Shown: one piece after another, positions 1 through 64,000 of the stretch
How the letters are laid out: every line of letters begins with the position of its first letter
Numbering within the stretch: the stretch's first letter is position 1
DNA from: Minisyncoccota bacterium
Lineage (GTDB): Bacteria > Patescibacteriota > Minisyncoccia > Phycocordibacterales > UBA918
Direction: 5' to 3'
DNA length: 64,000 nucleotides
Assembly: GCA_937975855.1 (NCBI GenBank)
Contig: CALJTT010000004.1
Span: 5,583 to 69,582, forward strand
The notes under the pieces: generated by a model
Told to the model about the DNA's origin: nothing
The model's database searches: none
Seen by the model: the letters and a program-made list of their open reading frames with translations, nothing else
Made by a program: the position numbers and the translations under genes

Positions 1-2506
1 TGTTGGCCAAACCAGAAGTCGCGTCTATGGAGCCAAACTCACTGATCGCCAAGCTGGTCAAAGTGTGACTGCCAACGTTTGAACTTAGGATGAATTGCCC
101 GCCTAAATAAATTGAAGAGACATCGGTATCAACAGTTGCAATAAGTGCGCCAGTTGAACTTGCTGTTATATCTGCATTAATGGTGACTTGCGGATACACG
201 TCGTATACACCCAGCTCGACTCCATTGTCAGTCAACCTAAAACAATATGTAGTCCCTTCAACGGCAAGTGCGGTAGCTTGGATCGAATATTCTAGCTCCA
301 AAAACTGAGTGACCGTCATAGTAGTCGCCGCCACAGTGTCGCTAATATCTTTTGTGGCCGCATTAGGTGTGAGGAAAGAAACGTTCTCGTCGGTCACACC
401 ACCTATCGCCACAGCGATATTTGTAGTGTCTGTACCGTCAGTCAGATTTACTGAATCAAACATTTCAAACTCGTCACCTACAGTATCAATTGCCGACCAG
501 CCAGAGCTAAGTTCACAGGTGGCACCAGCGACAGCAAATTCCAATTGGTAAGCCATGGGATCAGATGTAGTAGAACCTTCCACCGAAACACCCAGACGTA
601 ACCGCTTAGGGGAAAGTATCTGCAAGGCATCTATAGACGTGTCTTCTGCGCCACCGGTTGCAGAAGTGGCTGCGGACTCTAAACCATCGTCGTTTCGCCA
701 ATGATAATGGGTCAAAGTCACGTCAGGACTGACAATCGTAGTTGAACCAGCCAAGGCGACAGGCGCGTCAGGAAAAGGATCAGTTCCTGTGATTCCAATA
801 TCGATCAATGGGTTGGCTATCTGTAGGTCGAATGTAGATCCGTCTGCAGCCATGTTAGTAGCATCAAACACAACGTACCCACAAAACGTTGTCGTTGGAT
901 TCAATACAACAGCGGCCCCAGAGAACGTACTTGTTCCGTTAGCCGAACTGAACCCGTCTGAATCCGTTGCGCCAAATTGTAATTCTCCGCCAGCGTACGT
1001 TTCAGAATCACAGTCATAAGGCGACGTTGTATCCAGATCGTAAAACACTTTTACGTTTTCAATGCCAGCATTAGCGTCCAAAGTACCAGTCTCGGTTAAT
1101 GTCAAAGACGACAATGTGTTTGGGACGAGAGATTCAATCACAAATGTACCACCTGCATAATTGTCGGAAGTGTTAGCTTTTACAACGGCTGCTTGCGTAC
1201 CTGTAGCGCTCACCTTAATGTCAGGCCCGATGTTGTCCAGAGTCTCGCCAAAACGATCGTCAGTAGCGGCCTCCCACCAGGTGACGTAAAGACGCTCGAA
1301 ATTACTTGGGTCAAGGGCGGGTTTGCGAATATCGCCCGGCGAAGCGTTAACAGGGCCAATCTCACTTCCCCATGATGTCATGCCATCCGTAGATTGTTTG
1401 TAGTAAATATTTGCCGTTGAAACATCGCCAGCCGTGTCCTGGATAGCATAAGCGGCGTAAACATGGCCGTTGTTTTGGTCAATTGCAACTGCTACATCCA
1501 ACAATCCTCGGCCAACTTGGTTGGTAATGGCGTCTGACATTGTTGTCCAGGCTGATCCATCGTAAACAGCACTTTGGACATCATCATTATCGTCAGTCAG
1601 AATGTCATTGTCAGCCGCATATATTAAATAAATGTAACCAGTAGACTGGTCAATGGTGGCAGACATGCCGCCGTCGTACTCTGCGCTCTCAGACACACTT
1701 GTGTCGACATTGCTCCAACTAGCAGACCAACTTACACCATTCCAAATTTTACTTCGAATGAGGTTTGCTGAAATGTCACGATTGATCGCCATTACATCAC
1801 CACCAGCAAGAGGCATCAAGATGGTGTGGTCGTTTCGTAAGTCGAACGGGCTGACGCCTACTTCGTTCCAATTCGCTACATTGTTGCAAGTTGCACTACA
1901 AGAAACAGCATATGAGTCGCTGTTGTCGTTTGCGGCGGCGTACAGCGTGCCATCGGTCGCTTTAGTAAACGCCAAAGTGTTTATTGAGGCAGAGAAAGTT
2001 GGAACCTGCAGCGAGTTACTGCTGATATTCGTCGGAGCTGCACCTGAGAGCAAAGTGTCTGTAGTTGTGTCGAGCCGGTTGTAGAACAAGTCGTCGTCGC
2101 TAGTGTCCATTGTAACGATATGAATATTCACACCAGCATCACCAGGCGTCCACTTGTCGTACCAGACACCGATTCGTATGCAGTCCGTCTGACTGTCCAC
2201 CAACACCGTAGTACCCCATGTGGCGCCGGCATCTGTGGATTTTCTGTATACACATTGCCCTGTGCTATCGCGATAAAACGAGTACCCTATCTGGTCAGTT
2301 ACAAAAACGGTTTGCGTACCGGTATTGTTGTTAGTCCGAGCGTTAGTGCTACTTGTAGTGTCTATAGTAACAACAGCGGCCTCGGCGCTGGTCGGCGAAA
2401 AAAGTGGATTCAATAATTGCGTCCCAAGTAAATCAAACACTAGCAAAAACACCAGCCAAGAACTGAGTCCATTTTGTAGAATAGTAAAACCTCGCAGTTG
2501 TTTCAT
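1..2506 (-). CDS. Secreted BNR/Asp-box-repeat (sialidase-like beta-propeller) protein, 3'-partial (stop lies beyond window start). Absent from supplied ORF track. The C-terminal part carries a W-R-N-D-D-G ... C-F-R-L-T-D-N-G domain also present in the giant protein.
   Basis: Manual minus-strand translation from ATG at 2506 (MKQLRGFTILQNGLSSWLVFLLV..., signal/TM) reads open to position 1. No competing ORF of 60 aa or more exists except short plus-strand ones. Perfect Asp-boxes S-T-D-A-G-A-T-W (~2215-2250) and S-T-D-G-M-T-S-W (~1370-1400). Motifs HYHWRNDDG and YCFRLTDNG parallel FRWRNDDG / LCFRVTDQG in the giant protein. Confidence 0.55.
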   Translation of the reverse strand, partial: MKQLRGFTILQNGLSSWLVFLLVFDLLGTQLLNPLFSPTSAEAAVVTIDTTSSTNARTNNNTGTQTVFVTDQIGYSFYRDSTGQCVYRKSTDAGATWGTTVLVDSQTDCIRIGVWYDKWTPGDAGVNIHIVTMDTSDDDLFYNRLDTTTDTLLSGAAPTNISSNSLQVPTFSASINTLAFTKATDGTLYAAANDNSDSYAVSCSATCNNVANWNEVGVSPFDLRNDHTILMPLAGGDVMAINRDISANLIRSKIWNGVSWSASWSNVDTSVSESAEYDGGMSATIDQSTGYIYLIYAADNDILTDDNDDVQSAVYDGSAWTTMSDAITNQVGRGLLDVAVAIDQNNGHVYAAYAIQDTAGDVSTANIYYKQSTDGMTSWGSEIGPVNASPGDIRKPALDPSNFERLYVTWWEAATDDRFGETLDNIGPDIKVSATGTQAAVVKANTSDNYAGGTFVIESLVPNTLSSLTLTETGTLDANAGIENVKVFYDLDTTSPYDCDSETYAGGELQFGATDSDGFSSANGTSTFSGAAVVLNPTTTFCGYVVFDATNMAADGSTFDLQIANPLIDIGITGTDPFPDAPVALAGSTTIVSPDVTLTHYHWRNDDGLESAATSATGGAEDTSIDALQILSPKRLRLGVSVEGSTTSDPMAYQLEFAVAGATCELSSGWSAIDTVGDEFEMFDSVNLTDGTDTTNIAVAIGGVTDENVSFLTPNAATKDISDTVAATTMTVTQFLELEYSIQATALAVEGTTYCFRLTDNGVELGVYDVYPQVTINADITASSTGALIATVDTDVSSIYLGGQFILSSNVGSHTLTSLAISEFGSIDATSGLAN

Positions 2507-2546
2507 GACTCCGTCCTTATATAGTAACGTACTGTTGCCGTTAACT

Positions 2547-4466
2547 TTATTGGCTCTGTGAACTGGTAGAAGTGGTGGTTGAAGAATCCAAAATCAACGT
2601 ATCATCATCGCTATACAGTTCTTCCACCACGGGGATATTTGGGGTACTTAGGTCAAGATCAAAATCTTCGCCTAGCGCACTGGTAGATGTTGTAGCAGCA
2701 GAAGTGGCGGAAGTGCTCAAGTCTAATGTTCCAACAGCCGGGTCTTCATTTTCAAAATTTGTATCAATGGTCGGGTCTGGGCCAGCAACCTCTTCAGTTT
2801 CATCCTGAACGACCTTAGGTGCAGAAGGTGCAACTAGTGCTCTTGTTTCCCCTGTGGACTCTGGCTCAGGCAATTTGTCAGGCAACTCCACCGGCAACTG
2901 ACCCAAAGGAATGATTTCACCCGTCACAAGGTCAAAACCTTTTGTAGCAGTGTCGCCGTTTCCGTATATGGCGTCGTACACAACAACCATTCGAGGGTTC
3001 GAGACAGCCACTCCGTCGGAGTCAGAAATTTCGTTATAAGTTTTGCTTACAGTGTCATAAGTCATCAAAGACTGAGAACCGTCACTAGCCCGAACGTTCC
3101 AAATTACCAAACTCCCTCGTACATGTGGAGCGATGTCGTGCTCTGGAGATTCAGTAAGCCTGCTTAGCGAGCCTGACTCGAGGAGCATAATTTCCCAGTT
3201 ATTGTCAATCCAGCGTTGCCAAACGGTAGTATTGCCAGCACGAGTTGGCTGCATGTTGTTTACGCTTGTTGTAGTCAAAACTTGCTCTTCACCACTATCC
3301 ACATCATAAGCAACAATTTGGTAACGATCGTCTATCAAACGATGCCATACAATCGTATGTGAAACTGCGTCGTAATAAGGTGAAGAATCATCGACCAAGT
3401 TATCGGTTATCTTTTGTTCAATATTATTTCTGCGTAAGAAAAGTTCAAGATCTCCATCCGAGTCTGGTGCAGCAAAAAGATCGTCTTTCAAGAAAGAACT
3501 GTCAGAAGAATTCTTTTTACAATAAAAGCTGCCGTCGTCCACGGTTGTACATTCTGTCTCGTTGAAACTAAATGGAGACGAACGCTCGATAAACTGCACT
3601 ACTGTCGGATCGACATTATCAGGTGTGGAACTTGCAGTCGATGTGGCTATCTCTTGAATTGTTGAAGTAGAAACTTCCACACTTTCAGATTCAGGCTCAG
3701 GCTCCTTCTTACTGCTGGAAAAATCTTGCTTCACTTCCGACACTGTAGTGGTCGAGAGAGTTGTTGTAGCTACATCATTATTATCATTGTCGCTTACAGC
3801 TACAGCTTCGGATGTCGTTGCATTACTCGAGGAAGATATTTGAGATTCTGGGGTGTGATCCAAAACTTCCGATACCAAAACTGGTTCGCTGGTGCTGGCC
3901 AAAGTGGTCGTGGCGCTGTCAAGAGAATCCACAGTGGCTTCAGAAGCTGACGATGTAGCAGTGCCTGAAACAGCGGGCTTATCAGGTGGCACCTCATCCA
4001 ATGAAACTGCTGTTACAACTGTATCGGAGACAGAGTCAGTTTCGGTCTGGAACTCTGATAATTCACCGTCCAAAGCAGATTCATCTGGAGCAGCTAGTTC
4101 TTCTACTGAAATAGCGGTTTCATCTGTCACTTCACTATCCTGCTCTTCTTCTATTTCTATTGTATCCAGCAAATCTAAAGTGATTTCATCTTCTGTATCA
4201 ACAATATCTATAACTTCTGCTGTAGCAATGGCGGGCAATTCATCTTCGTTTGCATGCACAAACAGAGGCTGCATCAGCAAAGAAAGCAGCAAGAAAACTG
4301 CACAGAGTGTATACACAACGTTGAAACGAGAATTAGAACTGGCAGGTATTGAAGATGCCATATCCGCGGAAAAGTTTTCTAATTTGGTGAGTCGTGTAGA
4401 AGTATTGTTATATAAGGTTATTTTGTTTCTTTTGAGTGCCATAAATTTGACGTGGCAAAATGCCAT
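2547..4466 (-). CDS. Secreted acidic Ser/Thr-rich protein with C-terminal beta-propeller-like (TolB/DPP-IV-like) region. Probable true start is at the internal Met (MASSIPASS..., ~4361), giving a signal peptide.
   Basis: 639-aa ORF. Hydrophobic segment VVYTLCAVFLLLSLLMQPLFVHA then a D/E/S/T-rich low-complexity half. The C-terminal half has repeated hydrophobic/W-containing strands. Confidence 0.5.
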   Translation of the reverse strand: MAFCHVKFMALKRNKITLYNNTSTRLTKLENFSADMASSIPASSNSRFNVVYTLCAVFLLLSLLMQPLFVHANEDELPAIATAEVIDIVDTEDEITLDLLDTIEIEEEQDSEVTDETAISVEELAAPDESALDGELSEFQTETDSVSDTVVTAVSLDEVPPDKPAVSGTATSSASEATVDSLDSATTTLASTSEPVLVSEVLDHTPESQISSSSNATTSEAVAVSDNDNNDVATTTLSTTTVSEVKQDFSSSKKEPEPESESVEVSTSTIQEIATSTASSTPDNVDPTVVQFIERSSPFSFNETECTTVDDGSFYCKKNSSDSSFLKDDLFAAPDSDGDLELFLRRNNIEQKITDNLVDDSSPYYDAVSHTIVWHRLIDDRYQIVAYDVDSGEEQVLTTTSVNNMQPTRAGNTTVWQRWIDNNWEIMLLESGSLSRLTESPEHDIAPHVRGSLVIWNVRASDGSQSLMTYDTVSKTYNEISDSDGVAVSNPRMVVVYDAIYGNGDTATKGFDLVTGEIIPLGQLPVELPDKLPEPESTGETRALVAPSAPKVVQDETEEVAGPDPTIDTNFENEDPAVGTLDLSTSATSAATTSTSALGEDFDLDLSTPNIPVVEELYSDDDTLILDSSTTTSTSSQSQ

Positions 4467-4548
4467 GTCTAAACACTATTCCCATCACACAATAATTTTA
4501 GCAACCTATATACGGTAATGCAGGTGTTATCAACAGAAAATCAACAGT

Positions 4549-5307
4549 TTATTGGTTGAAAAAGTCTGCAAGGATAATCGAAAAATCTCGGAAGCTCATT
4601 CTTCCATCACCGTTGAAATCCATTGTTTGCGATCTGCTGCTCCAGGCACCCATAAATGCACTTATGTCCTTCAGAGTTATCTTCCCATCGCCATTGACGT
4701 CTGTTTTTGCAAAATCTTTAACAGCAAAATTAATACTAGAAAAATCAGTGTTTTCGTCAAAATTAAGTAAAGAAAGCCGCATTCTGTCATCATCCATGGA
4801 AAGCACCTCAGTACCCTCTCCATCTCCCGCAACAAAATTGACATCTTTAACCTCTATGGTGTATTGCCCTGGTTCCAAGGCTCTGAAATTCAAAGTTGCG
4901 ATCTGATGTTTACCCAAAAAACCTCTTTTAAAGGTTCCTCCACTAAGCTTTACCGATGTGGTGTCTATTTCTGGATCTGCAGTCCAGATAGTGAGTACTG
5001 ATTGACCACGGTCAACTCCAAACACATCGACTTTACTTTTGGTGAATTCTACAGTTATTTCTACTGCATTAACTGGTGTAGTAACATCAGCATAAACAAC
5101 CACGGGAAAAACTGAACCCACTTCGATGGTGTTGGTTGCTGTCTCAAAATATACAGATGACATGTTGGACGAACCGGTTAAGGCGAGCAAGCTAGCAGTT
5201 GCAAGGCCGGTTAGAATTGCTGGGAACATAAACTTCACAGTAGAACTCGCTCGTCGTCTGTACATCAAGTTTTGAAAATATCTTTTGGTTTTAGCCCAGA
5301 AAAACAT
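4549..5307 (-). CDS. Secreted protein with cohesin-like domain plus C-terminal dockerin (adaptor-type cohesin+dockerin protein)
   Basis: Signal/TM (FPAILTGLATASLLALTG). The central ~130 aa match the cohesin-like pattern shared with 5999..7768 and 35159..36697 (VNAVEITVEF...SVLTIWTADP). C-terminal duplicated Ca-binding dockerin repeats DVNGDGKITLKDISAF / DFNGDGRMSFRDFSIIL. Confidence 0.5.
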   Translation of the reverse strand: MFFWAKTKRYFQNLMYRRRASSTVKFMFPAILTGLATASLLALTGSSNMSSVYFETATNTIEVGSVFPVVVYADVTTPVNAVEITVEFTKSKVDVFGVDRGQSVLTIWTADPEIDTTSVKLSGGTFKRGFLGKHQIATLNFRALEPGQYTIEVKDVNFVAGDGEGTEVLSMDDDRMRLSLLNFDENTDFSSINFAVKDFAKTDVNGDGKITLKDISAFMGAWSSRSQTMDFNGDGRMSFRDFSIILADFFNQ

Positions 5308-5313
5308 ATTCGA

Positions 5314-5988
5314 TTACAGTGCGGTTAGTTCTGCCCTAAGTTTATCTGCTTGTGTTTTAGAAAGAATCAAAGCTTCTTTAGTTTCTCTAACCTGAGAAAG
5401 AATAACGCCAATTTCCTCAGAGTCAGCTGCTCTTCCCTCTAACAAAGTGTCGATGATTTTCTTTTGTGAGCGCACAAGAGTCGAAAACAAATCGCTCTGA
5501 ACTTCTTCGTTGGCAATAAGAGATTTCCACTGGTCAAGAGAGTAGTTGTCGTTCTGCTTTTTACCAGTTAGTGACGAAAGTTGTTCTACGTAAGATCCGT
5601 AAACACCAATCTCGCGTGCAAATCTAGAAACCATCACAGCTTTTCGTTCTGAATAAAAATTTCCGCAAAGTACAAAGAGCTGCTCTAACTCAATCAATTC
5701 GTAACGCGGTAACACACTGTCGAGCGAGCCCAAGAGTTTGTTAAACCTACTTCTGTCATCAATGGCACAATCACGCACGATTGATTCTGTGATGCTGTCC
5801 GCGCCATTTCTAGCTGTCGTTTCTGCAATGGTCGATAGAAGAGCCTGTTGTTCGGCCAACTGTATTCTGATTGTAGATTCTAGATCTTCAGTCCGCTGGT
5901 TGACGATGTACGAGCTGAGTAAGGCTACTAATAATAAGAAAAGGATTCCCAATAAGAACCATTTATATTTGTGAGCACTTTCGATCAT
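5314..5988 (-). CDS. N-terminally membrane-anchored helical/coiled-coil protein of unknown function
   Basis: 224-aa ORF with single N-terminal TM (WFLLGILFLLLVALLSSYIV). The remainder is predicted helical. Tight spacing with flanking genes. Confidence 0.45.
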   Translation of the reverse strand: MIESAHKYKWFLLGILFLLLVALLSSYIVNQRTEDLESTIRIQLAEQQALLSTIAETTARNGADSITESIVRDCAIDDRSRFNKLLGSLDSVLPRYELIELEQLFVLCGNFYSERKAVMVSRFAREIGVYGSYVEQLSSLTGKKQNDNYSLDQWKSLIANEEVQSDLFSTLVRSQKKIIDTLLEGRAADSEEIGVILSQVRETKEALILSKTQADKLRAELTAL

Positions 5989-5998
5989 ACTGAATTGT

Positions 5999-7768
5999 TT
6001 AGTCTTTTTCGGCTAGTTTTGTAACATCTTGGATTTCCTTTTCGACTGCTCGCTGTGAATTTTGAAGCGCCTTGTCGAATGTTTCTATCATAGCAGCTTC
6101 TGCCTTGGTTAGCTTGTTGGTTTTACGAGATTTGCGCAGGTTTGCCTCTTGCGACTGCAGGTCGGTTTGCAGGCTTGCGAATTCACGATGCAGAATATCC
6201 AAGGCTTCAGAAGATTCTCGCCCCACAGCTCCACGGAATTTTTGAAAAACGAAGAGGAGATACCAAATTCCGAAGAACAATAACATCGTTAACAGAAGTA
6301 ACGGAACAAGAATAGACATTGCGTTAACCACCTGACTTCCTAACCTGATGTACCCGGGCTCTTGAACAGCGATACGCTTAATTTCTGAAATTTCGCTTTG
6401 CGCACCGTGCTGGTCGATAGACTGTGCAGATACTTCGTATACGCCAGAATACAGAACTCCTTCTGGAATAAAGGCAAATTCTCCGGCTTCGTTCGCTGTG
6501 ATCTCGTAGACATTGGGTTCACTACCAACGCGTTTGAAAAAAATCGTTATCGTAGAGTTCGGCCTAGAAATTCCTTTAATCACTGGTATCACGTCACCAC
6601 TCATCTCTGTTGGAACATCGGTGAAGGCGGGCTTTTCAAAAGACTCGATAGTGAAAGAATGGGTCGCAATCAGACTATTGCCAGCGTGGTCAAAAGCCTC
6701 GATGATAACTGTGTGGTAACCAGGATCTAACCTGGGCAAAGTAAGAGTGCCAGATGCAGTTTTATCCGTAAATTCATAAGGTTCTTCGTTATCCAGCTTT
6801 ACAAGATAACGGTTAATTCCAGATGTAGAATCCTTAGCGACGAGATTTAGTGTCTGTTCTGGCGCAGACATGTCAGCGTCTTGTGGCGAAAGAATTTCAA
6901 AACTAGCAGGTGCCATAGTGTCAACTGCCAAGCGATAGCTCGACACCTTACCCCAACCATCTGCATTCTTGAACTGGATATGGAAATAAGAAATTCCCTC
7001 TTCGAGTTCTGTTAGTGTGATTGTTCTGATAGGATTTTCGTAAACCTTGGTTGGAACAGTTGACGGTGAACCATTGAGCAGCGTACGAACTGCAGTAACG
7101 CCTGTGGGTAACGACCACGACAGCAGAGCTGTATTAGTCGCATGCCAAGCTGCTGGATTATCATGAGTCTTAGAGACAATCTTTGGGGCTGCAGGAGTGT
7201 TGGCCGGGGCGATATATTCAATAATCCGTTCTGGCTCGGGCGCAGTTGTCGGTGCTTGGATTGTAAAAGATCCACCATTCATGGCCGTCAGAACGTTAGT
7301 GCCGCGGCCGTCATTGGCCAGAACAGAGCCGTTGCTAAACGTGACTCTTGGGGATCCTGCATTTTTTGCCCTAAATGTTATAGACAAAACTGTTCCCACA
7401 CTGCCAGAGTAACCGGCAGGAACACCGCCGCTAAAGGTAACCGTACCAGCCGCGTTAGAAAAGGCTGGTTCAGCCACCCAAAGATTAAAAATCGAACCAG
7501 AGCGATTGATAGAAACGACCGAAAGCTCGTTTGGATTAAAATTTATCGTACCTTCTGCTGCGTTAACCGGATCACCATTGGTAACAACCTGGACTCTAGC
7601 CGTAAAAGTTGCACCGGCATTATAAACACCAGTGTCAGGATTTAAACGCAAAGACGCAGCTTCTGCTGTGTTCGCAAAAAAACTGAATGCAGCTAAAACT
7701 GCGGCGAAAAATATGTGCGGCGTGGTTTTATTGGATATTGTCATAGTGGCGATCGTTAGGGTCTTCAA
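5999..7768 (-). CDS. Type-I membrane protein: signal peptide, N-terminal cohesin-like domain, Ig/FN3-like domains, C-terminal TM helix and conserved cytoplasmic coiled-coil tail (cohesin-bearing cell-surface anchor)
   Basis: Signal (FFAAVLAAFSFFANTAEA). Cohesin-like block LRLNPDTGVYNAGATFTARVQVV...VNAAEGTINFNPNELSVVSI..SIFNLWVAEP...TVTFSGGVPAGYSG. TM (AMSILVPLLLLTMLLFFGIWYLLFVF) followed by a charged helical tail. Paralog of 35159..36697 and 7728..8792. Confidence 0.55.
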   Translation of the reverse strand: MKTLTIATMTISNKTTPHIFFAAVLAAFSFFANTAEAASLRLNPDTGVYNAGATFTARVQVVTNGDPVNAAEGTINFNPNELSVVSINRSGSIFNLWVAEPAFSNAAGTVTFSGGVPAGYSGSVGTVLSITFRAKNAGSPRVTFSNGSVLANDGRGTNVLTAMNGGSFTIQAPTTAPEPERIIEYIAPANTPAAPKIVSKTHDNPAAWHATNTALLSWSLPTGVTAVRTLLNGSPSTVPTKVYENPIRTITLTELEEGISYFHIQFKNADGWGKVSSYRLAVDTMAPASFEILSPQDADMSAPEQTLNLVAKDSTSGINRYLVKLDNEEPYEFTDKTASGTLTLPRLDPGYHTVIIEAFDHAGNSLIATHSFTIESFEKPAFTDVPTEMSGDVIPVIKGISRPNSTITIFFKRVGSEPNVYEITANEAGEFAFIPEGVLYSGVYEVSAQSIDQHGAQSEISEIKRIAVQEPGYIRLGSQVVNAMSILVPLLLLTMLLFFGIWYLLFVFQKFRGAVGRESSEALDILHREFASLQTDLQSQEANLRKSRKTNKLTKAEAAMIETFDKALQNSQRAVEKEIQDVTKLAEKD

Positions 7769-8792
7769 AAGACTGGGCTGCTGCTTCTGGCTGTGTTCTA
7801 AGTGACTCGATTTCTTTGTCTACACGGCGCTTTTTGTAACGCTTAAATACAGTAAACGCGAACACGAAAGCCATCAGGAATAATCCAAGGTAAAGTATGT
7901 AACTAAGGATTTGGTAAGGTGTAATTGTTCGAAGTTCTGGATCGGGAATGTAATTTGCGATGTACTCGTTCCCCGCTTTATCTATCGCCTTGACACGAAC
8001 TACACTGTTAAGTGATTGATCTTCCAGCACATAAGGGCTTCTAGACTCGATCCAAGGTGCGTCAGCTCTCCCCCACAAAAACGCGCTAGTTTGTGACAAC
8101 GGTTCCTCCATAACCTCGTAGTGGTCGATTCCAGTTTCTTTGTCAGTCGTGTTGAAACTAATATAGTACTTGCCGCTAAAGGCTTTTTCTTCTTTATCTA
8201 GAATGATACCAAAGGCTTGAGGATCGTTATCATCAGCCGAAATTCTGTCAGTCCATGGGTCGGAAACAACCGCACTGGCGCCAGCCAGTATCGTTAACGT
8301 GGTAGGCAGCAATGTTGTTTTGGCGACAGTGCCAAAACCGTCGTTCAAATAAACCATAGTGTCCTTTGAAAAATCAACGACTGCAGCTTCCTCTTGTCCA
8401 GACTCCACATCAGAACGAACAACTATTTCGAATAACGTATTGGTTAAACTTGGATCGCCGTCAATTCTGCCACAATAGCCGTTTGGTATACCTCCAGCAA
8501 AAGAAATCTGATTTGATTCCGGGTTCAAAGTTGGTGGCTCCACCCACATTGAAAAAATTGACTCGCCAGAAGACACATCAACCGCGTTTATAGGGCCATC
8601 CAGGGAAAGCACACCTGAAGCGGCGTTGATACATTCATTCACAGACTCGTCAGTGTCGATTCTGACCTTAAGTATGAGCGCATCCCCTCTTCCTAAAGTT
8701 TTGGTCGCAGGGTCGATATACAAAGTAGCCGCCTCAACCTGCGCAGCAAGAAAAAAAGGCAGTACAAAAAACGGAACCAAACGACGTAGCAT
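7728..8792 (-). CDS. Type-I membrane protein with N-terminal cohesin-like domain and C-terminal TM anchor (shorter paralog)
   Basis: Signal (LVPFFVLPFFLAAQVEAA). LYIDPATKTLGRGDALILKVRID...INAVDVSSGESIFSMWVEPP...ISFAGGIPNGYCG aligns with the other cohesin-like domains. C-terminal TM (ILSYILYLGLFLMAFVFAFTVF) plus basic tail. Confidence 0.5.
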   Translation of the reverse strand: MLRRLVPFFVLPFFLAAQVEAATLYIDPATKTLGRGDALILKVRIDTDESVNECINAASGVLSLDGPINAVDVSSGESIFSMWVEPPTLNPESNQISFAGGIPNGYCGRIDGDPSLTNTLFEIVVRSDVESGQEEAAVVDFSKDTMVYLNDGFGTVAKTTLLPTTLTILAGASAVVSDPWTDRISADDNDPQAFGIILDKEEKAFSGKYYISFNTTDKETGIDHYEVMEEPLSQTSAFLWGRADAPWIESRSPYVLEDQSLNSVVRVKAIDKAGNEYIANYIPDPELRTITPYQILSYILYLGLFLMAFVFAFTVFKRYKKRRVDKEIESLRTQPEAAAQSFEDPNDRHYDNIQ

Positions 8793-8840
8793 GGCAAAAT
8801 TATAACAACTTTTTGCACTGAAAATCCCTCATATGCACAA

Positions 8841-8866
8841 ACAAAAAACCCACCTCGTGGTGGGAG
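8841..8866 (-). terminator. Rho-independent terminator downstream of the WxL-like gene 8912..10042 (minus-strand sense: cccacc-acga-ggtggg then UUUUUUGU)
   Basis: Plus strand aaaaaacccacctcgtggtgggagatagg. The revcomp gives the hairpin followed directly by a T6 run. Confidence 0.7.
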
Positions 8867-8911
8867 ATAGGATTTTTTGTTTGTAACTCCAAGCTTAGAG
8901 TCCAGTTTCGG

Positions 8912-10042
8912 CTAAAAAACTGGTGTTGCTACGTATGTCAGCGTAGCGGTGTAGTCGTCTGCAGCCTCCTGCAGAGCAGTAACTTCTACTTTGTAGATGA
9001 CATTGGCTGTCCCTTCACCAGCAACAGACCCGTCTGTTGGTCCGTCGTGTCGAAACACTTCAACTGGTGACGATGAGGCCGAAACGAAGTTCGCTCCTCC
9101 AGCGTATAGGTCAGTCAAACCTGATGTAAGAGTTGTGTCATCTGATGATAGTCCCCAGTGACCAGCTTCGTTTTCAAGTCCGGGCGTAGCACCTGGAGCT
9201 GCCCACGCAGTTGGTGTTCCTGTGTAACTACCATCAACGAATCCGTCAATATCAGCACCTGTTGCTGATGACAGCTGTTGATCTGCAGCGACTGTTACCA
9301 CAAAACCATTTGAAGCGTTTGTAGACACTTCTAGACTTTGAGCAGCAGTACTGGCAGTATCGGCAGCCAATTCACCAAACGGAATAGTTGTAGACGAAGT
9401 GTCACCACCAGTGGTGTCACTTCCTACAACCGTTCCAGCTGCAACTCCGTTGATTGTGAAAGTGAAAATCGTATCAACTGTAGCAGTAACTGTTACTGAA
9501 TTTACAATTGCTACTCTAGTTTCACCCGTATCAGCAGAGCCAGAAGTAACGTTAATCTCGTATGAACCTTCTGTAGCTGGATTTGTGATCTGGTTTACGC
9601 CAGCGTCTGCATTTGTACCGATTTGAATTGTCACTGTAGCGTTAGCTGCAATAACACCGGTTCCAGATGTCAGAGTAATGACTTGACCAGCTGCGCCTAC
9701 TCCCCATGTAGCTGCTGCTGGAGCGGCTGCAAGAGTTTCGTCGACGCCGTCGACCGCAAGGTCGACATCACCGAACGCGATACCTGCAACACCAGTGAAC
9801 GCTGGATCAAGTGTAACTGTAATAGTTTCACCTGCTGCTACACCGGTTGGTGCAACGAATTCAATGGTGTGATCTGAGACTACGCTGGGCGCAGAATCAG
9901 TAAGGGTATCGCTAAAAGTTGTGACATTTGCCGCTTCTGCGAACTGCAGAACTGGGAAGCCTAGTGACCATAGGATCACAGCAAGACTTGCCACTGCGGC
10001 GATTGCTTGGAGTACTGAGAACGCATGATTTTTGCGCGTCAT
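8912..10042 (-). CDS. Secreted Thr/Ala/Gly-rich surface protein with WxL-like C-terminal domain (G-H-W-G-L ... T-L-T-Y-V-A-T-P) and conserved N-terminal T-x-F-S-D-T-L-T-D-S motif. Likely an abundant, monocistronic structural/surface protein.
   Basis: 376-aa ORF with N-terminal hydrophobic signal/anchor. C-terminus has GHWGL then a terminal YTATLTYVATPVF resembling the two-motif WxL cell-wall-binding domain. Strong intrinsic terminator immediately downstream (8841..8866) and a 240-nt leader upstream. Paralog at 40864..41991. Confidence 0.5.
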   Translation of the reverse strand: MTRKNHAFSVLQAIAAVASLAVILWSLGFPVLQFAEAANVTTFSDTLTDSAPSVVSDHTIEFVAPTGVAAGETITVTLDPAFTGVAGIAFGDVDLAVDGVDETLAAAPAAATWGVGAAGQVITLTSGTGVIAANATVTIQIGTNADAGVNQITNPATEGSYEINVTSGSADTGETRVAIVNSVTVTATVDTIFTFTINGVAAGTVVGSDTTGGDTSSTTIPFGELAADTASTAAQSLEVSTNASNGFVVTVAADQQLSSATGADIDGFVDGSYTGTPTAWAAPGATPGLENEAGHWGLSSDDTTLTSGLTDLYAGGANFVSASSSPVEVFRHDGPTDGSVAGEGTANVIYKVEVTALQEAADDYTATLTYVATPVF

Positions 10043-10283
10043 AGTACTCTACGTTGTATTAGTTCATAGTTGTCGCGTGTGTGGTACACGCATGTGACAA
10101 TTTCTCCAACAAGGTCTCCACTCCGAATCGGAGAAAACCACGAACGCATTCACAGAGCCACACCGGCTGAAGTGCTCGCGCAAAAAGCGCTTAGTACCAC
10201 TAATTGAGTACTACCTCCATGAATACTCCCCTATTGTACTTTGGTCAGTTAAGACAAACTTCGATTATGCACAAAAACTGCTG

Positions 10284-11423
10284 CTATCCAGTCCAGTTAA
10301 ACAACAAAATTGAGAAGTCTTCAAGTCCCACGTTGCCGTTTTGGTTTATGTCAGCCGGAGGATCAGAATCTCCACCGTTTGATTGCCACCAGAAAATTAA
10401 AATCGAGAAGTCTATCAGGTTTATAAAAGTGTCTCTGTTGAGGTCAGACGGCTGTGTTGCTTGACCATCAACCCCTACAAACAACTGTAGCGATGTGCTG
10501 AAGCCACTCTCCAGGGTCAAAGGCGGGTTTCCAACCAATGAGCGCGCTCGTAGAATATGCTCTGCAATAGCAAGCGTTCCTGTATCGAGCAAAAACGACC
10601 AATCACCATCTGCATTTGTTTGTACAGTTTCAACAACATCACTATCGTCTATGTGAATTTCTATTTGTGCGTCGGGTGGACCCTGTCCTTCAATCAGAAC
10701 CTGGCTGCCAGGGTCTGCGTTCTGATTTTCCGCACGCAACGTAGGAGGCAGTATGATTCCTGACAAATTCGTGATCGCGCCTTGTGTGACGTCAAAAGTG
10801 TTATTTTGGGTGATCGATCTAACGTTTTCGTTGTCAGTAGACCAAACACCAACCGTTGCAGTTCCTGGTTCAGCTTCAACAGAGAACTCAAATTCGCCGT
10901 CATTGTCAGCCCTTACTGTTCCGACACTTTCTGTATCCAAAAGAAAGTTTATGGTGCTGCCTGGATACCCGGTACCACGGATATTAATAATAGTATCTCC
11001 CAGTTCGACTTCGGAACCACCGCCTGAAGAACCGCCGCCTGAAGAACCACCACCACCAGTACCAGCAGGCTCTACCGTACAAGACGAGGAACAGAAATCG
11101 CCGTCATCGTTATTGCCGTCGTCACATTCCTCCGCAAAGACAGTTTGTAAAATACCATCCCCACAGTACGGGCCGAATTCGCACATAGAGTCACATTGTC
11201 GGCCAGCGATTGTCTGGCTGTATGCGCCAATTTCTGCTGGCACGACATCACACTCTTCATTACTGTCGACAACACCGTCACCACAAATACTAATTTCCAA
11301 AGTGGTAGTTGCCACCCGTTGAGCCGCTACAATGTGCGGGAAAATTATGAATAGAATGATTGTAAATAAAAAGTAACGACTCATGTTAACGACCTTTCTG
11401 TTTTCGACGCACGAACACGACAT
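10284..11423 (-). CDS. Secreted protein with Cys-rich CGDG...EECDDGN repeats (Myxococcus-type cysteine-rich repeat), Gly/Ser linker, Ig-like region and C-terminal dockerin. Probable start at the internal Met (MSRYFLF..., ~11384).
   Basis: Signal peptide FLFTIILFIIFPHIVAAQ. Repeats CGDGVVDSNEECD and CGDGILQTVFAEECDDGNNDDGDFCSSSCT. Linker GGGGSSGGGSSGGGS. Dockerin repeats DLNRDTFINLIDFSILIF / DINQNGNVGLEDFSILLFNWTG. Confidence 0.55.
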   Translation of the reverse strand: MSCSCVENRKVVNMSRYFLFTIILFIIFPHIVAAQRVATTTLEISICGDGVVDSNEECDVVPAEIGAYSQTIAGRQCDSMCEFGPYCGDGILQTVFAEECDDGNNDDGDFCSSSCTVEPAGTGGGGSSGGGSSGGGSEVELGDTIINIRGTGYPGSTINFLLDTESVGTVRADNDGEFEFSVEAEPGTATVGVWSTDNENVRSITQNNTFDVTQGAITNLSGIILPPTLRAENQNADPGSQVLIEGQGPPDAQIEIHIDDSDVVETVQTNADGDWSFLLDTGTLAIAEHILRARSLVGNPPLTLESGFSTSLQLFVGVDGQATQPSDLNRDTFINLIDFSILIFWWQSNGGDSDPPADINQNGNVGLEDFSILLFNWTG

Positions 11424-12333
11424 AAAGTATCGCGATCAAAATGGCAAACACCGGGAGCAAAATCGAAATCTTGTGTGCCAAAGACAAACCAACAAATCCA
11501 AAGTTAGCCGCCTGTACTGTGCCAGCAGGTAAAACAGTCAACGACAGGTCACCCTCCTGCTTAAGCTCGTCGCTGTTGAACACCCTATATCTGGCAATAT
11601 AACTACCGGCCGGCAATCGTGTCGGCAAAGATGCTGATACAGTTTCTGTGTTGTACGGTGAGATCTTGGTAATCTTCCCCACATTAGAAGTCTCCTCCAG
11701 TAAGACTTCGCCAGTTTTATCATAAATTCTGAACTCAACATCTGAAGGTGAGATTTCTACGTTACCAGTGTTCTCTATCAACATGTCGAAAACGATTTTT
11801 CCAGGGAAGAACAACCAAGCAAGTTTGGAACCTTCGTTCAGATCCGATACAGAAATTTTTCTGACTCTAAAATCTTCAATCTTTTTATCTATAACGGAAA
11901 GATTTATATCGACCCGCGCTCCTAATGAAATGTTAACTGCACCCTGTGTAACAACCCCGTCGGATGGCACAGTTCTGATTCTAATGGCACCTCCATACTC
12001 GGTAAATCCTGCGTCAGGCGGAACGCTGACACGAACCGTCATCGGCACTTTTTGAACACCGGCGGGTAATATGATCTCTTCGCCTTCAGCAATCTGAAGC
12101 CAACCTTCGAGGTCAGGGGCATCAATGGTTATCTCTGCCTTCTGCTCATCAGACGGATCGCTTCGGACCAATAGAATCTGTTGTTCGTAAATGGAGTTTC
12201 TGGTCAAGCTAGTGTTGCGCACGTACGGAGGAGTAATACCGAAGCCCGCTTGAACTACACTAATTTCAAGCGCAAGAAAAGCGACAAAGGTAAACACCAA
12301 AAAAAGCCAACTCTTCCGCTTCGATAAAATCAT
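11386..12333 (-). CDS. Cell-surface protein with signal peptide and C-terminal TM anchor plus basic tail, DUF916/CscA-like (partner of WxL-like proteins)
   Basis: 315-aa ORF with signal (LFLVFTFVAFLALEISVVQA). The ectodomain has the alternating-hydrophobic pattern typical of DUF916 (GFGITPPYV...ILLV.SDPS...ITIDAPD..W). C-terminal TM ILLPVFAILIAILYVVFV followed by RRKQKGR. Paralog at 39685..40749. Confidence 0.4.
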   Translation of the reverse strand: MILSKRKSWLFLVFTFVAFLALEISVVQAGFGITPPYVRNTSLTRNSIYEQQILLVRSDPSDEQKAEITIDAPDLEGWLQIAEGEEIILPAGVQKVPMTVRVSVPPDAGFTEYGGAIRIRTVPSDGVVTQGAVNISLGARVDINLSVIDKKIEDFRVRKISVSDLNEGSKLAWLFFPGKIVFDMLIENTGNVEISPSDVEFRIYDKTGEVLLEETSNVGKITKISPYNTETVSASLPTRLPAGSYIARYRVFNSDELKQEGDLSLTVLPAGTVQAANFGFVGLSLAHKISILLPVFAILIAILYVVFVRRKQKGR

Positions 12334-12426
12334 GACAGTGTATCTATTATCGTTAATATGACCTTAAAACGCAACAACCACTGCTGGATAACAGTGGTTG
12401 TTGAAAAACATGTTTAGGTGCGTGAA

Positions 12427-14328
12427 CTACCAGTCAACAGCTTCTGCAATAACGGCTGTAAATGTGTTCAATCCTTCGTAGCTACCAGCTACTGTAATCG
12501 GAGTCGGGTCAGCGCCACCAGGAACATAGATACCCCAGTAAGTTGTTCCCCTAGATGCTGTTGTGGTAGCCGTTGTTGTTGACTTCAGAACATCAAGTTC
12601 AAGTTCTTGGTTTGTAGTTGATGACAATACAAGTCCAGTTGTATTATATGCAACAGTTGTGTCAGAGAACTCCTGGTAAGTGGAGTCTATCGTCGAAGAG
12701 GAAGCTCCTCCACAAGGTGTTCCGACACTGAAGTTTGGACACATTGATTCACCTCTTACTTCTTGGTCAATACCGGTATTTCCGATGTTAATTATTTCAG
12801 AAGTAGTCGTGCCCGCGTCGCCACCTAGCAATGTATATCCATCACCTGGAGCGAGTGCGCCGTAAGGAATTTCAGCTGTTGCAAGGTCAAGGGCTGCAAA
12901 TTGAAGTACTTCGACACCGATGTTTGAAGCCACTAGACTACTAGTTGCAAAGTTGTCATCACTAGGAGCTACTGCTGCAAGCCAGTTTTCTGCCTCAAAC
13001 GGTGAAGCGACAGATCCGTTATCAGTTGCGTCAGCGACAAACCAAAGTGGGAATGTACAGTTAAACTCTTGCGTGTCATCAGTGATCCCAGTACAGCTAG
13101 TTGTAGAGGCTGTACATGTCAGATTCCAAGTAGAAGTTGCAACTCCGCTGGTGTAACAATTGTTTGGGTCGTAATCAGGAGTACCTGAGTTACAGCTGGT
13201 TGTCCCTATACCTGAACGATATACAGATACTTCAAAGCCAACAATTTCACTAGATGTGGCACCTGAACTGTTAATGCAGCTGTTTCCATCAGACGCAGTG
13301 AAGTCAAGCGAGAAGCCAGGGGTCTGATCACCAGGAACAGTCAGTGCTATATCAGCACCACCGTTAAGGTTAATGTTAGCCCCCAGAATCGTTGGAGCAA
13401 CGTTGTTGATGTCAAAAGAACCAACAATTGGAGCAGATGCTTCGTGTCCATGTTCGTCAACCAAGAAACCGACTGCGGGGTATGTTCCGTCACGGACCGG
13501 CGAACTAACTGCATAAGAAGAGGTGGCGTTAATTATGCCGTTGAAGGTTGAACTTCCAAGGGAGTTCGTAACACAGCTGTTAGTAGTAGTGCTGTAGTCG
13601 ATAGCTTGCTGACAAACTACAAGTGTTAGTGTGTCCGAAGCATCCACAATGTCAGGGTCAGTCGAAGTAGAGAAGAAGTTTAGAGTAGCTCCTGGATCAA
13701 CCGGTCCATCGTTGTAGAAGTCAGTTAGAACTGGTCGGCTGTTCATGTGGAAAGGAGGAGCTGTATCATCGGTAGTCGTACCTTGTGTTGCTATAGTTGT
13801 ACATTCAGGTTGTACCAAATCACCATCACAAACCCAAGCGAACCAGTCGTTTGATTCTGAGAATTGTGTACCAGGATCGTCAGCAAGCTCAACTGTGGTT
13901 GTTGAAACTAGTGCTACTGTGTCAGATGGTGTCGCTGTGGATACTCCCCACTGAACTCCTCCACCACAAGTTGGCGCCGCCCCGATCTGTGGTGTAGGCG
14001 AAGCGTTGGTGCTACATATCAATAAATAGTAGTCAGCCCCGTTGGCGTCGCTACCAACTGCTGTCCATTGAATTTCCTCACCAGAGTTAGTGGGAGTTGA
14101 AGTTGAAGACCCTCCGATTTCAAAAGGCTGAACAACAAAAGTTGGAGGAGTGTTCAAAACAGTCAAACTGGTGGTAGCGGTTTGCGCCGACACTCGCTGT
14201 AATTCTTGGTTACCCACATCCACCATCAAGGCAAACATGAAAACACAAACTCCTACTACGGCAGAAAGAATCGATATTCTTCCGGCTGTTTTGGCAAAAC
14301 GTGGCAATTCATCTAAGTTGTACGACAT
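12427..14328 (-). CDS. Secreted/N-anchored Thr/Ser-rich surface protein. It ends with the same Y-W-G-I...N-x-F-T-A C-terminal tag as the giant protein.
   Basis: 633-aa ORF with N-terminal TM (ISILSAVVGVCVFMFALMV). The C-terminus ...LELDVLKSTTTATTT..TTYWGIYVPGGADPTPITVAGSYEGLNTFTAVIAEAVDW parallels the giant protein end ...LELDLSKPTTTTPGVTDNLYWGIEVPFGSASRPHTGINSFTAIGD. Confidence 0.5.
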   Translation of the reverse strand: MSYNLDELPRFAKTAGRISILSAVVGVCVFMFALMVDVGNQELQRVSAQTATTSLTVLNTPPTFVVQPFEIGGSSTSTPTNSGEEIQWTAVGSDANGADYYLLICSTNASPTPQIGAAPTCGGGVQWGVSTATPSDTVALVSTTTVELADDPGTQFSESNDWFAWVCDGDLVQPECTTIATQGTTTDDTAPPFHMNSRPVLTDFYNDGPVDPGATLNFFSTSTDPDIVDASDTLTLVVCQQAIDYSTTTNSCVTNSLGSSTFNGIINATSSYAVSSPVRDGTYPAVGFLVDEHGHEASAPIVGSFDINNVAPTILGANINLNGGADIALTVPGDQTPGFSLDFTASDGNSCINSSGATSSEIVGFEVSVYRSGIGTTSCNSGTPDYDPNNCYTSGVATSTWNLTCTASTTSCTGITDDTQEFNCTFPLWFVADATDNGSVASPFEAENWLAAVAPSDDNFATSSLVASNIGVEVLQFAALDLATAEIPYGALAPGDGYTLLGGDAGTTTSEIINIGNTGIDQEVRGESMCPNFSVGTPCGGASSSTIDSTYQEFSDTTVAYNTTGLVLSSTTNQELELDVLKSTTTATTTASRGTTYWGIYVPGGADPTPITVAGSYEGLNTFTAVIAEAVDW

Positions 14329-14423
14329 ACGTATAAAATATTACTAATTTTCCTACTTATTGTAACGTTATTAACTGGGTAAATCACAGGTTATACACAG
14401 CTAATACACAGGATTTACATTGG

Positions 14424-15638
14424 TTATTCGTACCTAATCGCATCCAGTGGGTTCAAAGTAGAAGCTCGTCTTGCGGGAAATATTCCTGTTAGGTACCCAA
14501 CGGCAGCTGAGAATATAGCAATGAAAGCTAGGAAGTCCAAAGGAAAAGCAAATAATGAAACTGCCTGTCCACCATACTGACCCGCAATAAAGTTGAGGAA
14601 CAGGTTAACCGTTACCCCCAATATAACTCCCATCAAAATACCAGTCACTCCCCCTAGGAAACCTACAACGATTGATTCTGAAACAAAGAGATACTTCACG
14701 TCGTTTGGAGAGGCGCCAATTGTACGCATGATACCGATTTCTTTGGTCCGCTCTAGCAAGGTAACAGTCATGGTGTTGAACATACCGATAGCTGACACAA
14801 TAAGTGCAATTCCTCCAAATGTGGCCAAAACAGCCTGAATACCTTTGAAGATCTGCGTTGCTTGCTCAACAGTTTTTGATAAAGCGGTCACACGGTAACC
14901 TTCTTCAACTAGCCAAGCTTCCACCAAGGGTAGATTTTCGTTGTCCACAACATTAACCTGCACTCTTTCATATTCGTCGATGCCTACGTATTCACGCAAC
15001 TCTGGCAACATCATCAATGCGTTAAGAACGCCCTCTTCTTTGGTGATACCTTTTACTATGTATTCTTTGTCCAGAATAATCTCGTTGACCAAATCAGTTC
15101 CGTCATCCGCCGGTACCAGTAGACGAAAAGACACTCTTTCTCCAATAAAAGATTCGGCATCTTCGTCTTCAATTCCAAATAGTTTAAGCACCGCCGGTGA
15201 AAGCATGATCGACGAAGCGTCATTGATATCTTCTTCTACAAAAGCCTCTCCGGCACTAGGGGTAATACCGGCATATCGCAGATAGGCTGGCTCGGCACCT
15301 TGAACAAAAACGTTACCTGTCAGGCCTTTGTATGTGACCAAAGCTGGGAATCGCGCCAGCGGCGCTGCATCAACCACAGCCTCGTTTGCTTCAAATTTTT
15401 GAACAATTTCAGGTGTAAGGGTAAGACCTTGTGCGCCTGTAGCAGAAACACCTAATGACAACAAAGAGTCACCAAATACAATCTGCTCTAAGATAATTTG
15501 CTGCAAACCAAACCCTAGACCCACCAAAATAACCACTGCACCAGTTCCTACACCCATACCCAAAATCGTCAACCATGTACGCAACGGGTTGGTTTTAAAC
15601 ATTCGAGTGGATAGTTGCGCTAGGTCTTGAACTCGCAT
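14424..15638 (-). CDS. ABC transporter permease, MacB/FtsX family (N-terminal TM, large extracytoplasmic domain, C-terminal FtsX 3-TM bundle)
   Basis: 404-aa ORF. N-terminal TM LTILGMGVGTGAVVILVGLGFG. The C-terminus has FtsX-like helices (LATFGGIALIVSAIGMFNTMTVTLLERTKEIGIMRTIGA...). Placed 1 nt from the upstream ATPase gene. Confidence 0.7.
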   Translation of the reverse strand: MRVQDLAQLSTRMFKTNPLRTWLTILGMGVGTGAVVILVGLGFGLQQIILEQIVFGDSLLSLGVSATGAQGLTLTPEIVQKFEANEAVVDAAPLARFPALVTYKGLTGNVFVQGAEPAYLRYAGITPSAGEAFVEEDINDASSIMLSPAVLKLFGIEDEDAESFIGERVSFRLLVPADDGTDLVNEIILDKEYIVKGITKEEGVLNALMMLPELREYVGIDEYERVQVNVVDNENLPLVEAWLVEEGYRVTALSKTVEQATQIFKGIQAVLATFGGIALIVSAIGMFNTMTVTLLERTKEIGIMRTIGASPNDVKYLFVSESIVVGFLGGVTGILMGVILGVTVNLFLNFIAGQYGGQAVSLFAFPLDFLAFIAIFSAAVGYLTGIFPARRASTLNPLDAIRYE

Positions 15639-15639
15639 A

Positions 15640-16962
15640 TTACAGTTTGTAGCTTACGTCTACTCCTTGGGCAATAATTTTTTCGAAATATCTGGTCATG
15701 TCGTCGGCTTCGTTTTCTGAAAGCGCTAATCCTTTAGATCTGATCCCTTTCATTAACCTACTGTTGAACTCTTCGTCATTCGCTACACCAGTTACACGAT
15801 CAGCAATCAACTCGGTCATGTTTTCGTTTTGCTGTTTACTGAGCTTGATTCTGTGGTGATTTGCCAAGTGTTCACTCATGCGCTCGGCTAACTTGTCTTG
15901 CGAGAAGAAAATCGCGTCATTGTCTTTCCGCGCTCGGAAACGGCGAATATCATCAGAGTTTTTGATGATTCTTTCTGCCACTTTTGCCATACGCTTTGCT
16001 TCGTCTTCTGGAACCTCCACTCCCCCTCTTTCGCTTGGCTGCATAAGGCTTTTAATGAAAGAATCCCGATTGATTTTACCTTCGATGAACAAACCAACGG
16101 CGTGCTCCAGTCTGGCAATTTGTGAAAAAGTGTAGTCTTGTGTCAAAAAGTTGATCATACTTTTAACTCGCCAAGTTTCCACAGAGTCATATGGATACAA
16201 GCGTGCCAGCTGTTCTAGCTCAGTCACAATAGTCTCACCTTCACGAACAGGTTTGATCTGTTTTCGTTGTGGGTTAACCACTTCACGTAGGATTTTTCCG
16301 TCTTTGAGGTAATACACGCGGTGGGCGTAACTAAGGTGAGCCGCGTTATGTGACACCATAATAATAGTTCGTCGGTCGAACGTGTTAATTTCGTCAATCT
16401 TGTCCATCACCTGCTGGGTAGACACCGAGTCGAGGTTACCAGTCGGCTCGTCGGCCAGAAGAATCTTGGGATCGTTAACCATGCTGCGCGACACCGATAC
16501 ACGCTGCTGCTGACCTCCAGAAAGCATAGCGGGAATTTTGCCTGAGACGTGACCTACACCAAAGCGATCAAGCAGAGACTGGGCCCGGCGATCTCTGGTA
16601 GTTTTGTCAGCATCACAAAAAATCATCGGCAAAGCCACATTGTCGAGAACAGACAACGACATAATGAGGTTGAAGGACTGGAAAATAATACCCATCACGT
16701 GGCGCTGGAAGTAAACTCGCTCAGATGGAGGGTAAGAATAAACGTCATCCCCTTTTACCAACAAAGTGCCTTCACCTGGCGGTAGTGACCCCTGGATCGA
16801 ATACATGAGCGTGGATTTACCACACCCAGACGGACCAAAAAGAATGATGTATTCACCTTCGAAGATATCAGTGTTCACACCAGAAAGAGCCTTGAATTCA
16901 TTGCTTTTTCCTTGGTTATAGATGATCGATAGATCACGCGCTACGATAAGAGGCTTCGCCAT
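15640..16962 (-). CDS. ABC transporter ATP-binding protein (MacB/LolD-like) with an unusual ~200-aa C-terminal helical extension
   Basis: Walker A GPSGCGKST, signature LSGGQQQRVSVSRS, Walker B ILLADEPTGNLD, H-loop VSHN. After ~residue 235 there is an extra charged helical domain not typical of LolD/MacB ATPases. Confidence 0.75.
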   Translation of the reverse strand: MAKPLIVARDLSIIYNQGKSNEFKALSGVNTDIFEGEYIILFGPSGCGKSTLMYSIQGSLPPGEGTLLVKGDDVYSYPPSERVYFQRHVMGIIFQSFNLIMSLSVLDNVALPMIFCDADKTTRDRRAQSLLDRFGVGHVSGKIPAMLSGGQQQRVSVSRSMVNDPKILLADEPTGNLDSVSTQQVMDKIDEINTFDRRTIIMVSHNAAHLSYAHRVYYLKDGKILREVVNPQRKQIKPVREGETIVTELEQLARLYPYDSVETWRVKSMINFLTQDYTFSQIARLEHAVGLFIEGKINRDSFIKSLMQPSERGGVEVPEDEAKRMAKVAERIIKNSDDIRRFRARKDNDAIFFSQDKLAERMSEHLANHHRIKLSKQQNENMTELIADRVTGVANDEEFNSRLMKGIRSKGLALSENEADDMTRYFEKIIAQGVDVSYKL

Positions 16963-16965
16963 AAA

Positions 16966-18507
16966 CTATGCGCCAATCTTATTAACCCAACCAAACGTCG
17001 ATTCAAAGTTCTCGATAATCAAGTCGATGATGTTCTTTTCTTGGATCGGAGTGAACAGTACGAACTTTTCACTCTGAACTTGGTTACTCGCTTCGTCAAA
17101 ACAATTTAGCCAGAAAGTGTATACAGTTGCTGGAGCGAAGTCGATTATTACCTCGACATGTGTAGTGTTGTATTCGACCAACTCTTTCTCGATTTCGAAT
17201 TGCTCAGACGCACCAGAGGCTCCTTCTTCATACGTCATGATACAGCTAGCCGGTTCGTCAGTGACCCATTCAACAATCGTTTGAATACGCGATTCGCTAC
17301 CAGGGAACAAGGTCGAATCGTTAGTTACGTTAGTGATGATTGGTGGCTGTACGTCACGAACTGTAATGAACTGAATCGGCTGACTACGCACGCGGTCTCC
17401 GCCTGAGTTCTCGACGTTTACAAAAGCGACGTATCGGGTACCGAGCGTCAGGTCGGCAAGTCGCATTTGGTGAGTGGTAGCAAGGGTTGGCCGCCCAACA
17501 GAGTTCTGTGCCCCGGTGGTTTGGTCCTGGAAATCAATTAGGGCTTTGGTAGGAACGTTTGTGTCCCAAGCTAGAGTAGCGGCGTTTTCTTCAACTTTAA
17601 CTACACGAAGATTGCGGATTTCCGGTGCAGTGGCTTTGGTTTGAAAATCGTACACTCGACTTTCGCCAGTAATACCAAATTCGTCAGTTGAAAGTACCTT
17701 GAAACTATACTGGACAAAGGGATTTAGTCCGATGAGGCGGATTTCGTGGTCAGTAGTTTGCCCCTGTGTAGACGACTGGGAAAACTCAAAGTTCGTACCA
17801 TCAAACTGTGCTGTCGGTGAAAATAGTACTTCTGAACTGGCAGGCCGATCTGTTATCCATTTTACTAACGCAGTGTTGGTCTCAGGAATAACCGTCGGAG
17901 GACCAACAATAGTCAGATCCTCGGTGATACCCTTAATAGCCTTGACCGTTTCGTTGACAATTTCTTGCAAAACCTGAGGATTGGTAATTTCTTTGATTTC
18001 TTCGATGATTTCTTCAGATTTGATTTGTTCGTTGAATTTACCTGGCCCAATACCTGAACCGCTGCCGTCAGCCTCACCTGACTTTGGCGCTCCTGTTGTG
18101 TCGATGCGGTAGTCAGCAGAAATACCCTGGTTACCAAACTCGTCCGACGACACAACGCGGAAAAAGTAAGTACGACCAGGCTCCAAATCGTCTAAAGTTA
18201 TGGAGTGTTGCGTCTTATCAGCGACGGGAACACGGCTGATCCCATAGTTTGGCTGCAACCCGTAGTTAATTGCAGAGTCAGCTTCTTCGTCAGTTTCCCA
18301 AGTTATTTGCAGAGTTGATTCATCCACATTAATGATCTGCAGATTGGAGATTTCTGGCGGATCACGATCGTCTGATTGTGCAATAGCAAGACTTGGCATA
18401 CTCACTTGCAAAAGCAGCAAGAAAATTAAGAAGGTGTCTATAAAGAACCGGGATCTCATTGTTCTAATCCTAGCATGTGCTTGGTTGTGATTTAATAAGT
18501 AATTCAT
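16966..18507 (-). CDS. Secreted protein with ~4 fibronectin type III-like domains
   Basis: Signal (FLIFLLLLQVSMPSLAIAQS). Repeated FN3-like modules (PPEISNLQIINVDESTLQITWETD..., APEIRNLRVVKVEENAATLAWDT..., PPIITNVTNDS...IVEWVTDEP). Confidence 0.55.
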   Translation of the reverse strand: MNYLLNHNQAHARIRTMRSRFFIDTFLIFLLLLQVSMPSLAIAQSDDRDPPEISNLQIINVDESTLQITWETDEEADSAINYGLQPNYGISRVPVADKTQHSITLDDLEPGRTYFFRVVSSDEFGNQGISADYRIDTTGAPKSGEADGSGSGIGPGKFNEQIKSEEIIEEIKEITNPQVLQEIVNETVKAIKGITEDLTIVGPPTVIPETNTALVKWITDRPASSEVLFSPTAQFDGTNFEFSQSSTQGQTTDHEIRLIGLNPFVQYSFKVLSTDEFGITGESRVYDFQTKATAPEIRNLRVVKVEENAATLAWDTNVPTKALIDFQDQTTGAQNSVGRPTLATTHQMRLADLTLGTRYVAFVNVENSGGDRVRSQPIQFITVRDVQPPIITNVTNDSTLFPGSESRIQTIVEWVTDEPASCIMTYEEGASGASEQFEIEKELVEYNTTHVEVIIDFAPATVYTFWLNCFDEASNQVQSEKFVLFTPIQEKNIIDLIIENFESTFGWVNKIGA

Positions 18508-18510
18508 AGG

Positions 18511-21500
18511 TTAATCGCCGATTGCGGTAAATGAGTTGATGCCCGTATGGGGCCTGCTGGCTGAGCCGAACGGTACTTCAATACCCCAATATAAATTGTC
18601 AGTTACGCCAGGAGTTGTCGTTGTTGGCTTACTGAGATCAAGTTCAAGATTGGCTGGAGTTACAGTAAGTGCGCTACATCCCACACATGCTGCGTAGTTA
18701 AATGTACTAGTGGCGTACCTCTGCTGGGCTGCTGCGATCACAGAACTGGCGCCATCAGACATGTCAGTTCCTGCTATTTGTACGTCGATGGACTCGTTTC
18801 CGATGTTATGTAGGGTTACTGCCGGGTTGAAAGCCCCAGTGTTATTGGTCACCTCGACAACACCGTAGGCAATGCTGTTTTGTATATCTAGCGCTCGCAA
18901 CGTCAGCAACTCAACGCCGGTTGATGTCACAAAGTCTACCGCGCCAGTGGTGTCCTCGACCTCCATAAACGCAAACCATTCTTCTGCGCCATCTAGGTCA
19001 GTTGGATCGGCGTGGTAGACAATCGGCGCACTACACTGCAACGAACAAGCGTTAGTTGTACAGTTGGTGTAAGTACAGCTGCTGGTGGCCACATAACAAT
19101 TATTGTCATCTGGCGAACAAGCGGCTCCCACAGAAGTTTTGTAGAAAGTTGTTGTGGCGCTCACGATGTCCGCAATCCCGTTTAGATCAGTAACAGTTGT
19201 AGAGGCGATGATTTCTGTTGTAGTCCCGGCAGATAGTGAAATATCCAGTCCGTCGTTAAGAGAGAGTGAGCCGAGAACCGGATCGAAGCGCAATGTCAGT
19301 TCTGCAACCTCTAGATAAGTATCAAGTTCTGTACCTTGGTCGGTAACTCTGAAGCATAAATTCTGGTCGTCAACATTAATAGTTGGTGTGATTACATACT
19401 CGATTTCGGTGTACTCGAACATAGCGATATCCAAATCCCCAGTCTCATTTGACGGATCTTCCCTAAGCTCGCCAGCGGTGAATTGACCAGACACGTCGTT
19501 TAGCAGGTCGACAGTGGTTTCTCCATTAGTAACTTCGGTTGAAGTTTGCATACAGACTGGCGACAAGCCACAACTACTTTGAACAGGAACGTCCAAATAA
19601 CCAGCGGTCGACACAGCTTCACAACTTGGCGCTGACCCCTTTGGCACATATTCAAGTGCGAAGCGCTGAGCGGTGATCGCTCCACCGCTGTTTTCGACGG
19701 CCAATCGTAGCCTGGCAGTGTCGCCAGCCTCAAAGGTAGCGGCGGTATTTTGTTCAGCAGCCCATGTTGCTCCCCCGTCTGACTGCTCTGCACCAAAGCG
19801 AACGTTTGGCTTGCTAGTCATTGTCGGTCGTGAACTAAAGCTGTCCCAACCTCCGTTATGGAACCAGAATGTAAATCCATACCCACCAGTTGTGTAAGTA
19901 GAGTCCGAGGCTGAAAATGAAGTCACTTGTGTGCCGGCGTCGTTATACAATCGAAGGTCGAATGTGTCGTTCGTCCGCCAGTCAACTTCCACCTCGTACC
20001 AACCTGTTGTGTACGTAACAGTAGAAGAGCCAATGATGGTTCCTGACGCATCGTTCTCGACCGCGTCACGCACCAATGTGATACGGTCTGTTCCAAATTG
20101 CTCGATACACACAGCATAATTTTCGTTGGTGGATCCAGGAGACTGCACACCAAACAAGACACAGGTTTCGTCACTAGTACCTGCGCTGGTGTCGACATAC
20201 TGCTGGTAGCGGATTGTCTCACCTTGACTGACACTCTGGTCAAAGCGGTACATACCACCCAAAGTTGCCCGACTACTCTCATTGCCTGCGTTCCCAAGTC
20301 CGTACGTACCATCAAATGCGAAAGAAGCATCTGTAGCAAACAAAGCAGTTTGGCCAGTGTATTCTGCAATATCGTTGTCTTCAAAATCGTCAGCCGCGAC
20401 AAAAACTTGCTCGAGGTCGCTAGAGGACGTGGCAGACGGATTGTTGTAGTACATGTACAAAACGGTGTCAGACTCCGCTGGCATTGTTGGAACTTGAACC
20501 CATACTTCTACAATCGTGCTATCGGTTGAAGATCCGATCCAGTATGGAACCGTCGTGGTTCCGGTGTTGTCGGTGAAGCGCAAGTCGTCAAAGTCAGAGC
20601 GCATATCAGAATCGTAAGGAACTGTTACCTGAACAGCTACATCGGTATAGGTTGCCGCGTCAGCGTTGGTTAGGCGAACCGGCTGACGAGCGGCCCAATC
20701 TGTGTTCATCCATTCAATATCTGGTACCTGGGCGTTACCATCGTCGTTACGCCAACGGAAATCCGTCTGCTGAGTAATCAGACAAGAACTGTCGCCCCAC
20801 CGAACGGATCCACAATCTGTGGCGCCGTCGATATCGTACACTTCACCATCGAGATTTCCGACATGACTGGCAAATGTCCAAACATTACCCGTAACACCCG
20901 ACAGAGTAATGTTGTTACCCGTAATAGACGCCGACGTGGCGAACCGCGAGCCCGTGATAATCAATGACGCGTTGGCGTTAACTGTAGACGAAGACAAAGT
21001 CATCAGCGACCCGCCATCGACAGCCAGCTCGAAGTCACCGTAAGACAGCGAAGAAATAGTTGGCACTCCAGACAACTGCCAGCCGGCGGCATCAGTATTA
21101 CGCACCGAGTAATATAAGGCATTGAGTGCACCTGAGCTTACTGCAAATGAGTAAGTTCCAGATCCTTGATTGGTAATGTTTGTTTCGTTGCCTGCCTCAC
21201 CGACAATCTGTAACGATCCGCCGTCGACAGTTGCACTACTGTTGTCAGCCAACCGCACAGTCACGACACGCTCGCTGCCCGATAGGTCAGTACCATCAAA
21301 GTCAGTGGCGTAGCTCCAATATTCAGTTGTTGTAGAAATATGATAATCACCGTAAATATTCAAGTCTCCGTCAGCGCCAGCGTGGTCTTGGGAATACCAC
21401 GATGATGAACTTGGCACACTGACAGTTGTCGCGCTGCTGTTCCAGCTGGAGATGTCCGTATTTTCTCCCAAAACGAGTGTGTCATAAGCTTCGGTCGGGA

Positions 21501-24500
21501 TGGTCTTGTCGTTTGTTTCGTACTCGTTTGAACCGTCAAGTACTAATGTTGTGCTTGTCCAGGTTGTAGCTGCTCCACCGACGTCGTTGCTGAACACGCC
21601 ACCAACATACAGCACGCTGCCTGGAACCACTGTAAACGAACCAGCGTTACTCAAACTAAAGTTGTTAGTTGTGGTCGCGCTATCAGTCAAAGTCCAGCCA
21701 CCAGTACCAGCAATTACAACATTATAAAGGTCGTTAGCGCCAGGATCGATAAACTCGCCAGCGTCATTGGAATTAAATAATAGTGTGCCGGACGCGTGAC
21801 TGTACGTCCCGCCCGACACATCAAACGATCCGCCGATTGCCAACGTGCCGGTACCAACCGTAAATGTGCCACCGGTCAAAGTTAGGGAATCTAACAAACT
21901 AGCTGACATGTCAATCAGAGTGTAGTCACCGGCTGCAGCGGCGATCGTTAGACTGTTTAGGTCATTCCCAGAAAGCGTTACAAGGTTACCTCCGGTCGTA
22001 CTTGTTAACACAACCTCGCCGCCGGCGTGTGCAATTGTGCCATCGACCACAAAATCACCAGCCACAGTCAGCGTACCTGTAGGCAGCGTAACTGTTCCAT
22101 CGACAACTATAAACGAAGCTGTTGCTGTGGCTGTCGTGTCAGACATCGTCCAGGTCCCAGGACCCGAGAACAACACTTCGTTAGCGTCAGACCCACCAAA
22201 AGTTACGGTTTTACCGGCGACGGCCGAGTCAAAAAGTAAAGTTCCGCTGTTAGCGTCAAAGGCTCCGCCACTGTTTACAAACGACCCGCTGACAGTTGTC
22301 GTAGAGCTTGGCAGAGTCACAGTACCGTCAGTGATCAAGAAATTGTTATTGATGTCACCGTCAAGCATTGTCCAGTCACCACTGCCAGCGAATGCCAAAT
22401 TGTAGAAACCACTGTCGTTAGTGTCTACAGTCCGTCCCGCAGATGACGACGTAAAGGTTGTGCTAGAAGTTTGTGCATCAAAAGTTGCATCGGTTTCAGA
22501 AATAAGACTACCACCCAGGCTGTATACCTCGGCTGCCCCGCCGTCAAAGGTAGAGCCAGAGAGCAGTTTAAGAGTACCGTCGTAGTCCAGAGCACTGCCG
22601 CCGGTTACGGTCATGTCTCCTTGTGGTGCAAATGTTTTGTCTGTCCAGACTATCAATCCAAAGCCACTATCAACCGTCAACGTGTCTGGAGCAGAGTCAA
22701 CCGCTGTAAACGGAATAGCGGCGTCGTCTGAAGAGTCCCACACTGACATATCAGCAATCGTTAACGGGTCAGTTGCTTCGTGGCGCACAATTACGCGGTT
22801 TTGGTAAATATCGAAGTTGCTTATGTTCGAAACCGGGTCGGCTGTGACTGTAGCCCCTTCTTCGCCGGTAGCTGGCAGGAGATACGCAATGATTGAGTCC
22901 CCGGGTGAATATGTCACACCTGTCACGCTGTAAACACCACTACCGTCACAGGTAGAGCTATAAGTCGTCAAGCCAGCGACGACAACATTCACCGCTGTAG
23001 TTGCGCCATCACACACAGACGCGCCGGCGGTGGTTACACCTTCATCAGAGTACACCGTACCGGAAATAGTAATGTTTGCTGCCGAGTCGTCCCACGAAAC
23101 GTAACCTGGGTCGCCGTCAGGGTCTACGTCAAATCCTTCTCCAGCGATATCGCCGTAGTGGTTTGTGAAGCGCCATGAACTGACACTCGTGCCGGTCGCT
23201 GTTGCGCCAAAGCCACTAGCTGCGCCGTCGAGATACAGCTGATTAAGCGTAAACGCTTTGGCCGGATTGGCAGTAATAGCTGTTCCACCCACTGTCACCG
23301 CGCTACCTCCAGTTTGTGACACTCCGATAGAACCATGCGACAAAGAGCCGATCGACGCCGAGCCAGTGATAACTAAACCATCAATGTTCAAATCGCTTAA
23401 TGTGTAGTAGTCAAAAGTACTAGACGCCGTCCCGCCGATCGTCAATGCGTACGTGCCAGAACCTTGATTTTCTACAGTACTTGATGCACTTGCAGATCCT
23501 AGTACAGACAGCTGTCCGCCGGTGATGGTCACGCTACCGTTGTCAGCTATGTAAACCGAGGCTATGCGCTCACTGCCAGCTAGGCTGGTTCCGTCAAAGT
23601 CAGTAGCGTAGCTCCAGTGATCGTTAGCTGCTGTCTGGTTATACGATCCCCAGATGTACAGGTCGCCATCTACATTAGAGTGATCCTGAGAATACAACGA
23701 GGCTGTTGTGTCGACAGTATAACTAAGAGCGTCACTATTCCACATCCTGACCTGAGTTGTGCCGTCCACCTCAAGTGTCGCGTACGAGTCAGCGGTGGTA
23801 GATGCGTTAATGGCGTAATTGTTGCCTCCGTATAGTCGCAATGTGGAACCTGTCCACGTTGTGGGTGCTCCACCAATGTCGTTAAAGAACGTTCCGCCAA
23901 CAGACAGCGTTTGCCCGGAATTCAAAGTAAATGTATTTGCGTCGGTTAACAACCAGCTGTCTGTGGCTGTGGCATGTTCAGTTACTGTTACGTCGCCCGT
24001 AGCGTCGATAACAACATTTGCGAAATCACTGCTACCAGCAGCAACAGAGATCGCGCCCGACCCATCAAAAGTCAAAGTTCCTGTGCCGGCGGTTAGTACG
24101 CCATTATTGTCATAACTGCCAGCAATAGTGGTCGTGGCTAAGTCACTAAGTACCCAAACGCCATTTGATTCTATTGTCACGTCGCCATTTATGTCGAACT
24201 GCGGATCGTTGGTAGTTTGATCAAAAGTCGTGGCGGCCACACCTGCAATCACCAAATCGTTGTCGACAATAATACCTGGTGTACCCGTAGTGTATGTTGC
24301 CGGCGCGCCACTGGCTGCCAACGTCAGATTGTAATATTCGGTAGCGAGAACTTCCGAGCCGGGCCCGCTGTAGACAACTGTGCTGGTATCCGCCAAGAAC
24401 GTCCCCTCCTCCACAAAGACTACACCCGTGCCAGCCAAATCCCAGATAGTCGACCCGGCGTCAAGGAAGTGAGCCATCTCGATAGTCAAGACCCCACCGA

Positions 24501-27500
24501 TTGTGGTGGTGCTTGTAAACAGCGGTGTTGTTGTGCCGACTGACAAGGTGTCACCCAACTGCAAATTATGGAAAGTCCACGAACCAGCCCCACCAAGATT
24601 ATTGGCTACGGCCATTGTAGTTGTGCCGCCATTTAGCAACACCGTTCCTGCACCAGCAAAGTCGCCACTTTCAACATAGATATCACCATTGCCGGACAAT
24701 ACACCGTCAGTCATAAGTACATCACCGAGCACGCGAATATCAGCCGTCAAAGCCCAACCGCCGCCTGCACCATCAAACGTAAGATTGTTGAAAGTGACCT
24801 CATCGCCAGCCGTGATAAGTTTGCCAGTGGTCGAAGCGTTCATTAATACTGTGGTGCTGGCAGCATTGAATGTACTGCTCGCACCAAGAGTAAACCGCCC
24901 ACCGATAGCCAAAGTTGATGTAGCAAAAGCATTGAATGTAGCATTGTCGGCCAAAGTTAGTGAACCATCGTAACTGGTGCCAGCACCTTCGCCGGCCAGG
25001 GTCACTTCTCCGCCTGGAGTAAAGGTAGTGGAAGCCCAAACATACAACTCGTTTCCAGACAGCACAGTCAAGGTGTCAGAGTCTGTGTTCGTGGCAGCGA
25101 CAAATTGCAAATCGACATCTTCACTATTGTCGCGCACGGCCAGTTGATTAATTGTCAATGCTGCCAAATCTTCGTGACGGACAATCACACGGTTCGCATA
25201 AATATCGGCATCAAGAATGTTGGCCGTCGGTGTGCGAGTGATGATGCTTCCCTGTTCGCCGCCTGCCGCGTTGTTTAGATAGATGGTCAAGGCGGGGTCT
25301 CCAACAATGGTAATACCGCTGATACTGTAAGCCCCGGTGCCGGCATCACACGATCCTGTGTAGGGTGCTGGATTTCCTTCCACATAGACATTTACAACCG
25401 CGGTAGCCCCGTCACAGGTAGGTCCTCCCAAAGGTGTAACGCCCGCGTCAGCATAAACAGTTCCTGCCATGGTGATCACCAACAAACTGTCGTCGAAGCG
25501 TATAGACCCCGGGTCACCTGTGTCGCTGTCGTTTGATTCACCATACAAGTTTCCGGCGCCACTTCTGAACCACCAATATGACAAAGGTGTTCCGTCCGTC
25601 TGGGACACGTTGGTAGCAAATATCGCCGAAGTTGTGGAGAAGGAAATTTCGTATAGTTGATTAGCCGGATTTGCATCAATAGTAGTCGAAGAAAGCGTAA
25701 GCGCCGTCCCAGCCACGGCGTCGACTTGGTAAGAACCATTTTCGAATACCCCAACTGAGACCGCGTCCAGTAGTGACAGACCCGTGCTACCCAGGTTACT
25801 AAACGTATGATATTGCGCGTCGAATGTACCGCCAGAAACAGTGACGTTGTAAGTTCCACTTCCTTGATTGGCAACAGTTGTCGATGCCGCAAAGTCGCCG
25901 ATGATTTCGAAAGTCACAGAGTCGAAATCTGCGCTGGCGCCATCGGCAAATCGCACGTTCGCTTGCCTTTGTGCCGAAAGTGCTGCGAGATCAGTTCCGT
26001 CAAAGTCAGTAGCGTAGCTCCAGTACTCATTGCCGCCGGCTATGTTGTAATTTCCAAATATATATAAGTCACCATCGATCGCACCGTGGTCTTGTGAATA
26101 AAGCGAGCCAGTAGCGTCAACGTCATAGACAACAGCATCTGAGTTCCACATTTTGATGTCAGTGTCGTTTGCCACCCTTATCGTGCCATAGGTATCTCCA
26201 GGGTCTGTTTCGTTGTTTATGCTATAGGCACCAGCCTCGAGAGACAACGTGCTGCCTGTCCAGGTCGTAGAAGCTCCGCCCACATAGTTGTGAAATTCCC
26301 CTGCTACCGAAAGTGATTCCCCTGACTGCATCGTGAAGTCGCTGCTGCTAGCGAGGGTAAATGTGCCAGTTGTAGTTGCCGACGACACAACAGTCCAGCC
26401 GCCAGTCTCACTGGCGATCAGCACGTCATGGAGTGGATCTGCGCCAAAGTCGATAGTCTCTCCATTGTCGAGCGAGTCAAAGACTACCAAGCTTGTACCT
26501 GCACTCACGGTTGCCTGGTTGTCGTACGACCCACCGATTGTGAATGTGTCAGGTAAAGTCAGCGCACCGCCGTAAACAAACAGATCGCCAGTCGCCAGAG
26601 CGTTGGTGTCAGAGAAACTCCAGCTGCCAATTCCGTCAAACACCACGTTGTTGAAACTAGAGCCACTGGTGGTCAAGACTTCTGCGACACTACTATAGAA
26701 ACGTGTAGTTCCGGTTCCGCCATCAAAACTGCCCGAGTCCGCCACCAATGACCCACCAATAGCAAACACGCCGCTTGGGAACAAGACACTGCCCTGGAGA
26801 ATATTTACATCATTGGTGGAAGTAGCGTTTGTATCGGTCATAGTCCAGGTACCAGCACCTTCGAAAGTCATGTTGTGAGCCACATTTGTAAACTCGGCAC
26901 CGTCGAATGTGATGTTTTCTGGGCCGTCGGACGTAAAGTACAGTACGCCGTTATTATGCAAAAACGCACCGCCGGTTGAGTCAAACGAACCGTCAATTGT
27001 AGTGGTAGCAGTCGGTAGGGTCACCGTTCCAGTTGCAATGGTGAGATTATTGTTAACGAACACTTCCGTTTCAGCAAAGGACCATGAGCCCCCAACCCCA
27101 GTGAAAGACAGATCATAAAACGCGTCGGCTGCCGAAATGATCACATGACTGGTCGTCGTTGCAACAAAGAACACCTCACCTTGCCTAGCTACAAAAGCGT
27201 TATTGTTAGTCCAGTCGCCGTACACGTACAGATCGTAGTTGTTTGATGACGCGTCTAGAGTGTCGTCAATACCAATGGTTATCGACTGCGCAGCAACATC
27301 ACTGCCCAAGGAGATTATTTTTGAACTACCGTCAATCACAACATGTCCGATATTTTGTAGCGTTACATTTTTGTCTGACCAAATAGATGCAGAGTTTCCA
27401 TCCAGAGTGGTCGTGCCAATACCTGTCCAAAAACCAGTTGCGCCAGTAGTTATGTCTCCCACAACATTAATGCTGGTTGTAGCCCGAGCAAGGGTTCCAG

Positions 27501-30500
27501 TTTCAACGGTCAGATTACCATTAACGTCAAGCAAGGGTGACACTGTCCAAATCGCACTACTGGTAGTCGAACCAAAGGTCAGGCTGCCAAACGTAGTCGT
27601 TGCGCCAGTGTTGTCAATCACCTCATTTCCGACCAAGGCGCTAAATAAAACTGTCGAGTCGCTTAGGCTTGTTGTTGCACTATTTTCCCATGAACCAGAA
27701 ACTTCCATCGAATGCGTTTCCAGCGTGAAGGAGCCGTTATTTTCAAAGTCATGAGTGATAATGTCACCCTCTGGCTGATAAAGCGCGCCAGACTTTATAT
27801 AAAGTTCAGCATCAGTACAACCGGCGTCAGCACAAGTATTTAATACACTACCAGAGAGGGACAAGAACACGTCTTCATCGTTAGTAAAGGTGTAGCTGCC
27901 AATATCAAGGTTGGTAAGCGGTGTCGAAGTTGCGTCGTTAGAGCCAATACTGACATGCCTTTCATATAACTCGAATCCGTCTATGTCGCCAATTCCGTCA
28001 TATAAAGTAACACCAACAGCCTCAGCTGCGTCTGCAGCCCCAGAGACAAATACTGTAACGATGTCACCGGGGAAAACTGTGACATTGTCGATTGACCAGA
28101 CTCCCGCGGAAATAGTCCCGACCTTACCAGCCTGCAGCACACCATTAACAGCCACGACGACGTTACCGCTAGTCACGTTGGTGGATTGATCGTAACCTTG
28201 GGCAGTTCCTGAAATCGTCAATCCTGCCGCCCAGGTTACAGCCCAGTCGTACATTTCTGGACAGTTACCCGAACCATCACAAGCCAGCTCTGCAAATGGA
28301 CGAACTACGTTGTATGTAAATCGGTCTAGACCCGACAAGTCAATTGGGCTAGTGGTGGTTCCAAGCTCGTTAACCGGCAGGTCGCTTGGTGGGATCATCT
28401 GCCAGCTATTGGTAGCGGACAAATATTGTACAAAGTAGCGTATTTCACTTGTGCCGGGCTGGAAATCGTTCCAGGCAAATTCTTGCCAGTACGGACCGGT
28501 TCCGTCTTCAAAATAAACTGGCGGACTGACAATCGTGCTACCTGTGCTACCTGGCTGACGAGCACCTATATCGTACGGACGACCGTACGGGCTAGTGTCT
28601 ACAGACACATTTGTAACCAGATCAACAGTCGTGCTCCAGCTAGATCCATTCCAAGTAGAGAAGCGCAACGTGTCGTTAGCGTTGTCCAAAAATGCACCAA
28701 GAATGAGACCTTCGCCCATACGCTCTAGCTGCATAGTGGCGGTATTAATGATTGTGTTCACTTGAGTCTCGGCACTCCAGGCTGTATTGTTGTACGTTTG
28801 GTAGTTAGTGGCCGTAGCATCGCTGTACGTCAACATGATGTGATTGTCGCGGCCGGAAGTTGTCTCGAAAGAACAGTCAAAGCTGGGCTCAGTCTTTACA
28901 CTGGCTGTTTCTAGATTATCGTCGAGCGTCCAGGCTGCTCCATCCCACCTTACGACCGCAATATCACTAGTATCATCAACCAGACAAAGGGCCATGTCGT
29001 CAGAACCTTCGTCTCGTACGAGCGACCCCCACTCAAAGTCGTTACCAATAGTTTGATTCGCCGCAGCGCTCCAAGCGGTGCCGTTCCAACTACTCCAGGT
29101 GAAGCGGGCTGGATTACCATCAGAAGCAACTATCACAGCCTGGCCACCACTCTCTTCGTATTCCAAAGCCATACCGGCATACGCCGATTCAGTAATTCGA
29201 CCAAGCGTAGTTGGGTTACCCCAAGCAGACCCATCCCACACCTGAGCTTCAAATGGGTTCCCGTCTGACCCACGCACCATAATCACCATTTCGTCAGATG
29301 TTGGATTGGCGGCCAGTTCTATCCAGGTACAGTTGGTTGTCTCGGCTACATTTATAGTCCCACCACTGGTCCAGGTCGTGCCGTCCCACACATAATAAGA
29401 TGGATCAGCGTCACCATCACAATATACGGCAATTGCATCACCCGATAATGTTTCGTACTCGACATCAAACCCACGGGCACTGATGTCGCTAACACTGGTT
29501 GTGAGTTCTTGTTGGCTGCGCCATTCTCCAATTGTGTAAGTTTGAGCATTGATGTCAGCGTCAGTTCCAAGTGTTACAGCAATATACTCTTCCCGTGTAG
29601 GAGCAGCTTTCACTACAGACCATTTTAGTGGTGCTGAGATGTCTAACAATGTCCCCTCCTCAGACAAAACTGTACCTGTCCACAACCGATAACGCGGTTC
29701 GGTTTCAATTCCTTCACCATAGACAATCATCGCCTCGGTAGCGGTGGTCGCCACGGTCAAATACCCAGCTTCAGTCGAAATAGTACCGGAAAGAATATCA
29801 GTATCGAATTGATCTTTTGTGGTTTGGAACCAGGTCGAGACGTCAGTTCCGGGAATAACGGTCAGGCTGCGCTCAACCGTCCAAAATGAATAGACATTGT
29901 CACCAGTTGGATCTTTGGCTCGGACGCGCCACCAATATGTGGTCGTACCAGTCAAAGCATCAGCTGGTTGGATCTCAAAGCGAATGCGCTCGTTAGCGTT
30001 GAAAGGGCTGGTGTCAGCGCCAGTTACGATATTGGTAAACCCACCGTCGACATCTGATGTGCGGGTAGTTGATGCTGCAAAATCACGGTCTGTTGACCAG
30101 GAAATTTGGTAAGTCAAATCTTCGCTTTGCGGATCGTCTGCCACAAACTCAAAGGTTGGAGTTGTCGTTCCTACCTGCTCGTTGGCAAACAAACTGAAAA
30201 TAGTTGGTGTCTCTACTTTGTAACCCCAATTAATAGTCCAGTCTTGCAAAGTTGGAGAACCGCCACTGTTAGTGAAAGTGGCGACCACTCGCAAGGTGTC
30301 GTACTCGCCGGTATCAACATCCAGTAAGGGCACGGGCGAGGTGCCGAACCCGCTACTATTTCCAGGCAGTGCAGAATCAGGAACTAGGGACCAGGCGCTG
30401 CCGTCGTAATATTCGATTTGATAAGAAATGCTGCCCGTGGTTTCAACGTCGGTAAAAACAAAGTCCTCCCAAACTGTTCCGTTAACGCCGTCAAAGAACA

Positions 30501-33500
30501 CAATTGATTCACTAGTTAAAGTTCCAGTTGTTGATCCAGTTATCAATTGAACAGAATCGCCAGACACCTCTACACCATCAAGAGCACCAGCTTGGAACTG
30601 CTCGTTTTCTGTCTGGAACCAAGCAGTGGCCAGTAATGTCGCATCTACAGTAAAGTTATAGATCTCTGACCAGTTACCCCAACTATTTGAACCTTCTGGG
30701 TCGCGAGCTTGAATGCGCCAGTAGTACGTAGTGCCGTCTGTAAAAGAGACTACTGGGGTGAACTTCATCTGCTCGCCATGCCTGAATGGAGCTTTGTCAG
30801 CCACAAGCACCTGGTTCTCGAACTGTGAAGAGTTTGAAATGGTATTTTTGGCAACCAGCGGAGAACCAAACGCAGGATCATCGTCGATCTCAATAGAGTA
30901 ATGTACGTTGTCACCCTCGTCATCAAACGCAGTGAAGTAGAACTCTTGGGTAGTGCTGGCGGTCTTTTCACTTATAAATGGCTTATCCAGAGTTAAAGTG
31001 TCTGGCGAAAAATTCGTTAACAGTTGCGGGTAGTGATTATAGGAAAAGAAAACTGTTCCGTCAGCTTGAACCAGCCGAAAACAATACTGCGTACCGGCCG
31101 AGGCACCATTGTGCTCTAATACAAAGTCCCATTCCCCTACGTCGCTAACTGCTATTTCGTTTGGCGTTGACGAAGCAAGCGCGTCCTCTTCATAGGTCGC
31201 CACCACCGTAGAAGAAGACAATAACGTCGATGGTAAAGTTGCGCCGTCAGCAATACCGCCAACGTTGTATCCACGCCAAATCGCTGCAGAGGCCACATCT
31301 CCCACATCAGTCCAGGTTGCAGCAAAACTACAAACGCTAGCTTCAGCAAATTGTAATTTAAAGTCAGACCCAATAGTAGAAGTGGCGTTTGTGACCTCGG
31401 TGTTTAAACGCAAGCGAACCACATCGCCATCTGCCACAGGTGTGCTGGTGGCAGTGATCGGCTCGCGCTCTATTAGATCTACTCCCCCGCCATCATTTGG
31501 CCAAGGTTCAGTCGGAGTCAAACTGGCTGCATTTGCATACCATCGTGAAGATAACTGCGTGTAAACCGGATCAACTCCCTGACGTTTTCCGAATCGCACC
31601 GTTACATACGGCGGCAGATGGTCGTCAGTTGAGAAGTCGGTAGCGTCAACCTGGTGAGTATGTGCACCAGCCGAACCAGAACTGCCCGAACGAGCATTGA
31701 TCGTCGCACTTGGGCCCGACGATGTTATTCCCAGCGCGTCAGCATGTGTATGACTTTGAACGTCACCAGTTGCGCCATATGTAGCAGCCGCTTTGATAAA
31801 CCGATTTGAAAACGCGTCGCCGTCATCAGAAACAGACACCCAGCCTCCATCGACATCTTCATCCCACATGGCAATCAGTCCGTTTGGTGGTGCGTCGTCA
31901 GCACTTAGTTCAGCCAGTAGAATCTCGATGAACGGAGGCTGATTATCAACACTGTCACTGTTCGAGTTAACGGTGTGATTGTGGGTGTCAGTTGCCCCTG
32001 ACTGTTGTGACCCACCACCTCGAATTCTGGTTCCTGCGCCGGCTGCGTTAGCTGTAGTCCCTGTAATACCATGCGTGTGAGTGTTGGATCCAGCAGTGGT
32101 ACCTGGAGTATCTTCGCCGTAGACGTACTTGCCGTCTTGTGCCGCGTAGCGATTCCAGCCAGCAGGCAGGCTAGAGGAAGCCGTGTCGAACATAGCAATT
32201 GCGCCGGCTGGAATAGTTGTTGGTTCACCAGCAGCCACATCGTAGCGAATAACCCGCAGCTGTCTATATTCGGGAAGGTTTGATTCTGAACTGATGGTTG
32301 GTGTGTACGTATGAGTATGACTGACAGGCGCAACCGCTCCAGAACCACTTTCTGTAGACGCTGCTGCAGAACCCAAAACCGAACCAACGGCAGTGTGCGT
32401 GTGAGTAGCAGCGCCACCAGTGTTGTTGTAAGTGGAGCTGGCGACAATAAAGCGCTGGTAAAAAGGATCAGCCGGGGCACAAGATACACACACCCAGTCG
32501 GTCGGGATACTGGCGCCAGAGTCCCAGAAAAGCAACATCTTACCAACTGCATCTGATGCGATTTGCCATTGCCGATGCTCTACAAACGAGATGTTAGAAG
32601 AACCTGTGGTACTGGCAGTGCGAACAACATCACCCTGCAACTCTGCTGCTCCCAGCACAAACAGGAATGGAGATATGTCAGGGGCGTCAAACTGATAAGA
32701 GACCTCAATCGATTCCCCTGCAGACACAGACACGTCCCAGGTCAAAACCTGATCGTCATTGTCGATAGTAATTGAAGCGTCCGTATCGAATATTTCAAAA
32801 TCTTTGGGGACTCGTTCGGTTAATGTTCCATCAAAACCCGCGCTACTGTCGACAGTTAGAATCATCGGGTACGCAGCTGGTGGATAAATACGAGTAGGCC
32901 CTTCTCGCGAAATAGACACATCTTGCGTTTCAACCACCCTAAAGGTGTCGCTGGTGAAACTAAGAACCTCACCATCGTCGCTTAGTCGTTCTAGATAAAG
33001 TTTATATTCGCCGGGTATACCAGCAGTTGAACTAGCCAGGAAATCTGGCACGTCGATTACGTTATTGCCATCACACAAGCCAGATTCGACTACCGGCAGA
33101 CGCTCGATCACACCCGCAGGATCAGTTACATACAAGTCGATGTTCGCTGAACAGATGGTGTGTCCAGTAGGGGTAATTGCACCAACAGAGAAATTGACAG
33201 ACTCGCCGGTAGCGTATTCTGTCTTGTTAGAGTTGATTGTCAAAATTCCCCACTGAAAACTGAAAGTGTCGATTGTCTGCTTGCCTCCTTCGTTCAGGGT
33301 CAGTTCGATTTCGTATTCACCAGGACGTAAATTTACGAGTTGCGCATCAGGAATTTTTATATCGAACTTACCATCTGGTGTCACCGACACCTCTGGTTGT
33401 AGTGGCATCGGTCCATAAGACTTGTGACTAACCAGAACATTCTCCACTTCTACCATGTCTGACCTGAGTATTGATCTGAACCCTCGCACTAGCGCGTTGC

Positions 33501-35061
33501 GCTGTGAAATGTATTGCAAGGTGAACTCGGGAGCCTCACTTCTAGTAAAGTTTAATTTTTTACTGATCATTGACGCTGCTTCGGGAATTTTCAGGTGCTG
33601 CAAATTTTCTGGTGAACCACGCCGTTCGATATCTTCATTTGTGACAACCTTGGTTTGCAGCTCTATCCAAGCCGCGTCCAAGAACATACCATCTAGCAGA
33701 TCAACATCCCCGCGATATACAACCGAAATAGAGATATCTTCCAGATCGGTGAGCGAAGTTACGTCCGGTAGTGCAAACAAGAAATAACCACCATTGAGAG
33801 CGTTTGAAATTTCTTCCTCCAAAAGAACCACACCAACAGTTTGTTGTGTGGTTGAAGCGCCATAGAGAACTTCGATATAAGGAGCTTCACCGTCTGCTGC
33901 AGGAGTTTTGAGTTTGGCCGCCATAGAAACGCGCAACTGGGCGTCGGTGATGAACTGGCCAGGTTGAAGTTTAGGTAGATCAAAATCAGTCACAACCAAT
34001 TCGCTCTCAACAGGGTCAATCCGCTCGTCAGATTCACCTGTATTTATGTTGGTTGTTTGCGAATCTAATGATTCAGTCGGTAGCACTTCGGTAGTTGTGG
34101 CTGCTTGAGATGAAGTTGTTGATCCTAACGGTTCTTCAGGAACAAAATCCACCACATTATCAACCAGTTCTGAATCAACAGCATTCGCGACTGAGACCTC
34201 TTCTTCAGGAACAACATCGGTTGAAGTGGCAGAAGTGACATCATTAGCTGCAACTTCTTCAGGTAAAGATTCATTGTCTGTCTCTATCACCGCAATCTCT
34301 GGCGTTGAAGTTTCCGAATCCTGCACTTCCTCTTGTTCAAGGGTTTCTTCGTCAACTACCAGATCGTCTGTTGTTGATGTTGCAATATCAACCAACAAAG
34401 GATATTTGCCAACCGATGGTCTAATTGTTTGCGACAAGTACCATGGTGTCTGATAAAGCGCCTGGGAAGTTGTGGCGGAAAAATCTTCGATCTCAGTCTT
34501 ATCCTCCTGAACTTGTTCGTCTGTAACTTCAACAGTCTGTACTTCTTCAGGAATCGCGGCAGTGTTTGAAACAGTTTCTTGTAGCTGCTCTTGTAGGCCA
34601 GAATCAGAGGACGAAGAGACGACGGGCTCTATCTCTAAATCGTTTACAACTGTCGAAGGTTCGACAGTATCTCGCTTTTTAGCTGTTGGAATGACAATTC
34701 GTTCTTGAGCTATAAACGATGAATTTTTTGCAGTGAAGTTTTGATAAAGACTGTCATTATCAAGATCGCGCACCAGCGCACGCTTGGAAGAAGCCCATGA
34801 ATCTGCCTCGGTTTCTGTTGGGTAAACCTCAACCGCAACATCAGAACCAAAGCTGATCGGTTCGCGCTTTGAGTACGCAGCTTCGGGTTCAAGAATAGAT
34901 ATTAAAAATACAACAACCAGAGTAAGAGCCAGCGATTTTGCAAAATAGTGACCAACACTAAAAGGCGAAATTAAACCATTTCGCGCTGTATTAACAGTAT
35001 TTATTTGTACTTCGTTTCTTTGGTTGTCGAGTTTATTCGTACCCACAAAGATAATGGCCAA
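18511..35061 (-). CDS. Giant (5516 aa) membrane-anchored surface protein/adhesin. Layout: N-terminal TM, acidic S/T/E/V-rich stalk, two FN3-like modules, six-bladed W-D/N-G-x-x-W beta-propeller, three tandem ~770-800-aa super-repeats of beta-helix-like units, DUF2341/LamG-like domain, Cys-containing C-terminal region ending in a Y-W-G-I tag.
   Basis: Uninterrupted 16,551-nt ORF. TM LALTLVVVFLISIL. FN3-like TTYYWRIQARDPEG (~30691-30740) and TTYWWRVRAKDP (~29911-29950). Blades VWDGTTW (29371-29420) to TWNGSSW (~28631-28665). Repeated ...SLYSQDH..DGDLYI.G.Y...WSYATDFDGT at ~26090, ~23690, ~21400. RWRNDDGN at 20711-20760 followed by D-F-D-D-L-R-F...Y-W...VWVQVP...YMYYNN (DUF2341 signature, ~20330-20700). 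Confidence 0.8.
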   Translation of the reverse strand: MAIIFVGTNKLDNQRNEVQINTVNTARNGLISPFSVGHYFAKSLALTLVVVFLISILEPEAAYSKREPISFGSDVAVEVYPTETEADSWASSKRALVRDLDNDSLYQNFTAKNSSFIAQERIVIPTAKKRDTVEPSTVVNDLEIEPVVSSSSDSGLQEQLQETVSNTAAIPEEVQTVEVTDEQVQEDKTEIEDFSATTSQALYQTPWYLSQTIRPSVGKYPLLVDIATSTTDDLVVDEETLEQEEVQDSETSTPEIAVIETDNESLPEEVAANDVTSATSTDVVPEEEVSVANAVDSELVDNVVDFVPEEPLGSTTSSQAATTTEVLPTESLDSQTTNINTGESDERIDPVESELVVTDFDLPKLQPGQFITDAQLRVSMAAKLKTPAADGEAPYIEVLYGASTTQQTVGVVLLEEEISNALNGGYFLFALPDVTSLTDLEDISISVVYRGDVDLLDGMFLDAAWIELQTKVVTNEDIERRGSPENLQHLKIPEAASMISKKLNFTRSEAPEFTLQYISQRNALVRGFRSILRSDMVEVENVLVSHKSYGPMPLQPEVSVTPDGKFDIKIPDAQLVNLRPGEYEIELTLNEGGKQTIDTFSFQWGILTINSNKTEYATGESVNFSVGAITPTGHTICSANIDLYVTDPAGVIERLPVVESGLCDGNNVIDVPDFLASSTAGIPGEYKLYLERLSDDGEVLSFTSDTFRVVETQDVSISREGPTRIYPPAAYPMILTVDSSAGFDGTLTERVPKDFEIFDTDASITIDNDDQVLTWDVSVSAGESIEVSYQFDAPDISPFLFVLGAAELQGDVVRTASTTGSSNISFVEHRQWQIASDAVGKMLLFWDSGASIPTDWVCVSCAPADPFYQRFIVASSTYNNTGGAATHTHTAVGSVLGSAAASTESGSGAVAPVSHTHTYTPTISSESNLPEYRQLRVIRYDVAAGEPTTIPAGAIAMFDTASSSLPAGWNRYAAQDGKYVYGEDTPGTTAGSNTHTHGITGTTANAAGAGTRIRGGGSQQSGATDTHNHTVNSNSDSVDNQPPFIEILLAELSADDAPPNGLIAMWDEDVDGGWVSVSDDGDAFSNRFIKAAATYGATGDVQSHTHADALGITSSGPSATINARSGSSGSAGAHTHQVDATDFSTDDHLPPYVTVRFGKRQGVDPVYTQLSSRWYANAASLTPTEPWPNDGGGVDLIEREPITATSTPVADGDVVRLRLNTEVTNATSTIGSDFKLQFAEASVCSFAATWTDVGDVASAAIWRGYNVGGIADGATLPSTLLSSSTVVATYEEDALASSTPNEIAVSDVGEWDFVLEHNGASAGTQYCFRLVQADGTVFFSYNHYPQLLTNFSPDTLTLDKPFISEKTASTTQEFYFTAFDDEGDNVHYSIEIDDDPAFGSPLVAKNTISNSSQFENQVLVADKAPFRHGEQMKFTPVVSFTDGTTYYWRIQARDPEGSNSWGNWSEIYNFTVDATLLATAWFQTENEQFQAGALDGVEVSGDSVQLITGSTTGTLTSESIVFFDGVNGTVWEDFVFTDVETTGSISYQIEYYDGSAWSLVPDSALPGNSSGFGTSPVPLLDVDTGEYDTLRVVATFTNSGGSPTLQDWTINWGYKVETPTIFSLFANEQVGTTTPTFEFVADDPQSEDLTYQISWSTDRDFAASTTRTSDVDGGFTNIVTGADTSPFNANERIRFEIQPADALTGTTTYWWRVRAKDPTGDNVYSFWTVERSLTVIPGTDVSTWFQTTKDQFDTDILSGTISTEAGYLTVATTATEAMIVYGEGIETEPRYRLWTGTVLSEEGTLLDISAPLKWSVVKAAPTREEYIAVTLGTDADINAQTYTIGEWRSQQELTTSVSDISARGFDVEYETLSGDAIAVYCDGDADPSYYVWDGTTWTSGGTINVAETTNCTWIELAANPTSDEMVIMVRGSDGNPFEAQVWDGSAWGNPTTLGRITESAYAGMALEYEESGGQAVIVASDGNPARFTWSSWNGTAWSAAANQTIGNDFEWGSLVRDEGSDDMALCLVDDTSDIAVVRWDGAAWTLDDNLETASVKTEPSFDCSFETTSGRDNHIMLTYSDATATNYQTYNNTAWSAETQVNTIINTATMQLERMGEGLILGAFLDNANDTLRFSTWNGSSWSTTVDLVTNVSVDTSPYGRPYDIGARQPGSTGSTIVSPPVYFEDGTGPYWQEFAWNDFQPGTSEIRYFVQYLSATNSWQMIPPSDLPVNELGTTTSPIDLSGLDRFTYNVVRPFAELACDGSGNCPEMYDWAVTWAAGLTISGTAQGYDQSTNVTSGNVVVAVNGVLQAGKVGTISAGVWSIDNVTVFPGDIVTVFVSGAADAAEAVGVTLYDGIGDIDGFELYERHVSIGSNDATSTPLTNLDIGSYTFTNDEDVFLSLSGSVLNTCADAGCTDAELYIKSGALYQPEGDIITHDFENNGSFTLETHSMEVSGSWENSATTSLSDSTVLFSALVGNEVIDNTGATTTFGSLTFGSTTSSAIWTVSPLLDVNGNLTVETGTLARATTSINVVGDITTGATGFWTGIGTTTLDGNSASIWSDKNVTLQNIGHVVIDGSSKIISLGSDVAAQSITIGIDDTLDASSNNYDLYVYGDWTNNNAFVARQGEVFFVATTTSHVIISAADAFYDLSFTGVGGSWSFAETEVFVNNNLTIATGTVTLPTATTTIDGSFDSTGGAFLHNNGVLYFTSDGPENITFDGAEFTNVAHNMTFEGAGTWTMTDTNATSTNDVNILQGSVLFPSGVFAIGGSLVADSGSFDGGTGTTRFYSSVAEVLTTSGSSFNNVVFDGIGSWSFSDTNALATGDLFVYGGALTLPDTFTIGGSYDNQATVSAGTSLVVFDSLDNGETIDFGADPLHDVLIASETGGWTVVSSATTTGTFTLASSSDFTMQSGESLSVAGEFHNYVGGASTTWTGSTLSLEAGAYSINNETDPGDTYGTIRVANDTDIKMWNSDAVVYDVDATGSLYSQDHGAIDGDLYIFGNYNIAGGNEYWSYATDFDGTDLAALSAQRQANVRFADGASADFDSVTFEIIGDFAASTTVANQGSGTYNVTVSGGTFDAQYHTFSNLGSTGLSLLDAVSVGVFENGSYQVDAVAGTALTLSSTTIDANPANQLYEISFSTTSAIFATNVSQTDGTPLSYWWFRSGAGNLYGESNDSDTGDPGSIRFDDSLLVITMAGTVYADAGVTPLGGPTCDGATAVVNVYVEGNPAPYTGSCDAGTGAYSISGITIVGDPALTIYLNNAAGGEQGSIITRTPTANILDADIYANRVIVRHEDLAALTINQLAVRDNSEDVDLQFVAATNTDSDTLTVLSGNELYVWASTTFTPGGEVTLAGEGAGTSYDGSLTLADNATFNAFATSTLAIGGRFTLGASSTFNAASTTVLMNASTTGKLITAGDEVTFNNLTFDGAGGGWALTADIRVLGDVLMTDGVLSGNGDIYVESGDFAGAGTVLLNGGTTTMAVANNLGGAGSWTFHNLQLGDTLSVGTTTPLFTSTTTIGGVLTIEMAHFLDAGSTIWDLAGTGVVFVEEGTFLADTSTVVYSGPGSEVLATEYYNLTLAASGAPATYTTGTPGIIVDNDLVIAGVAATTFDQTTNDPQFDINGDVTIESNGVWVLSDLATTTIAGSYDNNGVLTAGTGTLTFDGSGAISVAAGSSDFANVVIDATGDVTVTEHATATDSWLLTDANTFTLNSGQTLSVGGTFFNDIGGAPTTWTGSTLRLYGGNNYAINASTTADSYATLEVDGTTQVRMWNSDALSYTVDTTASLYSQDHSNVDGDLYIWGSYNQTAANDHWSYATDFDGTSLAGSERIASVYIADNGSVTITGGQLSVLGSASASSTVENQGSGTYALTIGGTASSTFDYYTLSDLNIDGLVITGSASIGSLSHGSIGVSQTGGSAVTVGGTAITANPAKAFTLNQLYLDGAASGFGATATGTSVSSWRFTNHYGDIAGEGFDVDPDGDPGYVSWDDSAANITISGTVYSDEGVTTAGASVCDGATTAVNVVVAGLTTYSSTCDGSGVYSVTGVTYSPGDSIIAYLLPATGEEGATVTADPVSNISNFDIYQNRVIVRHEATDPLTIADMSVWDSSDDAAIPFTAVDSAPDTLTVDSGFGLIVWTDKTFAPQGDMTVTGGSALDYDGTLKLLSGSTFDGGAAEVYSLGGSLISETDATFDAQTSSTTFTSSSAGRTVDTNDSGFYNLAFAGSGDWTMLDGDINNNFLITDGTVTLPSSTTTVSGSFVNSGGAFDANSGTLLFDSAVAGKTVTFGGSDANEVLFSGPGTWTMSDTTATATASFIVVDGTVTLPTGTLTVAGDFVVDGTIAHAGGEVVLTSTTGGNLVTLSGNDLNSLTIAAAAGDYTLIDMSASLLDSLTLTGGTFTVGTGTLAIGGSFDVSGGTYSHASGTLLFNSNDAGEFIDPGANDLYNVVIAGTGGWTLTDSATTTNNFSLSNAGSFTVVPGSVLYVGGVFSNDVGGAATTWTSTTLVLDGSNEYETNDKTIPTEAYDTLVLGENTDISSWNSSATTVSVPSSSSWYSQDHAGADGDLNIYGDYHISTTTEYWSYATDFDGTDLSGSERVVTVRLADNSSATVDGGSLQIVGEAGNETNITNQGSGTYSFAVSSGALNALYYSVRNTDAAGWQLSGVPTISSLSYGDFELAVDGGSLMTLSSSTVNANASLIITGSRFATSASITGNNITLSGVTGNVWTFASHVGNLDGEVYDIDGATDCGSVRWGDSSCLITQQTDFRWRNDDGNAQVPDIEWMNTDWAARQPVRLTNADAATYTDVAVQVTVPYDSDMRSDFDDLRFTDNTGTTTVPYWIGSSTDSTIVEVWVQVPTMPAESDTVLYMYYNNPSATSSSDLEQVFVAADDFEDNDIAEYTGQTALFATDASFAFDGTYGLGNAGNESSRATLGGMYRFDQSVSQGETIRYQQYVDTSAGTSDETCVLFGVQSPGSTNENYAVCIEQFGTDRITLVRDAVENDASGTIIGSSTVTYTTGWYEVEVDWRTNDTFDLRLYNDAGTQVTSFSASDSTYTTGGYGFTFWFHNGGWDSFSSRPTMTSKPNVRFGAEQSDGGATWAAEQNTAATFEAGDTARLRLAVENSGGAITAQRFALEYVPKGSAPSCEAVSTAGYLDVPVQSSCGLSPVCMQTSTEVTNGETTVDLLNDVSGQFTAGELREDPSNETGDLDIAMFEYTEIEYVITPTINVDDQNLCFRVTDQGTELDTYLEVAELTLRFDPVLGSLSLNDGLDISLSAGTTTEIIASTTVTDLNGIADIVSATTTFYKTSVGAACSPDDNNCYVATSSCTYTNCTTNACSLQCSAPIVYHADPTDLDGAEEWFAFMEVEDTTGAVDFVTSTGVELLTLRALDIQNSIAYGVVEVTNNTGAFNPAVTLHNIGNESIDVQIAGTDMSDGASSVIAAAQQRYATSTFNYAACVGCSALTVTPANLELDLSKPTTTTPGVTDNLYWGIEVPFGSASRPHTGINSFTAIGD
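20700..28500 (-). repeat. Three tandem in-frame super-repeats (~2.3-2.4 kb each, ~770-800 aa) inside the giant gene, each composed of shorter ~45-50-aa beta-helix-like sub-repeats
   Basis: Anchor motif (S/W)LYSQDH..(V/I)DGDL(Y/N)I.G.Y.......(Y/H)WSYATDFDGT(D/S)L recurs at ~26090, ~23690, ~21400. Flanking segments align over hundreds of residues (e.g., SGTVY(A/S)D.GVT..G..CDGAT.AVNV.V and IYANRVIVRHE(D/A)). Confidence 0.75.
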
Positions 35062-35094
35062 GCCTCATAAGATAGAGACGTGAGCCATTCTAAA

Positions 35095-35131
35095 GTATAA
35101 CGCGCGACTCCAAAGGAATCGCGCGTTATAC
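35095..35131 (-). promoter_or_regulatory. Perfect 13-bp inverted repeat hairpin (gtataacgcgcga / tcgcgcgttatac, 11-nt loop) between the cohesin-anchor gene end and the giant gene start. Either a terminator/insulator or a 5'-leader structure.
   Basis: Read directly. Located 34 nt upstream of the giant gene start codon and 28 nt downstream of the 35159 gene stop. Confidence 0.4.
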
Positions 35132-35158
35132 TCAGTTTTGTTGATTACTAGGCCTGCT

Positions 35159-36697
35159 TTACTTCAGAATCGCCTTTACATCACTGATTTCTTTTTCAAT
35201 CAAGGTTTCAGATACCTCTAGTGCTTGAGTCAAGCCTTGGACCGCTTCTCTTTCCTTTTCGGTTAGACGCTTGCGTTTTGTAATATGATTAACCTGATCG
35301 TAAATTTCGTCTCGTAAGGCAGAGAAAATTTTCTCCATCTGGTCTTGTATTTCGCGGGTTTCTCTGCGTAGTTTTTCTTCTTTGATACGCAGTTGCTTGT
35401 GTTCGTACCAAACGTAGATCAGCAGTAAGAGTATTGTAAGGAATAGGAAGAAGATCAGCAGGTTAATGAAGGTGAAGTAATCCCAGAACGACCATTCTTC
35501 AACTAGTTCTACTGGCTTAGTCCACCCAGCGGTAATCAAAGCTGCAGCGGTTGTCTCCCTGGAATTGCCCGCCATATCGTAGGCAGTTACGTATACAGAG
35601 TATGTACCGTCTTCCAACTCGCCCAGTAAGTAACCCAGCTCTGCCTGCTGTGGAGTCACAGTGATTGGCTCCCCTCCATCAATAACTAATTTATAGTAGT
35701 CGATGCCGGAAGTAGAATCATTCGCAGCAAAGGTGAGGGTCGGGAACGAGTCTCGGGAAGGGCCCGGGTTTACACCAATGGTAAATGGTTCCGGTTCGGT
35801 TGTATCAATTTTCAACTGACGATTGGTCGTTGCACCCCAACCAACCTGGTTCTTAAAGTTGATACTGACATACTGAATCCCGTCAGTCGTGTTATCTGAA
35901 CTGACAACAAATTCATCAGTTGGTGGATCGATGATCGCTTCAAAGTTGTCTTGAGGAATGTTCTCAGGATCAGTACTAACTTCAACTGCAACCGCACTAA
36001 CATCAAACGGAAGTGTCCAGGCAAAGACACCGTCTGTGCTGTTGTACCAAATTTCAGAGTCGAGGAATATAGGTGATCCGATTTCTGGTGGTCGTGGAGG
36101 GTCACCGAAGATAATTGCTTCTTCAGAATCTTGGGCAGGCTGTGCAGCCGGTGCAGGTGCTTCTGCAGGTTCAGGTGTAGGGGCAGGCGGAGGTGTTGCC
36201 GCACCGCTCAGGGAATAATTACCACCAGTTCCGTTCTCAAAAACATCTGTACCACGACCGTCAGCTGCTAGTACAGAAGCTTCACCAAAATCCACTACAG
36301 CGTCACCTTCCCCAACGACTCTGAATGTCACATTAACCAGGTTAGATGTGGTAGTAAAAGGAGTTGGGCTACCGCCACCAAAGGTCACAGTTCCAGCGCT
36401 ATTAGAAAAGGTTGGCTCTGTAGTCCAAAGTGAGAAAACTGAACCTGACTTACTAACACTAACGACAGAAAGTTTACTAGCATCAAATGAAAGAGTTGAT
36501 TCGACAGCATTAACACTATCTCCACCTGGAACCGCACGAACAGTCACGGTAAAAGTTTGTCCGGAGGAATAAGAGCCTGTACTAGGTGAGACCACTAGAT
36601 CAGCCGCCAAAGAAAAATGGGCGCTCAGGAAAAATAATAAAATCGCTATTAGGGATAAGACGATTTGTTTTGGAAAGAACTGCTTTTGTTGAATCAT
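35159..36697 (-). CDS. Type-I membrane protein: signal peptide, N-terminal cohesin-like domain, Pro/Ala-rich linker, Ig-like domains, C-terminal TM helix and conserved cytoplasmic coiled-coil tail (paralog of 5999..7768)
   Basis: Signal (LSLIAILLFFLSAHFSLAA). Cohesin-like block LVVSPSTGSYSSGQTFTVTVRAV...VNAVESTLSFDASKLSVVSV..SVFSLWTTEP...TVTFGGGSP. Linker PPPAPTPEPAEAPAPAAQPAQ. TM FINLLIFFLFLTILLLLIYVWY. The tail ends ...TLIEKEISDVKAILK (compare ...AVEKEIQDVTKLAEKD in the paralog). Confidence 0.55.
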   Translation of the reverse strand: MIQQKQFFPKQIVLSLIAILLFFLSAHFSLAADLVVSPSTGSYSSGQTFTVTVRAVPGGDSVNAVESTLSFDASKLSVVSVSKSGSVFSLWTTEPTFSNSAGTVTFGGGSPTPFTTTSNLVNVTFRVVGEGDAVVDFGEASVLAADGRGTDVFENGTGGNYSLSGAATPPPAPTPEPAEAPAPAAQPAQDSEEAIIFGDPPRPPEIGSPIFLDSEIWYNSTDGVFAWTLPFDVSAVAVEVSTDPENIPQDNFEAIIDPPTDEFVVSSDNTTDGIQYVSINFKNQVGWGATTNRQLKIDTTEPEPFTIGVNPGPSRDSFPTLTFAANDSTSGIDYYKLVIDGGEPITVTPQQAELGYLLGELEDGTYSVYVTAYDMAGNSRETTAAALITAGWTKPVELVEEWSFWDYFTFINLLIFFLFLTILLLLIYVWYEHKQLRIKEEKLRRETREIQDQMEKIFSALRDEIYDQVNHITKRKRLTEKEREAVQGLTQALEVSETLIEKEISDVKAILK

Positions 36698-36700
36698 AAA

Positions 36701-37231
36701 TTAATCTTTAGCTCTTTTAGTACTCTTTTTCCTAACCACCCTTCTCTTTACTTTAGCTTTTGCGTTTGAACCTTGTGCTCTGCGGCCACCGCTTACTTTA
36801 AGAGTAACCTTTTCCTTTTCACTAGGTTTCAAGAGTGGCAACATTAGTATAAGTACACCATTTTTTATTTTAGCGTCAGCCTTTTCTATGTTTACACTTT
36901 CTGGGAGAATGATCCGTCGGTAAAAATCTCCCCAGACGCATTCTTCCGCCACAAAAGAGCCCTGCACTTTTTTGCCTGGAAAAGCTATGTATTCTGGCCT
37001 GATCCTTTTTCCTTCTATCAAGACTATATCTGCATCACCCTCAATTGAGACACGTACGTCATTCATATCCGCCCCCGCTGACTGGGCGTAGACCACAATC
37101 ATGCGTTCGGTTTGGTACACGTCAACGTGCAACTGAGCAACTTTGTCCGCAGCAGTTTCTTCAGCGTCTGACAACAACCCCTGATCCTGGTTACGAACAC
37201 CCCTACCTTTAAGTCTCTGTAGAAAGGACAT
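36701..37231 (-). CDS. Small heat-shock protein, Hsp20/alpha-crystallin family, with Lys/Arg-rich C-terminal tail
   Basis: ACD-like core LHVDVYQTERMIVVYAQSAGADMNDVRVSIEGD.DIVLIEGKR and ...NIEKADAKIKNGVLILMLPL. C-terminal KAKVKRRVVRKKSTKRAKD. Confidence 0.65.
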   Translation of the reverse strand: MSFLQRLKGRGVRNQDQGLLSDAEETAADKVAQLHVDVYQTERMIVVYAQSAGADMNDVRVSIEGDADIVLIEGKRIRPEYIAFPGKKVQGSFVAEECVWGDFYRRIILPESVNIEKADAKIKNGVLILMLPLLKPSEKEKVTLKVSGGRRAQGSNAKAKVKRRVVRKKSTKRAKD

Positions 37232-37282
37232 ATACGACTATTATACTTAATTACAGGAAGCGCGTTTGTGGTTTACCCACAA

Positions 37283-39238
37283 CTAGCCAGTCCAGTTAAA
37301 CAAGAGAATCGAGAAGTCTGTCAGACTGACTCTGCCATCTTGGTTTATATCTGCCGGTGGATCTGAATCCCCACCATCAGTTTCCCACCAAAATAACATG
37401 ATGGAAAAGTCTATCAAGTTAACAAACCCGTCACGGTTCAGGTCAGGATGAAGTGGTAGGTCGGCGCTCTGTCCAATTCCATAAAATTCATAATCCGAAA
37501 AGTTAGTAAAGGCAGCACCTTCTTGTTGTGCTTTTGCTCGAACTCTATATGTATCGCGTGCAAAACCAGTAGTTGTCAGTGTTGTACTGTACGACCCACT
37601 ACTGTCAGAAACTGCTACCAACTGAACAGTATTGGCACCGCTACTACGACCCGTTTCTAGTGTAATTGTTGCGTTGGGCAATGCGTACCCAGAAATAGTG
37701 ACAACCTCCCCCGCTTCCGCCGGATCAGGATCGACGTTGATTGATGGTGTGATATTAATATTGGAAAGTCTGGATGCTCTAGCTCCACTTATGGTAAATG
37801 ATGTGCTGTATGTACCTGAAAAATCACCAGTCCGATCCGTCGCGTACACGCCAAAAGTGTAGGCTCCACGTGCAATTTCGTCGATTATAATCGAGTACGA
37901 CCCGTCTGCTTTGGCGGTTACTGTATCGGCAATCTGTCCATCTACTAATATAGTGACCTCTGAGCCAGGAAAAGCCATACCAGAGAGAATAAGTCTACCG
38001 TCGCCACTTTCGTACGGACCGTCGCCGTCCTCAAAACCACCACCTGAGCCACCACCTGAGCCACCGCCTGAGCCACCGCCACCACCGGAGGACCCACCAC
38101 TAGAACCTGTAGAGCCGCCCACGTTTCCAGGGTCAGTTCCGTCACCGGCACCGGTACCATCTGTATTACCGCTACCGGTATCCCCACTTCCTGTACCGCC
38201 ATCTCCCAACCCTGCTCCTGGACCTCCAATTTCACCGTCTTCGTTAGGGGTTCCTGTGTTATTAGTGTCCGCCACTATGAACTGAATCAAATAGTCGTCG
38301 ATGTTCTCATTACCTTCATCATCGATACATCTGACGTACACCTGCACTACGGAAGCTGGAGTAATAGGAACGACGGCTGTGTGGGTAATCAGACCTGTGT
38401 TGTCAAACGAATTTGGTTGTGAAAAATATGGTGTACCAGATGCACTACTCCATCGACAGATGGCAAATTCGTCTGTTTCCAAAGAAACTTCAATAGACAA
38501 ACTGGTGCCAGGGAAAACCGCCAGCGTGCCCGAGGCTGTCGTTGTAGGCTGACCGTTAAAACGAAGTGGTGGGATCGTTTCTGTGGTGTCTGCGTTGACA
38601 GAAATTTTTTGATTCAAAAAAACCAGAAACCGAGCATCTGCGATACTTGTGCCGTCAACAATTTTTAAAGGAATCGAATGCGAACCTAGTACCGAACTGT
38701 TTTTAATTGGCTCAATATCTGTAACAGTTGTGGTTCCAGCAGAAAATCCATGAAGGGAACCTGACGTATGCTCACCGACCCGAAGTTCGACGCGAGCGCC
38801 TGGCGAAATTGTTAAATCGCTTGCCAATGTGTATCGCACAACACCGCCTGCACCCCTTGTAATATCAACGCGATCCACTCCGACACCAAGCACACTGTCG
38901 GCAGCCCGGGCAGAACCGTTTACATACAACTCGACGTTTCGGGCAGAAAAAGCACTGGTCGAGGCTGTTACTTCAAAGGTTGCCGGAAAGGTTGCTTCAA
39001 TATATGAACCAGGATTAATGGTCACATCTGGAACAAAGGAGAATGTATGGTTTGAAAATTGGCCCGGCCCTGAGTCAGACAGCGTGTCAGAGTATTGGGT
39101 AATATTAACAGCCAAAGCCTCAGTACCAGTTAAGGCCCAAAGACACAGTGTTACAAAAAATAAGATACGAACAGGCCGCAACATACGTGAATATGTATAT
39201 TGTACCGTGCGATACTCAAAAAAAACTGTGCTACCCAC
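37283..39238 (-). CDS. Secreted dockerin-bearing protein. Its N-terminal module has the same Y-S-D-T-L-S-D-S motif as the WxL-like proteins. Then a Gly/Ser/Asp/Thr-rich linker, Ig-like domains and a C-terminal dockerin. Probable start at the internal Met (~39184).
   Basis: Signal (ILFFVTLCLWALTGTEALA). AVNITQYSDTLSDSGPGQFSNHTFSF parallels ANVTTFSDTLTDSAPSVVSDHTIEF of 8912..10042. Low-complexity GTGSGDTGSGNTDGTGAGDG...GGSGGGSGGG. Dockerin DLNRDGFVNLIDFSIMLFWWETDGGDSDPPADINQDGRVSLTDFSILLFNWTG. Confidence 0.55.
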   Translation of the reverse strand: MGSTVFFEYRTVQYTYSRMLRPVRILFFVTLCLWALTGTEALAVNITQYSDTLSDSGPGQFSNHTFSFVPDVTINPGSYIEATFPATFEVTASTSAFSARNVELYVNGSARAADSVLGVGVDRVDITRGAGGVVRYTLASDLTISPGARVELRVGEHTSGSLHGFSAGTTTVTDIEPIKNSSVLGSHSIPLKIVDGTSIADARFLVFLNQKISVNADTTETIPPLRFNGQPTTTASGTLAVFPGTSLSIEVSLETDEFAICRWSSASGTPYFSQPNSFDNTGLITHTAVVPITPASVVQVYVRCIDDEGNENIDDYLIQFIVADTNNTGTPNEDGEIGGPGAGLGDGGTGSGDTGSGNTDGTGAGDGTDPGNVGGSTGSSGGSSGGGGGSGGGSGGGSGGGFEDGDGPYESGDGRLILSGMAFPGSEVTILVDGQIADTVTAKADGSYSIIIDEIARGAYTFGVYATDRTGDFSGTYSTSFTISGARASRLSNINITPSINVDPDPAEAGEVVTISGYALPNATITLETGRSSGANTVQLVAVSDSSGSYSTTLTTTGFARDTYRVRAKAQQEGAAFTNFSDYEFYGIGQSADLPLHPDLNRDGFVNLIDFSIMLFWWETDGGDSDPPADINQDGRVSLTDFSILLFNWTG

Positions 39239-39662
39239 TGGAAAGTGCAGATTCTACACTGGGGCGCGCCTGGCCTCGCGATCGAAGATAATCCAAGGCG
39301 TAATTTAGTACGATCAATATCAGTTGAACAAACAAAACGGCGGCCAGTAAATAGGTAGTTCTATTGTTACTATTTTCGTCCGCCGGTTGAGTTTCTAAGT
39401 TGAGGAAAATTTCTCGATCTTCGATTGTTGCCTCGCGCTGGTCAAGTAACAACTTTTGACGGGTCAACTCAGCAGTTATTGCATTGTATTCGGTTGGAGC
39501 TACAGAAACTGACATGCCTACATTGGCAGCCAAATAGTCGGTGGTTGTATTGAACAGTGCGGTGCTGCGCTCATCTATAAAACCACTCTGAAACATCAGA
39601 ACAGCCCCCATAACAACTGCGGATATACGTAGCACGCGTCTATATGTTTCCTGGGGTCCCAT
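39231..39662 (-). CDS. Small bitopic/2-TM membrane protein of unknown function
   Basis: 143-aa ORF with hydrophobic segments ISAVVMGAVLMF and YLLAAVLFVQLILIVLNYAL. Sits between the dockerin gene and the DUF916-like gene. Confidence 0.35.
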   Translation of the reverse strand: MGPQETYRRVLRISAVVMGAVLMFQSGFIDERSTALFNTTTDYLAANVGMSVSVAPTEYNAITAELTRQKLLLDQREATIEDREIFLNLETQPADENSNNRTTYLLAAVLFVQLILIVLNYALDYLRSRGQARPSVESALSSG

Positions 39663-39684
39663 GTCTGTATTATATCAGTACAGC

Positions 39685-40749
39685 CTAGGCAAAGAGTACC
39701 AACATAACCAACAAGAACAGAGCCAAGACAATGAGGACAGAAACAATGACCAATAAAGTAGCTGAAGATCCACCTTGCCCTTTCCTTCTTATCATTCGTC
39801 GTCCAGCGTTAACCTGTGCCAAAGCCCGCCTGACGTACAACTTAACCCCGATAATAGTCACTAGCAAAATAAACGCCAGAGCTCCCAAGGCAGGACCGAG
39901 TATGTTTAGCGGTAGAATCCAGAAAGTAACTGTGTTACTCATGGTTTTGTAGGCTCCTTGATCGCCATACACTGGACTAAGGATAGCTTCGTAGCGCCCA
40001 AAACCTGCTCCGTCTCCAATCCAGTTAACATCAGCAAACTCACGAGTCTTGCCTGGAAATACACCAGCGCGAGATTCATTAAAAGTAAGCTCGCCTACTC
40101 GTTTTCCAAGTGAGTTGTGAATAACCAGTGGCCCAGCCGGTCGAACCAATACATTACCGTTGTTTTCAATTTTAACGTTAAAGTCAACGTCCTGAGCACT
40201 ATAAATAAATTTACCGGTTGAAAATTGACGAATGCTAGCTTGTTCAACCACGTCACCAGTCACACGAATGCTAAGAATGTTGGCAACCTGATAGCCAACC
40301 GCGGCGCCACTGTTTTCCATCTCAGGAGGATCGGCAGATACAAACACTCCACCGAAGTGACTACCGGGGGATGCGCCTTTTGGGACCTCGAGAGTAAATT
40401 TCACCACCTCTGTTTCACCACCCTGCAGAAAAACACTGTCAGTCGACAAGTTAATCCAGGCAGCTAATTCATAGCCTGTCTCTTCCCAATCGTCGGCAAA
40501 TATAGGAACTCCGCCATCCCCTACTGATCTAATATTACGCGTGAATAAGAAATACTGCTGCGGAGCTGAATGTAAGTTCTGGATTTCAATTTCGAAGTTA
40601 TGAAGCGTGCCAGCATCAAGAGTTTCTTCTATTACCCCCGGAGAAATAGAAACACCAGCTTCTTGTGCCGAGGCAATCGACTGTGCAAATAACAAGAACA
40701 TCAAACAAGCAATTGTGGCAATGGTTTTATAGGGAACGATACGCAGCAT
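39685..40749 (-). CDS. DUF916/CscA-like cell-surface protein with signal peptide and C-terminal TM anchor(s) (paralog of 11386..12333)
   Basis: Signal (IACLMFLLFAQSIASAQEA). VSISPGVIEETLDAGTLHNFEIEIQN... has the same pattern as 11386..12333. C-terminal TM ALGALAFILLVTIIGVKLYV, a basic stretch, then a second hydrophobic helix. Confidence 0.4.
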   Translation of the reverse strand: MLRIVPYKTIATIACLMFLLFAQSIASAQEAGVSISPGVIEETLDAGTLHNFEIEIQNLHSAPQQYFLFTRNIRSVGDGGVPIFADDWEETGYELAAWINLSTDSVFLQGGETEVVKFTLEVPKGASPGSHFGGVFVSADPPEMENSGAAVGYQVANILSIRVTGDVVEQASIRQFSTGKFIYSAQDVDFNVKIENNGNVLVRPAGPLVIHNSLGKRVGELTFNESRAGVFPGKTREFADVNWIGDGAGFGRYEAILSPVYGDQGAYKTMSNTVTFWILPLNILGPALGALAFILLVTIIGVKLYVRRALAQVNAGRRMIRRKGQGGSSATLLVIVSVLIVLALFLLVMLVLFA

Positions 40750-40810
40750 AAATTAATCAATTATATTCAGTCCAGTGTAACAGCTACTTCGTCAAATTAT
40801 TTTTGTTCTC

Positions 40811-40840
40811 AACAACAAAACCTCCCAAAGGGAGGTTTTG
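40811..40840 (-). terminator. Rho-independent terminator downstream of the WxL-like gene 40864..41991 (stem aacctccc/gggaggtt, loop aaa)
   Basis: aacaacaaaacctcccaaagggaggttttgtg read directly. Confidence 0.65.
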
Positions 40841-40863
40841 TGTCAACTTCTAATTAAGGTCAA

Positions 40864-41991
40864 TTAGAAAGTTGGTGTTGCGATGTATGTCAGGATTGTA
40901 TTGTAATCATCACCAGCTTCTTGGAATGATGTAATCTCAATTTTGTACGCTACTTCAGTTTCACCAACGTCTGCAGTTACTCCGTCAGTTGGACCATCGT
41001 GTGAGAAGATCTGACGAGGAGTTGTACTAGCGGCTACGAATAGCTGTGTGCCAAACTCGTCAGTGTTAAGGTCTGAGTCCTCAGATGTGAGTCCCCAGTG
41101 ACCCCATTCGTTTTCACCACCTGCAAGTGTTCCTGTAGGTGGAACCCAGGCTGTTGGTGTGTCAACGTAGGTCCCGTCTGTGAAGCCATCAATATCTGCT
41201 CCAGTTGACGATAGAAGGTTTTGATCTTGTTCAACCGTTACCACAAATCCGTTAATAGCATTGGTTGTAACGTTTAGCTTTTGACCTAAAACTTCTGGTA
41301 CACCAGCTACTAGCTGTGCGTAGTCGATGGTAGTTGCTGTAGTTGAACCAGTTGTTGTTTCCCCGTTAACATCAGTTGATGTTGCCAGTCCAGTTACAAC
41401 GAATTCAAATACTGTGTCTACAATCGCAGTAACGAGTACGTTATCTACGATCGCAACACGTGTACGACCTAAGTCTGCATCAGCGTTAGCTACAGCGACT
41501 TCAATTTCGTATGAGTCTCCGACACCAGCGGCATTAACTTTAGCTGGGTTAGTAATTACTCCGTCCGCGACCACAATCTCTACTACCTGCCCCGCGACCG
41601 CTGTTGCGCCGTCTACCACGATGGTGTCAGCTGTAGCGCTAACGAAAGCTCCACTGGCTACACCATCGACTGTTACTGTCACATCCCCCGCAAGAACGTT
41701 GGCAACGTCTACAAATGACTGTCCGACTGTTCCGTCGTCTTGACTGTCAAACGTAACGGTAATGTTATCAGCTGGTGCGATTCCTACACTACCTACTGGT
41801 ACTGTGAATTGAATCGTGTGACCTGACGTCTCTGATGGTGCAGAGTCTGTCAGTGTGTCGCTGATATTAGTGAGGTTAGCTGCTTGTGCGATTTGGTGAA
41901 AGCCGATAGTAGCTGTCACAACTGCACATGCAACAAGTGTCGTGACCACTCGTTGCGTAACGCCAACTTCTAAAGTTGATTTTACGAACAT
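40864..41991 (-). CDS. Secreted Thr-rich surface protein with WxL-like C-terminal domain (paralog of 8912..10042)
   Basis: N-terminal hydrophobic anchor/signal. ANLTNISDTLTDSAPSETSGHTIQF. C-terminus ...ENEWGHWGLTSEDSDL...DDYNTILTYIATPTF. Strong terminator immediately downstream (40811..40840) and a 330-nt leader upstream. Confidence 0.5.
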   Translation of the reverse strand: MFVKSTLEVGVTQRVVTTLVACAVVTATIGFHQIAQAANLTNISDTLTDSAPSETSGHTIQFTVPVGSVGIAPADNITVTFDSQDDGTVGQSFVDVANVLAGDVTVTVDGVASGAFVSATADTIVVDGATAVAGQVVEIVVADGVITNPAKVNAAGVGDSYEIEVAVANADADLGRTRVAIVDNVLVTAIVDTVFEFVVTGLATSTDVNGETTTGSTTATTIDYAQLVAGVPEVLGQKLNVTTNAINGFVVTVEQDQNLLSSTGADIDGFTDGTYVDTPTAWVPPTGTLAGGENEWGHWGLTSEDSDLNTDEFGTQLFVAASTTPRQIFSHDGPTDGVTADVGETEVAYKIEITSFQEAGDDYNTILTYIATPTF

Positions 41992-42320
41992 GTTTGTTTG
42001 TATTTATTTTTTAAATAACTACGCTCTAGTGGCCGTTGTACTGAACACTTGAACTAACTCGGTAGAGCGTTTATGGAGATGACTACTAGTTTCAAATTAT
42101 GAGAAAAACTCAGCCTGTGAAATTTAGTTGCCCGCTTCTACCGATCTGTCTTTAGTATATTCTGTCTTTATTAAACTGTCCTAAATGTGCTGTTGATAAC
42201 TCTTATTGTGTGACCTTGTGTCGGATAAAATCCTTTGTTTATGAACAGTTTGTGGGCATCTTGTCGGACGTGGCGGATATAACACTTCAAGTACAAATGT
42301 CTGATATTTACTTTAACTGC

Positions 42321-43577
42321 TTAGCTAGCAGTCACAACCGGCACTTCTGACCACTGTGTCGTATAAGAATTACTACGCGCGGCAGACTTGGATTGCCAGA
42401 GAGGTTGCTTTAGGCGCGATCCAACTTGTACCAATTCCCTATCCGCATTTTTGTTTAGTTTATCGAGTGCTGCAAACAAAGGGTCGTTGTCATTTGGAAG
42501 GTCCTTCAGAAAGAGTGAGTTCTGGGTCAAGTCCGTAGACTGAATACCTGAAACTATAACTCCTACGCTCTGATATGGAACCTCTGACTCGTACAGTTCT
42601 ATAAACAATGTTTCCGCGGCTTTTATTATCTCAAAAGTGTCGTTGGTGGAATGCTGCAGGACCAGTTCCTTAGTGCCGCCGCGCAAGAAAAAATCACCAT
42701 GACGACTGGTTTTAAGGGAAACTCTCACTACTGCACTTTTCGCGTTCATAGCGCGCAAATCCAGCGCTACAGAACGTGCATGGTGCGCTAAGGCGTCCAG
42801 TATAATATCCTTATTTTCCGTACTTTTAGAGAAAGAACGTGTACTCATCAGACTCTTCTGCAACGGACGCTTACTACCCACCTGGTGTATATATTCACCG
42901 AGGAGCTCAGCATGCAGACGAGCGCCCACCACGCCATAAATTTGCTGAATTATCGCTTTGTCAGTATTACAAAAGTCAGCAACGGACTTCAGGTCATCTT
43001 GAGCAAATTTTTGAGCTAACTGTCGGCCAACACCCCAAACTGTTGAAAGTTGTAAATCTTCACTTAGGGCAACCCATCCCGACTCTTGTAATACATTTAC
43101 TCCAGAAGCTTTCTTGGCTAGGTCGGTACTAATCTTTGCCAGTGTCTTTGAGGAGGCAACGCCAAGAGACACAGGCACACCGACCTCTCTCAATACTCGA
43201 TCCCTGACATTTTTAAGTGAGCTCAAAGTTTCGTTATTGTTCTCGATCAAGAAGAATGCTTCATCAACAGAGTACTGTTCTACAACAGAAAACTCGTCTC
43301 TCACAATATCAAAAACCCGACGTGAGATATCTCGATACAAAGTTAGATTGCCAGAAAACGTTTGTATACCTTTGTCTTTTATAATGTCCTTGATCTTAAA
43401 GTAAGGGACACCCATTGGTATTCCAATGTCCTTTACTTCCTGAGACCTGGCGACGACACACCCGTCGTTTGACGAAAGTACGAGTGTCGGGTGATTTAGT
43501 AAATCTGGTCGGAACAGTCGTTCGCAAGAAACGAAGAAATTATTACAGTCCACTAATCCAACCGAAACCTTCTTCAT
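42321..43577 (-). CDS. umuC: Y-family translesion DNA polymerase (UmuC/DNA pol V catalytic subunit)
   Basis: MKKVSVGLVDCNNFFVSCERLFRPDLLNHPTLVLSSNDGCVVARSQEVKDIGIPMG... is the canonical Y-family N-terminus. Start chosen at MKKVS (43577), overlapping the umuD stop by 4 nt. Confidence 0.8.
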   Translation of the reverse strand: MKKVSVGLVDCNNFFVSCERLFRPDLLNHPTLVLSSNDGCVVARSQEVKDIGIPMGVPYFKIKDIIKDKGIQTFSGNLTLYRDISRRVFDIVRDEFSVVEQYSVDEAFFLIENNNETLSSLKNVRDRVLREVGVPVSLGVASSKTLAKISTDLAKKASGVNVLQESGWVALSEDLQLSTVWGVGRQLAQKFAQDDLKSVADFCNTDKAIIQQIYGVVGARLHAELLGEYIHQVGSKRPLQKSLMSTRSFSKSTENKDIILDALAHHARSVALDLRAMNAKSAVVRVSLKTSRHGDFFLRGGTKELVLQHSTNDTFEIIKAAETLFIELYESEVPYQSVGVIVSGIQSTDLTQNSLFLKDLPNDNDPLFAALDKLNKNADRELVQVGSRLKQPLWQSKSAARSNSYTTQWSEVPVVTAS

Positions 43578-44014
43578 ACCAAACGCCGCAGAGTGCCAGT
43601 AACCACACCCCATACGTGAACATCATCAGCGTCACCAATGGGAATCGGTGCGTAACCTTCTTTGGCTGAAACCAGCTTACTCTGTGATGAAGTTTTATAT
43701 AACTGCTTAACGACAAGTTCACCGTAGACTGCCGCCACAACTATGGACAGATGTTCCGCTGGAACTGAACGATCTACTACCAAAACATCTCCGTCAAAGA
43801 TTCGCTTTCCTTCCATAGAGTCACCGCTGACACGCACAAAGAAAGTCGCAGTCTCGTTATCGATCATTAGATCATTTAAATTCAAAGGTCTTTCAACCAC
43901 ATCGTCGCCAGGAGTTGGAAAGCCAGCCGCTGGCTGTACGTCGTACAAAGGGGCTTCCACACCATCCACCTCCGCCTTGTTTACCTTTGTGACATTCGAG
44001 TCAGTTACTTTCAT
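43574..44014 (-). CDS. umuD: UmuD-like S24 LexA-family self-cleaving peptidase subunit
   Basis: MKVTDSNVTK... with an A-G cleavage site context (QPAAGFP), the catalytic Ser motif (VSGDSMEG) and a Lys (VVKQLYK). ~146 aa, so UmuD-sized rather than LexA. ATGA overlap with umuC. Confidence 0.7.
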   Translation of the reverse strand: MKVTDSNVTKVNKAEVDGVEAPLYDVQPAAGFPTPGDDVVERPLNLNDLMIDNETATFFVRVSGDSMEGKRIFDGDVLVVDRSVPAEHLSIVVAAVYGELVVKQLYKTSSQSKLVSAKEGYAPIPIGDADDVHVWGVVTGTLRRLV

Positions 44015-44043
44015 TCTTATGAGTATATATGAGTATATAAAAA

Positions 44044-44058
44044 CTGCACTTTGTGCAG
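44044..44058 (-). promoter_or_regulatory. Perfect palindrome CTGCAC-N3-GTGCAG ~30 nt upstream of umuD start. Candidate SOS/LexA-type operator overlapping the promoter. Adjacent tandem direct repeat GAGTATATAT x2 (44021..44040) gives a duplicated TATA-like -10.
   Basis: Read directly: ctgcactttgtgcag. Lies between umuD ATG (44014) and the upstream gene end (44082). Confidence 0.4.
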
Positions 44059-44081
44059 CATCAACACCCACGTAAATTTGA

Positions 44082-45239
44082 CTAGATCACTATTGCCCCG
44101 CTGGTCAAAGTTGTGTGTACAAACCACAGTCCCCCAACCCCGGCCAGCAACGCCAGACTGTAGGCTGCCTGGACATAGTGTAGTCGTCTCACTTCACCAA
44201 CCAACGCTGCGCACAACAGTAGTAAGATCACACCAATAAGGCCAGAGTAGACAACATCCAGCACCAGATTAGGCCTGGTTGCAACTGAAGCTATTGTTGC
44301 TCCAGGGTAACGCTCTTCTATTTTAATTTCCTCGGTGAACATAGCTACCGCTAGTCCCGACGAAGTTGCCAGCTGTGACTGAATGACCAGCACGTCATTA
44401 GCTGGCTTAGGGCGGGCTGGCTCTGTGGCTGGTGGGGCTGGTTCAACAACAGGAAGTTCTGGTTTTATTGTGTCTTCTGCAGACAAAACTACTGTCTCTG
44501 GGGCTGGTTCATTTGCTGGCAGCGTTGGCGTAGATTGCTCTAATTGAACAACTGCCTGTTGCAGTCCTTCCAGCTGAGTCCGAAGTAGTGCTAATTCATC
44601 AGGTGAGGCAGGTGACTGTCCTTGTTGTTGTGGGGCATCTATCGCAGTTGGCAATATTGTCGGCTGAGGTTCTTGCACATTGTCAGCGAGCGCACCAACT
44701 GCAGGCGTACCAAACAGCTGCACAACAAACACTGTGTCATATCCGTCAAATTTTCCCTTGGCAGTTCCAACACCGATCTCTGTGTAATTAGCGTTTACAA
44801 TGTTCTCTTTATGGGCCGGTGAGTCCATCCAAGCGCCGACCAACTCGGCCGAGTCAGTAAAATGGATCGCCAAGTTTTCGCCTGCATGAGCATATTGATA
44901 GCCAACTCCTTCAAAAAAATACCAAGGGGAAGTCCCATCTGGAGCAAAATGCGCAAAGTAGCCTTGTTTTACCATATGTTCAGCCTTTGCTTGGGCGGCG
45001 GCGTCGAGACTAGAATTACGCCGTAAAGGTGCGGCAGCATAACCACCTCGCTCACTATTAGTGAGATCCACCACCACAGCCGGCAAAACTGTACCGACCA
45101 GCCAATCTGAGGATTGCCACAAAAGAGCCTGGATGTTCGTACCGACAAAAGTCAGCACGACAAGCGCCGCCATCAGCGTCACTGCAGCCTTTTCTAACCT
45201 ATCAAGGCTGTGACTATAATCTGGTTCAAACCACTGCAT
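44082..45239 (-). CDS. Membrane-anchored CAP/SCP/PR-1-like (YkwD-type) domain protein with Pro-rich linker and C-terminal TM
   Basis: N-terminal TM (VTLMAALVVLTFVGTNIQALLW). CAP-like core ...AQAKAEHMVKQGYFAH.APDGTSPW......GENLA......ELVGAWMDSPAHKENIVNANYTEIGVG. C-terminal hydrophobic helix. Confidence 0.55.
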   Translation of the reverse strand: MQWFEPDYSHSLDRLEKAAVTLMAALVVLTFVGTNIQALLWQSSDWLVGTVLPAVVVDLTNSERGGYAAAPLRRNSSLDAAAQAKAEHMVKQGYFAHFAPDGTSPWYFFEGVGYQYAHAGENLAIHFTDSAELVGAWMDSPAHKENIVNANYTEIGVGTAKGKFDGYDTVFVVQLFGTPAVGALADNVQEPQPTILPTAIDAPQQQGQSPASPDELALLRTQLEGLQQAVVQLEQSTPTLPANEPAPETVVLSAEDTIKPELPVVEPAPPATEPARPKPANDVLVIQSQLATSSGLAVAMFTEEIKIEERYPGATIASVATRPNLVLDVVYSGLIGVILLLLCAALVGEVRRLHYVQAAYSLALLAGVGGLWFVHTTLTSGAIVI

Positions 45240-45264
45240 ATTGTTGCTATACTAGCACTATTGT

Positions 45265-46638
<1,374 letters not shown>

Positions 46639-46694
46639 TACAAACAAAAACAGCCAGTGACCTTTTGGCCACTGGCTGTTTTTGTTATTTATAG

Positions 46695-49600
46695 TTAGTT
46701 CGCAACTAGCTGTGCGTTGTCAATTTCTAGGAATCCGACTGCTGCTAGGTTGTTGAAGATTGTTACAGTTACAACATCTTCGGGAGTAATAAAGATGTAC
46801 GATGTTTCGTTCCATCCGGCAGATACAGCCAATTGTCCAAGAGTGTCGTAGACAAAGCTTCCATCGTTCATTGTGTATCGCACCACTACGTCAGCCGCCA
46901 CATCGTTTTGGTGTCCGATTGTGAAAGTGTAGCTCGTGCTAGCTGTCACGTTAACGTCTCCAAAGTACCATTTAGCATCACCGCTAGTGTAGTCAGTAAA
47001 CTCAACTCGGGCAGCGTCAGATCCGTCAGGACCGGCTACTGGGTAAGTGAAGACTGCGTCATTGACTCCCCATCCGCCCTGGAGCCAGTTTGTTGGGTTG
47101 TTGGCAGAGCCGGCTTCAAGGTCGCCGTTGACAATCAGGTTCCCTCCCGTTGGTGGAGTAGTTGTACCATTGTCAACTATCAGAGTAATCTCGGTACTTT
47201 GTCCGATATTTCCAGCTTCGTCTTCTGCTTCCACTATTAGTTGGTGTGGACCATTTGTCAGTTCTGTTGTGTCGAGCACAAAGTCATAAGGCGCCACTCC
47301 GTCCGTGTCAGTCACCGCACCGTTCACTAGTAGTCTAGTTTGATCTACTCCGACATTATCAGTCACAGTCGCGTCGATATTCAGTACGCCGCCACGTGTC
47401 TCACCATCTGATAGATTTGTAAGAGTCACAACTGGCGCTTGTGTGTCGTTCGACGTTGTCGTTGTGCCTGTTGTCCCAGTCAGTACCCAATTGTCGATTT
47501 CTAGGAATCCAACTGCTGTCAGGTTGTGGAAGATTGTTACAGATTCTGTGTTTGTCGGCGTTGTGAAAGTACCATTGTTTGTAGTCCACGCAGCTGCAGG
47601 AGCGAGAGAATCTAGGAATCCATACTGGAATGTACCGTCAGTCATTGTGTACTGTGCAACTACTTCGGTTGCCACATCTGACCGGTACTGGTGAGAATAG
47701 CTGTACGCGTCTCCACTGACAACCGCAACTGGCGCAAAGTACCACTTCGCATCACCACTGTTGTAAGCTGTCATTTCGATTCGAGCAACGTCACCACCTT
47801 GTCCGTCAACTGGATAGATGAAGTTTGCAGTATTATCTCCCCATCCGCCCTGGAACCAACCATTTGGCGTTCCGACACCTGCTTCAATGTCGCCGTTGAC
47901 AATCAAGTTGTCGCCAGTTGGAGGGTCGACTGGATCAGTAGTTGTTCCAGTATCGTTCTCAACCACTATTGTCAGCTGATCGGCAGCAGCGTTTGCATTG
48001 GCTGATGCGTCGATAGCTTCAGCTCGCAGTGTATATGTGCCGTTTGCCAGTGAAGTCACATCCACTGCAAATGCATAAGGTGCAGTTGTGTCGGTGTAGA
48101 AAAGCGAAGTTCCAACAATACTAAGAGTTGTTTCTGTGATACCGCTTGCGTCCTCGGCGTCTAGTCGCACTTCAAACGCACCTGACAAGGTTTGTCCATT
48201 TCCGATGTTGGCAATCGCAACATCAGGAGCAACATTGTCGTCATCCACTGGAGTTCCTGCGTCACCAACCAGACTCACATTGTCGATCTCTAGGAAACCA
48301 ACTGCTGCCAGGTTGTGGAAGATTGTTGCCGCAGTAGCGTTTGCTGGTGCAGTAAACTGGAATGTGTTTTCTGTCCATGTTGCTACAGGTGCTTTACTGT
48401 CGATGAATTCGTATTGGAATGTTCCATCAGTCAGAGTGTAAGCAACGACTGTTTCGGTCGTAACGTCAGAACGATAGAAGTTTGTGAACTCGTACACTTC
48501 GTTTGGCGTGATTGCCACTGGAGCAAAGAACCACTTTCCGTCTCCGCTTGTGTATGAAATCATTTCTACTCGCGCTGCGTCTCCGTTTTGTCCTGCAACT
48601 GGATACGTGAATACACGATCGTTAGTTCCCCATCCTCCTTGTGCCCAGTTTGTTGGGTTGTTAGCAGAGCCTGCTTCCAGGTCGCCGTTAGCGATTAGAT
48701 TATCGCCAGTTGGAGGGTCCACAGGATCACCAGTCACTTGTACTAGCGACACGTTGTCGATGTAGCCATAAGAAGGCTGAGTAACATCTACCACTAATGG
48801 TGTGTGGAAGACTGTTACTGTCGCTGCGTTTTCTACTGCTACAAAATCTACTTCGTAACTAGTTAGGTCATTAGGACTATTCGTGTCGTAGGCCGGAGAA
48901 TATCCAAGCAACTCAGCTTGAGTTGTGCCATCAGCCAATGTGTAGAATGCTACAACCTCGTTACTGTTTTTGCTTGAGTAATCAACGCTAAATCGATATG
49001 TCTCGCCAGCAGTTACAGCCACGTCGTCGAATACCCATTTTGCATCGCCCGAAGTGTAGTTAAAGATTTCTACGTAGCCAACATTGTTGCCGGTAGTATC
49101 TTGGAAGACATTGTAGTTGTTGTCGTTGATACCGTAACCACCTTCTCGCCATCCTACTGGATCGCCAGCTGCGTCGAGCACTTCGAATCCGCCGTTATTT
49201 ACCAAGTTATCACCTGGTACAACAACTTGGTTGTCGATCACAATCGAAATTTCTACTGCATCGTTGTTTCCAAATGGATCGTATGAAGTTGCTTTTAGTA
49301 CGTTAGTACCGTTCACAAAGTCAGTTGTGTCAACCACTACTTCGTATGGTGCCGTTGCGTCTTCTACGCCAATTGCATTTCCGTTAAGTGCGAAGAACAC
49401 ACCAACCACTTCAGTTTCGTCGGTAGCAGTCGCTTCAAAAGTTACTGTCCCCGAAACTGTTTCGCCGTCTGTGTGACTCACGATGTTTACTACTGGAGGA
49501 TTTGTTTCTGACTGGTTTCCAGTTGAAGATGCCGTAATAACCACGTCATCGATAGTCAATGTTCCCACTGCACTAATAAGGTGGAATGGTGTCATCGTCA

Positions 49601-52600
49601 CTGCGTTTTCTGGTGCAATGAATGATCCTTCTTCTAATGTCCAGTCTGTTGCTTGTAGAATTTCTTTCCCAATTCCTTGGTAGAAGAATGAGCCGTCAGT
49701 CATTGTGTACTGTGCGATCACGTCTGAAATTGTGTCTGACTTGTAGTACGTACTGAAATTGTACTCAGTTCCCGGTGTCACCGGAATCGGTGTGTGTGCC
49801 CACTTTGAGTCACCACTGTCTGTTACTTCGTATTCGGTAATTACTACCTGCGCAGCATTTCCGCCATTTCGTCCTGGTACTGGGAAGACGTGGTTTCGGG
49901 TGTGAGTTCCCCATCCGCTTGGAGTCCAGTTTTGCGGTGTACCGTCACCGTTTACAAGCTCGAAGTCTCCGTTAAATACTAGATTCGGTTCAGGTTCGAC
50001 TACAATTTCTTTCAAAGAAAGAGAGTACTCGTCAACCTTTACTGTTCCGTTTTGAGCCAAGTCGTGGAAGACTGTCATACTCTGCATACCCTCTGGTACA
50101 ACAATGTCGTAGTTTGTAGTTGTCGGGTCCGCTGCTGGCGGCAATAGGCCTAAACTCTGGTATAGGTACGAACCATCTGGGCGAGCATACTGAATAGTCA
50201 GCTCAGTGTTTACATTAGCTGTATAGAGGTGGCTGAACTCGTAAGTGTTACCTGGCACCACAAACACTGGCGCAAAGTACCATCGAGCAGCACCGGCGCT
50301 GTAGTCGGCCACAGTAAGTTCTGCTGCAGTGTTGCCGCTTAGTCCAATAACTGGATAAGTAAACGTCGGCGTCATACTTCCAAACCAACCAGGAATCCAG
50401 TTCAAGGGCTGAGAAGGAATTATTGGGTCACCAATTTCCATTGAAGGGTTATTGATCAGGTTGCCAGTTCCCCCACCATTGTTTAGGTACATGTTGATAC
50501 TAGTTGTATCAGTCAGGCCGTTCGCGTCGGTGACAGTAAGTTCGATTTCCATGTAAACGTCACTATCGTTATGGTCGTCTGCTACAAAAGTAATTTGTTT
50601 AGTGTCAGAAAACTGCTGCACTGTGTGAGTGTGCACGTTGTGATGCAGGATTACAGTCCAGTCAAACGCACTGGCTGGCAAATTACCGTCCTCAGGATCA
50701 ATAGCGTCACCATTAACAGTAACGTTCTCAAGTGGGAAATACAGAGATCCGCTAGTAGGACTAATGATAGAAGCTGCTGGCTTTTGGTTACCAACTGTAA
50801 CGTCGATACTTTCTGACGCAGATGCGCCAAAACTATCTGTTACTGTAAGGGCTGCAGTGTAAACACCGTTAACGTTGTATGTGTGAGTCGGGTTAGCAAT
50901 ATTTGCCGTTACGCCATCGTCAAAATCCCAAAGGAAATCAACCGCGTCGGCGTCAGGGTCAAATGTGCCAGTACTGTCAAACTGAACAGTCAACGGAGAC
51001 AGACCAGACGTAACATCAGCTGAAGCAGAAACGACCGGTCGTCGATTACCATCAGTGTGAGTTAGTCGGTTAAGTGAACCAAAAGCGATATCAATATAAT
51101 GAACATTACCATCTGCACCAGTGTTGAACTCAACTGGGAAAACAAAGTCGCTCTGGAAGTCTTCAACTGAAGCAACGCTTCCGTCAGCATTTAGAACCAT
51201 TCGCTTGATCCATTGCTGAGCATAGTCACCAATAAACAAACTGCTGTCATACTGGTCTGGATATGCGTCATTAGTACCAAACGATCCGACAATAATAGAT
51301 CCAGCGCCCGAAGCGTTATGCGGATAGTCATAAATGGGGTCGGTGTCAGCTGTCGGATTTGTACAGTTGTAAGGAGAATTATTTGCTCCTTCGCGACATG
51401 GCCATCCGTAGTTGTTACCAGGGTTGATTTCGTTTACTTCTTCCCAGTCACTCCATCCTACGTCTCCACCATAAAGTCGACCTGTTGTTTCGTTGAAGCT
51501 CAGTCGGAACATGTTACGGAATCCGTACGCGTAGACCTTTGAACGGTTTGAGTTTACGTCACCGTCAAAGAAAGGGTTGTCAGTTGGAGCTGTTCCGTCA
51601 GTATTAATTCGAAGCACCTTACCTGCTAGCGAGTCGATATCTTGAGCACGAAAAGCTCGTGGGTCGATCGCTGCAAAGTCAGCGCCGTCTCCAAGAGAAG
51701 CGTATAGCTTTCCATCAGGTCCAAATTTTAGTGCACCAACACTATGACTGTTAGAGTCAGACGCAATACAGTCAGCTGTTACGGCAAAGTCTTCACAAGA
51801 CATGTTGGTTGCATCGCCGCCAACAGTACCAACTAGTACAAATTTACTAGATTCACTAGCAACATCTCCTATCACTGTGACTCTTACAATACGACCAGTT
51901 TTTGGCCCAGAAGGATTTAGACCAGGAGTGTTTTCATAAGAGTACGAAAGATACAAATATCCGTTACTGGAGAAGTTTGGATCAAGCGTCATTCCAATCA
52001 AACCACGGTCACCAAAAGTGTTGATGTCGGTCAACGTGATAACCGGCGTCGGAAGAACCGCGCCGTTTTTTACCACCTTAACTACTCCGTTCTTTTCAGC
52101 AACAAAGATTCGTCCGTCGGCTGCAAAAGCAGTCGCTGTAGGTAGAGAAAATCCACCAGCGATTACTTCACTTTCAAAACCTGGCTCGACGATCTGTGCA
52201 CCTGCAACAGCTGGGATAGCGAGCAGAGTTCCACCCAACACAACAACCATCAGAAGACGTGATACTCCGATAAAGGCAAGTAACGCTGCAGTAGTGCCGC
52301 TTACATACTGTATAGCAGGAGCGAAGAGTCGTGACTTCAACGGATTGTACAGAACAAACGTGATCAGAGCAGCCAAACCAACGCCAACTGGCACAAAGAA
52401 TGTTTCGTTAAAGACTACACTGGACATCGCTGTAAAAAATAGTCCAACTGCCCACTTTAGAGCAATGATCTGTGGCTCGTCAGCTCCGTACTGGAAGCCA
52501 AGGTAGACAGAAAATCCAAATACCGTAAACACGTAGGTCGCCAACACAATAACAATTGCGTAAGAAGCGATCGTGTTCATAATTTTACTTTTGAACCAAC

Positions 52601-52727
52601 CGCCGTGCTTGCCGTGTGTTTGGAAAGCTGAAAGATGTGCGTTGCCTTTAAGTTTGTTCGACAATGCCGCCAGCCCAATAACTGTGAGGTGGAACAACAG
52701 TGAGAATCCAAGAAATGAAAGAAACAT
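46695..52727 (-). CDS. 2010-aa polytopic membrane protein: N-terminal multi-TM region, PQQ-type glucose/sorbosone dehydrogenase (GSDH)-like beta-propeller, PKD domain, ~8 CBM4/9-like ~190-aa repeats interleaved with bacterial Ig-like domains
   Basis: TM helices within the first ~170 aa. GSDH-like GFSLPTATAFAADGRIFVAEKNGVVKVV ... YAYGFRNMFRLSF..GRLYGGDVGWSDWEEVNEI.PGNNYGWP. PKD LTVQFDSTGTFDPDADAVDFLWDFDDGV...NPTHTYNVNGVYTAALTVTDSFG (~50780-51040). Repeated NGD(L/F)E.G....P..W.QGGWG.N...F.YPV.G..GD.ARVE...Y.SGD.KW.FAPV......Y.F...Y.SDV..E.V..YT..DGT..Y.....AVGFLEIDN. Confidence 0.75.
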   Translation of the reverse strand: MFLSFLGFSLLFHLTVIGLAALSNKLKGNAHLSAFQTHGKHGGWFKSKIMNTIASYAIVIVLATYVFTVFGFSVYLGFQYGADEPQIIALKWAVGLFFTAMSSVVFNETFFVPVGVGLAALITFVLYNPLKSRLFAPAIQYVSGTTAALLAFIGVSRLLMVVVLGGTLLAIPAVAGAQIVEPGFESEVIAGGFSLPTATAFAADGRIFVAEKNGVVKVVKNGAVLPTPVITLTDINTFGDRGLIGMTLDPNFSSNGYLYLSYSYENTPGLNPSGPKTGRIVRVTVIGDVASESSKFVLVGTVGGDATNMSCEDFAVTADCIASDSNSHSVGALKFGPDGKLYASLGDGADFAAIDPRAFRAQDIDSLAGKVLRINTDGTAPTDNPFFDGDVNSNRSKVYAYGFRNMFRLSFNETTGRLYGGDVGWSDWEEVNEINPGNNYGWPCREGANNSPYNCTNPTADTDPIYDYPHNASGAGSIIVGSFGTNDAYPDQYDSSLFIGDYAQQWIKRMVLNADGSVASVEDFQSDFVFPVEFNTGADGNVHYIDIAFGSLNRLTHTDGNRRPVVSASADVTSGLSPLTVQFDSTGTFDPDADAVDFLWDFDDGVTANIANPTHTYNVNGVYTAALTVTDSFGASASESIDVTVGNQKPAASIISPTSGSLYFPLENVTVNGDAIDPEDGNLPASAFDWTVILHHNVHTHTVQQFSDTKQITFVADDHNDSDVYMEIELTVTDANGLTDTTSINMYLNNGGGTGNLINNPSMEIGDPIIPSQPLNWIPGWFGSMTPTFTYPVIGLSGNTAAELTVADYSAGAARWYFAPVFVVPGNTYEFSHLYTANVNTELTIQYARPDGSYLYQSLGLLPPAADPTTTNYDIVVPEGMQSMTVFHDLAQNGTVKVDEYSLSLKEIVVEPEPNLVFNGDFELVNGDGTPQNWTPSGWGTHTRNHVFPVPGRNGGNAAQVVITEYEVTDSGDSKWAHTPIPVTPGTEYNFSTYYKSDTISDVIAQYTMTDGSFFYQGIGKEILQATDWTLEEGSFIAPENAVTMTPFHLISAVGTLTIDDVVITASSTGNQSETNPPVVNIVSHTDGETVSGTVTFEATATDETEVVGVFFALNGNAIGVEDATAPYEVVVDTTDFVNGTNVLKATSYDPFGNNDAVEISIVIDNQVVVPGDNLVNNGGFEVLDAAGDPVGWREGGYGINDNNYNVFQDTTGNNVGYVEIFNYTSGDAKWVFDDVAVTAGETYRFSVDYSSKNSNEVVAFYTLADGTTQAELLGYSPAYDTNSPNDLTSYEVDFVAVENAATVTVFHTPLVVDVTQPSYGYIDNVSLVQVTGDPVDPPTGDNLIANGDLEAGSANNPTNWAQGGWGTNDRVFTYPVAGQNGDAARVEMISYTSGDGKWFFAPVAITPNEVYEFTNFYRSDVTTETVVAYTLTDGTFQYEFIDSKAPVATWTENTFQFTAPANATAATIFHNLAAVGFLEIDNVSLVGDAGTPVDDDNVAPDVAIANIGNGQTLSGAFEVRLDAEDASGITETTLSIVGTSLFYTDTTAPYAFAVDVTSLANGTYTLRAEAIDASANANAAADQLTIVVENDTGTTTDPVDPPTGDNLIVNGDIEAGVGTPNGWFQGGWGDNTANFIYPVDGQGGDVARIEMTAYNSGDAKWYFAPVAVVSGDAYSYSHQYRSDVATEVVAQYTMTDGTFQYGFLDSLAPAAAWTTNNGTFTTPTNTESVTIFHNLTAVGFLEIDNWVLTGTTGTTTTSNDTQAPVVTLTNLSDGETRGGVLNIDATVTDNVGVDQTRLLVNGAVTDTDGVAPYDFVLDTTELTNGPHQLIVEAEDEAGNIGQSTEITLIVDNGTTTPPTGGNLIVNGDLEAGSANNPTNWLQGGWGVNDAVFTYPVAGPDGSDAARVEFTDYTSGDAKWYFGDVNVTASTSYTFTIGHQNDVAADVVVRYTMNDGSFVYDTLGQLAVSAGWNETSYIFITPEDVVTVTIFNNLAAVGFLEIDNAQLVAN
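46700..50500 (-). repeat. Intragenic tandem repeats of ~780 nt (CBM-like units). The three 3'-most copies (~46721, ~47497, ~48283) are ~85% identical at the DNA level.
   Basis: Near-identical strings tcgatttctaggaatccaactgctg.caggttgtggaagattgtta at 46721, 47497 and 48283. A second conserved block ccctggagccagtttgttgggttg...gtcgccgttgacaatca recurs at ~47080, ~47860 and ~48640. Confidence 0.8.
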
Positions 52728-52729
52728 AT

Positions 52730-53764
52730 TTAGGTTGTTACAGACTTATTAATAAACCGTTCAGGTTTGAACCACGTCAGGTTCTTACGTCGAAGGAAAA
52801 CTTCAATCACCATTTGTTCTAGGAAAATGTATGAATTGATTACTGCGATGAAAAGATATGGTATCGGCACCAAAATCAACTCCCAACGTTTTTCTCTCCA
52901 CGCAGCGTAGATCGCTAGAATAAAAGCAACTGGAAGATAAGTCAAAAGGAAGTACAAGAAGACCTTCAGGCTCAAGATCGGCAGAATAAATACCATCAGA
53001 GCGAACACTAGACCTTCTGTGTAAAGGATCGTAAGCACAAGACTACTCTTTGGCAAACGACCAGCAAGGCTATGGTGCTTCATGAGACACTGCCATCCAC
53101 CAGCAAGCCATCGGCGCATCTGGTTGATGTAAGAGTGAAGTGTAGCTGGATCCTGGGTGTACACGATCATACGACGGTCATACTGGATCTTTAGATCAAG
53201 TGTGTGCAGTCGGTAAGTAAAATCAAGATCCTCAGTCAAAGTATCGTGTTCAAATGGAATGTAGTTTCGAAAATCTTCAGTTTTGAACACCGCCGCAGCG
53301 CCAGGAATCACAAACAAGAATCCTAGGTGATGTTGCGATAGCTTGTGTAGGTTTTGCCCCACACTGTACTCAAAAGCACGACACGCTGTGATCCAGTTGT
53401 GACGCATGCTGCGCACGTAACCACTAACCGCTGATAGCTCAGGGTCTTTGTTTACGTTTTCCTCAAGATACATAAGGAAATCCTTGTCGAGGACTGTGTC
53501 ACCGTCAGTTGCCACAAAGTAGTCTGAGGTAACGAACTTTAGACCAATTTCTTGGGCGAAGCTTTTGTTCCCAGTTGCCTTAGGCATCGTCAGAACTGTG
53601 ATCTGATCACCGAACTCACGAAGAAGCTCGCCACTACGGTCATTACTACCATCATTAACAATGATGATTTGATCAGCAGGGCGTGTTTGAGCCAAGCATG
53701 AACGAACGCAGTCGGCGATACCAACTTCTTCGTTATAGCATGGGATTAAAATTGAGATTGTCAT
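52730..53764 (-). CDS. Processive family-2 glycosyltransferase (polysaccharide synthase; IcaA/PgaC/NodC/cellulose-synthase-like) with C-terminal TM helices
   Basis: ISILIPCYNEE, DGSNDRS, DGD (DxD), TED and the processive-GT2 signature QMRRW (QxxRW). 3 C-terminal TM segments. Stop is 2 nt from the start of the 2010-aa gene. Confidence 0.7.
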   Translation of the reverse strand: MTISILIPCYNEEVGIADCVRSCLAQTRPADQIIIVNDGSNDRSGELLREFGDQITVLTMPKATGNKSFAQEIGLKFVTSDYFVATDGDTVLDKDFLMYLEENVNKDPELSAVSGYVRSMRHNWITACRAFEYSVGQNLHKLSQHHLGFLFVIPGAAAVFKTEDFRNYIPFEHDTLTEDLDFTYRLHTLDLKIQYDRRMIVYTQDPATLHSYINQMRRWLAGGWQCLMKHHSLAGRLPKSSLVLTILYTEGLVFALMVFILPILSLKVFLYFLLTYLPVAFILAIYAAWREKRWELILVPIPYLFIAVINSYIFLEQMVIEVFLRRKNLTWFKPERFINKSVTT

Positions 53765-53982
53765 ACTTTTTATAATAATTTATTTTCCGAAGCTACTCTC
53801 CTTCACGTAACAAAATGCCCGCCAAAGTGCCGGCGAACTACTCTTTGCTACACAGAGGAGAACAGCTCTACGTCCCAATATATATACTATATAACCACTT
53901 TTGTCAAGGGCTAGAGGTATTATTGTATCGGCTTACTGGAAACCTCTTTATGAGACGTAAAATAACCTTTATTTGTCACCAA

Positions 53983-54612
53983 CTATTCGACCTTTAACTT
54001 AGCAAAAACAACGCGATTGTGCGAATAGCGACTAGTGTCAGAATCGTACCATCCAGAGCAAGTTACGAGGCGTAAACCTGCGTGATCGATGTCGCCATAT
54101 ACTAAACTAGTCGGGAAAGAAGATTGCTCGTATTTCTCGCTGCCAGTTACTTTAAACGTGGCTTCAGAGCCGTCCGACAGGCCTATAACGATGTCGTCAC
54201 CCTTATCTAACTGTCCTAGAGCGTAAAACACTGCGGGTCCGTCCAGGGAGTCCACATGGCCCAAAATCACGGCCGGCCCTAGTTCCCCTGGTACAGGACT
54301 GTGCTTATACCAACCAACTGTCTCATATTCAGCAGGAACCTCCACCTCTTGATTAGATTGCAACCCAAGCGGATTCGTAAAATCAGCCGTCAGACCCAAG
54401 TCTGGGATGCGCAAGGTTGTGGGCAGCAACTCGTCACCAGGCTGAGATACATTATGTTCAGTTTGAACCTGCACCCGATCAGTTGGAGTATGTGACAAAA
54501 CAGCAGATGGAGCGTTTTCGCCAATAGCTATCACCAATGCCACACAAGCCAAAAAAACGCCCAAGGGGGCGTATTTTTTGTAAACGTCAATTAGATTAAG
54601 ACGATTAGACAT
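53983..54612 (-). CDS. Sortase-family transpeptidase (membrane-anchored)
   Basis: N-terminal TM (LGVFLACVALVIAI). Catalytic-triad-like context AVILGHVDS (His), LRLVTCSGW (TLxTC Cys), SRYSHNRVVF (Arg). Overlaps the upstream substrate gene by 8 nt. Confidence 0.6.
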   Translation of the reverse strand: MSNRLNLIDVYKKYAPLGVFLACVALVIAIGENAPSAVLSHTPTDRVQVQTEHNVSQPGDELLPTTLRIPDLGLTADFTNPLGLQSNQEVEVPAEYETVGWYKHSPVPGELGPAVILGHVDSLDGPAVFYALGQLDKGDDIVIGLSDGSEATFKVTGSEKYEQSSFPTSLVYGDIDHAGLRLVTCSGWYDSDTSRYSHNRVVFAKLKVE

Positions 54613-56608
54613 TGACCTTTAGTCGACGAGCACCTAGCACTGCTGCTACAGCAGCTACAAGCATCGCAAACGTCCCAGCTGCTGGAATAGTTGGTGCTGT
54701 GCTACCAGCACCTGCATTTACTCCACCAAATGGTACAGCTGATACTTGTTCTCCAAGCACCATTCCTTGTGGGGCTGAAGCTGAAGAATCTGAGATACCA
54801 GCAACTGTTGGCTGCGCAGTACCAGTACTTAGTCCATCACGGGCACCAACTCGTGTTCCTGAAGATGAGCTTCCGCCGTTACCGTTGTCATCATTGTTAG
54901 CAGATGAACCTCCACCGCTTCCGCCGTTAGATCCACCTGAACCACCGTTTGAAGTAGTTGTTCCATTACCTGAACCGTCTCCTGTTGCAGTCATTGTGTT
55001 GTAGAAGTCAACGCTATATTCAGCATCGTTGATAACAAATCCGTTTGCTTCTCCTACCATTACTTGAGCATCAGTGTCAGACACTGAAAGTTGTGCTTCA
55101 GTAGCTGCAGCTCCGTCTCGCATTGCTGATACGAATTCCCAGCCTGTTTGCATTGATTCTGCTACACGGTACTCGAAAGTGTAAGCATCAGTTGGCTGTA
55201 CGTAAGCTGGTGTCCACTCTGTTCCATCTGTCCAACGTAGGCAGTAGTATCCGCCTGCGTCTGTAGTGTCAGTGTCGATCACGTATGTAAGTACTGTTCC
55301 GTCAGTGTTTGTAATAACCTTACGTAGACTCATATCCCAACCTGAAAGTGGATTTCCGTCAGCGTCATATTTGTAACCTTGGTATTCGCAACCTTCTTCT
55401 GGACTCGCTACTGCTGTGTCCGAACCTCCACCTGTTGTTGAGTCAGTTGTTGTGCCTGATCCATCTTCAGTTGTAGTTCCATTGTCTGTATCTGTCCCGT
55501 CAGGAGTTGTAGTTCCTGTGTCTGTACCGTCGTCACTTGATGATGCAGTGTTATCAGTCGAGGTTGCTGAGTTGTCAGTTGAAGTAGCTGAGTTGTCTGT
55601 GGTAGTTGAATTATCAGTTGTTCCGTCATCAGAAGATGATGCAGAATTGTCAGTTGAAGTTGCAGAGTCTACTGTTGAAGTAGCTGAGTCGTCTGTGGTA
55701 GTTGCCGTCTCGTCTGTTGATGTTGCTGTGTCTTCAGTTGAAGTAGCAGTTTCATCTACCACAACAACGTCGCTAACAGTTACCGTTAGGTCTACTGGAG
55801 CGCCAACAACCGCCCCACCAGTCTCTTCAAGCAAAGTGACAGTTAGTGTGTACTCGCCAGCAACATCGTTGCTGTAGCAAATTCCCTTTTCTGCACCGAT
55901 AACAAACTCGTTGTCAGCGTCTACAACAGGGTTGTTACAAGCACCACCAATTGTGCCGTTGTAGAAAGATCCTGCAGCGCCATTGTCAGAAACAGTTACA
56001 ACTGTTGTTGAGCCGTCAAAACCGTCTTCTGCAGTCACCCCAGCGACAAAGTTAACCAACGCGCCAGTGTCTACTGTAAGAGTCTGTGGTGTTGCGCTTA
56101 GTGTCGCAGTTGGCGGCACTGTTACTACGTCGCTTCCGTCGTCGTATGTTGCAGTAGCGTTAACTACAACACCTGGTTCTGCGTCGAAGTTTCCTGTAGC
56201 AACAACCTCAGCGCCTGCTGCGGTGTTCAATGTGATGCTTTCAGTAGTGTTTCCTAGTGACTCAGCTCCCCAGTCTTCGTCACATCCGAGTCCACCGTTT
56301 AGTGCTTCGTCGTCGTTACGACAAACTGTAAAAGTGTCTCCATCAGCCAAAACTGCAGAGCCGATAACATGGATTCTTCCAGCGTTATCTAGGATCTCCC
56401 AGCCTGTGATGTCAACTTGTTCTGTACCATCATATGAAATAGATACATATTCACCCACTTCCTCTGACAATGGGTCAGGGTCTGCAACTACTGCCAGGGT
56501 AAATGTTCCAGCCGCCGCGTGAAGCGGTTGCATAGGTAACAATACTGCTAAGAGCGATAGGGTTGTGAGCACTGCCCATACGCGTGCAAAAGAAATTCGC
56601 TGAGTCAT
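54605..56608 (-). CDS. Secreted Thr/Ser/Asp-repeat surface protein with C-terminal cell-wall-sorting-like signal (hydrophobic helix plus RRLKVNV tail). Putative sortase substrate.
   Basis: Signal (VLTTLSLLAVLLPMQPLHAAAG). Long A-T-S-T-D-N/E hexapeptide-like repeats (nt ~55430-55760). Gly/Ser/Asn-rich segment. C-terminus ...STAPTIPAAGTFAMLVAAVAAVLGARRLKVNV. Confidence 0.6.
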   Translation of the reverse strand: MTQRISFARVWAVLTTLSLLAVLLPMQPLHAAAGTFTLAVVADPDPLSEEVGEYVSISYDGTEQVDITGWEILDNAGRIHVIGSAVLADGDTFTVCRNDDEALNGGLGCDEDWGAESLGNTTESITLNTAAGAEVVATGNFDAEPGVVVNATATYDDGSDVVTVPPTATLSATPQTLTVDTGALVNFVAGVTAEDGFDGSTTVVTVSDNGAAGSFYNGTIGGACNNPVVDADNEFVIGAEKGICYSNDVAGEYTLTVTLLEETGGAVVGAPVDLTVTVSDVVVVDETATSTEDTATSTDETATTTDDSATSTVDSATSTDNSASSSDDGTTDNSTTTDNSATSTDNSATSTDNTASSSDDGTDTGTTTPDGTDTDNGTTTEDGSGTTTDSTTGGGSDTAVASPEEGCEYQGYKYDADGNPLSGWDMSLRKVITNTDGTVLTYVIDTDTTDAGGYYCLRWTDGTEWTPAYVQPTDAYTFEYRVAESMQTGWEFVSAMRDGAAATEAQLSVSDTDAQVMVGEANGFVINDAEYSVDFYNTMTATGDGSGNGTTTSNGGSGGSNGGSGGGSSANNDDNGNGGSSSSGTRVGARDGLSTGTAQPTVAGISDSSASAPQGMVLGEQVSAVPFGGVNAGAGSTAPTIPAAGTFAMLVAAVAAVLGARRLKVNV

Positions 56609-56742
56609 AAAAACGTTGTTAAATAAGGATATTACTAATATTTTACCACACCACAGACTATAAGAGTTGTTGTGTTACTCGCATCGTACACAATTATGAA
56701 AAAATTGCAAGTCATGCCACTGAATAGCGACTTTGGCAAGAG

Positions 56743-57690
56743 CTACGGATGCAACTGTTCATGCACTCTGCGCACTGCTGCCAGGCCGTGGCACGGACTG
56801 GTTGACGCGATAACTTCTTGCGCACTACTTACCTCCCTTTCAATAGCAATTCGCCTCGCTTCTGCGTCTTCGTGATGTTTGTACATACGGTCAACAAAAA
56901 TTTGCCTCTCTTCACTTATTTGAGCCATTTTTGTTGGTTGGTCAAACATCCACGGGAACACTCCACATCCGTGAAAACTTTTACTTGAAGAGGAAGTTCG
57001 TTGGCCGAGCAATCTAACCTGTAGACCTTTAGATAGAAAGCCCAGGTCTTGTTCAGACAAGTCTGTTGATACGATTTGCCATTGTGCTCCATCAATGTCA
57101 GTAAATTGTATACGGATTGGCGATGTGCTCGCGACACGCACTTGCCTTCCTATGAGACGTCCCTCGTTCGGGTTTTGCCACATCTTGCGTTCCATAGCTG
57201 CCTGCGATGCATACATTGGCGCCACTTGGCCTAACCAGTTGTCCAAAGTCCAGCCAAATCCACCCACATGAAATAGTCCACCCAGGACCAGGCTGAATAC
57301 AAAACTGGACCCGGCCAGAACCGATACAGACTGACGATAGCCGCGCCTGGTGTTGCGCAACTGCCAAACAGCTAGCAACAGCATCCCACCAAAGACCACG
57401 AACCACACGTATGGCAAGGCTTCTAATATAAAAGTGTAGAAATTTTCGTGTGTTGCTTCATAAATATCATAATACCGGTGTGTCGACACAAAGGTCACAA
57501 CCGCAACCGCCAGTCCTCCGAACAAGACCGACAAAGCCCACAATCCCCAAACCAGCCAGTTTAGACACAGGAAATAGTATTTTGAGCGAGGCTGCACATT
57601 AGACTCATCCAGCGCAGCAAAGACGCGATCCTTGACCGAATCTTCAAAATGTTCTGATTGTTGATCTTGTTGTGTCATATCTGGTTTCAT
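56743..57690 (-). CDS. Polytopic membrane protein; putative anti-sigma factor cognate to the upstream ECF sigma
   Basis: Immediately follows the ECF sigma gene (3-nt spacing). Multiple TM helices (LNWLVWGLWALSVLFGGLAVAVVTFV; VWFVVFGGMLLLAVW; FVFSLVLGGLFHVGGFGW), a cytoplasmic N-terminus, and a C-terminal soluble domain. No recognisable anti-sigma motif, so the call is contextual. Confidence 0.35.
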   Translation of the reverse strand: MKPDMTQQDQQSEHFEDSVKDRVFAALDESNVQPRSKYYFLCLNWLVWGLWALSVLFGGLAVAVVTFVSTHRYYDIYEATHENFYTFILEALPYVWFVVFGGMLLLAVWQLRNTRRGYRQSVSVLAGSSFVFSLVLGGLFHVGGFGWTLDNWLGQVAPMYASQAAMERKMWQNPNEGRLIGRQVRVASTSPIRIQFTDIDGAQWQIVSTDLSEQDLGFLSKGLQVRLLGQRTSSSSKSFHGCGVFPWMFDQPTKMAQISEERQIFVDRMYKHHEDAEARRIAIEREVSSAQEVIASTSPCHGLAAVRRVHEQLHP

Positions 57691-57692
57691 AA

Positions 57693-58274
57693 CTATGTAC
57701 GTATTTCGTCACTATTTATGGCACTTGCTAATTGTTTCTTGCCTCGGTGGATGAGTGTACCGACCGAGCCGATGGGAATTTTTAAAATATCGGATATTTC
57801 TTCGTACTCTTTGTGCTCAAAAAATCGCAACAAAAGAACCTCGCAATATTTCTTATCAAGCGACAACAATGCTGTATTCACAACACCAGCATTTAGCTGT
57901 TCGTCAAACTGCACATCGGCCCCCTCGGTCGAAGACGCCAAAAACCCAATGATTTCCTCACTATCGCCGACCAAGTGACCTTCGGGCCGAACGTTCTTTT
58001 TGCGGTACCAGCTAATGGCTTCGTTGTGGGCAATCCGATAAATCCACGACGAAAACTTTAACTTTGGGTCAAAGCCGTTGAGATTTCGGTAGACCTTGAG
58101 GAAAACTTCTTGCAGCACGTCCAGCTGGTCATCAGGATTGTGAACACCTAGTCGGGCGATGTACCGACCGAGTTTTGCTTCATAGCGCTCCATCAACAAG
58201 CCGAATCTTTCTTTGTCGATCAGGGTTTGCCTAACGAGTTCCTCGTCTGTTACTTGTGGTGCATCGTCAATCAC
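57693..58274 (-). CDS. ECF-type sigma-70 family RNA polymerase sigma factor
   Basis: Region 2 DVLQEVFLKVYRNLNGFDPKLKFSSWIYRIAHNEAISWYRKK. Region 4 HTH EYEEISDILKIPIGSVGTLIHRGKKQL. Confidence 0.75.
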   Translation of the reverse strand: MIDDAPQVTDEELVRQTLIDKERFGLLMERYEAKLGRYIARLGVHNPDDQLDVLQEVFLKVYRNLNGFDPKLKFSSWIYRIAHNEAISWYRKKNVRPEGHLVGDSEEIIGFLASSTEGADVQFDEQLNAGVVNTALLSLDKKYCEVLLLRFFEHKEYEEISDILKIPIGSVGTLIHRGKKQLASAINSDEIRT

Positions 58275-58330
58275 CCTACAATAGTGCCATGACTAACAAC
58301 GTAGATGCAACCAACAACTCTGAATTCCCC

Positions 58331-59029
58331 ATGCGCTTAAATAAATTCTTAGCGCATAGCAAAGTAGCCTCCAGACGTGAAGCAGACGAACTGATCGCCA
58401 AGGGCAAAGTTCTCGTCAACGATGTCAAAGCCACCATGGGCCAAAAGGTGGAAGAGACTGACGAAGTGCGAGTGCTCGGCAAGACCAAACCAAAATCGTA
58501 CTATGCGTATTACAAAGGACGCGGTGTGATTACTCACTCGCCGGCTGAAGGCGAGGTTGATATTGCAACTCGTCTAGCCAAAGACTACGGACTGACGCAC
58601 GTAGCGCCGGTGGGGCGACTGGACAAAGACTCGGAAGGGCTGATCATACTCAGCAACGACGGCCGCATCACTGGACCGCTACTAGACCCTGAACACGACC
58701 ACGAAAAAGAATACGAGGTGCTGGTAGACAAAACCATCAACAACATGTTCATCCGCGCCATGGGCACTGGCGTTGATATCGAAGGTTATCGCACCAAGCA
58801 AGCAGTAGTAGAAAAAAATCCCAAGAACGATCGGCGATTCAGCATCATTCTGACCGAGGGCAAAAAACACCAAATTCGGCGCATGTGTGCGGCTCTTGGG
58901 TATCAGATACAATCCCTCAAGCGAGTACGGATAATGAACGTAGAACTCGGGTCACTAAAGCCCAACCAGTACCGCAAGGTCGTCGGGCAGGAATTACACT
59001 CTTTGCTAAAGAAACTGGAAGTAGATTAA
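58331..59029 (+). CDS. Pseudouridine synthase, RsuA/RluB family (S4 domain plus catalytic domain). Start placed at MRLNKFLA; the track ORF starts at 58256 but would overlap the divergent sigma gene.
   Basis: S4-like MRLNKFLAHSKVASRREADELIAKGKVLVND. Catalytic motif VGRLDKDSEGLIILSNDGRIT. C-terminal KHQIRRMCAALGYQI. Confidence 0.7.
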   Translation: MRLNKFLAHSKVASRREADELIAKGKVLVNDVKATMGQKVEETDEVRVLGKTKPKSYYAYYKGRGVITHSPAEGEVDIATRLAKDYGLTHVAPVGRLDKDSEGLIILSNDGRITGPLLDPEHDHEKEYEVLVDKTINNMFIRAMGTGVDIEGYRTKQAVVEKNPKNDRRFSIILTEGKKHQIRRMCAALGYQIQSLKRVRIMNVELGSLKPNQYRKVVGQELHSLLKKLEVD

Positions 59030-59049
59030 AACCTGTGCTGCTAGTGGTA

Positions 59050-59847
59050 CTAGACTCCGGACTGCAGTTGCAGAATTCGCTGTTTTAACAATAGTATTTG
59101 CAATTGCAAACGCAGCTGAGCTATTTGTTGCATAAGCACATCACGATCGACAGTAGGCACCTCTTCTTCAGGTTCGTAGTCCATAAGTTTTTCAATCGCG
59201 CGCGGTAGATCTATATCTTCATCTACAGCCTGTTTGAATACCTCTGGGAACGCATTCAGTAGCAGCTGCGCGTATTCAGCATCATCTCTTCGATCGCGAA
59301 AGATGTCGTCTAGGAAATCCATCTTGTCTTCCAGACTGAACTCTTTGGTCATGCGTGGATAGGGATCATTTGCAACGTCATGCTTGTCTATGGTTTCAAA
59401 ATGCAAATGGTACGAGCCGGGCGCAGCGTTTCCAGTGTCGCCGACTGTGCCGATATAATCGCCGACGTCCAGACGATCGCCGACCTCAATATCGGCCCAT
59501 TCGTCTAGATGAAGATATGCGAACGTCTCACCGCCCGGGTTCGCTGTGTAAACATGTTTACCTGCACTTTCCCACGTGCCAACCCGAGTAACGATGGCTT
59601 TGGTTGGGCTGACAACCGGTGTACCTTTGGGTACCAAAAAGTCTTGCCCTTCGTGAAGACGAGTTCCCCCTCCGCGCGGGTCGCCAAAGTCTGACCGTAC
59701 GTTACTGATATCAACTCCAAACAAAACTGGCACAGCAAATTCTTCTACAATGTCGTCTCCAAGGTTCTCTTTGTCGTTATGGCTAGCAGAGACAAAGACA
59801 GGTGAGAGTAAAAGCAATAGACACGGTAAATATTTCATACCTAACAT
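59050..59847 (-). CDS. Secreted M23-family (LytM-type) metallopeptidase
   Basis: Signal (LPCLLLLLSPVFVSASH). HEGQDF, GTPVVSP..AIVTRVG, YLHLDEW, GTVGDTGNAAPGSYHLHFE (HxH zinc site). Confidence 0.75.
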   Translation of the reverse strand: MLGMKYLPCLLLLLSPVFVSASHNDKENLGDDIVEEFAVPVLFGVDISNVRSDFGDPRGGGTRLHEGQDFLVPKGTPVVSPTKAIVTRVGTWESAGKHVYTANPGGETFAYLHLDEWADIEVGDRLDVGDYIGTVGDTGNAAPGSYHLHFETIDKHDVANDPYPRMTKEFSLEDKMDFLDDIFRDRRDDAEYAQLLLNAFPEVFKQAVDEDIDLPRAIEKLMDYEPEEEVPTVDRDVLMQQIAQLRLQLQILLLKQRILQLQSGV

Positions 59848-59856
59848 TATACAAAG

Positions 59857-60996
59857 CTATTCAACCAAGTCGAAAGGTAGTTTGGGATATGTCTGGCCGT
59901 TGATCTGCAGTTCGATCTCGTGTTTGCCTTGGTGCAACGCTCTGGTCGTCATCGGTCGCAATGGTTGGCGTTTATTGAAACTCAAAGTTTCACCAGGTTG
60001 AATGACGGTCTTAGTAATCTTGAAAGTCTTTGGCGCGCGTTTGCCATTGGCTTTATTAAAATACAGGTGATAGTCGACCAGCAGATTTTGTTTAACAGAC
60101 GCCGTCGACGTAATCTCGAACGAGAACTCTAACGCCTGGCCGACCCGAACAGTTTTATTAGCGATAACAAACTTTGCGAGCTTAACTTCCCCGCTGGCGT
60201 AACCAAGCAATTTTAGAGCACCAGCATGACCTTGCTTCTCCAGTGTGCGCAGGCTGTGTTTAGTGATGAAGTCTAATTCTTTAGCAGTTTGCTTCTTTTC
60301 CTTCTGCCAACGCTCAAGAGTCTTCACCACAATATCTGGATCGACTTTCGAAATATCGTTCATATGGTTCGCCACCGACCGAGTAACATAACGTGTCGAA
60401 TCAGCATGTAGCAAGTCGAGGAACGGCAACGGGTCTCGATAATCAATAATGACGTTCTTGGCCCAAGGCAAGCTCGGCCTGGTTCCCTCACTGACAAGCC
60501 GTCTAACGTGATAGTTATTGTCCGTTGCCCACTTGCTCAGCTCGGCCATTGTTCCTTTAGGAAAAGCATTCAGGAAAGACCGAATCGGAAATTCAACCGA
60601 GAATCGCTTCGTCATTTCTTTTAACGCAGCCAACGAGAAAGATAGATCTTTCTTTGTGCAACCATACTCAGCCACAAACGCCCCGTACGGACCATAAATA
60701 AAATCCCCAAAGTCATCGTCAGACAAAGTTGGGTCTGCGGGTGGCGGTAAAGATTCCAGCAGAATCTTTGCCGCCACCCGATATTCCTCAGGCAAAAACT
60801 CCCGCAAACAATCACGGATCCACAGCAGTCGGTCCATTAGTTCCAATTCAGGAAACTTGCCGACAACTTTGTTAACAAATTTTGTCTTATGAAACTCTGG
60901 ATAAACAGCTTCTATCTCAGCCGCAACAACAGACACCTTCTGTTTGTTGAACAAAGAGTCTTTCAGCGAAAACGTTGGTTCGGCTTTCACCGCCAT
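59857..60996 (-). CDS. Helical-repeat protein, possibly DNA alkylation repair (AlkD-like HEAT) family
   Basis: 379-aa ORF. NYHVRRLVSEGTRPSLPW-type segment and overall helical repeat character. Assignment by weak motif memory only. Confidence 0.3.
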   Translation of the reverse strand: MAVKAEPTFSLKDSLFNKQKVSVVAAEIEAVYPEFHKTKFVNKVVGKFPELELMDRLLWIRDCLREFLPEEYRVAAKILLESLPPPADPTLSDDDFGDFIYGPYGAFVAEYGCTKKDLSFSLAALKEMTKRFSVEFPIRSFLNAFPKGTMAELSKWATDNNYHVRRLVSEGTRPSLPWAKNVIIDYRDPLPFLDLLHADSTRYVTRSVANHMNDISKVDPDIVVKTLERWQKEKKQTAKELDFITKHSLRTLEKQGHAGALKLLGYASGEVKLAKFVIANKTVRVGQALEFSFEITSTASVKQNLLVDYHLYFNKANGKRAPKTFKITKTVIQPGETLSFNKRQPLRPMTTRALHQGKHEIELQINGQTYPKLPFDLVE

Positions 60997-60999
60997 ACG

Positions 61000-61533
61000 C
61001 TATGCCGCTGACCAGTCTTTCTCAAAGTTCTCCATCCAAGCCTTCTTTTCTTCGTCGGAGGCATTTGGAATAACGTCTGGGTGCACTTCCATATAATGGG
61101 CGTACACCTCACCTAGCAACGTGTTGCGACCACCGCTAGTAAACGACACCTCGCACCCGTCGACATAACAAGTAATGGTCTTTTCCGGCAATTCTGGAGC
61201 GTCGTTAAAAGCCTTATTAAAGTCCTCCATCCAGGCCTGGTGCTTTTCTGGCGTGGCAGATTGCATCACATCAGCATGTACTTCTTTGTAGTGCGGCATC
61301 ATCGCCTGCATAACATCCGCTACAACATTTCCTTCGTACATAGTGTCGACGCTCGCGTCGCAATCTGGGCATTTCAATTGTTTCATATATTTACAGTGTA
61401 GCAGACCACTTGCGTTTTTACAGAGAAGCCGTAAAGTTGAATGTATACGAGTCCTTTTCTGTTCATCTTTTTTGCTAGGAGGCAACCGTGGCAGGACCAA
61501 TTCCTCACACTTCTCTTTCGAACGTAACCTCAT
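61000..61533 (-). CDS. Small soluble protein with two tandem DUF1059-like Cys/His-containing modules. Likely start at the internal Met MKQLKCPDCD (~61386).
   Basis: Internal duplication: KCPDCDAS...MPHYKEVHADVM...EKHQAWMEDFNKAF versus CYVDGCEVS...YAHYMEVHPDVI...EEKKAWMENFEKDW. Confidence 0.4.
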   Translation of the reverse strand: MRLRSKEKCEELVLPRLPPSKKDEQKRTRIHSTLRLLCKNASGLLHCKYMKQLKCPDCDASVDTMYEGNVVADVMQAMMPHYKEVHADVMQSATPEKHQAWMEDFNKAFNDAPELPEKTITCYVDGCEVSFTSGGRNTLLGEVYAHYMEVHPDVIPNASDEEKKAWMENFEKDWSAA

Positions 61534-62180
61534 CTGGCAGTGCTACAACTGCAAATTTCCTCAATACCCTGCGTGACAAAAAAACGACACACGCAAGATA
61601 TCGAAGAGCTATGGAGATCCTTGGAGAAAAACTGATCTACGAAATGTTGGATCGAACTCAAACGCACGAAATACAGATCGACACAGCCGTCGCAGAAGCC
61701 GTCAAAGTATCTGTACTGAAGTTCAAAACAGTTGCGATGGTCAGGGTTCTTGGAGCAGGTGAAGGGTTTGCTGCTGGCATATCAAAGATTTTTGAACTCT
61801 TCTTTGAAGTCGAAGATTTGCTACTTGCTATGCATCGTGACGAGACCAACCCTGAGAACCCAACTCCAGTTACCGATTACGAACGAAAGTTGGCAAACTC
61901 CGCGGAAATGGATTTCACTGTACTCTGCGAGCCAATGATTGCGACTGGCCTTAGCTGCATCGAAGCCGTCACTAAACTGAAGAAAGAGGGTGCCAAAAAC
62001 ATCCATATCGTCAGTGTTATCGCCTCAGAAGAAGGTCTTGCGGAGCTATGTGAGGCACATCCCGACGTTGTTATCCATGCGGCGGCAATTGACAAAGAAT
62101 TGAACCTGTATAAATACATTATCCCAGGACTGGGCGATGCGGGTGACAATTTCCTAAACCGTCGCAAGATTGCCGCCTGA
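61488..62180 (+). CDS. upp: Uracil phosphoribosyltransferase
   Basis: LRDKKTTHARYRRAMEILGEKLIYE (PRPP-binding region context), CEPMIATGLSCIEAV (PRTase motif), IIPGLGDAGDNFLN (UPRT signature GLGDAGDR-like). The start may lie slightly downstream of the first ATG. Confidence 0.8.
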   Translation: MAGPIPHTSLSNVTSSGSATTANFLNTLRDKKTTHARYRRAMEILGEKLIYEMLDRTQTHEIQIDTAVAEAVKVSVLKFKTVAMVRVLGAGEGFAAGISKIFELFFEVEDLLLAMHRDETNPENPTPVTDYERKLANSAEMDFTVLCEPMIATGLSCIEAVTKLKKEGAKNIHIVSVIASEEGLAELCEAHPDVVIHAAAIDKELNLYKYIIPGLGDAGDNFLNRRKIAA

Positions 62181-62204
62181 CAAACTAAATCCGAACACAT
62201 GAAA

Positions 62205-62240
62205 AGGGTGCCTCTCGGGGCGCCCTTAACCTTTTTTATA
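62205..62240 (+). terminator. Rho-independent terminator after upp (stem gggtgcc/ggcgccc with one G-U, then T-run)
   Basis: agggtgcctctcggggcgcccttaaccttttttatattt read directly. Confidence 0.6.
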
Positions 62241-62255
62241 TTTAAAACGAAACAA

Positions 62256-62291
62256 GGGCCGGAACAATTATTGCTCCGGCCCTTTTATTTT
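62256..62291. terminator. Bidirectional rho-independent terminator (8-bp GC stem gggccgga/tccggccc, TTTTATTTT tail, A-rich 5' flank)
   Basis: aacaagggccggaacaattattgctccggcccttttattttg read directly. Lies between convergent upp (+) and the 62309..62629 gene (-). Confidence 0.7.
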
Positions 62292-62308
62292 GCACATTAC
62301 GAAACTTT

Positions 62309-62629
62309 TTAGGAAAGAGCTGCCTGCAGAAAAATCGCTTTGACTGCAATTCCGATCATCCAAGTGCAAATAAACGTGGGTATGGAGAACAGCACAACTA
62401 TCCTGAAGGCTGCGTTCTCCTGCACGACATTTCTTTCCGGCGCTCTAGAACCCGGCCTTTGTTTAGTTTTAGAGATCAGGTTTCTCAGTTTTAGGATAAA
62501 CGGCACCCCAAAACCAATAACTCCGGTCAGCCAAATAAACCAATAGTTGATCGAAAGATCAATGAAGAACTCAAACATCGCCTCGAACATTGTGATTCCT
62601 TTCAATTGTTCAAGTTTCTTATAACACAA
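62309..62629 (-). CDS. Small 2-TM membrane protein of unknown function
   Basis: 106-aa ORF. Hydrophobic helices YWFIWLTGVIGFGVPFIL and FRIVVLFSIPTFICTWMIGIAV. Flanked by terminators on both sides. Confidence 0.4.
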   Translation of the reverse strand: MCYKKLEQLKGITMFEAMFEFFIDLSINYWFIWLTGVIGFGVPFILKLRNLISKTKQRPGSRAPERNVVQENAAFRIVVLFSIPTFICTWMIGIAVKAIFLQAALS

Positions 62630-62727
62630 AAATACAATAAATCAATAACCCTCTGACGCACTGAGATTGTCGGCTATGAGCGAATTCTATATTTTATGCA
62701 GGTGTGGCTTAGGAAGTCGCAAAATTA

Positions 62728-62760
62728 TAAAAGCCGAGATATTGAATCTCGGCTTTTATC
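62728..62760. terminator. Bidirectional rho-independent terminator (9-bp stem agccgagat/atctcggct, loop attga) downstream of typA
   Basis: aaaattataaaagccgagatattgaatctcggcttttatcgtt read directly. Confidence 0.7.
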
Positions 62761-62761
62761 G

Positions 62762-64000
62762 TTACCCCTTCTTCCTCTCTCCTTCCTTCAACTTTTGCTT
62801 CCGTAAACGAATACTTTGTGGGCAGACTTCTAGGTACTCGTCGATTAGCATGATTTCTAGTCCAAGTTCGATTGTCAGTGCCTTGTGTGGGACGAGGTTG
62901 ATTGCGTCGTCTGTTCCAGACGATCGGACGTTGGTCAGGTTCTTTCCCTTAGTTGGGTTCACAACCATCTCTTCACCCTTGCTTGTGTTTCCGATGACCA
63001 TTCCTTCGTAGACTTCCTCAGATGCGCCGATGTATAGCTCGCCACGGTCCTGTAGACCAAACAGAGAGAAGCCAAGAGCCTTGCCCGTAACCATTGACGT
63101 CATTGACGCTGTCTTTCGTTTCTTGATCTCGCCTGCGTATGGACGGAACTCTAGGAAGCGTGACGCTAGGATACCTTCACCCTTGGTATCAACCACGAAC
63201 TGGTTCTTGTAGCCCAAGAGTCCTCGTGTCGGACCTTCGAACAATAGTCGAACTTGGTTCTCGTGTGGGATCATGTTTTGCATGATGAAGCCACGGTTTG
63301 ATAGACGCTCGATTACCGCACCTTGGAATTCTGCTGGCACGTCGATGGTTGCCTCTTCAAACGGCTCTGACTTTACTCCGTCGATTTCTTTAACAATTAC
63401 TTCTGGCTGAGAGACAGAAAGTTCGTATCCTTCACGACGCATGTTTTCAAGCAGTACAGCGATGTGCATTTCTCCACGGCCCTTTACGTCAAACGTGTCG
63501 CCATTGCTTTCAACCTGCAGACCAACGTTGATCTCTAGCTCTTTCTGCAGTCGGTCGCCGATCTGTCGTGATGTGACGTACTTCCCTTCACGCCCGGCAA
63601 ACGGACTCGAGTTCACCAGAAACTTCATTGCCACAGTTGGCTCGTCTACCGCAATCGCTGGCAATAGCTCTGCGTCTTCTGACGTCGTCAGCGTTTCTCC
63701 AATATTAATATCTTCTAGTCCGGCAATCAGAACAATGTCGCCTGCAAAGGCTTCGTCCAGCTCGATCTGTGCAACTCCCTTGTAGCCAGACATTTTTACA
63801 ACCTTGCCCTTCTTAGTTTCTTCGCCTTCGGCTCGGATCAATAGTTGCTGACCCTTGCTCATTTTTCCGTTGTAAATTCGCGCAACTGCTAGACGTCCGA
63901 GGAAGTTGTCGTAACCTAGGTTAAACACCTGAGCCCGCAGCTCCTCACCTTCAACATAACCATGTGCTGCTGGTACGTGTTCAAGAATAGTGTCGAGGAC
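62762..64000 (-). CDS. typA: Translational GTPase TypA/BipA, C-terminal portion (5' end beyond window)
   Basis: EF-G/LepA/BipA-like domains. Characteristic BipA C-terminus ...EVCPQSIRLRKQKLKEGERKKG. The reading frame stays open to the window edge. Confidence 0.7.
   Translation of the reverse strand, partial: VLDTILEHVPAAHGYVEGEELRAQVFNLGYDNFLGRLAVARIYNGKMSKGQQLLIRAEGEETKKGKVVKMSGYKGVAQIELDEAFAGDIVLIAGLEDINIGETLTTSEDAELLPAIAVDEPTVAMKFLVNSSPFAGREGKYVTSRQIGDRLQKELEINVGLQVESNGDTFDVKGRGEMHIAVLLENMRREGYELSVSQPEVIVKEIDGVKSEPFEEATIDVPAEFQGAVIERLSNRGFIMQNMIPHENQVRLLFEGPTRGLLGYKNQFVVDTKGEGILASRFLEFRPYAGEIKKRKTASMTSMVTGKALGFSLFGLQDRGELYIGASEEVYEGMVIGNTSKGEEMVVNPTKGKNLTNVRSSGTDDAINLVPHKALTIELGLEIMLIDEYLEVCPQSIRLRKQKLKEGERKKG

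What the first reader, a model, noticed from the sequence alone, without database searches (positions are those of the whole stretch)
37283..39238. Module swap: the same N-terminal (T/Y)-S-D-T-L-(T/S)-D-S module carries either a WxL-like end or a dockerin
AVNITQYSDTLSDSGPGQFSNHTFSF (dockerin protein 37283..39238), ANVTTFSDTLTDSAPSVVSDHTIEF (8912..10042) and ANLTNISDTLTDSAPSETSGHTIQF (40864..41991) share a conserved post-signal module. The C-terminal attachment device differs between them: WxL-like versus a cohesin-binding dockerin. The motif also resembles the F-S-D-T-E core of SipW-cognate (TasA/camelysin-type) signal regions. This suggests combinatorial use of two different surface-tethering systems for one protein family, and possibly a dedicated signal peptidase.
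Basis: seen in the sequence. Interest (0 to 1): 0.65.

Follow-up and report, generated by a model that had tools for sequence, protein, structure and literature searches.

The report
Pilin-like subunit with dockerin anchor
In this ultra-small (Patescibacteria) bacterium, a surface-fibre subunit family and a dockerin-bearing protein share the same 170-residue N-terminal domain plus connecting strand, inside a six-gene cluster conserved across the group, which suggests a fibre whose base is clipped to a membrane cohesin rather than two alternative anchors or a special signal peptidase.

Summary
The three proteins share more than an 8-residue motif. They share a whole Ig-like N-terminal domain (NTD) plus the strand that follows it (hhalign 99.1%, E 1e-18). 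The similarity stops exactly where the 375/376-aa proteins begin their C-terminal domain (CTD).

The CTD gives no WxL profile hit. It is a sub-threshold, end-to-end relative of the CPR 'Pam' pilin C-domain (NF058581). The adjacent gene is a membrane-anchored WxLIP/DUF916 homologue.

The dockerin protein is NTD, linker, Ig spacers and a type I dockerin. A membrane-anchored cohesin lies two genes downstream.

The order pilin, WxLIP-like, 143-aa membrane protein, NTD-dockerin, Hsp20, cohesin-TM recurs in 42 complete sets among 59 related loci, all Patescibacteria.

Best reading (inferred, about 0.5): the 375/376-aa proteins polymerise by donor-strand exchange as Pam pilins do. The CTD-less dockerin protein would donate its linker to the last subunit, which terminates the fibre and ties it to the membrane cohesin.

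The SipW idea fails: no TIGR04088 hit in 70 proteins scanned, canonical AXA cleavage sites, and no S26 peptidase in the window.

I rate it a new variant of a known kind, of moderate to high interest.

The parts
37283..39238 (-). NTD-linker-dockerin protein (651-aa ORF from GTG). The probable true start is ATG at 39184, which gives 633 aa.
   Evidence: ORF. Pfam Big_6 and Dockerin_1 are both above cutoff. The family has 22 word-index homologues and at least 88 NTD+dockerin cluster representatives.
39035..39112 (-). Conserved post-signal motif AVNITQYSDTLSDSGPGQFSNHTFSF (residues 43-68). The predicted AXA cleavage is A43|V44.
   Evidence: It forms the first two beta-strands of the NTD at pLDDT about 90.
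38615..39109 (-). N-terminal Ig-like beta-sandwich (NTD, residues 44-208), homologous to the pilin NTD.
   Evidence: hhalign 99.1%, E 9.6e-19. AlphaFold2 strands 46-208 at pLDDT mostly above 87. Foldseek best single-domain matches are BslA 4bhu and TTHA1873 for both models.
38579..38614 (-). Linker NQKISVNADTTE (residues 209-220), the candidate donor strand. It aligns with the pilin linker DNVLVTAIVDT.
   Evidence: Alignment. The hydrophobic pattern is the same in 87 dockerin-family and 47 pilin sequences. It lies outside the NTD fold, and from residue 214 it has low confidence in the monomer model.
38273..38500 (-). Third beta domain (residues 247-322, weak Y_Y_Y-like match), followed by a Gly/Ser-rich spacer.
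37808..37993 (-). Big_6 bacterial Ig domain (residues 416-477).
   Evidence: PF17936, 35.8 bits against a cutoff of 27.6.
37304..37444 (-). Type I dockerin (residues 599-645) with two DxNxDGxV Ca-binding repeats.
   Evidence: PF00404, 28.7 bits against a cutoff of 22.9. My own dockerin HMM gives E 6.6e-46.
40864..41991 (-). Pilin-like protein B (375 aa): signal 1-37, NTD 38-181, linker 182-194, CTD 195-375.
   Evidence: AlphaFold2 mean pLDDT is 85.7, with the linker unpaired. Relatives match NF058581.
41410..41448 (-). Pilin B linker DNVLVTAIVDTVF, with alternating hydrophobic residues V185, V187, A189, V191, T193. It lies in the most conserved segment of the family.
   Evidence: Invariant and nearly invariant columns. 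Regional conservation is 0.79, against 0.53 for the NTD core.
8912..10042 (-). Pilin-like protein A (376 aa), a paralogue with the same architecture.
   Evidence: 47% identity to pilin B, E 5e-87. NF058581 E 1.5e-4. The A4 profile gives E 4e-18 over the NTD plus linker.
39685..40749 (-). WxLIP/DUF916-like protein (354 aa): signal peptide, Ig-like domains and C-terminal membrane segments. It is the candidate membrane-anchored chaperone.
11386..12333 (-). Second WxLIP-like protein (315 aa, C-terminal TM), in the paralogous cluster.
   Evidence: A3 HMM E 9e-67. TM segment 278-311.
39231..39662 (-). Conserved 143-aa protein with two hydrophobic segments. Its function is unknown.
   Evidence: It sits at the same position in the related loci.
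36701..37231 (-). Hsp20/alpha-crystallin protein without a signal peptide, always found between the dockerin and cohesin genes.
   Evidence: NCBIfam Hsp20 E 2.4e-8. Together with the cohesin gene it is present downstream in 44 of 44 loci that have enough downstream sequence.
35159..36697 (-). Membrane-anchored cohesin protein (512 aa): signal peptide, cohesin at 42-132, Ig-like region, TM at 404-433 and a cytoplasmic coiled-coil tail.
   Evidence: PF00963, 27.5 bits against a cutoff of 24.1. TM segment. Synteny.
4549..8792 (-). Further cohesin-module proteins of the second cluster: 5999..7768 (cohesin plus TM), 7728..8792 (cohesin-like plus TM) and 4549..5307 (cohesin plus dockerin adaptor). 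The range also spans an unrelated 224-aa ORF (5314..5988).
10284..11423 (-). Second dockerin protein (Cys-rich DUF4215 repeats, Big_6, dockerin). It has no NTD module.

Best explanation
The window carries a Patescibacteria surface-fibre system related to two known systems: the CPR 'Pam' pili and the WxL/WxLIP clusters of Firmicutes.

**Components**
- The 375- and 376-aa proteins are the fibre subunits. Each has a cleavable Sec signal, an Ig-like N-terminal domain that begins with the (T/Y)SDTL(T/S)DS strand, a strongly conserved linker with alternating hydrophobic residues, and a C-terminal domain.
- By analogy with PamA/PamB, the C-terminal domain would be an incomplete Ig fold that accepts the linker strand of the next subunit.
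- The adjacent WxLIP-like protein, anchored by C-terminal membrane segments, would cap that groove until the strand is exchanged.
- The 651-aa protein keeps the N-terminal domain and the linker but has no acceptor domain. In its place it carries Ig spacers and a dockerin.

**Proposed mechanism**
- The 651-aa protein donates its linker to the groove of the last-added, cell-proximal subunit.
- Because it cannot accept another strand, elongation stops there.
- Its dockerin then binds the cohesin of the single-pass membrane protein encoded two genes downstream, which tethers the fibre to the cell.
- This is the role proposed for PamR in Pam pili, carried out here by a non-covalent cohesin-dockerin joint.

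**Shown here:** the homologies, the domain boundaries, the dockerin and cohesin assignments, and the conserved gene cluster.

**Inferred:** polymerisation, strand donation by the dockerin protein, which dockerin binds which cohesin, and the polarity of the fibre.
For: 1. **Extent of homology.** Similarity between the dockerin protein and the pilins covers the NTD and the linker and ends at the CTD boundary. The pilin CTD HMM finds only the two pilins in the window.
2. **Pilin model and conservation.** The model has two beta domains joined by an unpaired stretch at 182-194. The last NTD strand plus linker is the most conserved region (0.79), followed by the CTD (0.71-0.76), with the NTD core at 0.53. 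The Pam preprint reports the same pattern for its donor linker and groove.
3. **Link to Pam pilins.** NF058581 CPR_Pam_pilin_C matches 32 of 47 relatives (best E 5.2e-8). In several it covers model positions 3-148 up to the exact C-terminus.
4. **Chaperone candidate.** The neighbouring protein is a WxLIP homologue with a C-terminal TM. WxLIP is predicted to complete the WxL sandwich with one of its own strands (PMC10599100). PamC/D are likewise membrane-anchored.
5. **Linker retained without an acceptor domain.** The xAIVxxVxVxA hydrophobic pattern after the NTD is kept in 87 NTD-dockerin representatives. These include minimal 258-305-aa proteins that are only NTD, linker, short spacer and dockerin.
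6. **Synteny.** The gene order pilin, WxLIP-like, 143-aa protein, NTD-dockerin, Hsp20, cohesin-TM holds on one strand. It holds in 39 of 42 loci with upstream room and 44 of 44 with downstream room. There are 42 complete sets, all from Patescibacteria genomes or metagenomes.
7. **Anchor parts.** The dockerin and the cohesin both exceed Pfam thresholds, and the cohesin protein has one TM followed by a cytoplasmic tail.
Against: - No filament has been seen for this family.
- The window pilins fail the curated NF058581 cutoff (21.8 bits, or no hit, against 55).
- No multimer prediction could be run, so strand insertion is untested.
- In the dockerin family the linker is conserved in hydrophobic pattern but only 0.55 in identity. 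The neighbouring IPPxRFNG segment is more conserved (0.77) and is unexplained.
- A test for within-genome co-variation between pilin and dockerin-protein linkers gave no signal (605 of 2000 shuffles reached the observed score).
- No CTD-only tip subunit was found in the window or the related loci.
- The second pilin cluster (8912..12333) has no NTD-dockerin gene of its own.
Confidence: 0.5

Rival explanations
1. Two alternative tethers for one displayed head, essentially the first reader's view. The NTD is the functional surface domain and is shown on the cell in two ways. In the 375/376-aa proteins it would be held through a C-domain that is strand-complemented and retained by the membrane-anchored WxLIP-like protein, as proposed for WxL and WxLIP. 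In the 651-aa protein it would be held through dockerin bound to a membrane cohesin. Nothing polymerises.
For: The WxLIP homology of the neighbouring gene, together with the published WxL-WxLIP model of a stable surface complex. The NTD is a promiscuous module that also occurs in tandem arrays and with other C-termini. Both NTD models resemble the surface-layer protein BslA. No filament evidence exists for this family.
Against: This view does not explain why a CTD-less protein keeps the post-NTD alternating hydrophobic linker, even in minimal NTD-linker-dockerin forms. It does not explain why the linker is the most conserved part of the pilins. It does not explain why the two 'alternative' forms are almost always encoded together in fixed order. 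The C-domain's only recurrent profile match is to the C-domain of pilins that cryo-EM showed to polymerise.
Confidence: 0.27
2. Plain domain shuffling with no functional link. The NTD is a common Ig-like building block of Patescibacteria surface proteins. The dockerin protein would be one of several cargoes of a cell-surface cohesin scaffold, with no physical connection to the pilin-like proteins.
For: The window holds three dockerin and four cohesin-module proteins, including a dockerin protein without the NTD and a cohesin-dockerin adaptor. NTD copies occur inside giant multi-repeat proteins.
Against: The six-gene order is nearly invariant across 42 complete loci from different genera. Homology extends past the domain into the linker. 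In the tandem-array proteins the best-scoring matched stretch ends before the linker (profile positions 9-164 and 91-167 of 206). This suggests the linker is specific to the N-terminal, pilin-like form.
Confidence: 0.15
3. The motif is a recognition element for a dedicated SipW-class signal peptidase, as in TasA and camelysin.
For: There is only a superficial resemblance of F-S-D-T-L to the F-S-D-T-E core. The signal peptide of the pilin-B orthologues is unusually conserved (0.72 mean column identity). That leaves some room for specialised targeting.
Against: No TIGR04088 hit in the three proteins at E<=1, in 47 pilin relatives or in 20 dockerin-family members. The cleavage sites are canonical AXA. 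The motif lies at mature positions +6 to +13 and is a structured strand of the NTD. The dockerin family's signal peptides are not conserved (0.33). No S26 peptidase lies in the window.
Confidence: 0.03

Closest known systems
Pam pili of CPR bacteria (PamA/PamB pilins, PamC/D membrane-anchored chaperones, PamR terminator-anchor; Troman et al., bioRxiv 10.64898/2026.03.03.709456)
   Same: Restricted to CPR bacteria. [quoted passage not shown] An adjacent gene encodes a two-domain Ig-like protein with a C-terminal TM. There are two paralogous pilins. The linker and C-domain are the most conserved parts. NF058581 gives colinear sub-threshold matches.
   Different: The window proteins do not reach the family cutoff. 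The host lineage is Paceibacteria/Parcubacteria-type, whereas the preprint reports mainly Saccharimonadia and Microgenomatia. The proposed terminator is a pilin-derived NTD-plus-linker protein with a dockerin, paired with a separate membrane cohesin. PamR instead is an RbmA-like protein with its own TM. No PamT-like tip was found. The preprint does not mention dockerin, cohesin, WxL or DUF916.
WxL / WxLIP (DUF916-DUF3324) surface-protein clusters of Lactobacillales and Bacillales (PMC10599100; PDB 9I1Y, 9I25)
   Same: A secreted protein whose C-terminal beta domain is encoded beside a signal-peptide, Ig-Ig, TM protein of the WxLIP family. The WxLIP homology is statistically supported. WxLIP is predicted to complete its partner's sandwich by inserting a strand. 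There is one literal W-G-L tripeptide in the C-domain.
   Different: No WxL (PF13731) match in 47 family members. No sequence match to any PDB chain, and entry 9I25 is described as containing a WxL chain. The distal WxL motif is replaced by Y-I/V-A. No dockerin-cohesin arm is part of WxL clusters as described in PMC10599100. WxL proteins are described there as peptidoglycan-bound, not polymeric.
Chaperone-usher pilus termination (PapH-type terminator; established knowledge, and cited in the Pam preprint)
   Same: The logic matches: a subunit that can donate a strand but cannot accept one ends polymerisation at the cell-proximal end and anchors the fibre.
   Different: There is no usher and no outer membrane. 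The acceptor domain is absent rather than blocked. Anchoring would be through dockerin-cohesin.
Cohesin-dockerin cell-surface anchoring (cellulosome scaffoldins and non-cellulosomal cohesin/dockerin modules; established knowledge)
   Same: A type I dockerin with two Ca-binding repeats and cohesin modules above Pfam thresholds. There is also a cohesin-plus-dockerin adaptor protein.
   Different: The cohesins sit on single-pass membrane proteins with cytoplasmic coiled-coil tails, not on S-layer-homology or sortase-anchored scaffoldins. The cargo is a pilin-like module, not an enzyme.
TasA/camelysin with SipW-cognate signal (TIGR04088)
   Same: A secreted fibre-type protein with a conserved segment just after the signal peptide.
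   Different: No profile match and no SipW nearby. The motif is an internal strand of a different fold.

Membership tests
Pam pilin (NCBIfam NF058581 CPR_Pam_pilin_C) | Score at or above the curated cutoff (55 bits) on the C-terminal domain model | tested here: not met
   The 376-aa protein scores 21.8 bits (E 1.5e-4) and the 375-aa protein has no hit. 32 of 47 relatives hit at E<=0.1 (best 5.2e-8). The ten scanned individually scored 18.5-23.9 bits or gave no hit, and several are colinear over model positions 3-148 to the C-terminus.
Pam pilin (NCBIfam NF058581 CPR_Pam_pilin_C) | Architecture: N-terminal beta-sandwich, single linker strand, C-terminal Ig-like domain | tested here: met
   AlphaFold2 model at pLDDT 85.7 with strands 41-181, an unpaired stretch at 182-194 and strands 195-373. 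Whether the CTD has an open groove could not be inspected.
Pam pilin (NCBIfam NF058581 CPR_Pam_pilin_C) | Adjacent membrane-anchored two-domain chaperone-like gene | tested here: met
   39685..40749 and 11386..12333 each have a signal peptide, Ig-like domains and a C-terminal TM.
Pam pilin (NCBIfam NF058581 CPR_Pam_pilin_C) | Assembly into filaments by donor-strand exchange | not testable with these tools
   No multimer prediction or experiment was available.
WxL domain (Pfam PF13731) | Profile match to the WxL domain | tested here: not met
   No hit for the window proteins at E<=0.1. PF13731 is not among the families matched by the 47 relatives at E<=1. The profile finds no PDB chain at E<=10.
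WxL domain (Pfam PF13731) | Two Trp-x-Leu motifs in the C-terminal domain | tested here: not met
   There is only one literal W-G-L (W299-L301, invariant G-H-W). The distal position reads Y-I/V-A-T-P.
WxL domain (Pfam PF13731) | Encoded beside a WxLIP (DUF916) gene | tested here: met
   38 of 42 members of the neighbour's family hit PF06030 (best 3.2e-9). The profile hits EfmWxLIP1 (9i25_C) at E 2.8e-5.
WxLIP (Pfam PF06030 WxLIP_PGBD) | Score at or above the gathering threshold (27.3 bits) | tested here: not met
   The window protein scores 16.9 bits (E 0.0067). Family-level support is strong, so it is a distant homologue rather than a called member.
SipW-cognate signal peptide (TIGR04088) | Profile match over the signal region | tested here: not met
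   No hit at E<=1 for the three proteins. None in 47 plus 20 relatives at E<=0.1.
SipW-cognate signal peptide (TIGR04088) | A SipW-class (S26B) signal peptidase in the genome or neighbourhood | tested here: inconclusive
   No S26 peptidase was found among the window ORFs scanned. The S24 protein at 43574..44071 is UmuD, next to UmuC. The rest of the genome is not available.
Type I dockerin (PF00404) and cohesin (PF00963) | Both modules above gathering thresholds | tested here: met
   Dockerin 28.7 bits against 22.9. Cohesin in 35159..36697 27.5 bits against 24.1, and in 5999..7768 25.8 bits against 24.1.
Type I dockerin (PF00404) and cohesin (PF00963) | Specific binding between this dockerin and the neighbouring cohesin | not testable with these tools
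   Inferred only from conserved adjacency (44 of 44 loci).

The most novel reading that the evidence does not exclude
Paceibacteria-type CPR bacteria build a donor-strand-exchange fibre whose terminal subunit is a truncated pilin carrying a dockerin, so that the whole fibre is plugged non-covalently into a membrane cohesin. This would be the first pilus anchored by a cohesin-dockerin joint. The same locus shows that CPR Pam pili and the Firmicute WxL/WxLIP surface system are branches of one ancient usher-less, membrane-chaperone assembly system.
Probability: 0.4. Interest if true: 0.78.

Novelty: new variant of a known kind. Interest (0 to 1): 0.62.

Why it matters
Patescibacteria make up a large share of bacterial diversity and are thought to live attached to host cells, yet their attachment structures are barely known.

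- **Size of the family.** The pilin-like family has more than 1,700 detected relatives, no Pfam family, and only 'hypothetical protein' labels.
- **A wider range for Pam-type fibres.** Placing this family, with its WxLIP-like partner, next to the newly described Pam pili would extend that pilus type beyond the two classes where the preprint mainly found it. It would also connect it to the WxL adhesion system of enterococci, listeriae and lactobacilli.
- **A possible new anchoring principle.** The dockerin-bearing truncated pilin and its membrane cohesin suggest a modular, non-covalent way to anchor a fibre in a cell without an outer membrane, usher or sortase step.
- **Testability.** Each interaction can be tested directly with recombinant proteins.

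Tried and rejected
- **PDB sequence search.** The pilin profile found nothing, even at E<=10.
- **Giant protein as tip.** I asked whether the giant downstream protein (18511..35061) ends in a pilin-type acceptor domain and could serve as a tip. hhalign of its last 300 residues against the pilin profile gave 0.1% probability. The CTD HMM gave only a non-significant hit elsewhere in the protein. Rejected.
- **Linker co-variation.** A within-genome test between pilin and dockerin-protein linkers over 22 loci gave no signal (605 of 2000 shuffles reached the observed score). The linkers vary too little for the test to have power.
- **Promoters and terminators.** The scan of 35000..42400 found no more sites than in shuffled sequence.
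- **Source record.** The organism is therefore inferred only from named relatives: Kaiserbacteria, Nomurabacteria and Paceibacteria.
- **S24 peptidase.** I considered the S24 protein at 43574..44071 as a possible dedicated peptidase. It sits beside UmuC (42321..43613), so it is UmuD.
Full report
**1. Observation**

The three minus-strand ORFs are as described.
- A six-frame regex search for [ST]D[ST][LIVMFE][ST]D[ST] gives four matches in the window. Three are the named ones, each just after a hydrophobic signal sequence that ends in an AXA site: AQA|AN, AEA|AN and ALA|VN.
- BLASTP links the 651-aa protein to the 376-aa protein at E 3e-8 and to the 375-aa protein at E 1e-6.
- The two shorter proteins are 47% identical paralogues.
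- The GTG start at 39238 is probably wrong. M19 (ATG at 39184) matches the homologues, and the exact 651-aa sequence is absent from the protein collection.

**2. How far the shared module goes**

I built alignments of the pilin-like family (A1, 47 sequences) and of the N-terminal 335 residues of the dockerin protein with its homologues (A2, 20 sequences).
- hhalign gives 99.1% probability and E 9.6e-19. Residues 32-219 of the dockerin protein align with residues 26-194 of the 375-aa protein.
- The shared unit is the end of the signal peptide, the motif, a complete beta-sandwich domain (NTD) and the strand after it. It ends exactly where the short proteins start their C-terminal domain (CTD).
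- An HMM of the CTD finds only the two short proteins in the window. An HMM of the NTD plus linker finds all three.

AlphaFold2 models agree with this.
- The 375-aa protein (mean pLDDT 85.7) has strands 41-181, an unpaired stretch at 182-194 and a second beta domain at 195-373.
- The dockerin protein's N-terminus has a confident NTD (46-208), a low-confidence stretch at 214-244 and a further small beta domain.
- In both models the SDTL(T/S)DS motif is the first strand of the NTD, at pLDDT about 90 or higher. It is a structural element of the mature protein, not part of the signal peptide.
- The best single-domain Foldseek matches of both models are the same: BslA 4bhu and TTHA1873.

**3. What the 'WxL-like' end is**

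- Pfam gives no WxL hit for the window proteins, and PF13731 is not among the families matched by the 47 relatives at E<=1.
- The family profile matches no PDB chain even at E<=10, and entry 9I25 is described as containing a WxL chain.
- The only recurrent profile match is NCBIfam NF058581, 'CPR_Pam_pilin_C'. It matches 32 of 47 relatives (best E 5.2e-8). In several relatives the match covers model positions 3-148 up to the exact C-terminus.
- These matches fall well short of the 55-bit cutoff. The ten relatives scanned individually scored 18.5-23.9 bits or gave no hit. The window's 376-aa protein scores 21.8 bits and the 375-aa protein gives no hit.

That model comes from a 2026 preprint (10.64898/2026.03.03.709456).
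- Cryo-EM of Ca. Mycosynbacter amalyticus filaments showed pilins with an N-terminal beta-sandwich, a single linker strand and a truncated Ig-like C-domain.
- The linker of one subunit completes the C-domain of its neighbour.
- PamC/D are chaperone-like proteins held in the membrane by a C-terminal helix.
- PamR is proposed to insert an N-terminal strand into the last pilin and to anchor the filament.

The architecture and conservation pattern here match that description.
- The last NTD strand plus linker is the most conserved region of the family (0.79 mean column identity). The CTD follows (0.71-0.76), and the NTD core is lowest at 0.53.
- The linker has alternating conserved hydrophobic residues: V185, V187, A189, V191, T193, F195, F197.

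**4. The neighbour links the locus to WxL clusters after all**

- The 354-aa protein at 39685..40749 has a signal peptide and C-terminal membrane segments.
- It belongs to a family of at least 832 proteins. Some are annotated DUF916 in Kaiserbacteria and Nomurabacteria.
- 38 of 42 aligned members hit Pfam WxLIP_PGBD (best 3.2e-9).
- The family profile hits the solved E. faecium WxLIP (9i25_C, 9i1y_A) at E about 3e-5.
- In the WxL literature, WxLIP is predicted to insert a strand into a gap of the WxL sandwich (PMC10599100). This is the same principle as the Pam chaperones.
- The Pam preprint does not mention WxL, DUF916, dockerin, cohesin or Parcubacteria.
- 'WxL-like' is therefore wrong as a domain call but right about the kind of locus.

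**5. The dockerin arm**

- The 651-aa protein ends in a type I dockerin above the Pfam threshold, preceded by Big_6 and further Ig domains and a Gly/Ser-rich spacer.
- Two genes downstream lies a 512-aa protein with a signal peptide, a cohesin above threshold, one TM and a cytoplasmic coiled-coil tail.
- The window holds four cohesin-module proteins and three dockerin proteins in all.

**6. Conservation elsewhere**

An exhaustive HMM search with the NTD-plus-linker profile finds 431 cluster representatives. The best 150 break down as follows:
- 88 have the NTD plus a dockerin. These include minimal 258-305-aa proteins that are just NTD, linker, a short Pro/Gly spacer and dockerin.
- 58 are NTD-only, mostly fragments.
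- One is a pilin.
- Two are giant proteins with 9-10 tandem NTD copies.

The consensus after the NTD is GRTRVAIvDnV.VTAiV.T in the pilins and g.amiAiv.pV.v.a in the dockerin family. The hydrophobic pattern is the same in both.

Three metagenome contigs and 56 loci from GTDB species genomes were examined. All are labelled Patescibacteria, mainly Nomura-, Kaiser-, Pacei- and Parcubacteria. They show one gene order on one strand: pilin, WxLIP-like, 143-aa membrane protein, 0.2-6 kb of variable genes, NTD-dockerin, Hsp20, cohesin-TM.
- 39 of 42 loci with enough upstream sequence have the first three genes.
- 44 of 44 loci with enough downstream sequence have Hsp20 and the cohesin.
- 42 loci have all six genes.

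**7. Mechanism**

The best-supported reading is that the short proteins are Pam-type fibre subunits and the 651-aa protein is the terminator and anchor.
- It can donate the linker but has no acceptor domain.
- It would therefore cap the cell-proximal groove, release the fibre from the membrane-anchored WxLIP-like chaperone, and dock on the membrane cohesin.
- The homologies, domain boundaries, modules and synteny are shown. Polymerisation, strand donation, pairing specificity and polarity are inferred.
- I put this at about 0.5.

In it, one displayed head has two different tethers, CTD-WxLIP or dockerin-cohesin, and nothing polymerises. That picture does not explain why CTD-less proteins retain the linker, nor the obligatory co-occurrence of both forms.

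Plain domain shuffling gets about 0.15 and a SipW-type signal about 0.03.

**8. The SipW idea**

- TIGR04088 does not hit the three proteins at E<=1, 47 pilin relatives or 20 dockerin-family members.
- The cleavage sites are canonical AXA.
- No S26 peptidase is encoded in the window. The S24 protein at 43574..44071 is UmuD, next to UmuC.
- One oddity remains. The signal peptide of the pilin-B orthologues is unusually conserved (0.72), while that of the dockerin family is not (0.33).

**9. Limits**

- Pam pilin coordinates were not among the PDB matches.
- A linker co-variation test had no power.
- No tip subunit was found.

**10. Verdict**

This is a new variant of a known kind: a Pam/WxL-type strand-complementation system joined to a cohesin-dockerin anchor and conserved across Paceibacteria-type CPR bacteria. 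Interest is 0.62.

Noticed in passing
window 4549..12333 (minus strand): A second, differently arranged paralogous cluster. In order it holds a WxLIP-like protein (11386..12333), a Cys-rich DUF4215/myxo-disulfide-repeat protein with a dockerin but no NTD (10284..11423), pilin A (8912..10042), two cohesin-module membrane proteins (7728..8792, 5999..7768), a 224-aa coiled-coil-like protein, and a small cohesin-plus-dockerin adaptor (4549..5307).
   Followed up: partly
window 36701..37231; loci L001-L059: A cytoplasmic-looking Hsp20/alpha-crystallin gene with no signal peptide and a Lys/Arg-rich tail lies between the dockerin and cohesin genes. Together with the cohesin gene it is present in 44 of 44 related loci with enough downstream sequence. 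Why a small heat-shock protein is locked into a surface-protein cluster is unexplained.
   Followed up: partly
window 18511..35061 (minus strand): A giant 5516-aa secreted protein (DUF2341, weak Rha78A-like Ig match) follows the cohesin gene. Giant ORFs of 2438-6942 aa sit at the same position in L001-L003. Its C-terminus shows no similarity to the pilin acceptor domain.
   Followed up: partly
window 40864..41991, residues 1-37; alignment A1: The signal peptide of the pilin-B orthologues is unusually conserved. Its mean column identity is 0.72, higher than the NTD core at 0.53, and R14-A23 are nearly invariant. The dockerin family's signal peptides are not conserved (0.33).
   Followed up: no
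proteins P0263 (3077 aa) and P0386 (3212 aa): The NTD module also occurs as 9-10 tandem copies inside giant proteins. In the best-scoring stretch of each, the match stops before the linker segment.
   Followed up: partly
protein P0359 (378 aa): This protein has two tandem NTD modules followed by a short C-terminal hydrophobic tail (…AAAPEFTDIMYGSTLLLSGWYMYNKFNKFK). That may be a third kind of anchor for the same module.
   Followed up: no
window 39231..39662; same position in the related loci: A conserved 143-aa protein with two hydrophobic segments always follows the WxLIP-like gene. No family match was found, so it may be an unrecognised membrane component of the system.
   Followed up: partly
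window 38540..38578 (residues 221-233 of the 651-aa protein); alignment A2: The segment DTTExIPPxRFNGxP, just after the linker, is the most conserved stretch of this dockerin subfamily (0.77). AlphaFold2 nevertheless predicts it with pLDDT below 50, which suggests it becomes ordered only on binding a partner.
   Followed up: no
window 53983..56608 (minus strand): A sortase gene (53983..54612) overlaps the end of a 667-aa protein with a lamin-tail domain. So a third, covalent surface-anchoring route is also encoded in the window.
   Followed up: no
window 42321..44071 (minus strand): A UmuD-like S24 peptidase and a UmuC/ImpB Y-family polymerase form a pair immediately upstream of the pilin gene. 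The polymerase is also next to the cluster in L003.
   Followed up: no
window 39100..39108, 9920..9928, 41869..41877: All three mature N-termini begin with an N-x-T sequon (NIT, NVT, NLT). The dockerin family also keeps N-H-T. Whether these sites are glycosylated is unknown; the Pam preprint reports extra density on a PamA serine.
   Followed up: no
loci L003 and L029: In these two loci the NTD part and the dockerin part lie in separate adjacent ORFs. This could be a frameshift, an assembly error or a genuine split.
   Followed up: no
window 46695..52727 (minus strand): A 2010-aa secreted protein combines a glucose/sorbosone dehydrogenase beta-propeller with PKD, CBM_4_9 and Big_7 domains. A GH26-like gene lies next to it (45265..46638).
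   Followed up: no

What the first reader, a model, noticed from the sequence alone, without database searches (positions are those of the whole stretch)
40864..41991. Second copy of the WxL-like / DUF916-like module (39685..41991), monocistronic and terminator-bounded
As for copy 1, the WxL-like gene has a strong intrinsic terminator directly downstream (40811..40840) and an unusually long (~330 nt) leader upstream (41992..42320). This mirrors the 8912..10042 gene (terminator 8841..8866, 240-nt leader 10043..10283). That organisation is typical for very highly expressed structural surface proteins (S-layer, pilin or sheath-like) and may include regulatory RNA structure in the leaders.
Basis: partly seen in the sequence, partly recalled or inferred. 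Interest (0 to 1): 0.55.

Follow-up and report, generated by a model that had tools for sequence, protein, structure and literature searches.

The report
Pilin gene with structured RNA leader
This gene encodes a probable pilus subunit of an ultra-small (CPR, Paceibacteria) bacterium, and its upstream gap holds a previously undescribed folded RNA leader whose exposed motifs are the exact complements of motifs in the leader of the sister pilin gene.

Summary
40864..41991(-) encodes a 375-aa secreted protein, 47% identical to the 8912..10042 product. A real terminator follows it (40811..40839), and 329 nt of non-coding DNA precede it.

The protein has no WxL match. It belongs to a large Paceibacteria family with weak, repeated similarity to the C-terminal domain of CPR Pam pilins and a matching predicted architecture. 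The downstream gene (39685..40749) is a remote DUF916/WxLIP relative. Its model matches chaperone-usher pilus chaperones and ends in two membrane helices.

Only about 155 nt of the gap is likely leader. A conserved promoter (42154..42200) precedes an 89-nt rod-shaped RNA (42058..42146) with strongly covarying helices. The RNA is absent from Rfam and was found only upstream of this pilin type.

The two leaders in the window are not alike. Each pilin type has its own conserved leader. However, the type-2 unpaired motifs GGCUGA and UCUCCAC are exact complements of the type-1 loop motifs UCAGCC and GUGGAGA, with one compensatory change in one genome.

Best reading: a Pam-like donor-strand pilus subunit on a short, stabilised mRNA. 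Pairing between the two leaders is possible but unproven.

The parts
40864..41991 (-). Type-2 pilin-like gene, 375 aa. It has a signal peptide (hydrophobic helix at residues 6-32, then AQA|AN), a nine-strand N-terminal beta-sandwich, one linker strand (195-201) and a C-terminal beta domain ending in the conserved ...LTYIATPTF.
   Evidence: ORF; paralogue 47% identical; more than 1764 homologues with no Pfam domain; alignment A1; AF2 model pLDDT 85.7; 31 of 43 members weakly hit NF058581 CPR_Pam_pilin_C
40811..40839 (-). Intrinsic terminator: AAAACCUCCC-UUUG-GGAGGUUUU followed by GUUGUU
   Evidence: Sequence; present in 75 of 82 homologous loci against 19 of 420 control windows
42191..42200 (-). 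Conserved upstream box GTTATCAACA, about 10 nt upstream of the -35 element. Role inferred: UP-like or activator site.
   Evidence: Exact, at -187 to -250 from the ATG, in 61 of 84 loci. Other near-matches in the window are not at promoters.
42154..42182 (-). Sigma-70-type promoter: AGGACA, 17 nt, TATACT. Predicted transcription start near 42147.
   Evidence: Scan; GACA and TAtAaT with their spacing are conserved in 61 aligned loci. The start site is inferred, not mapped.
42058..42146 (-). Conserved 89-nt rod-shaped RNA at the 5' end of the leader. It consists of P1 (42133..42144 with 42059..42069), P2 (42125..42132 with 42081..42088) and the P3 hairpin (about 42100..42112).
   Evidence: RNAalifold P1, 9 of 9 pairs compensatory; the count of structure pairs 96.5% paired, covariation 0.434 against 0.197 shuffled, 0 of 500 shuffles as high; chimera test -25.9 against -15.3 kcal/mol; 57 of 61 sequences fold to the same unbranched rod; model R1 gives one hit in the window at 57.5 bits
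42109..42115 (-). Motif A, GGCUGAG. GGC is unpaired and UGAG forms the 5' strand of P3. It is complementary to the copy-1 loop motif UUCAGCC.
   Evidence: GGCUG in 53 of 61 sequences; duplex energies
42073..42079 (-). Motif B, UCUCCAU (UCUCCAC in most relatives). It sits in a bulge of about 12 nt on the 3' side between P2 and P1 and is complementary to the copy-1 motif GUGGAGA.
   Evidence: 70 UCUCCAC and 4 UCUCCAU; bulge geometry
42011..42056 (-). Variable P4 hairpin (loop GUACAACG, 3' strand UAGAG), then the near-invariant AGUUAUUUAA. An A/U-rich stretch without a Shine-Dalgarno sequence runs from there to the ATG.
   Evidence: Alignments; coordinates
39685..40749 (-). Membrane-anchored chaperone-like protein, 354 aa: signal peptide, two Ig-like domains and two C-terminal helices, ending ...LLVLFA.
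   Evidence: 35 of 35 orthologues hit Pfam WxLIP_PGBD (DUF916); profile hits PDB EfmWxLIP1 at E 2e-5; AF2 model pLDDT 82.5; Foldseek hits CfaA, CsuC, Caf1M, EcpB and CupB2 chaperones and WxLIP at E 1e-7 to 3e-11, TM about 0.5; present downstream in 68 loci
37283..39238 (-). 651-aa protein with a pilin-type N-terminus (NITQYSDTLSDS...), a Big_6 domain and a dockerin domain. Candidate minor or tip subunit (inferred).
   Evidence: BLASTP E 8e-7 over the first 65 mature residues; Pfam; the motif occurs in exactly 3 ORFs of the window; conserved synteny
8912..10042 (-). Type-1 pilin paralogue, 376 aa
   Evidence: NF058581 hit at 21.8 bits
10043..10238 (-). Type-1 leader, a different conserved structured RNA. 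Features: -10 TACAAT (10233..10238); 5' closing helix (10215..10228 with 10146..10157); loop motif A' CUUCAGCCG (10164..10172); motif B' GUGGAGAC (10114..10121); ACAACGUAGAG (10047..10057).
   Evidence: MFE z -2.1; GTGGAGA present in 65 of 65 type-1 leaders; alignment of 62 leaders; flanking stems; coordinates
11386..12333 (-). Remote paralogue (315 aa) of the chaperone-like protein, in the copy-1 locus
   Evidence: hhalign probability 95%, E 3e-8 over 168 columns

Best explanation
The gene encodes one of two paralogous major subunits of a Pam-like pilus in a Paceibacteria (CPR) bacterium. In this kind of pilus, subunits are secreted by Sec, held by a membrane-anchored PapD/WxLIP-type chaperone (39685..40749) and joined by beta-strand complementation.

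The gene has its own promoter (42154..42182, with a conserved upstream box). It gives a short mRNA that mostly ends at the terminator at 40811..40839. That would let the subunit be made in large excess over the chaperone and the minor subunits downstream.

The mRNA starts, within a few bases of its predicted 5' end, with a conserved 89-nt rod of about 27 base pairs. A helix at the very 5' end most likely protects the mRNA from 5'-end-dependent decay.

The rod also displays two invariant unpaired motifs, GGCUGA and UCUCCAC. They most likely serve regulation, by pairing with the complementary loops of the type-1 pilin leader or by binding a factor.

Shown here: the gene, the terminator, the family, the fold matches, RNA covariation, specificity and motif complementarity. 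Inferred: filament formation, the transcription start, high expression, mRNA stabilisation and any pairing in trans.
For: Protein evidence:
- The family has more than 1764 members in Paceibacteria, Kaiserbacteria and Nomurabacteria MAGs.
- 31 of 43 members hit NF058581 CPR_Pam_pilin_C, best E 5e-8.
[quoted passage not shown] This matches the architecture described for PamA and PamB.
- The protein is about 375 aa, close to PamB at 38.7 kDa.
- There are two paralogues per genome.

Neighbour evidence:
- Pfam DUF916 hits in 35 of 35 orthologues.
- PDB WxLIP1 hit at E 2e-5.
- Foldseek top hits are CfaA, WxLIP, CsuC and Caf1M.
- Two C-terminal helices.
- Conserved gene order.

Transcript evidence:
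- Conserved promoter.
- Terminator in 75 of 82 loci.
- P1 covariation and the chimera test.
- A common fold in 57 of 61 sequences.
- G-U pairs fit the sense strand, and reverse-strand hits score far lower.
- Every covariance-model hit with E below 0.01 in about 814 kb of loci lies 60-170 nt upstream of a type-2 pilin start.
Against: - The Pam similarity stays below NCBI's 55-bit cut-off, and this window's own protein gives no hit.
- Full-length Foldseek hits for the pilin model are generic two-Ig adhesins with TM about 0.2.
- No Pam structure or sequence was available for a direct comparison.
- No filament, transcript or abundance data exist for this lineage.
- A role of the leader in mRNA stability is an argument from position only.
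- The downstream chaperone gene may have its own near-leaderless start (TATAAT at 40760..40765). 'Monocistronic' is therefore likely but not shown.
Confidence: 0.62

Rival explanations
1. WxL-type surface complex rather than a filament. The 375-aa protein would be a non-polymerising surface protein that is held and stabilised at the envelope by the membrane-anchored WxLIP-like neighbour, as proposed for Firmicute WxL clusters.
For: The neighbour is a sequence-detectable DUF916/WxLIP relative. Its model matches E. faecium WxLIP structures as well as it matches pilus chaperones. WxLIP is predicted to insert a strand into WxL (PMC10599100).
Against: No WxL-domain signal in 43 family members. The sequence signal points to the Pam pilin C-terminal domain. 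The two-domain, linker-strand architecture matches Pam pilins. A third gene shares the pilin N-terminus, as minor subunits do.
Confidence: 0.15
2. The leader is a ligand- or protein-sensing cis-regulator (riboswitch-like), not mainly a stabiliser or pairing partner. The invariant GGC and UCUCCACA nucleotides would form a binding pocket. The P4 hairpin plus UUAUUU would act as the expression platform.
For: The invariant nucleotides sit in an internal loop and a bulge between covarying helices. A variable hairpin is followed by the near-invariant AGUUAUUUAA. No Shine-Dalgarno sequence is present.
Against: The fold is an unbranched rod without a junction. The UUAUUUAA tract is a poor terminator tail and is conserved as an exact sequence. 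There is no Rfam match. The element is tied to a single gene family.
Confidence: 0.2
3. The complementary motifs act at the DNA level. The same two double-stranded boxes (GGCTGA and TCTCCAC) would sit in opposite orientation downstream of both pilin promoters and bind a common transcription factor.
For: As double-stranded DNA the boxes are identical in the two loci. The L055/L065 'compensatory' change is the same box change in both loci. That is equally what co-evolution with a DNA-binding protein would produce.
Against: Each motif lies in an unpaired part of an RNA structure whose flanking helices covary, in both leaders. Within single genomes the boxes differ by changes that keep G-U pairing: UCUCCAU with GUGGAGA in this window, and UUGGCUG with CAGCCGG in L168/L136. 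Both boxes are flipped while their order is kept.
Confidence: 0.2
4. S-layer or sheath-like lattice protein.
For: Own promoter, long leader, terminator and secretion signal, as in many S-layer genes (general knowledge, not tested here).
Against: No S-layer family hit. The partner has a pilus-chaperone fold. Pam pilin similarity.
Confidence: 0.04

Closest known systems
Pam pilus of CPR bacteria (PamA/PamB pilins, PamC/PamD chaperones; Troman et al., bioRxiv 10.64898/2026.03.03.709456)
   Same: - CPR-restricted.
- Sec signal peptide.
- Size about 38 kDa, like PamB.
[quoted passage not shown]
- Weak sequence match to the NCBIfam model of the Pam pilin C-terminal domain.
- Two paralogous pilins per genome.
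- An adjacent PapD-like chaperone that stays anchored in the membrane.
- A further gene with a pilin-like part.
   Different: - The lineage is Paceibacteria. The preprint reports mainly Saccharimonadia and Microgenomatia.
- Sequence scores are below the family cut-off.
- The chaperone has two C-terminal helices, not one.
- The two pilin genes lie about 31 kb apart rather than in one operon.
- The flanking genes differ: umuDC, HSP20 and cohesin/dockerin proteins here, against ATP synthase, CorB and MFS genes there.
- The preprint sections read here (the abstract and Results) describe no leader RNA.
WxL / WxLIP (DUF916-DUF3324) clusters of Firmicutes (PMC10599100; PDB 9i25, 9i1y)
   Same: The neighbour shares detectable sequence and fold with WxLIP: two Ig-like domains plus a C-terminal membrane anchor. 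The proposed principle is also shared, in that the anchored protein donates a strand to complete its partner's beta-sandwich.
   Different: The partner protein has no WxL domain. Two membrane helices are present. No LPXTG protein was seen in the locus. The host is a CPR bacterium, not a lactic acid bacterium.
Chaperone-usher pili (Pap/Fim, CFA/I, Csu, Caf1)
   Same: The chaperone fold matches (Foldseek E about 1e-7 to 3e-11). The major subunit gene is followed by a terminator, so that subunit exceeds assembly factors (the pap/fim parallel is from general knowledge).
   Different: There is no usher and no outer membrane. The chaperone is membrane-anchored. The pilin has two domains.
5'-terminal stabilising stem-loops of abundant mRNAs (E. 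coli ompA, S-layer slpA leaders), from general knowledge
   Same: A long leader with a stable helix starting within a few bases of the 5' end of a highly expressed envelope protein's mRNA.
   Different: This element is a 27-bp rod with invariant unpaired motifs, conserved across a whole class. That is more than stabilisation would require.
hly-prsA2 mRNA-mRNA interaction in Listeria monocytogenes (PMC8722363)
   Same: A 5' UTR of one mRNA pairing with another mRNA to couple expression of functionally linked secreted proteins. For the present case this is only a hypothesis.
   Different: Here both partners would be 5' leaders of paralogous genes. There are two separate complementary sites, conserved across many genomes. 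There is no experimental support.

Membership tests
CPR Pam pilins (PamA/PamB) | Sequence match to the curated model of the pilin C-terminal domain (NCBIfam NF058581, cut-off 55 bits) | tested here: not met
   The window protein gives no hit. The copy-1 paralogue scores 21.8 bits. 31 of 43 family members hit at E up to 1, best 5e-8, all below the cut-off. This indicates remote homology, not curated membership.
CPR Pam pilins (PamA/PamB) | [quoted passage not shown] | tested here: met
   In the AF2 model (pLDDT 85.7) there is a helix at 6-32, nine strands between 41 and 181, one strand at 195-201 and a C-terminal beta domain at 233-373. This agrees with the description. Whether the C-terminal Ig fold is truncated (open) could not be read from the output.
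CPR Pam pilins (PamA/PamB) | Polymerisation into a filament by donor-strand exchange | not testable with these tools
   Multimer prediction was not possible, and no Pam coordinates were found in the PDB copy.
CPR Pam pilins (PamA/PamB) | Encoded next to a membrane-anchored PapD/FimC-like chaperone | tested here: met
   The product of 39685..40749 matches CfaA, CsuC, Caf1M, EcpB and CupB2 chaperones. It has C-terminal helices at 281-315 and 328-353. The gene is conserved downstream in 68 loci.
CPR Pam pilins (PamA/PamB) | High cellular abundance | not tested
   No expression data were available. One metatranscriptome paper that was checked does not mention pili or pilins.
WxL domain proteins (Pfam WxL) | [quoted passage not shown] | tested here: not met
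   No WxL family appears among the Pfam hits at E up to 1 for any of 43 members.
WxLIP (DUF916-DUF3324-TM), for the neighbour 39685..40749 | N-terminal DUF916 (WxLIP_PGBD) domain above the Pfam gathering score of 27.3 bits | tested here: inconclusive
   The window protein scores 16.9 bits. All 35 orthologues hit, best E 1.8e-9. Several database orthologues carry PF06030 or the name 'DUF916 domain-containing protein'. The profile hits PDB EfmWxLIP1 at E 2e-5.
WxLIP (DUF916-DUF3324-TM), for the neighbour 39685..40749 | Second Ig-like domain (DUF3324) and one C-terminal membrane helix | tested here: inconclusive
   A second Ig-like domain is present in the model, but no DUF3324 hit was reported. 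fn3_5 hits occur in 25 of 35 orthologues. There are two C-terminal helices instead of one.
Rfam RNA families (any) | Score at or above a family's gathering threshold | tested here: not met
   No hit in the whole window. Only noise at E above 4 in 41800..42500.
Intrinsic (Rho-independent) terminator | G+C-rich hairpin directly followed by a U-rich tract, downstream of the stop codon | tested here: met
   Sequence at 40811..40839. Conserved in position in 75 of 82 loci against 4.5% of control windows. Termination itself was not measured.

The most novel reading that the evidence does not exclude
The 5' leaders of the two paralogous pilin mRNAs are a matched pair of structured RNAs that pair with each other in trans at two sites. 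The sites are GGCUGA with UCAGCC, and UCUCCAC with GUGGAGA. Each motif is displayed in a loop, bulge or internal loop. Such pairing would couple the stability or translation of the two subunits that build one filament. This would be a conserved mRNA-mRNA regulatory pair, spread across a major CPR class.
Probability: 0.3. Interest if true: 0.85.

Novelty: new variant of a known kind. Interest (0 to 1): 0.66.

Why it matters
CPR bacteria make up a large share of bacterial diversity, yet little is known about how they attach to hosts. The Pam pilus was described only in 2026, in Saccharimonadia.

This locus suggests that a distant version is a core, highly conserved feature of Paceibacteria. It also ties that system by sequence and fold to the Firmicute WxL/WxLIP clusters and to chaperone-usher chaperones. 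Together these point to one widespread strand-complementation principle in bacteria that lack an outer membrane.

The analysis also yields two new candidate RNA families: the type-2 and type-1 pilin leaders. Both have clear covariation or conservation, and together they pose a concrete, testable question: do two paralogous mRNAs regulate each other through complementary exposed motifs?

Tried and rejected
- **Direct alignment of the two leaders in the window:** no real similarity.
- **Rfam:** nothing at gathering thresholds over the whole window, and only noise in E-value mode over the leader.
- **WxL identity of the pilin:** no Pfam support.
- **PDB sequence searches with the protein and its profile:** nothing.
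- **Full-length Foldseek of the pilin model:** only generic two-Ig adhesins at TM about 0.2. This does not settle the fold family.
- **GTTATCAACA as a general promoter box:** 9 near-matches against 5.7 expected. The two that were inspected are not at promoters.
- **Fixed-offset test of P2:** weak, 5.0 against 4.4 pairs of 7, because helix registers differ between clades. The chimera test and per-sequence folds replaced it.
- **RNAalifold's alternative pairing of GGCUGAG with UCUCCA in cis:** weak at -4.0 kcal/mol. The L055 variant breaks it without compensation.
- **Structure prediction of the neighbour from locus-derived sequences:** It was redone after a homologue search.
- **One Patescibacteria metatranscriptome paper:** no mention of pili or pilins.
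- **An N-padded structural alignment for a better covariance model:** not attempted, because padding would distort the model's length.
Full report
**1. Observation**

The ORF 40864..41991(-) encodes 375 aa. Its product is 47% identical, over its full length, to the 376-aa product of 8912..10042(-) (E 1e-85).

A classic intrinsic terminator lies 25 nt past the stop codon: AAAACCUCCC-UUUG-GGAGGUUUU followed by GUUGUU, at 40811..40839. Copy 1 has CCCACC-ACGA-GGUGGG followed by UUUUUUGUUUG at 8838..8864. The generic scan missed both because of its tail rule.

In 82 homologous loci, a G+C-rich hairpin plus T-run lies within 160 nt of the stop codon in 75. The hairpin ends at a median of 43 nt after the stop. 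The same scan hits 19 of 420 random windows of the same loci.

The upstream gaps of 329 nt and 241 nt are the two longest same-strand gaps among ORFs of at least 110 aa in the window.

**2. The protein**

Pfam gives nothing for the protein. NCBIfam gives one weak hit, for the copy-1 paralogue: NF058581 'CPR_Pam_pilin_C', 21.8 bits against a cut-off of 55.

That model comes from a 2026 preprint (10.64898/2026.03.03.709456). The preprint solved filaments of the CPR bacterium Ca. Mycosynbacter amalyticus. Its main points are:
- The pilins polymerise by donor-strand exchange.
- Chaperones PamC and PamD resemble PapD/FimC but keep a C-terminal membrane helix.
- The pilins were the 2nd and 9th most abundant proteins in the cell.

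The protein studied here belongs to a large family. More than 1764 database clusters match, all unnamed and without Pfam domains. The family occurs in Paceibacteria, Kaiserbacteria and Nomurabacteria MAGs.

Scanned one by one, 31 of 43 members hit NF058581 (best E 5e-8). No other family recurs. None of the 43 hits a WxL model.

The AlphaFold2 model (pLDDT 85.7) shows:
- a signal-peptide helix at residues 6-32;
- nine strands between residues 41 and 181;
- one strand at 195-201;
- a C-terminal beta domain.

This is the Pam layout, at PamB-like size. Full-length Foldseek hits are generic two-Ig adhesins with low TM-scores. PDB sequence searches find nothing. Direct structural membership therefore could not be tested.

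I file the protein as a remote, Paceibacteria-specific relative of Pam pilins, not as a curated member.

**3. The neighbour and the locus**

The gene order is conserved in relatives down to about 60% identity:
- CAP-domain protein;
- umuD;
- umuC;
- a gap of about 300-340 nt;
- the pilin;
- a protein of about 355 aa;
- a protein of about 140 aa;
- a protein of about 630 aa with Big_6 and dockerin domains;
- HSP20;
- a cohesin-like protein of about 510 aa;
- a giant protein.

The 354-aa neighbour (39685..40749) has a signal peptide and two C-terminal hydrophobic helices, and it ends in the conserved ...LLVLFA. Evidence for what it is:
- All 35 orthologues hit Pfam WxLIP_PGBD (DUF916), best E 1.8e-9.
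- Their profile hits the solved E. faecium WxLIP1 (9i25_C, 9i1y_A) at E 2e-5.
- Some database orthologues are already named 'DUF916 domain-containing protein'.
- Its model (pLDDT 82.5) matches the chaperones of chaperone-usher pili (CfaA, CsuC, Caf1M, EcpB, CupB2) and WxLIP. E-values run from 1e-7 to 3e-11, and TM normalised to the target is about 0.45-0.57.

WxLIP is itself proposed to insert a strand into its WxL partner (PMC10599100). It also links the Pam, WxL and chaperone-usher systems by one principle.

The 651-aa protein (37283..39238) shares the first 65 or so mature residues with the pilins (E 8e-7). The motif SDTL[ST]DS occurs in exactly these three ORFs of the window.

In the copy-1 locus, the chaperone-like paralogue is 11386..12333 (hhalign probability 95%). 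It is not the gene directly downstream of pilin 1. The 'module' is therefore duplicated but rearranged.

**4. The leader of copy 2**

The two leaders in the window do not align. Leader 2, however, is conserved in orthologues.

Across 84 loci, four elements recur at fixed distances from the ATG:
- GTTATCAACA at about -200 to -220. It is exact in 61 loci and lies about 10 nt upstream of the -35 element.
- GGCTGAG at about -120.
- TCTCCA at about -85.
- GTTATTT at about -28.

The aligned consensus reads: GTTATCAACA, about 10 nt, GACA, 17-18 nt, TAtAaT, about 7 nt, AGAUCG. In the window this corresponds to the upstream box at 42191..42200, the -35 element at 42177..42182 and the -10 element at 42154..42159. 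The transcribed leader is then about 155 nt. This is inferred, not mapped.

The leader begins with a long-range helix, P1:
- RNAalifold finds 9 pairs, all with compensatory changes.
- With the count of structure pairs, P1 is 96.5% paired and 8 of 9 pairs have double changes.
- The covariation score for P1 plus P2 is 0.434, against 0.197 in shuffles (0 of 500 as high) and 0.08-0.14 when partners are slid.

A test that does not depend on the alignment agrees:
- Native cores fold to a mean of -25.9 kcal/mol.
- Chimeras made of the 5' half of one sequence and the 3' half of another reach only -15.3 kcal/mol, and 13 of 479 reach the native mean.
- 56 of 61 sequences have a shuffle z-score below -2.

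With the invariant motifs kept unpaired, 57 of 61 sequences fold into the same unbranched rod. Its parts are:
- P1, median 11 bp;
- no unpaired bases on the 5' side;
- a bulge of about 12 nt on the 3' side carrying UCUCCACAGAAA;
- P2 plus P2a, median 12 bp;
- an internal loop with GGC;
- a short P3 hairpin.

P2 and P3 show many pair types, but MAFFT cannot hold their register. P2 is only 58% paired in fixed columns.

A covariance model built from 39 sequences finds one hit in the window: 42058..42146(-), 57.5 bits, E 9e-13. The next best hit has E 0.16. In about 814 kb of related loci, every hit with E below 0.01 lies 60-170 nt upstream of a type-2 pilin start. These include many non-seed loci. 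None lies in the type-1 leaders.

Rfam has no match.

Downstream of the rod come a variable hairpin, the near-invariant AGUUAUUUAA and an A/U-rich stretch without a Shine-Dalgarno sequence.

**5. The leader of copy 1 and the complementarity**

A metagenome scan with type-1 proteins showed that type-1 genes carry their own conserved leader. All 65 have GTGGAGA at -77 to -117, and 45 have ACA[AG]CGTAGAG at -14.

The consensus of the type-1 leader runs as follows:
- a TACAAT -10 element;
- a closing helix at the 5' end;
- a hairpin with UUGGAGGUA;
- a hairpin whose loop is (C)UUCAGCC(G), with a stem of at least 4 bp in 97% of sequences, and stems that covary;
- AGUGGAGA between flanking complementary segments, less regular, with at least 4 contiguous bp in 61% of sequences.

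UCAGCC and GUGGAGA are the exact reverse complements of the two invariant unpaired motifs of the type-2 leader, GGCUGA and UCUCCAC. The order along the RNA is the same in both leaders. This is therefore neither an inverted copy nor a colinear antisense.

Duplex energies over 15-16-nt windows:

| Pairing | Mean energy (kcal/mol) | Shuffled control |
|---|---|---|
| A with A' | -11.5 | -6.4 |
| B with B' | -13.0 | -7.3 |
| A with B' (mismatched) | -5.9 | n/a |
| B with A' (mismatched) | -2.3 | n/a |
| A with B in cis, type 2 | -4.0 | n/a |
| A' with B' in cis, type 1 | -8.2 | n/a |

Variants are rare:
- Type 2 has GGCUG in 53 sequences, GGCUA in 4 and GACUG in 2.
- Type 1 has CAGCC in 60 sequences, UAGCC in 1 and CAGUC in 1.

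Same-genome pairs give mixed but mostly supportive evidence:
- In MAG JBJOQE01, the type-2 leader has CGACUGCA and the type-1 leader UGCAGUCG, a compensated 8-bp match.
- Its relative (L080/L086, on one contig) has CGGCUGCA and UGCAGCCG.
- This window has GGCUGAG with CUUCAGCC.
- In L169/L138, a U-to-A change in motif B is not compensated, but a 7-bp duplex shifted by one base remains.

An important caveat applies. As double-stranded DNA the boxes are identical in the two loci. A shared DNA-binding factor would therefore produce the same 'covariation'.

Three observations favour the RNA reading:
- The motifs are displayed between covarying helices in both leaders.
- Within single genomes, the differences between boxes keep G-U pairing.
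- The cis pairings are broken in the variant clade.

I rate functional trans pairing at about 0.3.

**6. Mechanism**

Shown:
- a secreted two-domain protein with Pam-like features;
- a conserved adjacent membrane-anchored protein with a pilus-chaperone fold;
- a conserved promoter-like site;
- a covarying 5' RNA element specific to this gene;
- a conserved terminator.

Inferred:
- The protein is a major pilus subunit assembled by strand complementation.
- The terminator sets a high subunit-to-chaperone ratio. The pap and fim operons do something similar (general knowledge).
- The helix at the 5' end protects the mRNA.
- The exposed motifs mediate regulation.

High expression remains untested.

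**7. Novelty**

The protein system is a new, distant variant of a very recently described kind. It occurs in a class where that kind was not emphasised.

The two leaders are candidate new RNA families. Their reciprocal complementarity is unexplained and is the most interesting part. The closest precedent is the hly-prsA2 mRNA pair of Listeria (PMC8722363).

Noticed in passing
window 10043..10238 (-), and loci L088-L167: The copy-1 pilin gene has its own, different conserved structured leader. GTGGAGA is present in 65 of 65 type-1 leaders, ACAACGUAGAG lies just before the ATG, and UUCAGCC is displayed in a hairpin loop. It is a second candidate RNA family absent from Rfam.
   Followed up: partly
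window 42201..42320 (-), and the same region of L001-L087: The promoter-distal part of the gap, just after the umuC stop codon, holds semi-conserved GACA...TGTC-like palindromes. Examples are AGACATTTGTAC, GACACGTCC, GACATGTC and GACACAAGGTC. Exact versions occur in about a quarter of loci. They may be operator sites.
   Followed up: partly
window 37283..39238 (-): A 651-aa protein starts with the same roughly 65-residue N-terminal segment as the two pilins and continues into Big_6 and dockerin domains. It may be a minor or tip subunit. The gene is conserved in synteny.
   Followed up: partly
window 40749..40775 and 8792..8815 (-): TATAAT boxes lie only about 7-10 nt upstream of the ATG of the 354-aa genes at 40749 and 8792, and no Shine-Dalgarno sequences were seen upstream of the four gene starts inspected (41991, 40749, 10042, 8792). 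This suggests leaderless or near-leaderless mRNAs, against which the long pilin leaders stand out.
   Followed up: no
window 39685..40749 (-), residues 281-354: The chaperone-like protein has two C-terminal helices joined by an Arg-rich loop, and a near-invariant C-terminus ...LLxLFA. PamC/PamD and WxLIP are described with one helix.
   Followed up: partly
window 5999..7768, 7728..8792, 10284..11423, 35159..36697: Cohesin-like domains (Pfam hit for 5999..7768; by eye for 7728..8792; Pfam Cohesin recorded on orthologues of 35159..36697) and dockerin-bearing proteins (10284..11423, also 37283..39238) surround both pilin genes. This hints at a cohesin-dockerin surface assembly linked to the pilus loci.
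   Followed up: no
window 18511..35061 (-) and 46695..52727 (-): Giant ORFs of 5516 aa and 2010 aa lie downstream and upstream of the copy-2 locus. Relatives have a giant protein of about 7400 aa in the same position.
   Followed up: no
window 42321..44071 (-), and L001-L087: A umuD-umuC (S24 peptidase plus IMS polymerase) pair, often preceded by a CAP-domain gene, lies directly upstream of the type-2 pilin gene in nearly all relatives. The reason for this linkage is unknown.
   Followed up: no
window 12427..14328 (-): A 633-aa Thr/Ser-rich protein has a weak TadE/G-like N-terminal match (E 0.001). It lies upstream of the copy-1 chaperone-like gene.
   Followed up: no

What the first reader, a model, noticed from the sequence alone, without database searches (positions are those of the whole stretch)
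53983..56608. Overlapping sortase-substrate gene pair with a non-canonical sorting motif
A 667-aa S/T/D-repeat protein ends with a hydrophobic helix and an RRLKVNV tail (classic sorting-signal topology). It overlaps by 8 nt a sortase-like gene (TLxTC-type LVTC Cys, upstream His and downstream Arg). The pentapeptide preceding the helix is not LPXTG; candidates are TIPAAG or VPFGG. This suggests a lineage-specific sortase class and motif.
Basis: partly seen in the sequence, partly recalled or inferred. Interest (0 to 1): 0.55.

Follow-up and report, generated by a model that had tools for sequence, protein, structure and literature searches.

The report
Class F sortase with its non-LPXTG substrate
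An uncultivated ultra-small (Patescibacteria/CPR) bacterium encodes a surface protein and, overlapping it by 8 nt, the class F sortase that most likely processes it through a conserved glycine-rich signal instead of LPXTG; this signal is catalogued in one curated protein database but has never been tested experimentally.

Summary
A 667-aa secreted protein (54605..56608, minus strand) overlaps by 8 nt a 209-aa gene (53983..54612, minus strand) with a sortase fold and invariant His119 and Cys185.

The enzyme is not a new class. It is a class F sortase, best NCBIfam match by more than 130 bits, from a clade made up only of Patescibacteria.

Comparison with 80 related loci locates the sorting signal. 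In 24 of about 26 CPR loci that have upstream DNA, the gene just before the sortase ends in VLGEQVSxVPxG[AG]xx[TA]GxGG[TS], a short spacer, a hydrophobic segment and a basic tail. In the window this block is VLGEQVSAVPFGGVNAGAGST (residues 617-637).

TIPAAG lies in the variable spacer and is rejected.

The core block is a divergent form of NCBIfam NF058571, the "GVDTG sorting domain". Actinobacterial neighbours of class F sortases pass that model's cut-off; the CPR tails do not (16.3 vs 29 bits).

I found no paper that describes the motif. A 2026 study of Actinoplanes set aside such neighbours as having no pentapeptide motif.

Verdict: a real, dedicated sortase-substrate pair and a CPR variant of a catalogued but untested system. 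The cleavage site and the acceptor are inferred. Interest is moderate.

The parts
54605..56608 (-). Substrate gene: 667-aa secreted surface protein precursor.
   Evidence: ORF. The start is supported by ortholog P0134, which has the same MTQRIS start.
56516..56608 (-). Signal peptide, residues 1-31. Cleavage after LHA is inferred from the AxA rule.
   Evidence: The sequence is. AF2 predicts a helix at residues 7-23. The cleavage site is an inference.
56204..56482 (-). Lamin-tail-domain-like beta-sandwich, residues 43-135.
   Evidence: Pfam LTD scores 29 bits, E 1.4e-6, below the gathering score of 34.3. AF2 predicts strands here.
55772..56107 (-). Ig-like beta-sandwich domain, residues 168-279.
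   Evidence: AF2 pLDDT is about 90. The domain is shared with the substrates of L006, L012 and L013 and with P0135, P0136 and P0138. Foldseek returns only generic Ig and S-layer hits.
55403..55759 (-). Disordered Ser/Thr/Asp-rich stalk with 21-nt (7-aa) tandem repeats, residues 284-402.
   Evidence: TRF finds arrays at 55550..55597 and 55640..55749. AF2 pLDDT is below 50. One repeat unit is missing in the independent assembly L001.
54998..55402 (-). Second beta-rich domain, residues 403-537.
   Evidence: It is shared with the substrates of L006, L007 and L023-L025 and with P0137. The AF2 strands have low to moderate confidence.
54698..54760 (-). Conserved sorting block VLGEQVSAVPFGGVNAGAGST, residues 617-637. 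It combines the CPR-specific VLGEQVS box with the PxGG..(T/A)GxG(G/S)(T/S) core.
   Evidence: In alignment A2 the columns G619, P626, G628, G633 and G635 are invariant in 23 tails. The box occurs almost only in substrate tails.
54722..54736 (-). VPFGG, residues 625-629. This is the first candidate pentapeptide, with a possible scissile bond at G628|G629.
   Evidence: Pro and Gly are invariant in alignment A2. In one search the tails were selected with a pattern that fixes these positions, so that listing is not independent evidence. Which bond is cut is not known.
54710..54724 (-). GVNAG, residues 629-633. It is the counterpart of the 'GVDTG' that names NF058571. This is the second candidate pentapeptide, with a possible scissile bond at A632|G633 by analogy with LPXT|G.
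   Evidence: NF058571 aligns to tail residues 18-55. The fourth position is T in 16 and A in 10 of 26 CPR tails, and T in 37 of 44 actinobacterial tails.
54674..54691 (-). TIPAAG, residues 640-645.
   Evidence: It is not conserved in A2 or. It is kept only in ortholog P0134, as AIPAAG.
54629..54673 (-). Hydrophobic helix TFAMLVAAVAAVLGA, residues 646-660.
   Evidence: The sequence is. AF2 predicts a helix at residues 646-661.
54608..54628 (-). Basic tail RRLKVNV, residues 661-667.
   Evidence: The sequence is. A basic tail is present in all related substrates.
53983..54612 (-). Class F sortase gene (209 aa). Its ATG overlaps the substrate stop by 8 nt.
   Evidence: Pfam Sortase E 1.1e-19. NF033748 class_F_sortase scores 159.5 bits, E 4.7e-47. 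Homologs are named class F sortase by NCBI. AF2 plus Foldseek return sortases for all listed matches.
54520..54573 (-). N-terminal membrane anchor of the sortase, residues 14-31 (YAPLGVFLACVALVIAIG).
   Evidence: The sequence is. AF2 predicts a helix at residues 7-32.
53995..54435 (-). Sortase catalytic domain, residues 60-206. Key residues: His119 (54256..54258), Cys185 (54058..54060), Arg195 (54028..54030), Asn199 (54016..54018).
   Evidence: The NF033748 match covers residues 60-206. Conservation counts over 94 sequences are.
56743..57690 (-). 315-aa multi-pass membrane protein between the ECF sigma gene and the substrate gene. It is a possible anti-sigma factor; this is an inference.
   Evidence: It has no Pfam or NCBIfam match. 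Homologs sit in the same neighbourhood in 9 CPR loci.
57693..58274 (-). ECF-type sigma-70 factor at the head of the same-strand gene run.
   Evidence: It matches Sigma70_r2, Sigma70_r4_2 and TIGR02937. Homologs are found in 7 CPR loci.
53817..53838 (-). Terminator-like hairpin between the sortase stop and the next gene (GT2).
   Evidence: This is a pattern match only. The region holds 10 such sites against 6.7 expected, so the evidence is weak.

Best explanation
This is a dedicated pair: a class F sortase and its substrate, in a Parcubacteria-type CPR bacterium.

Proposed mechanism:
1. The 667-aa precursor is exported by Sec through its signal peptide.
2. It is held in the membrane by its C-terminal helix and the RRLKVNV tail.
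3. This places the conserved block VLGEQVSAVPFGGVNAGAGST just outside the membrane, next to the membrane-anchored sortase.
4. Cys185, assisted by His119, attacks a peptide bond inside the block. The bond is either A632|G633 in GVNAG (by analogy with LPXT|G) or G628|G629 in VPFGG.
5. The acyl-enzyme is resolved by an amine of a peptidoglycan precursor. This leaves the LTD/Ig-like domains displayed on a Ser/Thr/Asp-rich stalk.

The two genes are translationally coupled and lie behind an ECF sigma factor gene.

Shown here: the fold and family of the enzyme, the conserved residues, the conserved tail, and its strict adjacency to the sortase in two phyla.

Inferred: cleavage itself, the exact bond cut, the acceptor molecule, and ECF control.
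For: Enzyme:
- Pfam Sortase, and NF033748 class F at 159.5 bits over 148 of 155 profile positions.
- 2473 homologs, many named class F sortase in Patescibacteria.
- AF2 model with pLDDT 80.5; every one of the 50 listed Foldseek PDB matches is a sortase.
- His119 and Cys185 are conserved in nearly all of 94 sequences, and Asn199 in 92 of 94.

Signal:
- The gene directly upstream of the sortase ends in the same block in about 24 of 26 CPR loci that have upstream DNA.
- An HMM built from these tails was run against 8816 six-frame ORFs. Every hit with E<0.01 is the C-terminal end of a same-strand ORF next to a sortase, and this includes actinobacterial tails that were not used to build the model.
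- NF058571 GVDTG_CTERM is the only family matched repeatedly by the CPR tails: 13 of 23, best E 1.8e-7. Actinobacterial tails beside class F sortases pass its cut-off at 32-42 bits.

Modularity:
- Passenger proteins range from 187 to 1828 aa and carry different domains. Two carry 'choice-of-anchor C'.

Coupling:
- The gap from substrate stop to sortase ATG has a median of +2 nt. Nine of 23 loci overlap, and five have the same 8-nt overlap.

Architecture:
- Signal peptide, beta-sandwich domains, disordered stalk, then the sorting tail.
Against: - There is no experiment on any member of this group. The only characterised class F sortase, from P. acnes, uses LPXTG (PMC8225981). A quadruple srtF knockout in Actinoplanes showed no phenotype (PMC13251363).
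- The window's tail scores 16.3 bits against a 29-bit cut-off for NF058571, and the sortase scores 159.5 against a 166-bit cut-off for NF033748.
- GVNAG lacks both the Pro and the Thr of LPXTG, so the scissile bond cannot be read from the sequence.
- The canonical catalytic Arg is not conserved across the family.
- No peptidoglycan genes were seen in the window, so the presence of a wall rests on general knowledge of CPR genomes.
- I could not test whether the genome holds other substrates.
Confidence: 0.75

Rival explanations
1. The sortase processes the adjacent protein but does not attach it to peptidoglycan. It might release the protein, or join it to another acceptor such as a surface glycan, an S-layer component or another protein.
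For: - 14 of 26 CPR relatives have tails with fewer than 15 consecutive uncharged residues, whereas all 13 actinobacterial tails have at least 18. This suggests a retention step unlike classical wall anchoring.
- A GT2 polysaccharide-synthase-like gene follows the sortase in this window and in L007 and L023-L025.
- No phenotype or wall-linked product is known for any class F sortase of this type.
Against: - The window's own tail has a full-length helix and a basic tail, like classical wall-sorting signals.
- All characterised sortases resolve the acyl-enzyme with a wall-precursor or pilin amine (established knowledge; PMC8225981).
- The GT2 gene is absent from most related loci.
Confidence: 0.12
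2. The C-terminal block is only a flexible Gly-rich linker before a plain membrane anchor. The sortase next door acts on other proteins elsewhere in the genome.
For: - The block is Gly/Ala-rich and predicted disordered.
- GVNAG has neither Pro nor Thr.
- No cleavage data exist.
Against: - A linker would not keep five invariant positions and fixed spacing across passengers of 187-1828 aa with unrelated domains.
- It would not stay glued to a sortase gene, often overlapping it, in both Patescibacteria and Actinomycetota.
- No other protein in the 64-kb window has a sorting-type tail.
Confidence: 0.08
3. The pair is a pilus system. The sortase polymerises the 667-aa protein into a fibre, as class C sortases do.
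For: - Sortase genes adjacent to their substrates are typical of pilus loci.
- The passenger has Ig-like domains.
Against: - There is a single substrate gene per CPR locus, with no second pilin or tip or base subunit.
- The enzyme is class F and not class C by HMM.
- I did not see a YPK-type pilin motif when reading the sequence.
- Passenger domains differ between loci.
Confidence: 0.05

Closest known systems
NCBIfam NF058571 'GVDTG sorting domain' proteins next to class F sortases (NF033748) in Actinomycetota
   Same: - The core is the same: P-x-G-[GA]-x-x-[TA]-G-x-G-[GS]-[TS], then a spacer, a hydrophobic segment and a basic tail.
- The location is the same: the extreme C-terminus of a secreted protein encoded beside a class F sortase on the same strand.
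- The CPR-tail HMM detects the actinobacterial tails, and NF058571 detects the CPR tails.
   Different: - CPR tails fall below the model's 29-bit cut-off: window 16.3, L007 25.5, P0137 19.3 bits.
- They carry an extra VLGEQVS box directly upstream, outside the model.
- They often have Ala instead of Thr (10 of 26), and many have a short hydrophobic segment.
- The CPR sortases form their own clade and keep Arg195.
- I saw only the model's name. I could not read whether its curators link it to class F sortases.
Actinoplanes missouriensis SrtF1/AMIS_11010 and SrtF4/AMIS_36440 (PMC13251363)
   Same: These are class F sortase genes with an adjacent gene for a protein that has a signal peptide, a C-terminal membrane segment and a basic tail but no recognised pentapeptide. 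The authors suggested these proteins may be substrates, on genetic context alone.
   Different: The authors did not define a motif and did not analyse these genes further. The quadruple srtF mutant had no phenotype. I did not examine those sequences, so their having the GVDTG-type block is expected but not checked.
Propionibacterium (Cutibacterium) acnes SrtF, the only characterised class F sortase
   Same: It is assigned to the same sortase class in the literature.
   Different: It is a housekeeping enzyme that recognises LPXTG, like class A sortases (PMC8225981). Here the enzyme is paired with a single adjacent substrate that has no LPXTG.
Dedicated sortase-substrate pairs with variant motifs: class B SrtB/IsdC (NPQTN), class D (LPXTA), class E (LAXTG)
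   Same: The logic is the same: a specialised sortase, a co-located substrate, and a variant of the pentapeptide followed by a helix and a basic tail (established knowledge; PMC8225981).
   Different: The sortase class is different. The conserved block is much longer (about 20 residues in CPR), is glycine-rich, and lacks an obligatory Thr. Sequence similarity to those classes is low (25 bits or less).

Membership tests
Sortase superfamily (Pfam PF04203) | Sortase beta-barrel fold. | tested here: met
   Pfam scores 70.9 bits against a cut-off of 26.6. The AF2 model has pLDDT 80.5, and all 50 listed Foldseek PDB matches are sortases with E about 1e-8.
Sortase superfamily (Pfam PF04203) | Catalytic His and the Cys of a TLxTC-type motif. 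| tested here: met
   His119 (GHVDS) is conserved in 92 of 94 and Cys185 (LRLVTC) in all 94 CPR and actinobacterial sequences.
Sortase superfamily (Pfam PF04203) | Catalytic Arg downstream of the Cys. | tested here: inconclusive
   R195 aligns with the Arg of C. perfringens SrtD in a weak profile match. It is conserved only in the CPR clade (25/33) and is Ser/His/Thr in actinobacterial relatives. N199 and R181 are each conserved in 92 of 94 sequences.
Sortase superfamily (Pfam PF04203) | Transpeptidase activity on a C-terminal sorting signal. | not testable with these tools
   This needs an enzyme assay.
Class F sortase (NCBIfam NF033748) | Score at or above the curated cut-off of 166 bits. 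| tested here: inconclusive
   The score is 159.5 bits (E 4.7e-47) over profile positions 7-154 of 155, which is 6.5 bits short. The next-best class (E) scores 24.8 bits. Homologs with 45-62% identity are named class F sortase by NCBI.
Class F sortase (NCBIfam NF033748) | A conserved Asn where other classes have the catalytic Arg, as stated in the literature. | tested here: met
   N199 is conserved in 92 of 94 sequences. The literature statement is in PMC8703055. The structural equivalence of the two positions was not verified.
Class F sortase (NCBIfam NF033748) | Groups with actinobacterial class F enzymes in a tree. | tested here: inconclusive
   In the NJ tree of 94 domains, the CPR clade (31 of 33 sequences) sits among actinobacterial relatives. 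No class A-E outgroups were available, and the tree is midpoint-rooted.
GVDTG C-terminal sorting domain (NCBIfam NF058571) | Score at or above the curated cut-off of 29 bits. | tested here: not met
   The window's tail scores 16.3 bits, E 0.0088. The full-length protein gives no hit at E<=0.01. For this reason I call it a divergent relative and not a member by the curated rule.
GVDTG C-terminal sorting domain (NCBIfam NF058571) | The core motif PxGG(V/A)(D/N)TGxGG(T/S) at the extreme C-terminus, followed by a hydrophobic segment and a basic tail. | tested here: met
   The window has VPFGGVNAGAGST, a 9-aa spacer, a 15-aa helix and RRLKVNV. The only core departure is Thr to Ala, which 10 of 26 CPR tails share.
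GVDTG C-terminal sorting domain (NCBIfam NF058571) | Encoded next to a class F sortase. | tested here: met
   The window has an 8-nt overlap. The same adjacency is seen in about 24 CPR loci and many actinobacterial loci. That this adjacency is part of the curators' definition is my assumption.
LPXTG cell-wall anchor (TIGR01167) | An LPXTG pentapeptide before the helix. | tested here: not met
   There is no LPXTG in the last 60 residues. TIGR01167 is not matched by the window's tail, and only 1 of 23 CPR tails matches it, at E 0.031.

The most novel reading that the evidence does not exclude
Parcubacteria-type CPR bacteria may use their own covalent surface-display pathway with four distinctive features:
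- an extended signal of about 20 residues, VLGEQVSxVPxGAPN(T/A)GxGG;
- a separate, Arg195-bearing clade of class F sortases that reads it;
- a conserved envelope module around it (ECF sigma, multi-pass membrane protein, substrate, sortase, CAP-domain membrane protein);
- in many members, a tail too short to span the membrane, which would imply a different substrate-retention step.

If so, this would be the first defined anchoring route for the variable surface proteins that these episymbionts may use to contact hosts. It would also give the orphan class F sortases of Actinomycetota their long-missing recognition motif.
Probability: 0.25. Interest if true: 0.65.

Novelty: new variant of a known kind. 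Interest (0 to 1): 0.45.

Why it matters
Class F is the least understood sortase class. In the literature I could search, its only characterised member uses LPXTG. The many class F genes of Streptomyces and Actinoplanes have no known substrates or phenotypes. As recently as 2026, their neighbouring genes were set aside for lacking a pentapeptide motif.

The comparison made here defines a conserved, testable motif shared by two phyla. It shows that CPR bacteria carry a recognisable variant that current curated models miss, so the substrates are left as hypothetical proteins.

Sortases are reported in more than half of CPR genomes (PMC6744442). The passengers are diverse, large surface proteins, so the signal could be used to list the covalently displayed surface proteins of these uncultivated episymbionts.

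The motif could also widen the toolbox for sortase-mediated ligation, if the enzyme proves active in vitro.

Tried and rejected
- **TIPAAG as the motif.** Rejected. It lies in the variable spacer and is kept only in the closest ortholog, P0134.
- **LPXTG or LAXTG-type motif.** Absent.
- **A new sortase class.** Rejected in favour of class F.
- **Database-wide search with the tail profile A2.** Only 4 hits passed E<=0.001 in 5.8 billion sequences, because the signal is too short. This was uninformative.
- **Metagenome scan for the tail.** The second matched 600 or more patterns, but only one locus passed the tblastn confirmation, and it looks like the same contig as L003. This was uninformative, so the number of substrates per genome stays untested.
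- **PDB sequence search with the sortase profile.** It gave only one weak hit, 4d70 SrtD, and no class F entry.
- **Full-length substrate.** It has only 7 homologs. The AF2 model has low confidence (pLDDT 54.7), and Foldseek gives only generic Ig and S-layer matches, so no specific passenger function can be assigned.
- **Promoter and terminator scan.** Counts are close to chance, so I use them only as weak hints.
- **Literature search for 'GVDTG'.** It found only unrelated peptides.
- **The CPR Pam pilus preprint.** Checked and found unrelated to sortases.
Full report
**1. Observation.**
On the minus strand, a 667-aa ORF (54605..56608) and a 209-aa ORF (53983..54612) overlap by 8 nt. The sequence ATGTCTAA holds both the sortase start codon and the substrate stop codon, with an AAGG Shine-Dalgarno-like element just upstream.

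The long protein starts with a signal peptide (MTQRISFARVWAVLTTLSLLAVLLPMQPLHA). It has a Ser/Thr/Asp-rich region built on 21-nt repeats. It ends ...VLGEQVSAVPFGGVNAGAGSTAPTIPAAGTFAMLVAAVAAVLGARRLKVNV. It is the only ORF in the 64-kb window with a hydrophobic-plus-basic C-terminal end.

**2. The enzyme.**
- Family: the 209-aa protein matches Pfam Sortase (E 1.1e-19) and NCBIfam NF033748 class_F_sortase (159.5 bits, E 4.7e-47, profile positions 7-154 of 155). This is 6.5 bits under the curated cut-off of 166. The next-best class (E) scores 24.8 bits.
- Relatives: a search of 5.8 billion proteins found 2473 relatives. The closest are from Patescibacteria (Kaiserbacteria, Paceibacteria/Pacebacteria, Parcubacteria), and several are named 'class F sortase' by NCBI.
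- Structure: an AlphaFold2 model built on a 25-sequence alignment has mean pLDDT 80.5, with an N-terminal helix (residues 7-32) followed by a beta-barrel. All 50 listed Foldseek PDB matches are sortases of classes A, C, D and E, with E about 1e-8. No class F match appeared among these or in the PDB sequence search.
- Conserved residues, over 94 catalytic domains from CPR and actinobacterial loci:
  - His119 is conserved in 92 of 94 and Cys185 in all 94.
  - Asn199 and Arg181 are each conserved in 92 of 94.
- This pattern fits the published remark that class F sortases have a conserved Asn in place of the catalytic Arg (PMC8703055).
- In a neighbour-joining tree, 31 of 33 CPR enzymes form one clade with no actinobacterial members. 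Two Saccharimonadia enzymes group with an actinobacterial subclade.

**3. The signal.**
I fetched 80 loci that encode relatives of the sortase from a species-level genome collection. I then read the gene in front of each sortase.

In about 24 of 26 CPR loci that have upstream DNA, that gene ends with the same block. The consensus is P.P.VLGEQVS.VP.GAPNTGAGGTS, followed by 5-10 variable residues, a hydrophobic segment and a basic tail (alignment A2).

In the window's numbering, G619, P626, G628, G633 and G635 are invariant in all 23 aligned tails.

An HMM of these tails was run against all 8816 six-frame ORFs of the window and the loci (1.2 million residues). Every hit with E<0.01 is the C-terminal end of a same-strand ORF next to a sortase. 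This includes actinobacterial tails that were not used to build the model.

The VLGEQVS box is almost exclusive to these tails. A regex for it gave 29 matches, and 27 of them lie in substrate tails 33-53 residues from the C-terminus, at fixed spacing from the VP.

The passenger parts are 187-1828 aa long and share domains only patchily. Two carry a 'choice-of-anchor C' domain. This is the behaviour of a modular sorting signal.

The substrate stop and the sortase ATG are a median of 2 nt apart. Nine of 23 pairs overlap, and five have the same 8-nt overlap as the window.

**4. Which residues matter.**
- TIPAAG (residues 640-645) lies in the variable spacer. It recurs only in the nearest ortholog, P0134, as AIPAAG.
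- The full core shared by both phyla is P-x-G-[GA]-[APV]-x-[TA]-G-x-G-[GS]-[TS].
- Two pentapeptides within it resemble sortase sites:
  - [VM]PxG[GA] (window VPFGG);
  - the following G[APV]x[TA]G (window GVNAG; commonly APNTG in CPR and GADTG in Actinomycetota).
- Sequence alone cannot say which bond is cut.

**5. What is known.**
NCBIfam release 20 contains NF058571, the 'GVDTG sorting domain-containing protein' model.
- The window's tail matches it at 16.3 bits (E 0.0088; cut-off 29) over tail residues 18-55. The match therefore starts at VP and excludes the VLGEQVS box.
- Thirteen of 23 CPR tails match it at E<=0.1 (best 1.8e-7). No other family recurs.
- Full CPR substrates stay under the cut-off (L007 25.5 bits, P0137 19.3 bits). 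Actinobacterial tails beside class F sortases pass at 32-42 bits.

The core motif is therefore already catalogued, and the CPR form is a divergent variant of it.

In the searchable literature I found nothing on this motif.
- 'GVDTG' returns only unrelated peptides.
- Reviews state that class F was characterised only in P. acnes, with LPXTG specificity (PMC8225981).
- A 2026 mBio paper on Actinoplanes missouriensis found no phenotype for a quadruple srtF mutant. [quoted passage not shown]
- For CPR bacteria, sortases are reported in more than half of genomes (PMC6744442), without any motif.

**6. Substrate architecture.**
The AF2 model was built on only 7 sequences and has mean pLDDT 54.7, so it is used only for layout.

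| Residues | Feature |
|---|---|
| 7-23 | signal helix |
| 33-156 | beta-sandwich; weak Pfam LTD match |
| 168-279 | Ig-like sandwich, pLDDT about 90 |
| 290-402 | disordered Ser/Thr/Asp stalk |
| 409-537 | second beta-rich domain |
| 541-645 | disordered Gly/Ser region that includes the sorting block |
| 646-661 | helix |

Foldseek returns only generic Ig-like and S-layer matches. This is the layout of a stalked, wall-displayed surface protein. Its specific function is not identified.

**7. Context.**
The pair sits in a same-strand run: ECF sigma factor (57693..58274), a 315-aa multi-pass membrane protein (56743..57690), the substrate, then the sortase.

Homologs of the sigma factor and the membrane protein occupy the same neighbourhood in 7 and 9 CPR loci respectively.

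In 13 CPR loci a CAP-domain membrane protein follows the sortase, in most of them directly. In the window its homolog lies 9 kb downstream (44082..45239). A block lies in between: a GT2 gene, a 2010-aa GSDH/PKD/CBM protein and a GH26 gene. The GT2 gene and the giant protein follow the sortase in the same way in L007 and L023-L025.

A terminator-like hairpin follows the sortase (53817..53838), but the scan as a whole is near chance.

**8. Mechanism and confidence.**
The best-supported reading (0.75) is a dedicated class F sortase that recognises the conserved block of its co-translated neighbour, cleaves within it, and transfers the protein to an envelope amine, most likely a peptidoglycan precursor.
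- Shown: the fold and family of the enzyme, the conserved residues, the conserved modular tail, and adjacency and coupling in two phyla.
- Inferred: catalysis on this substrate, the scissile bond, the acceptor, and ECF control.

Rivals:
- processing without wall attachment, or attachment to another acceptor (0.12);
- the tail is a mere linker plus membrane anchor (0.08);
- pilus polymerisation (0.05).

One fact about relatives remains unexplained. Fourteen of 26 CPR tails have fewer than 15 consecutive uncharged residues, against at least 18 in all 13 actinobacterial tails examined. The window's own tail is of normal length.

**9. Verdict.**
However, the enzyme class is known (class F), and the core motif is already catalogued as GVDTG-CTERM.

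What is new here:
- the CPR-specific extended variant, which escapes the curated cut-offs;
- the cross-phylum comparison, which pins down the conserved positions.

Novelty: new variant of a known kind. Interest: 0.45.

Noticed in passing
window 55403..55759 compared with L001: An independent assembly of the same organism (L001, run ERR9287623, 99.8% identical over 11.9 kb) lacks exactly one 21-nt unit (TDNSATS) of the substrate's Ser/Thr/Asp repeat. This is either a copy-number polymorphism of the stalk or an assembly collapse.
   Followed up: partly
window 18511..35061 (-): A giant 5516-aa ORF with almost no recognisable domains. Only DUF2341 and a weak Ig-like match were found. It has no sortase-type tail.
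   Followed up: partly
window 44082..53764: A block of three genes separates the sortase from a CAP-domain membrane protein (44082..45239): GT2 (52730..53764), a 2010-aa GSDH/PKD/CBM_4_9/Big_7 protein with an N-terminal multi-pass region (46695..52727), and GH26 (45265..46638, plus strand). In 13 other Parcubacteria-type loci the CAP gene lies downstream of the sortase, in most of them directly. The GT2 and giant-protein part of the block is shared with L007 and L023-L025.
   Followed up: partly
window 42321..45239 and 56743..58274; loci L003, L004, L009, L017, L018 and others: There is conserved synteny around the pair: ECF sigma, a 315-aa multi-pass membrane protein, substrate, sortase, CAP-domain protein, an S24 peptidase (UmuD/LexA-like), and further downstream a Y-family polymerase (IMS/UmuC). 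Whether the CAP protein or the 315-aa protein works with the sortase is unknown.
   Followed up: partly
loci L005, L009, L010, L013-L015, L017-L019, L023, L026: Many CPR substrate tails have only 4-13 consecutive uncharged residues before the basic tail, which is too short for a membrane-spanning helix. Actinobacterial tails have 18-23. How such substrates are held for the sortase is unexplained.
   Followed up: partly
L039 5017..6513; L079 4786..6594: The two Saccharimonadia sortases group with an actinobacterial subclade and not with the main CPR clade. Their substrate tails lack the VLGEQVS box (APKGGVHAGFGST, APTGGVGAGFGGAS). This would be compatible with gene exchange between Saccharibacteria and Actinomycetota, but the tree is unrooted NJ and this was not tested further.
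   Followed up: no
window 54557..54572: A palindromic GC-rich hairpin followed by a T-run (ACGCCCCCTTGGGCGT TTTTTTGG on the minus strand) lies 40 nt inside the sortase ORF. It could lower sortase expression relative to the substrate, or it may simply reflect the coding sequence for YAPLGVFL.
   Followed up: no
window 4549..5307, 35159..36697, 37283..39238: The window holds dockerin-domain proteins (4549..5307 and 37283..39238) and a cohesin-domain protein (35159..36697). This suggests a second, non-covalent surface-assembly system alongside the sortase pathway.
   Followed up: no
L030 5355..6552: A Doudnabacteria locus has two class F sortase genes in tandem and no recognisable substrate tail upstream. 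L011 also lacks the upstream substrate; the giant GSDH/PKD protein and GH26 sit there instead.
   Followed up: no
L005, L010, L013, L024/L025 substrate tails: Some tails carry a second, degenerate VLG(A/D/E) box about 12-15 residues upstream of the main VLGEQ box, for example GEVLGDSDDRPEGEVLGEQV. Its meaning is unknown.
   Followed up: no
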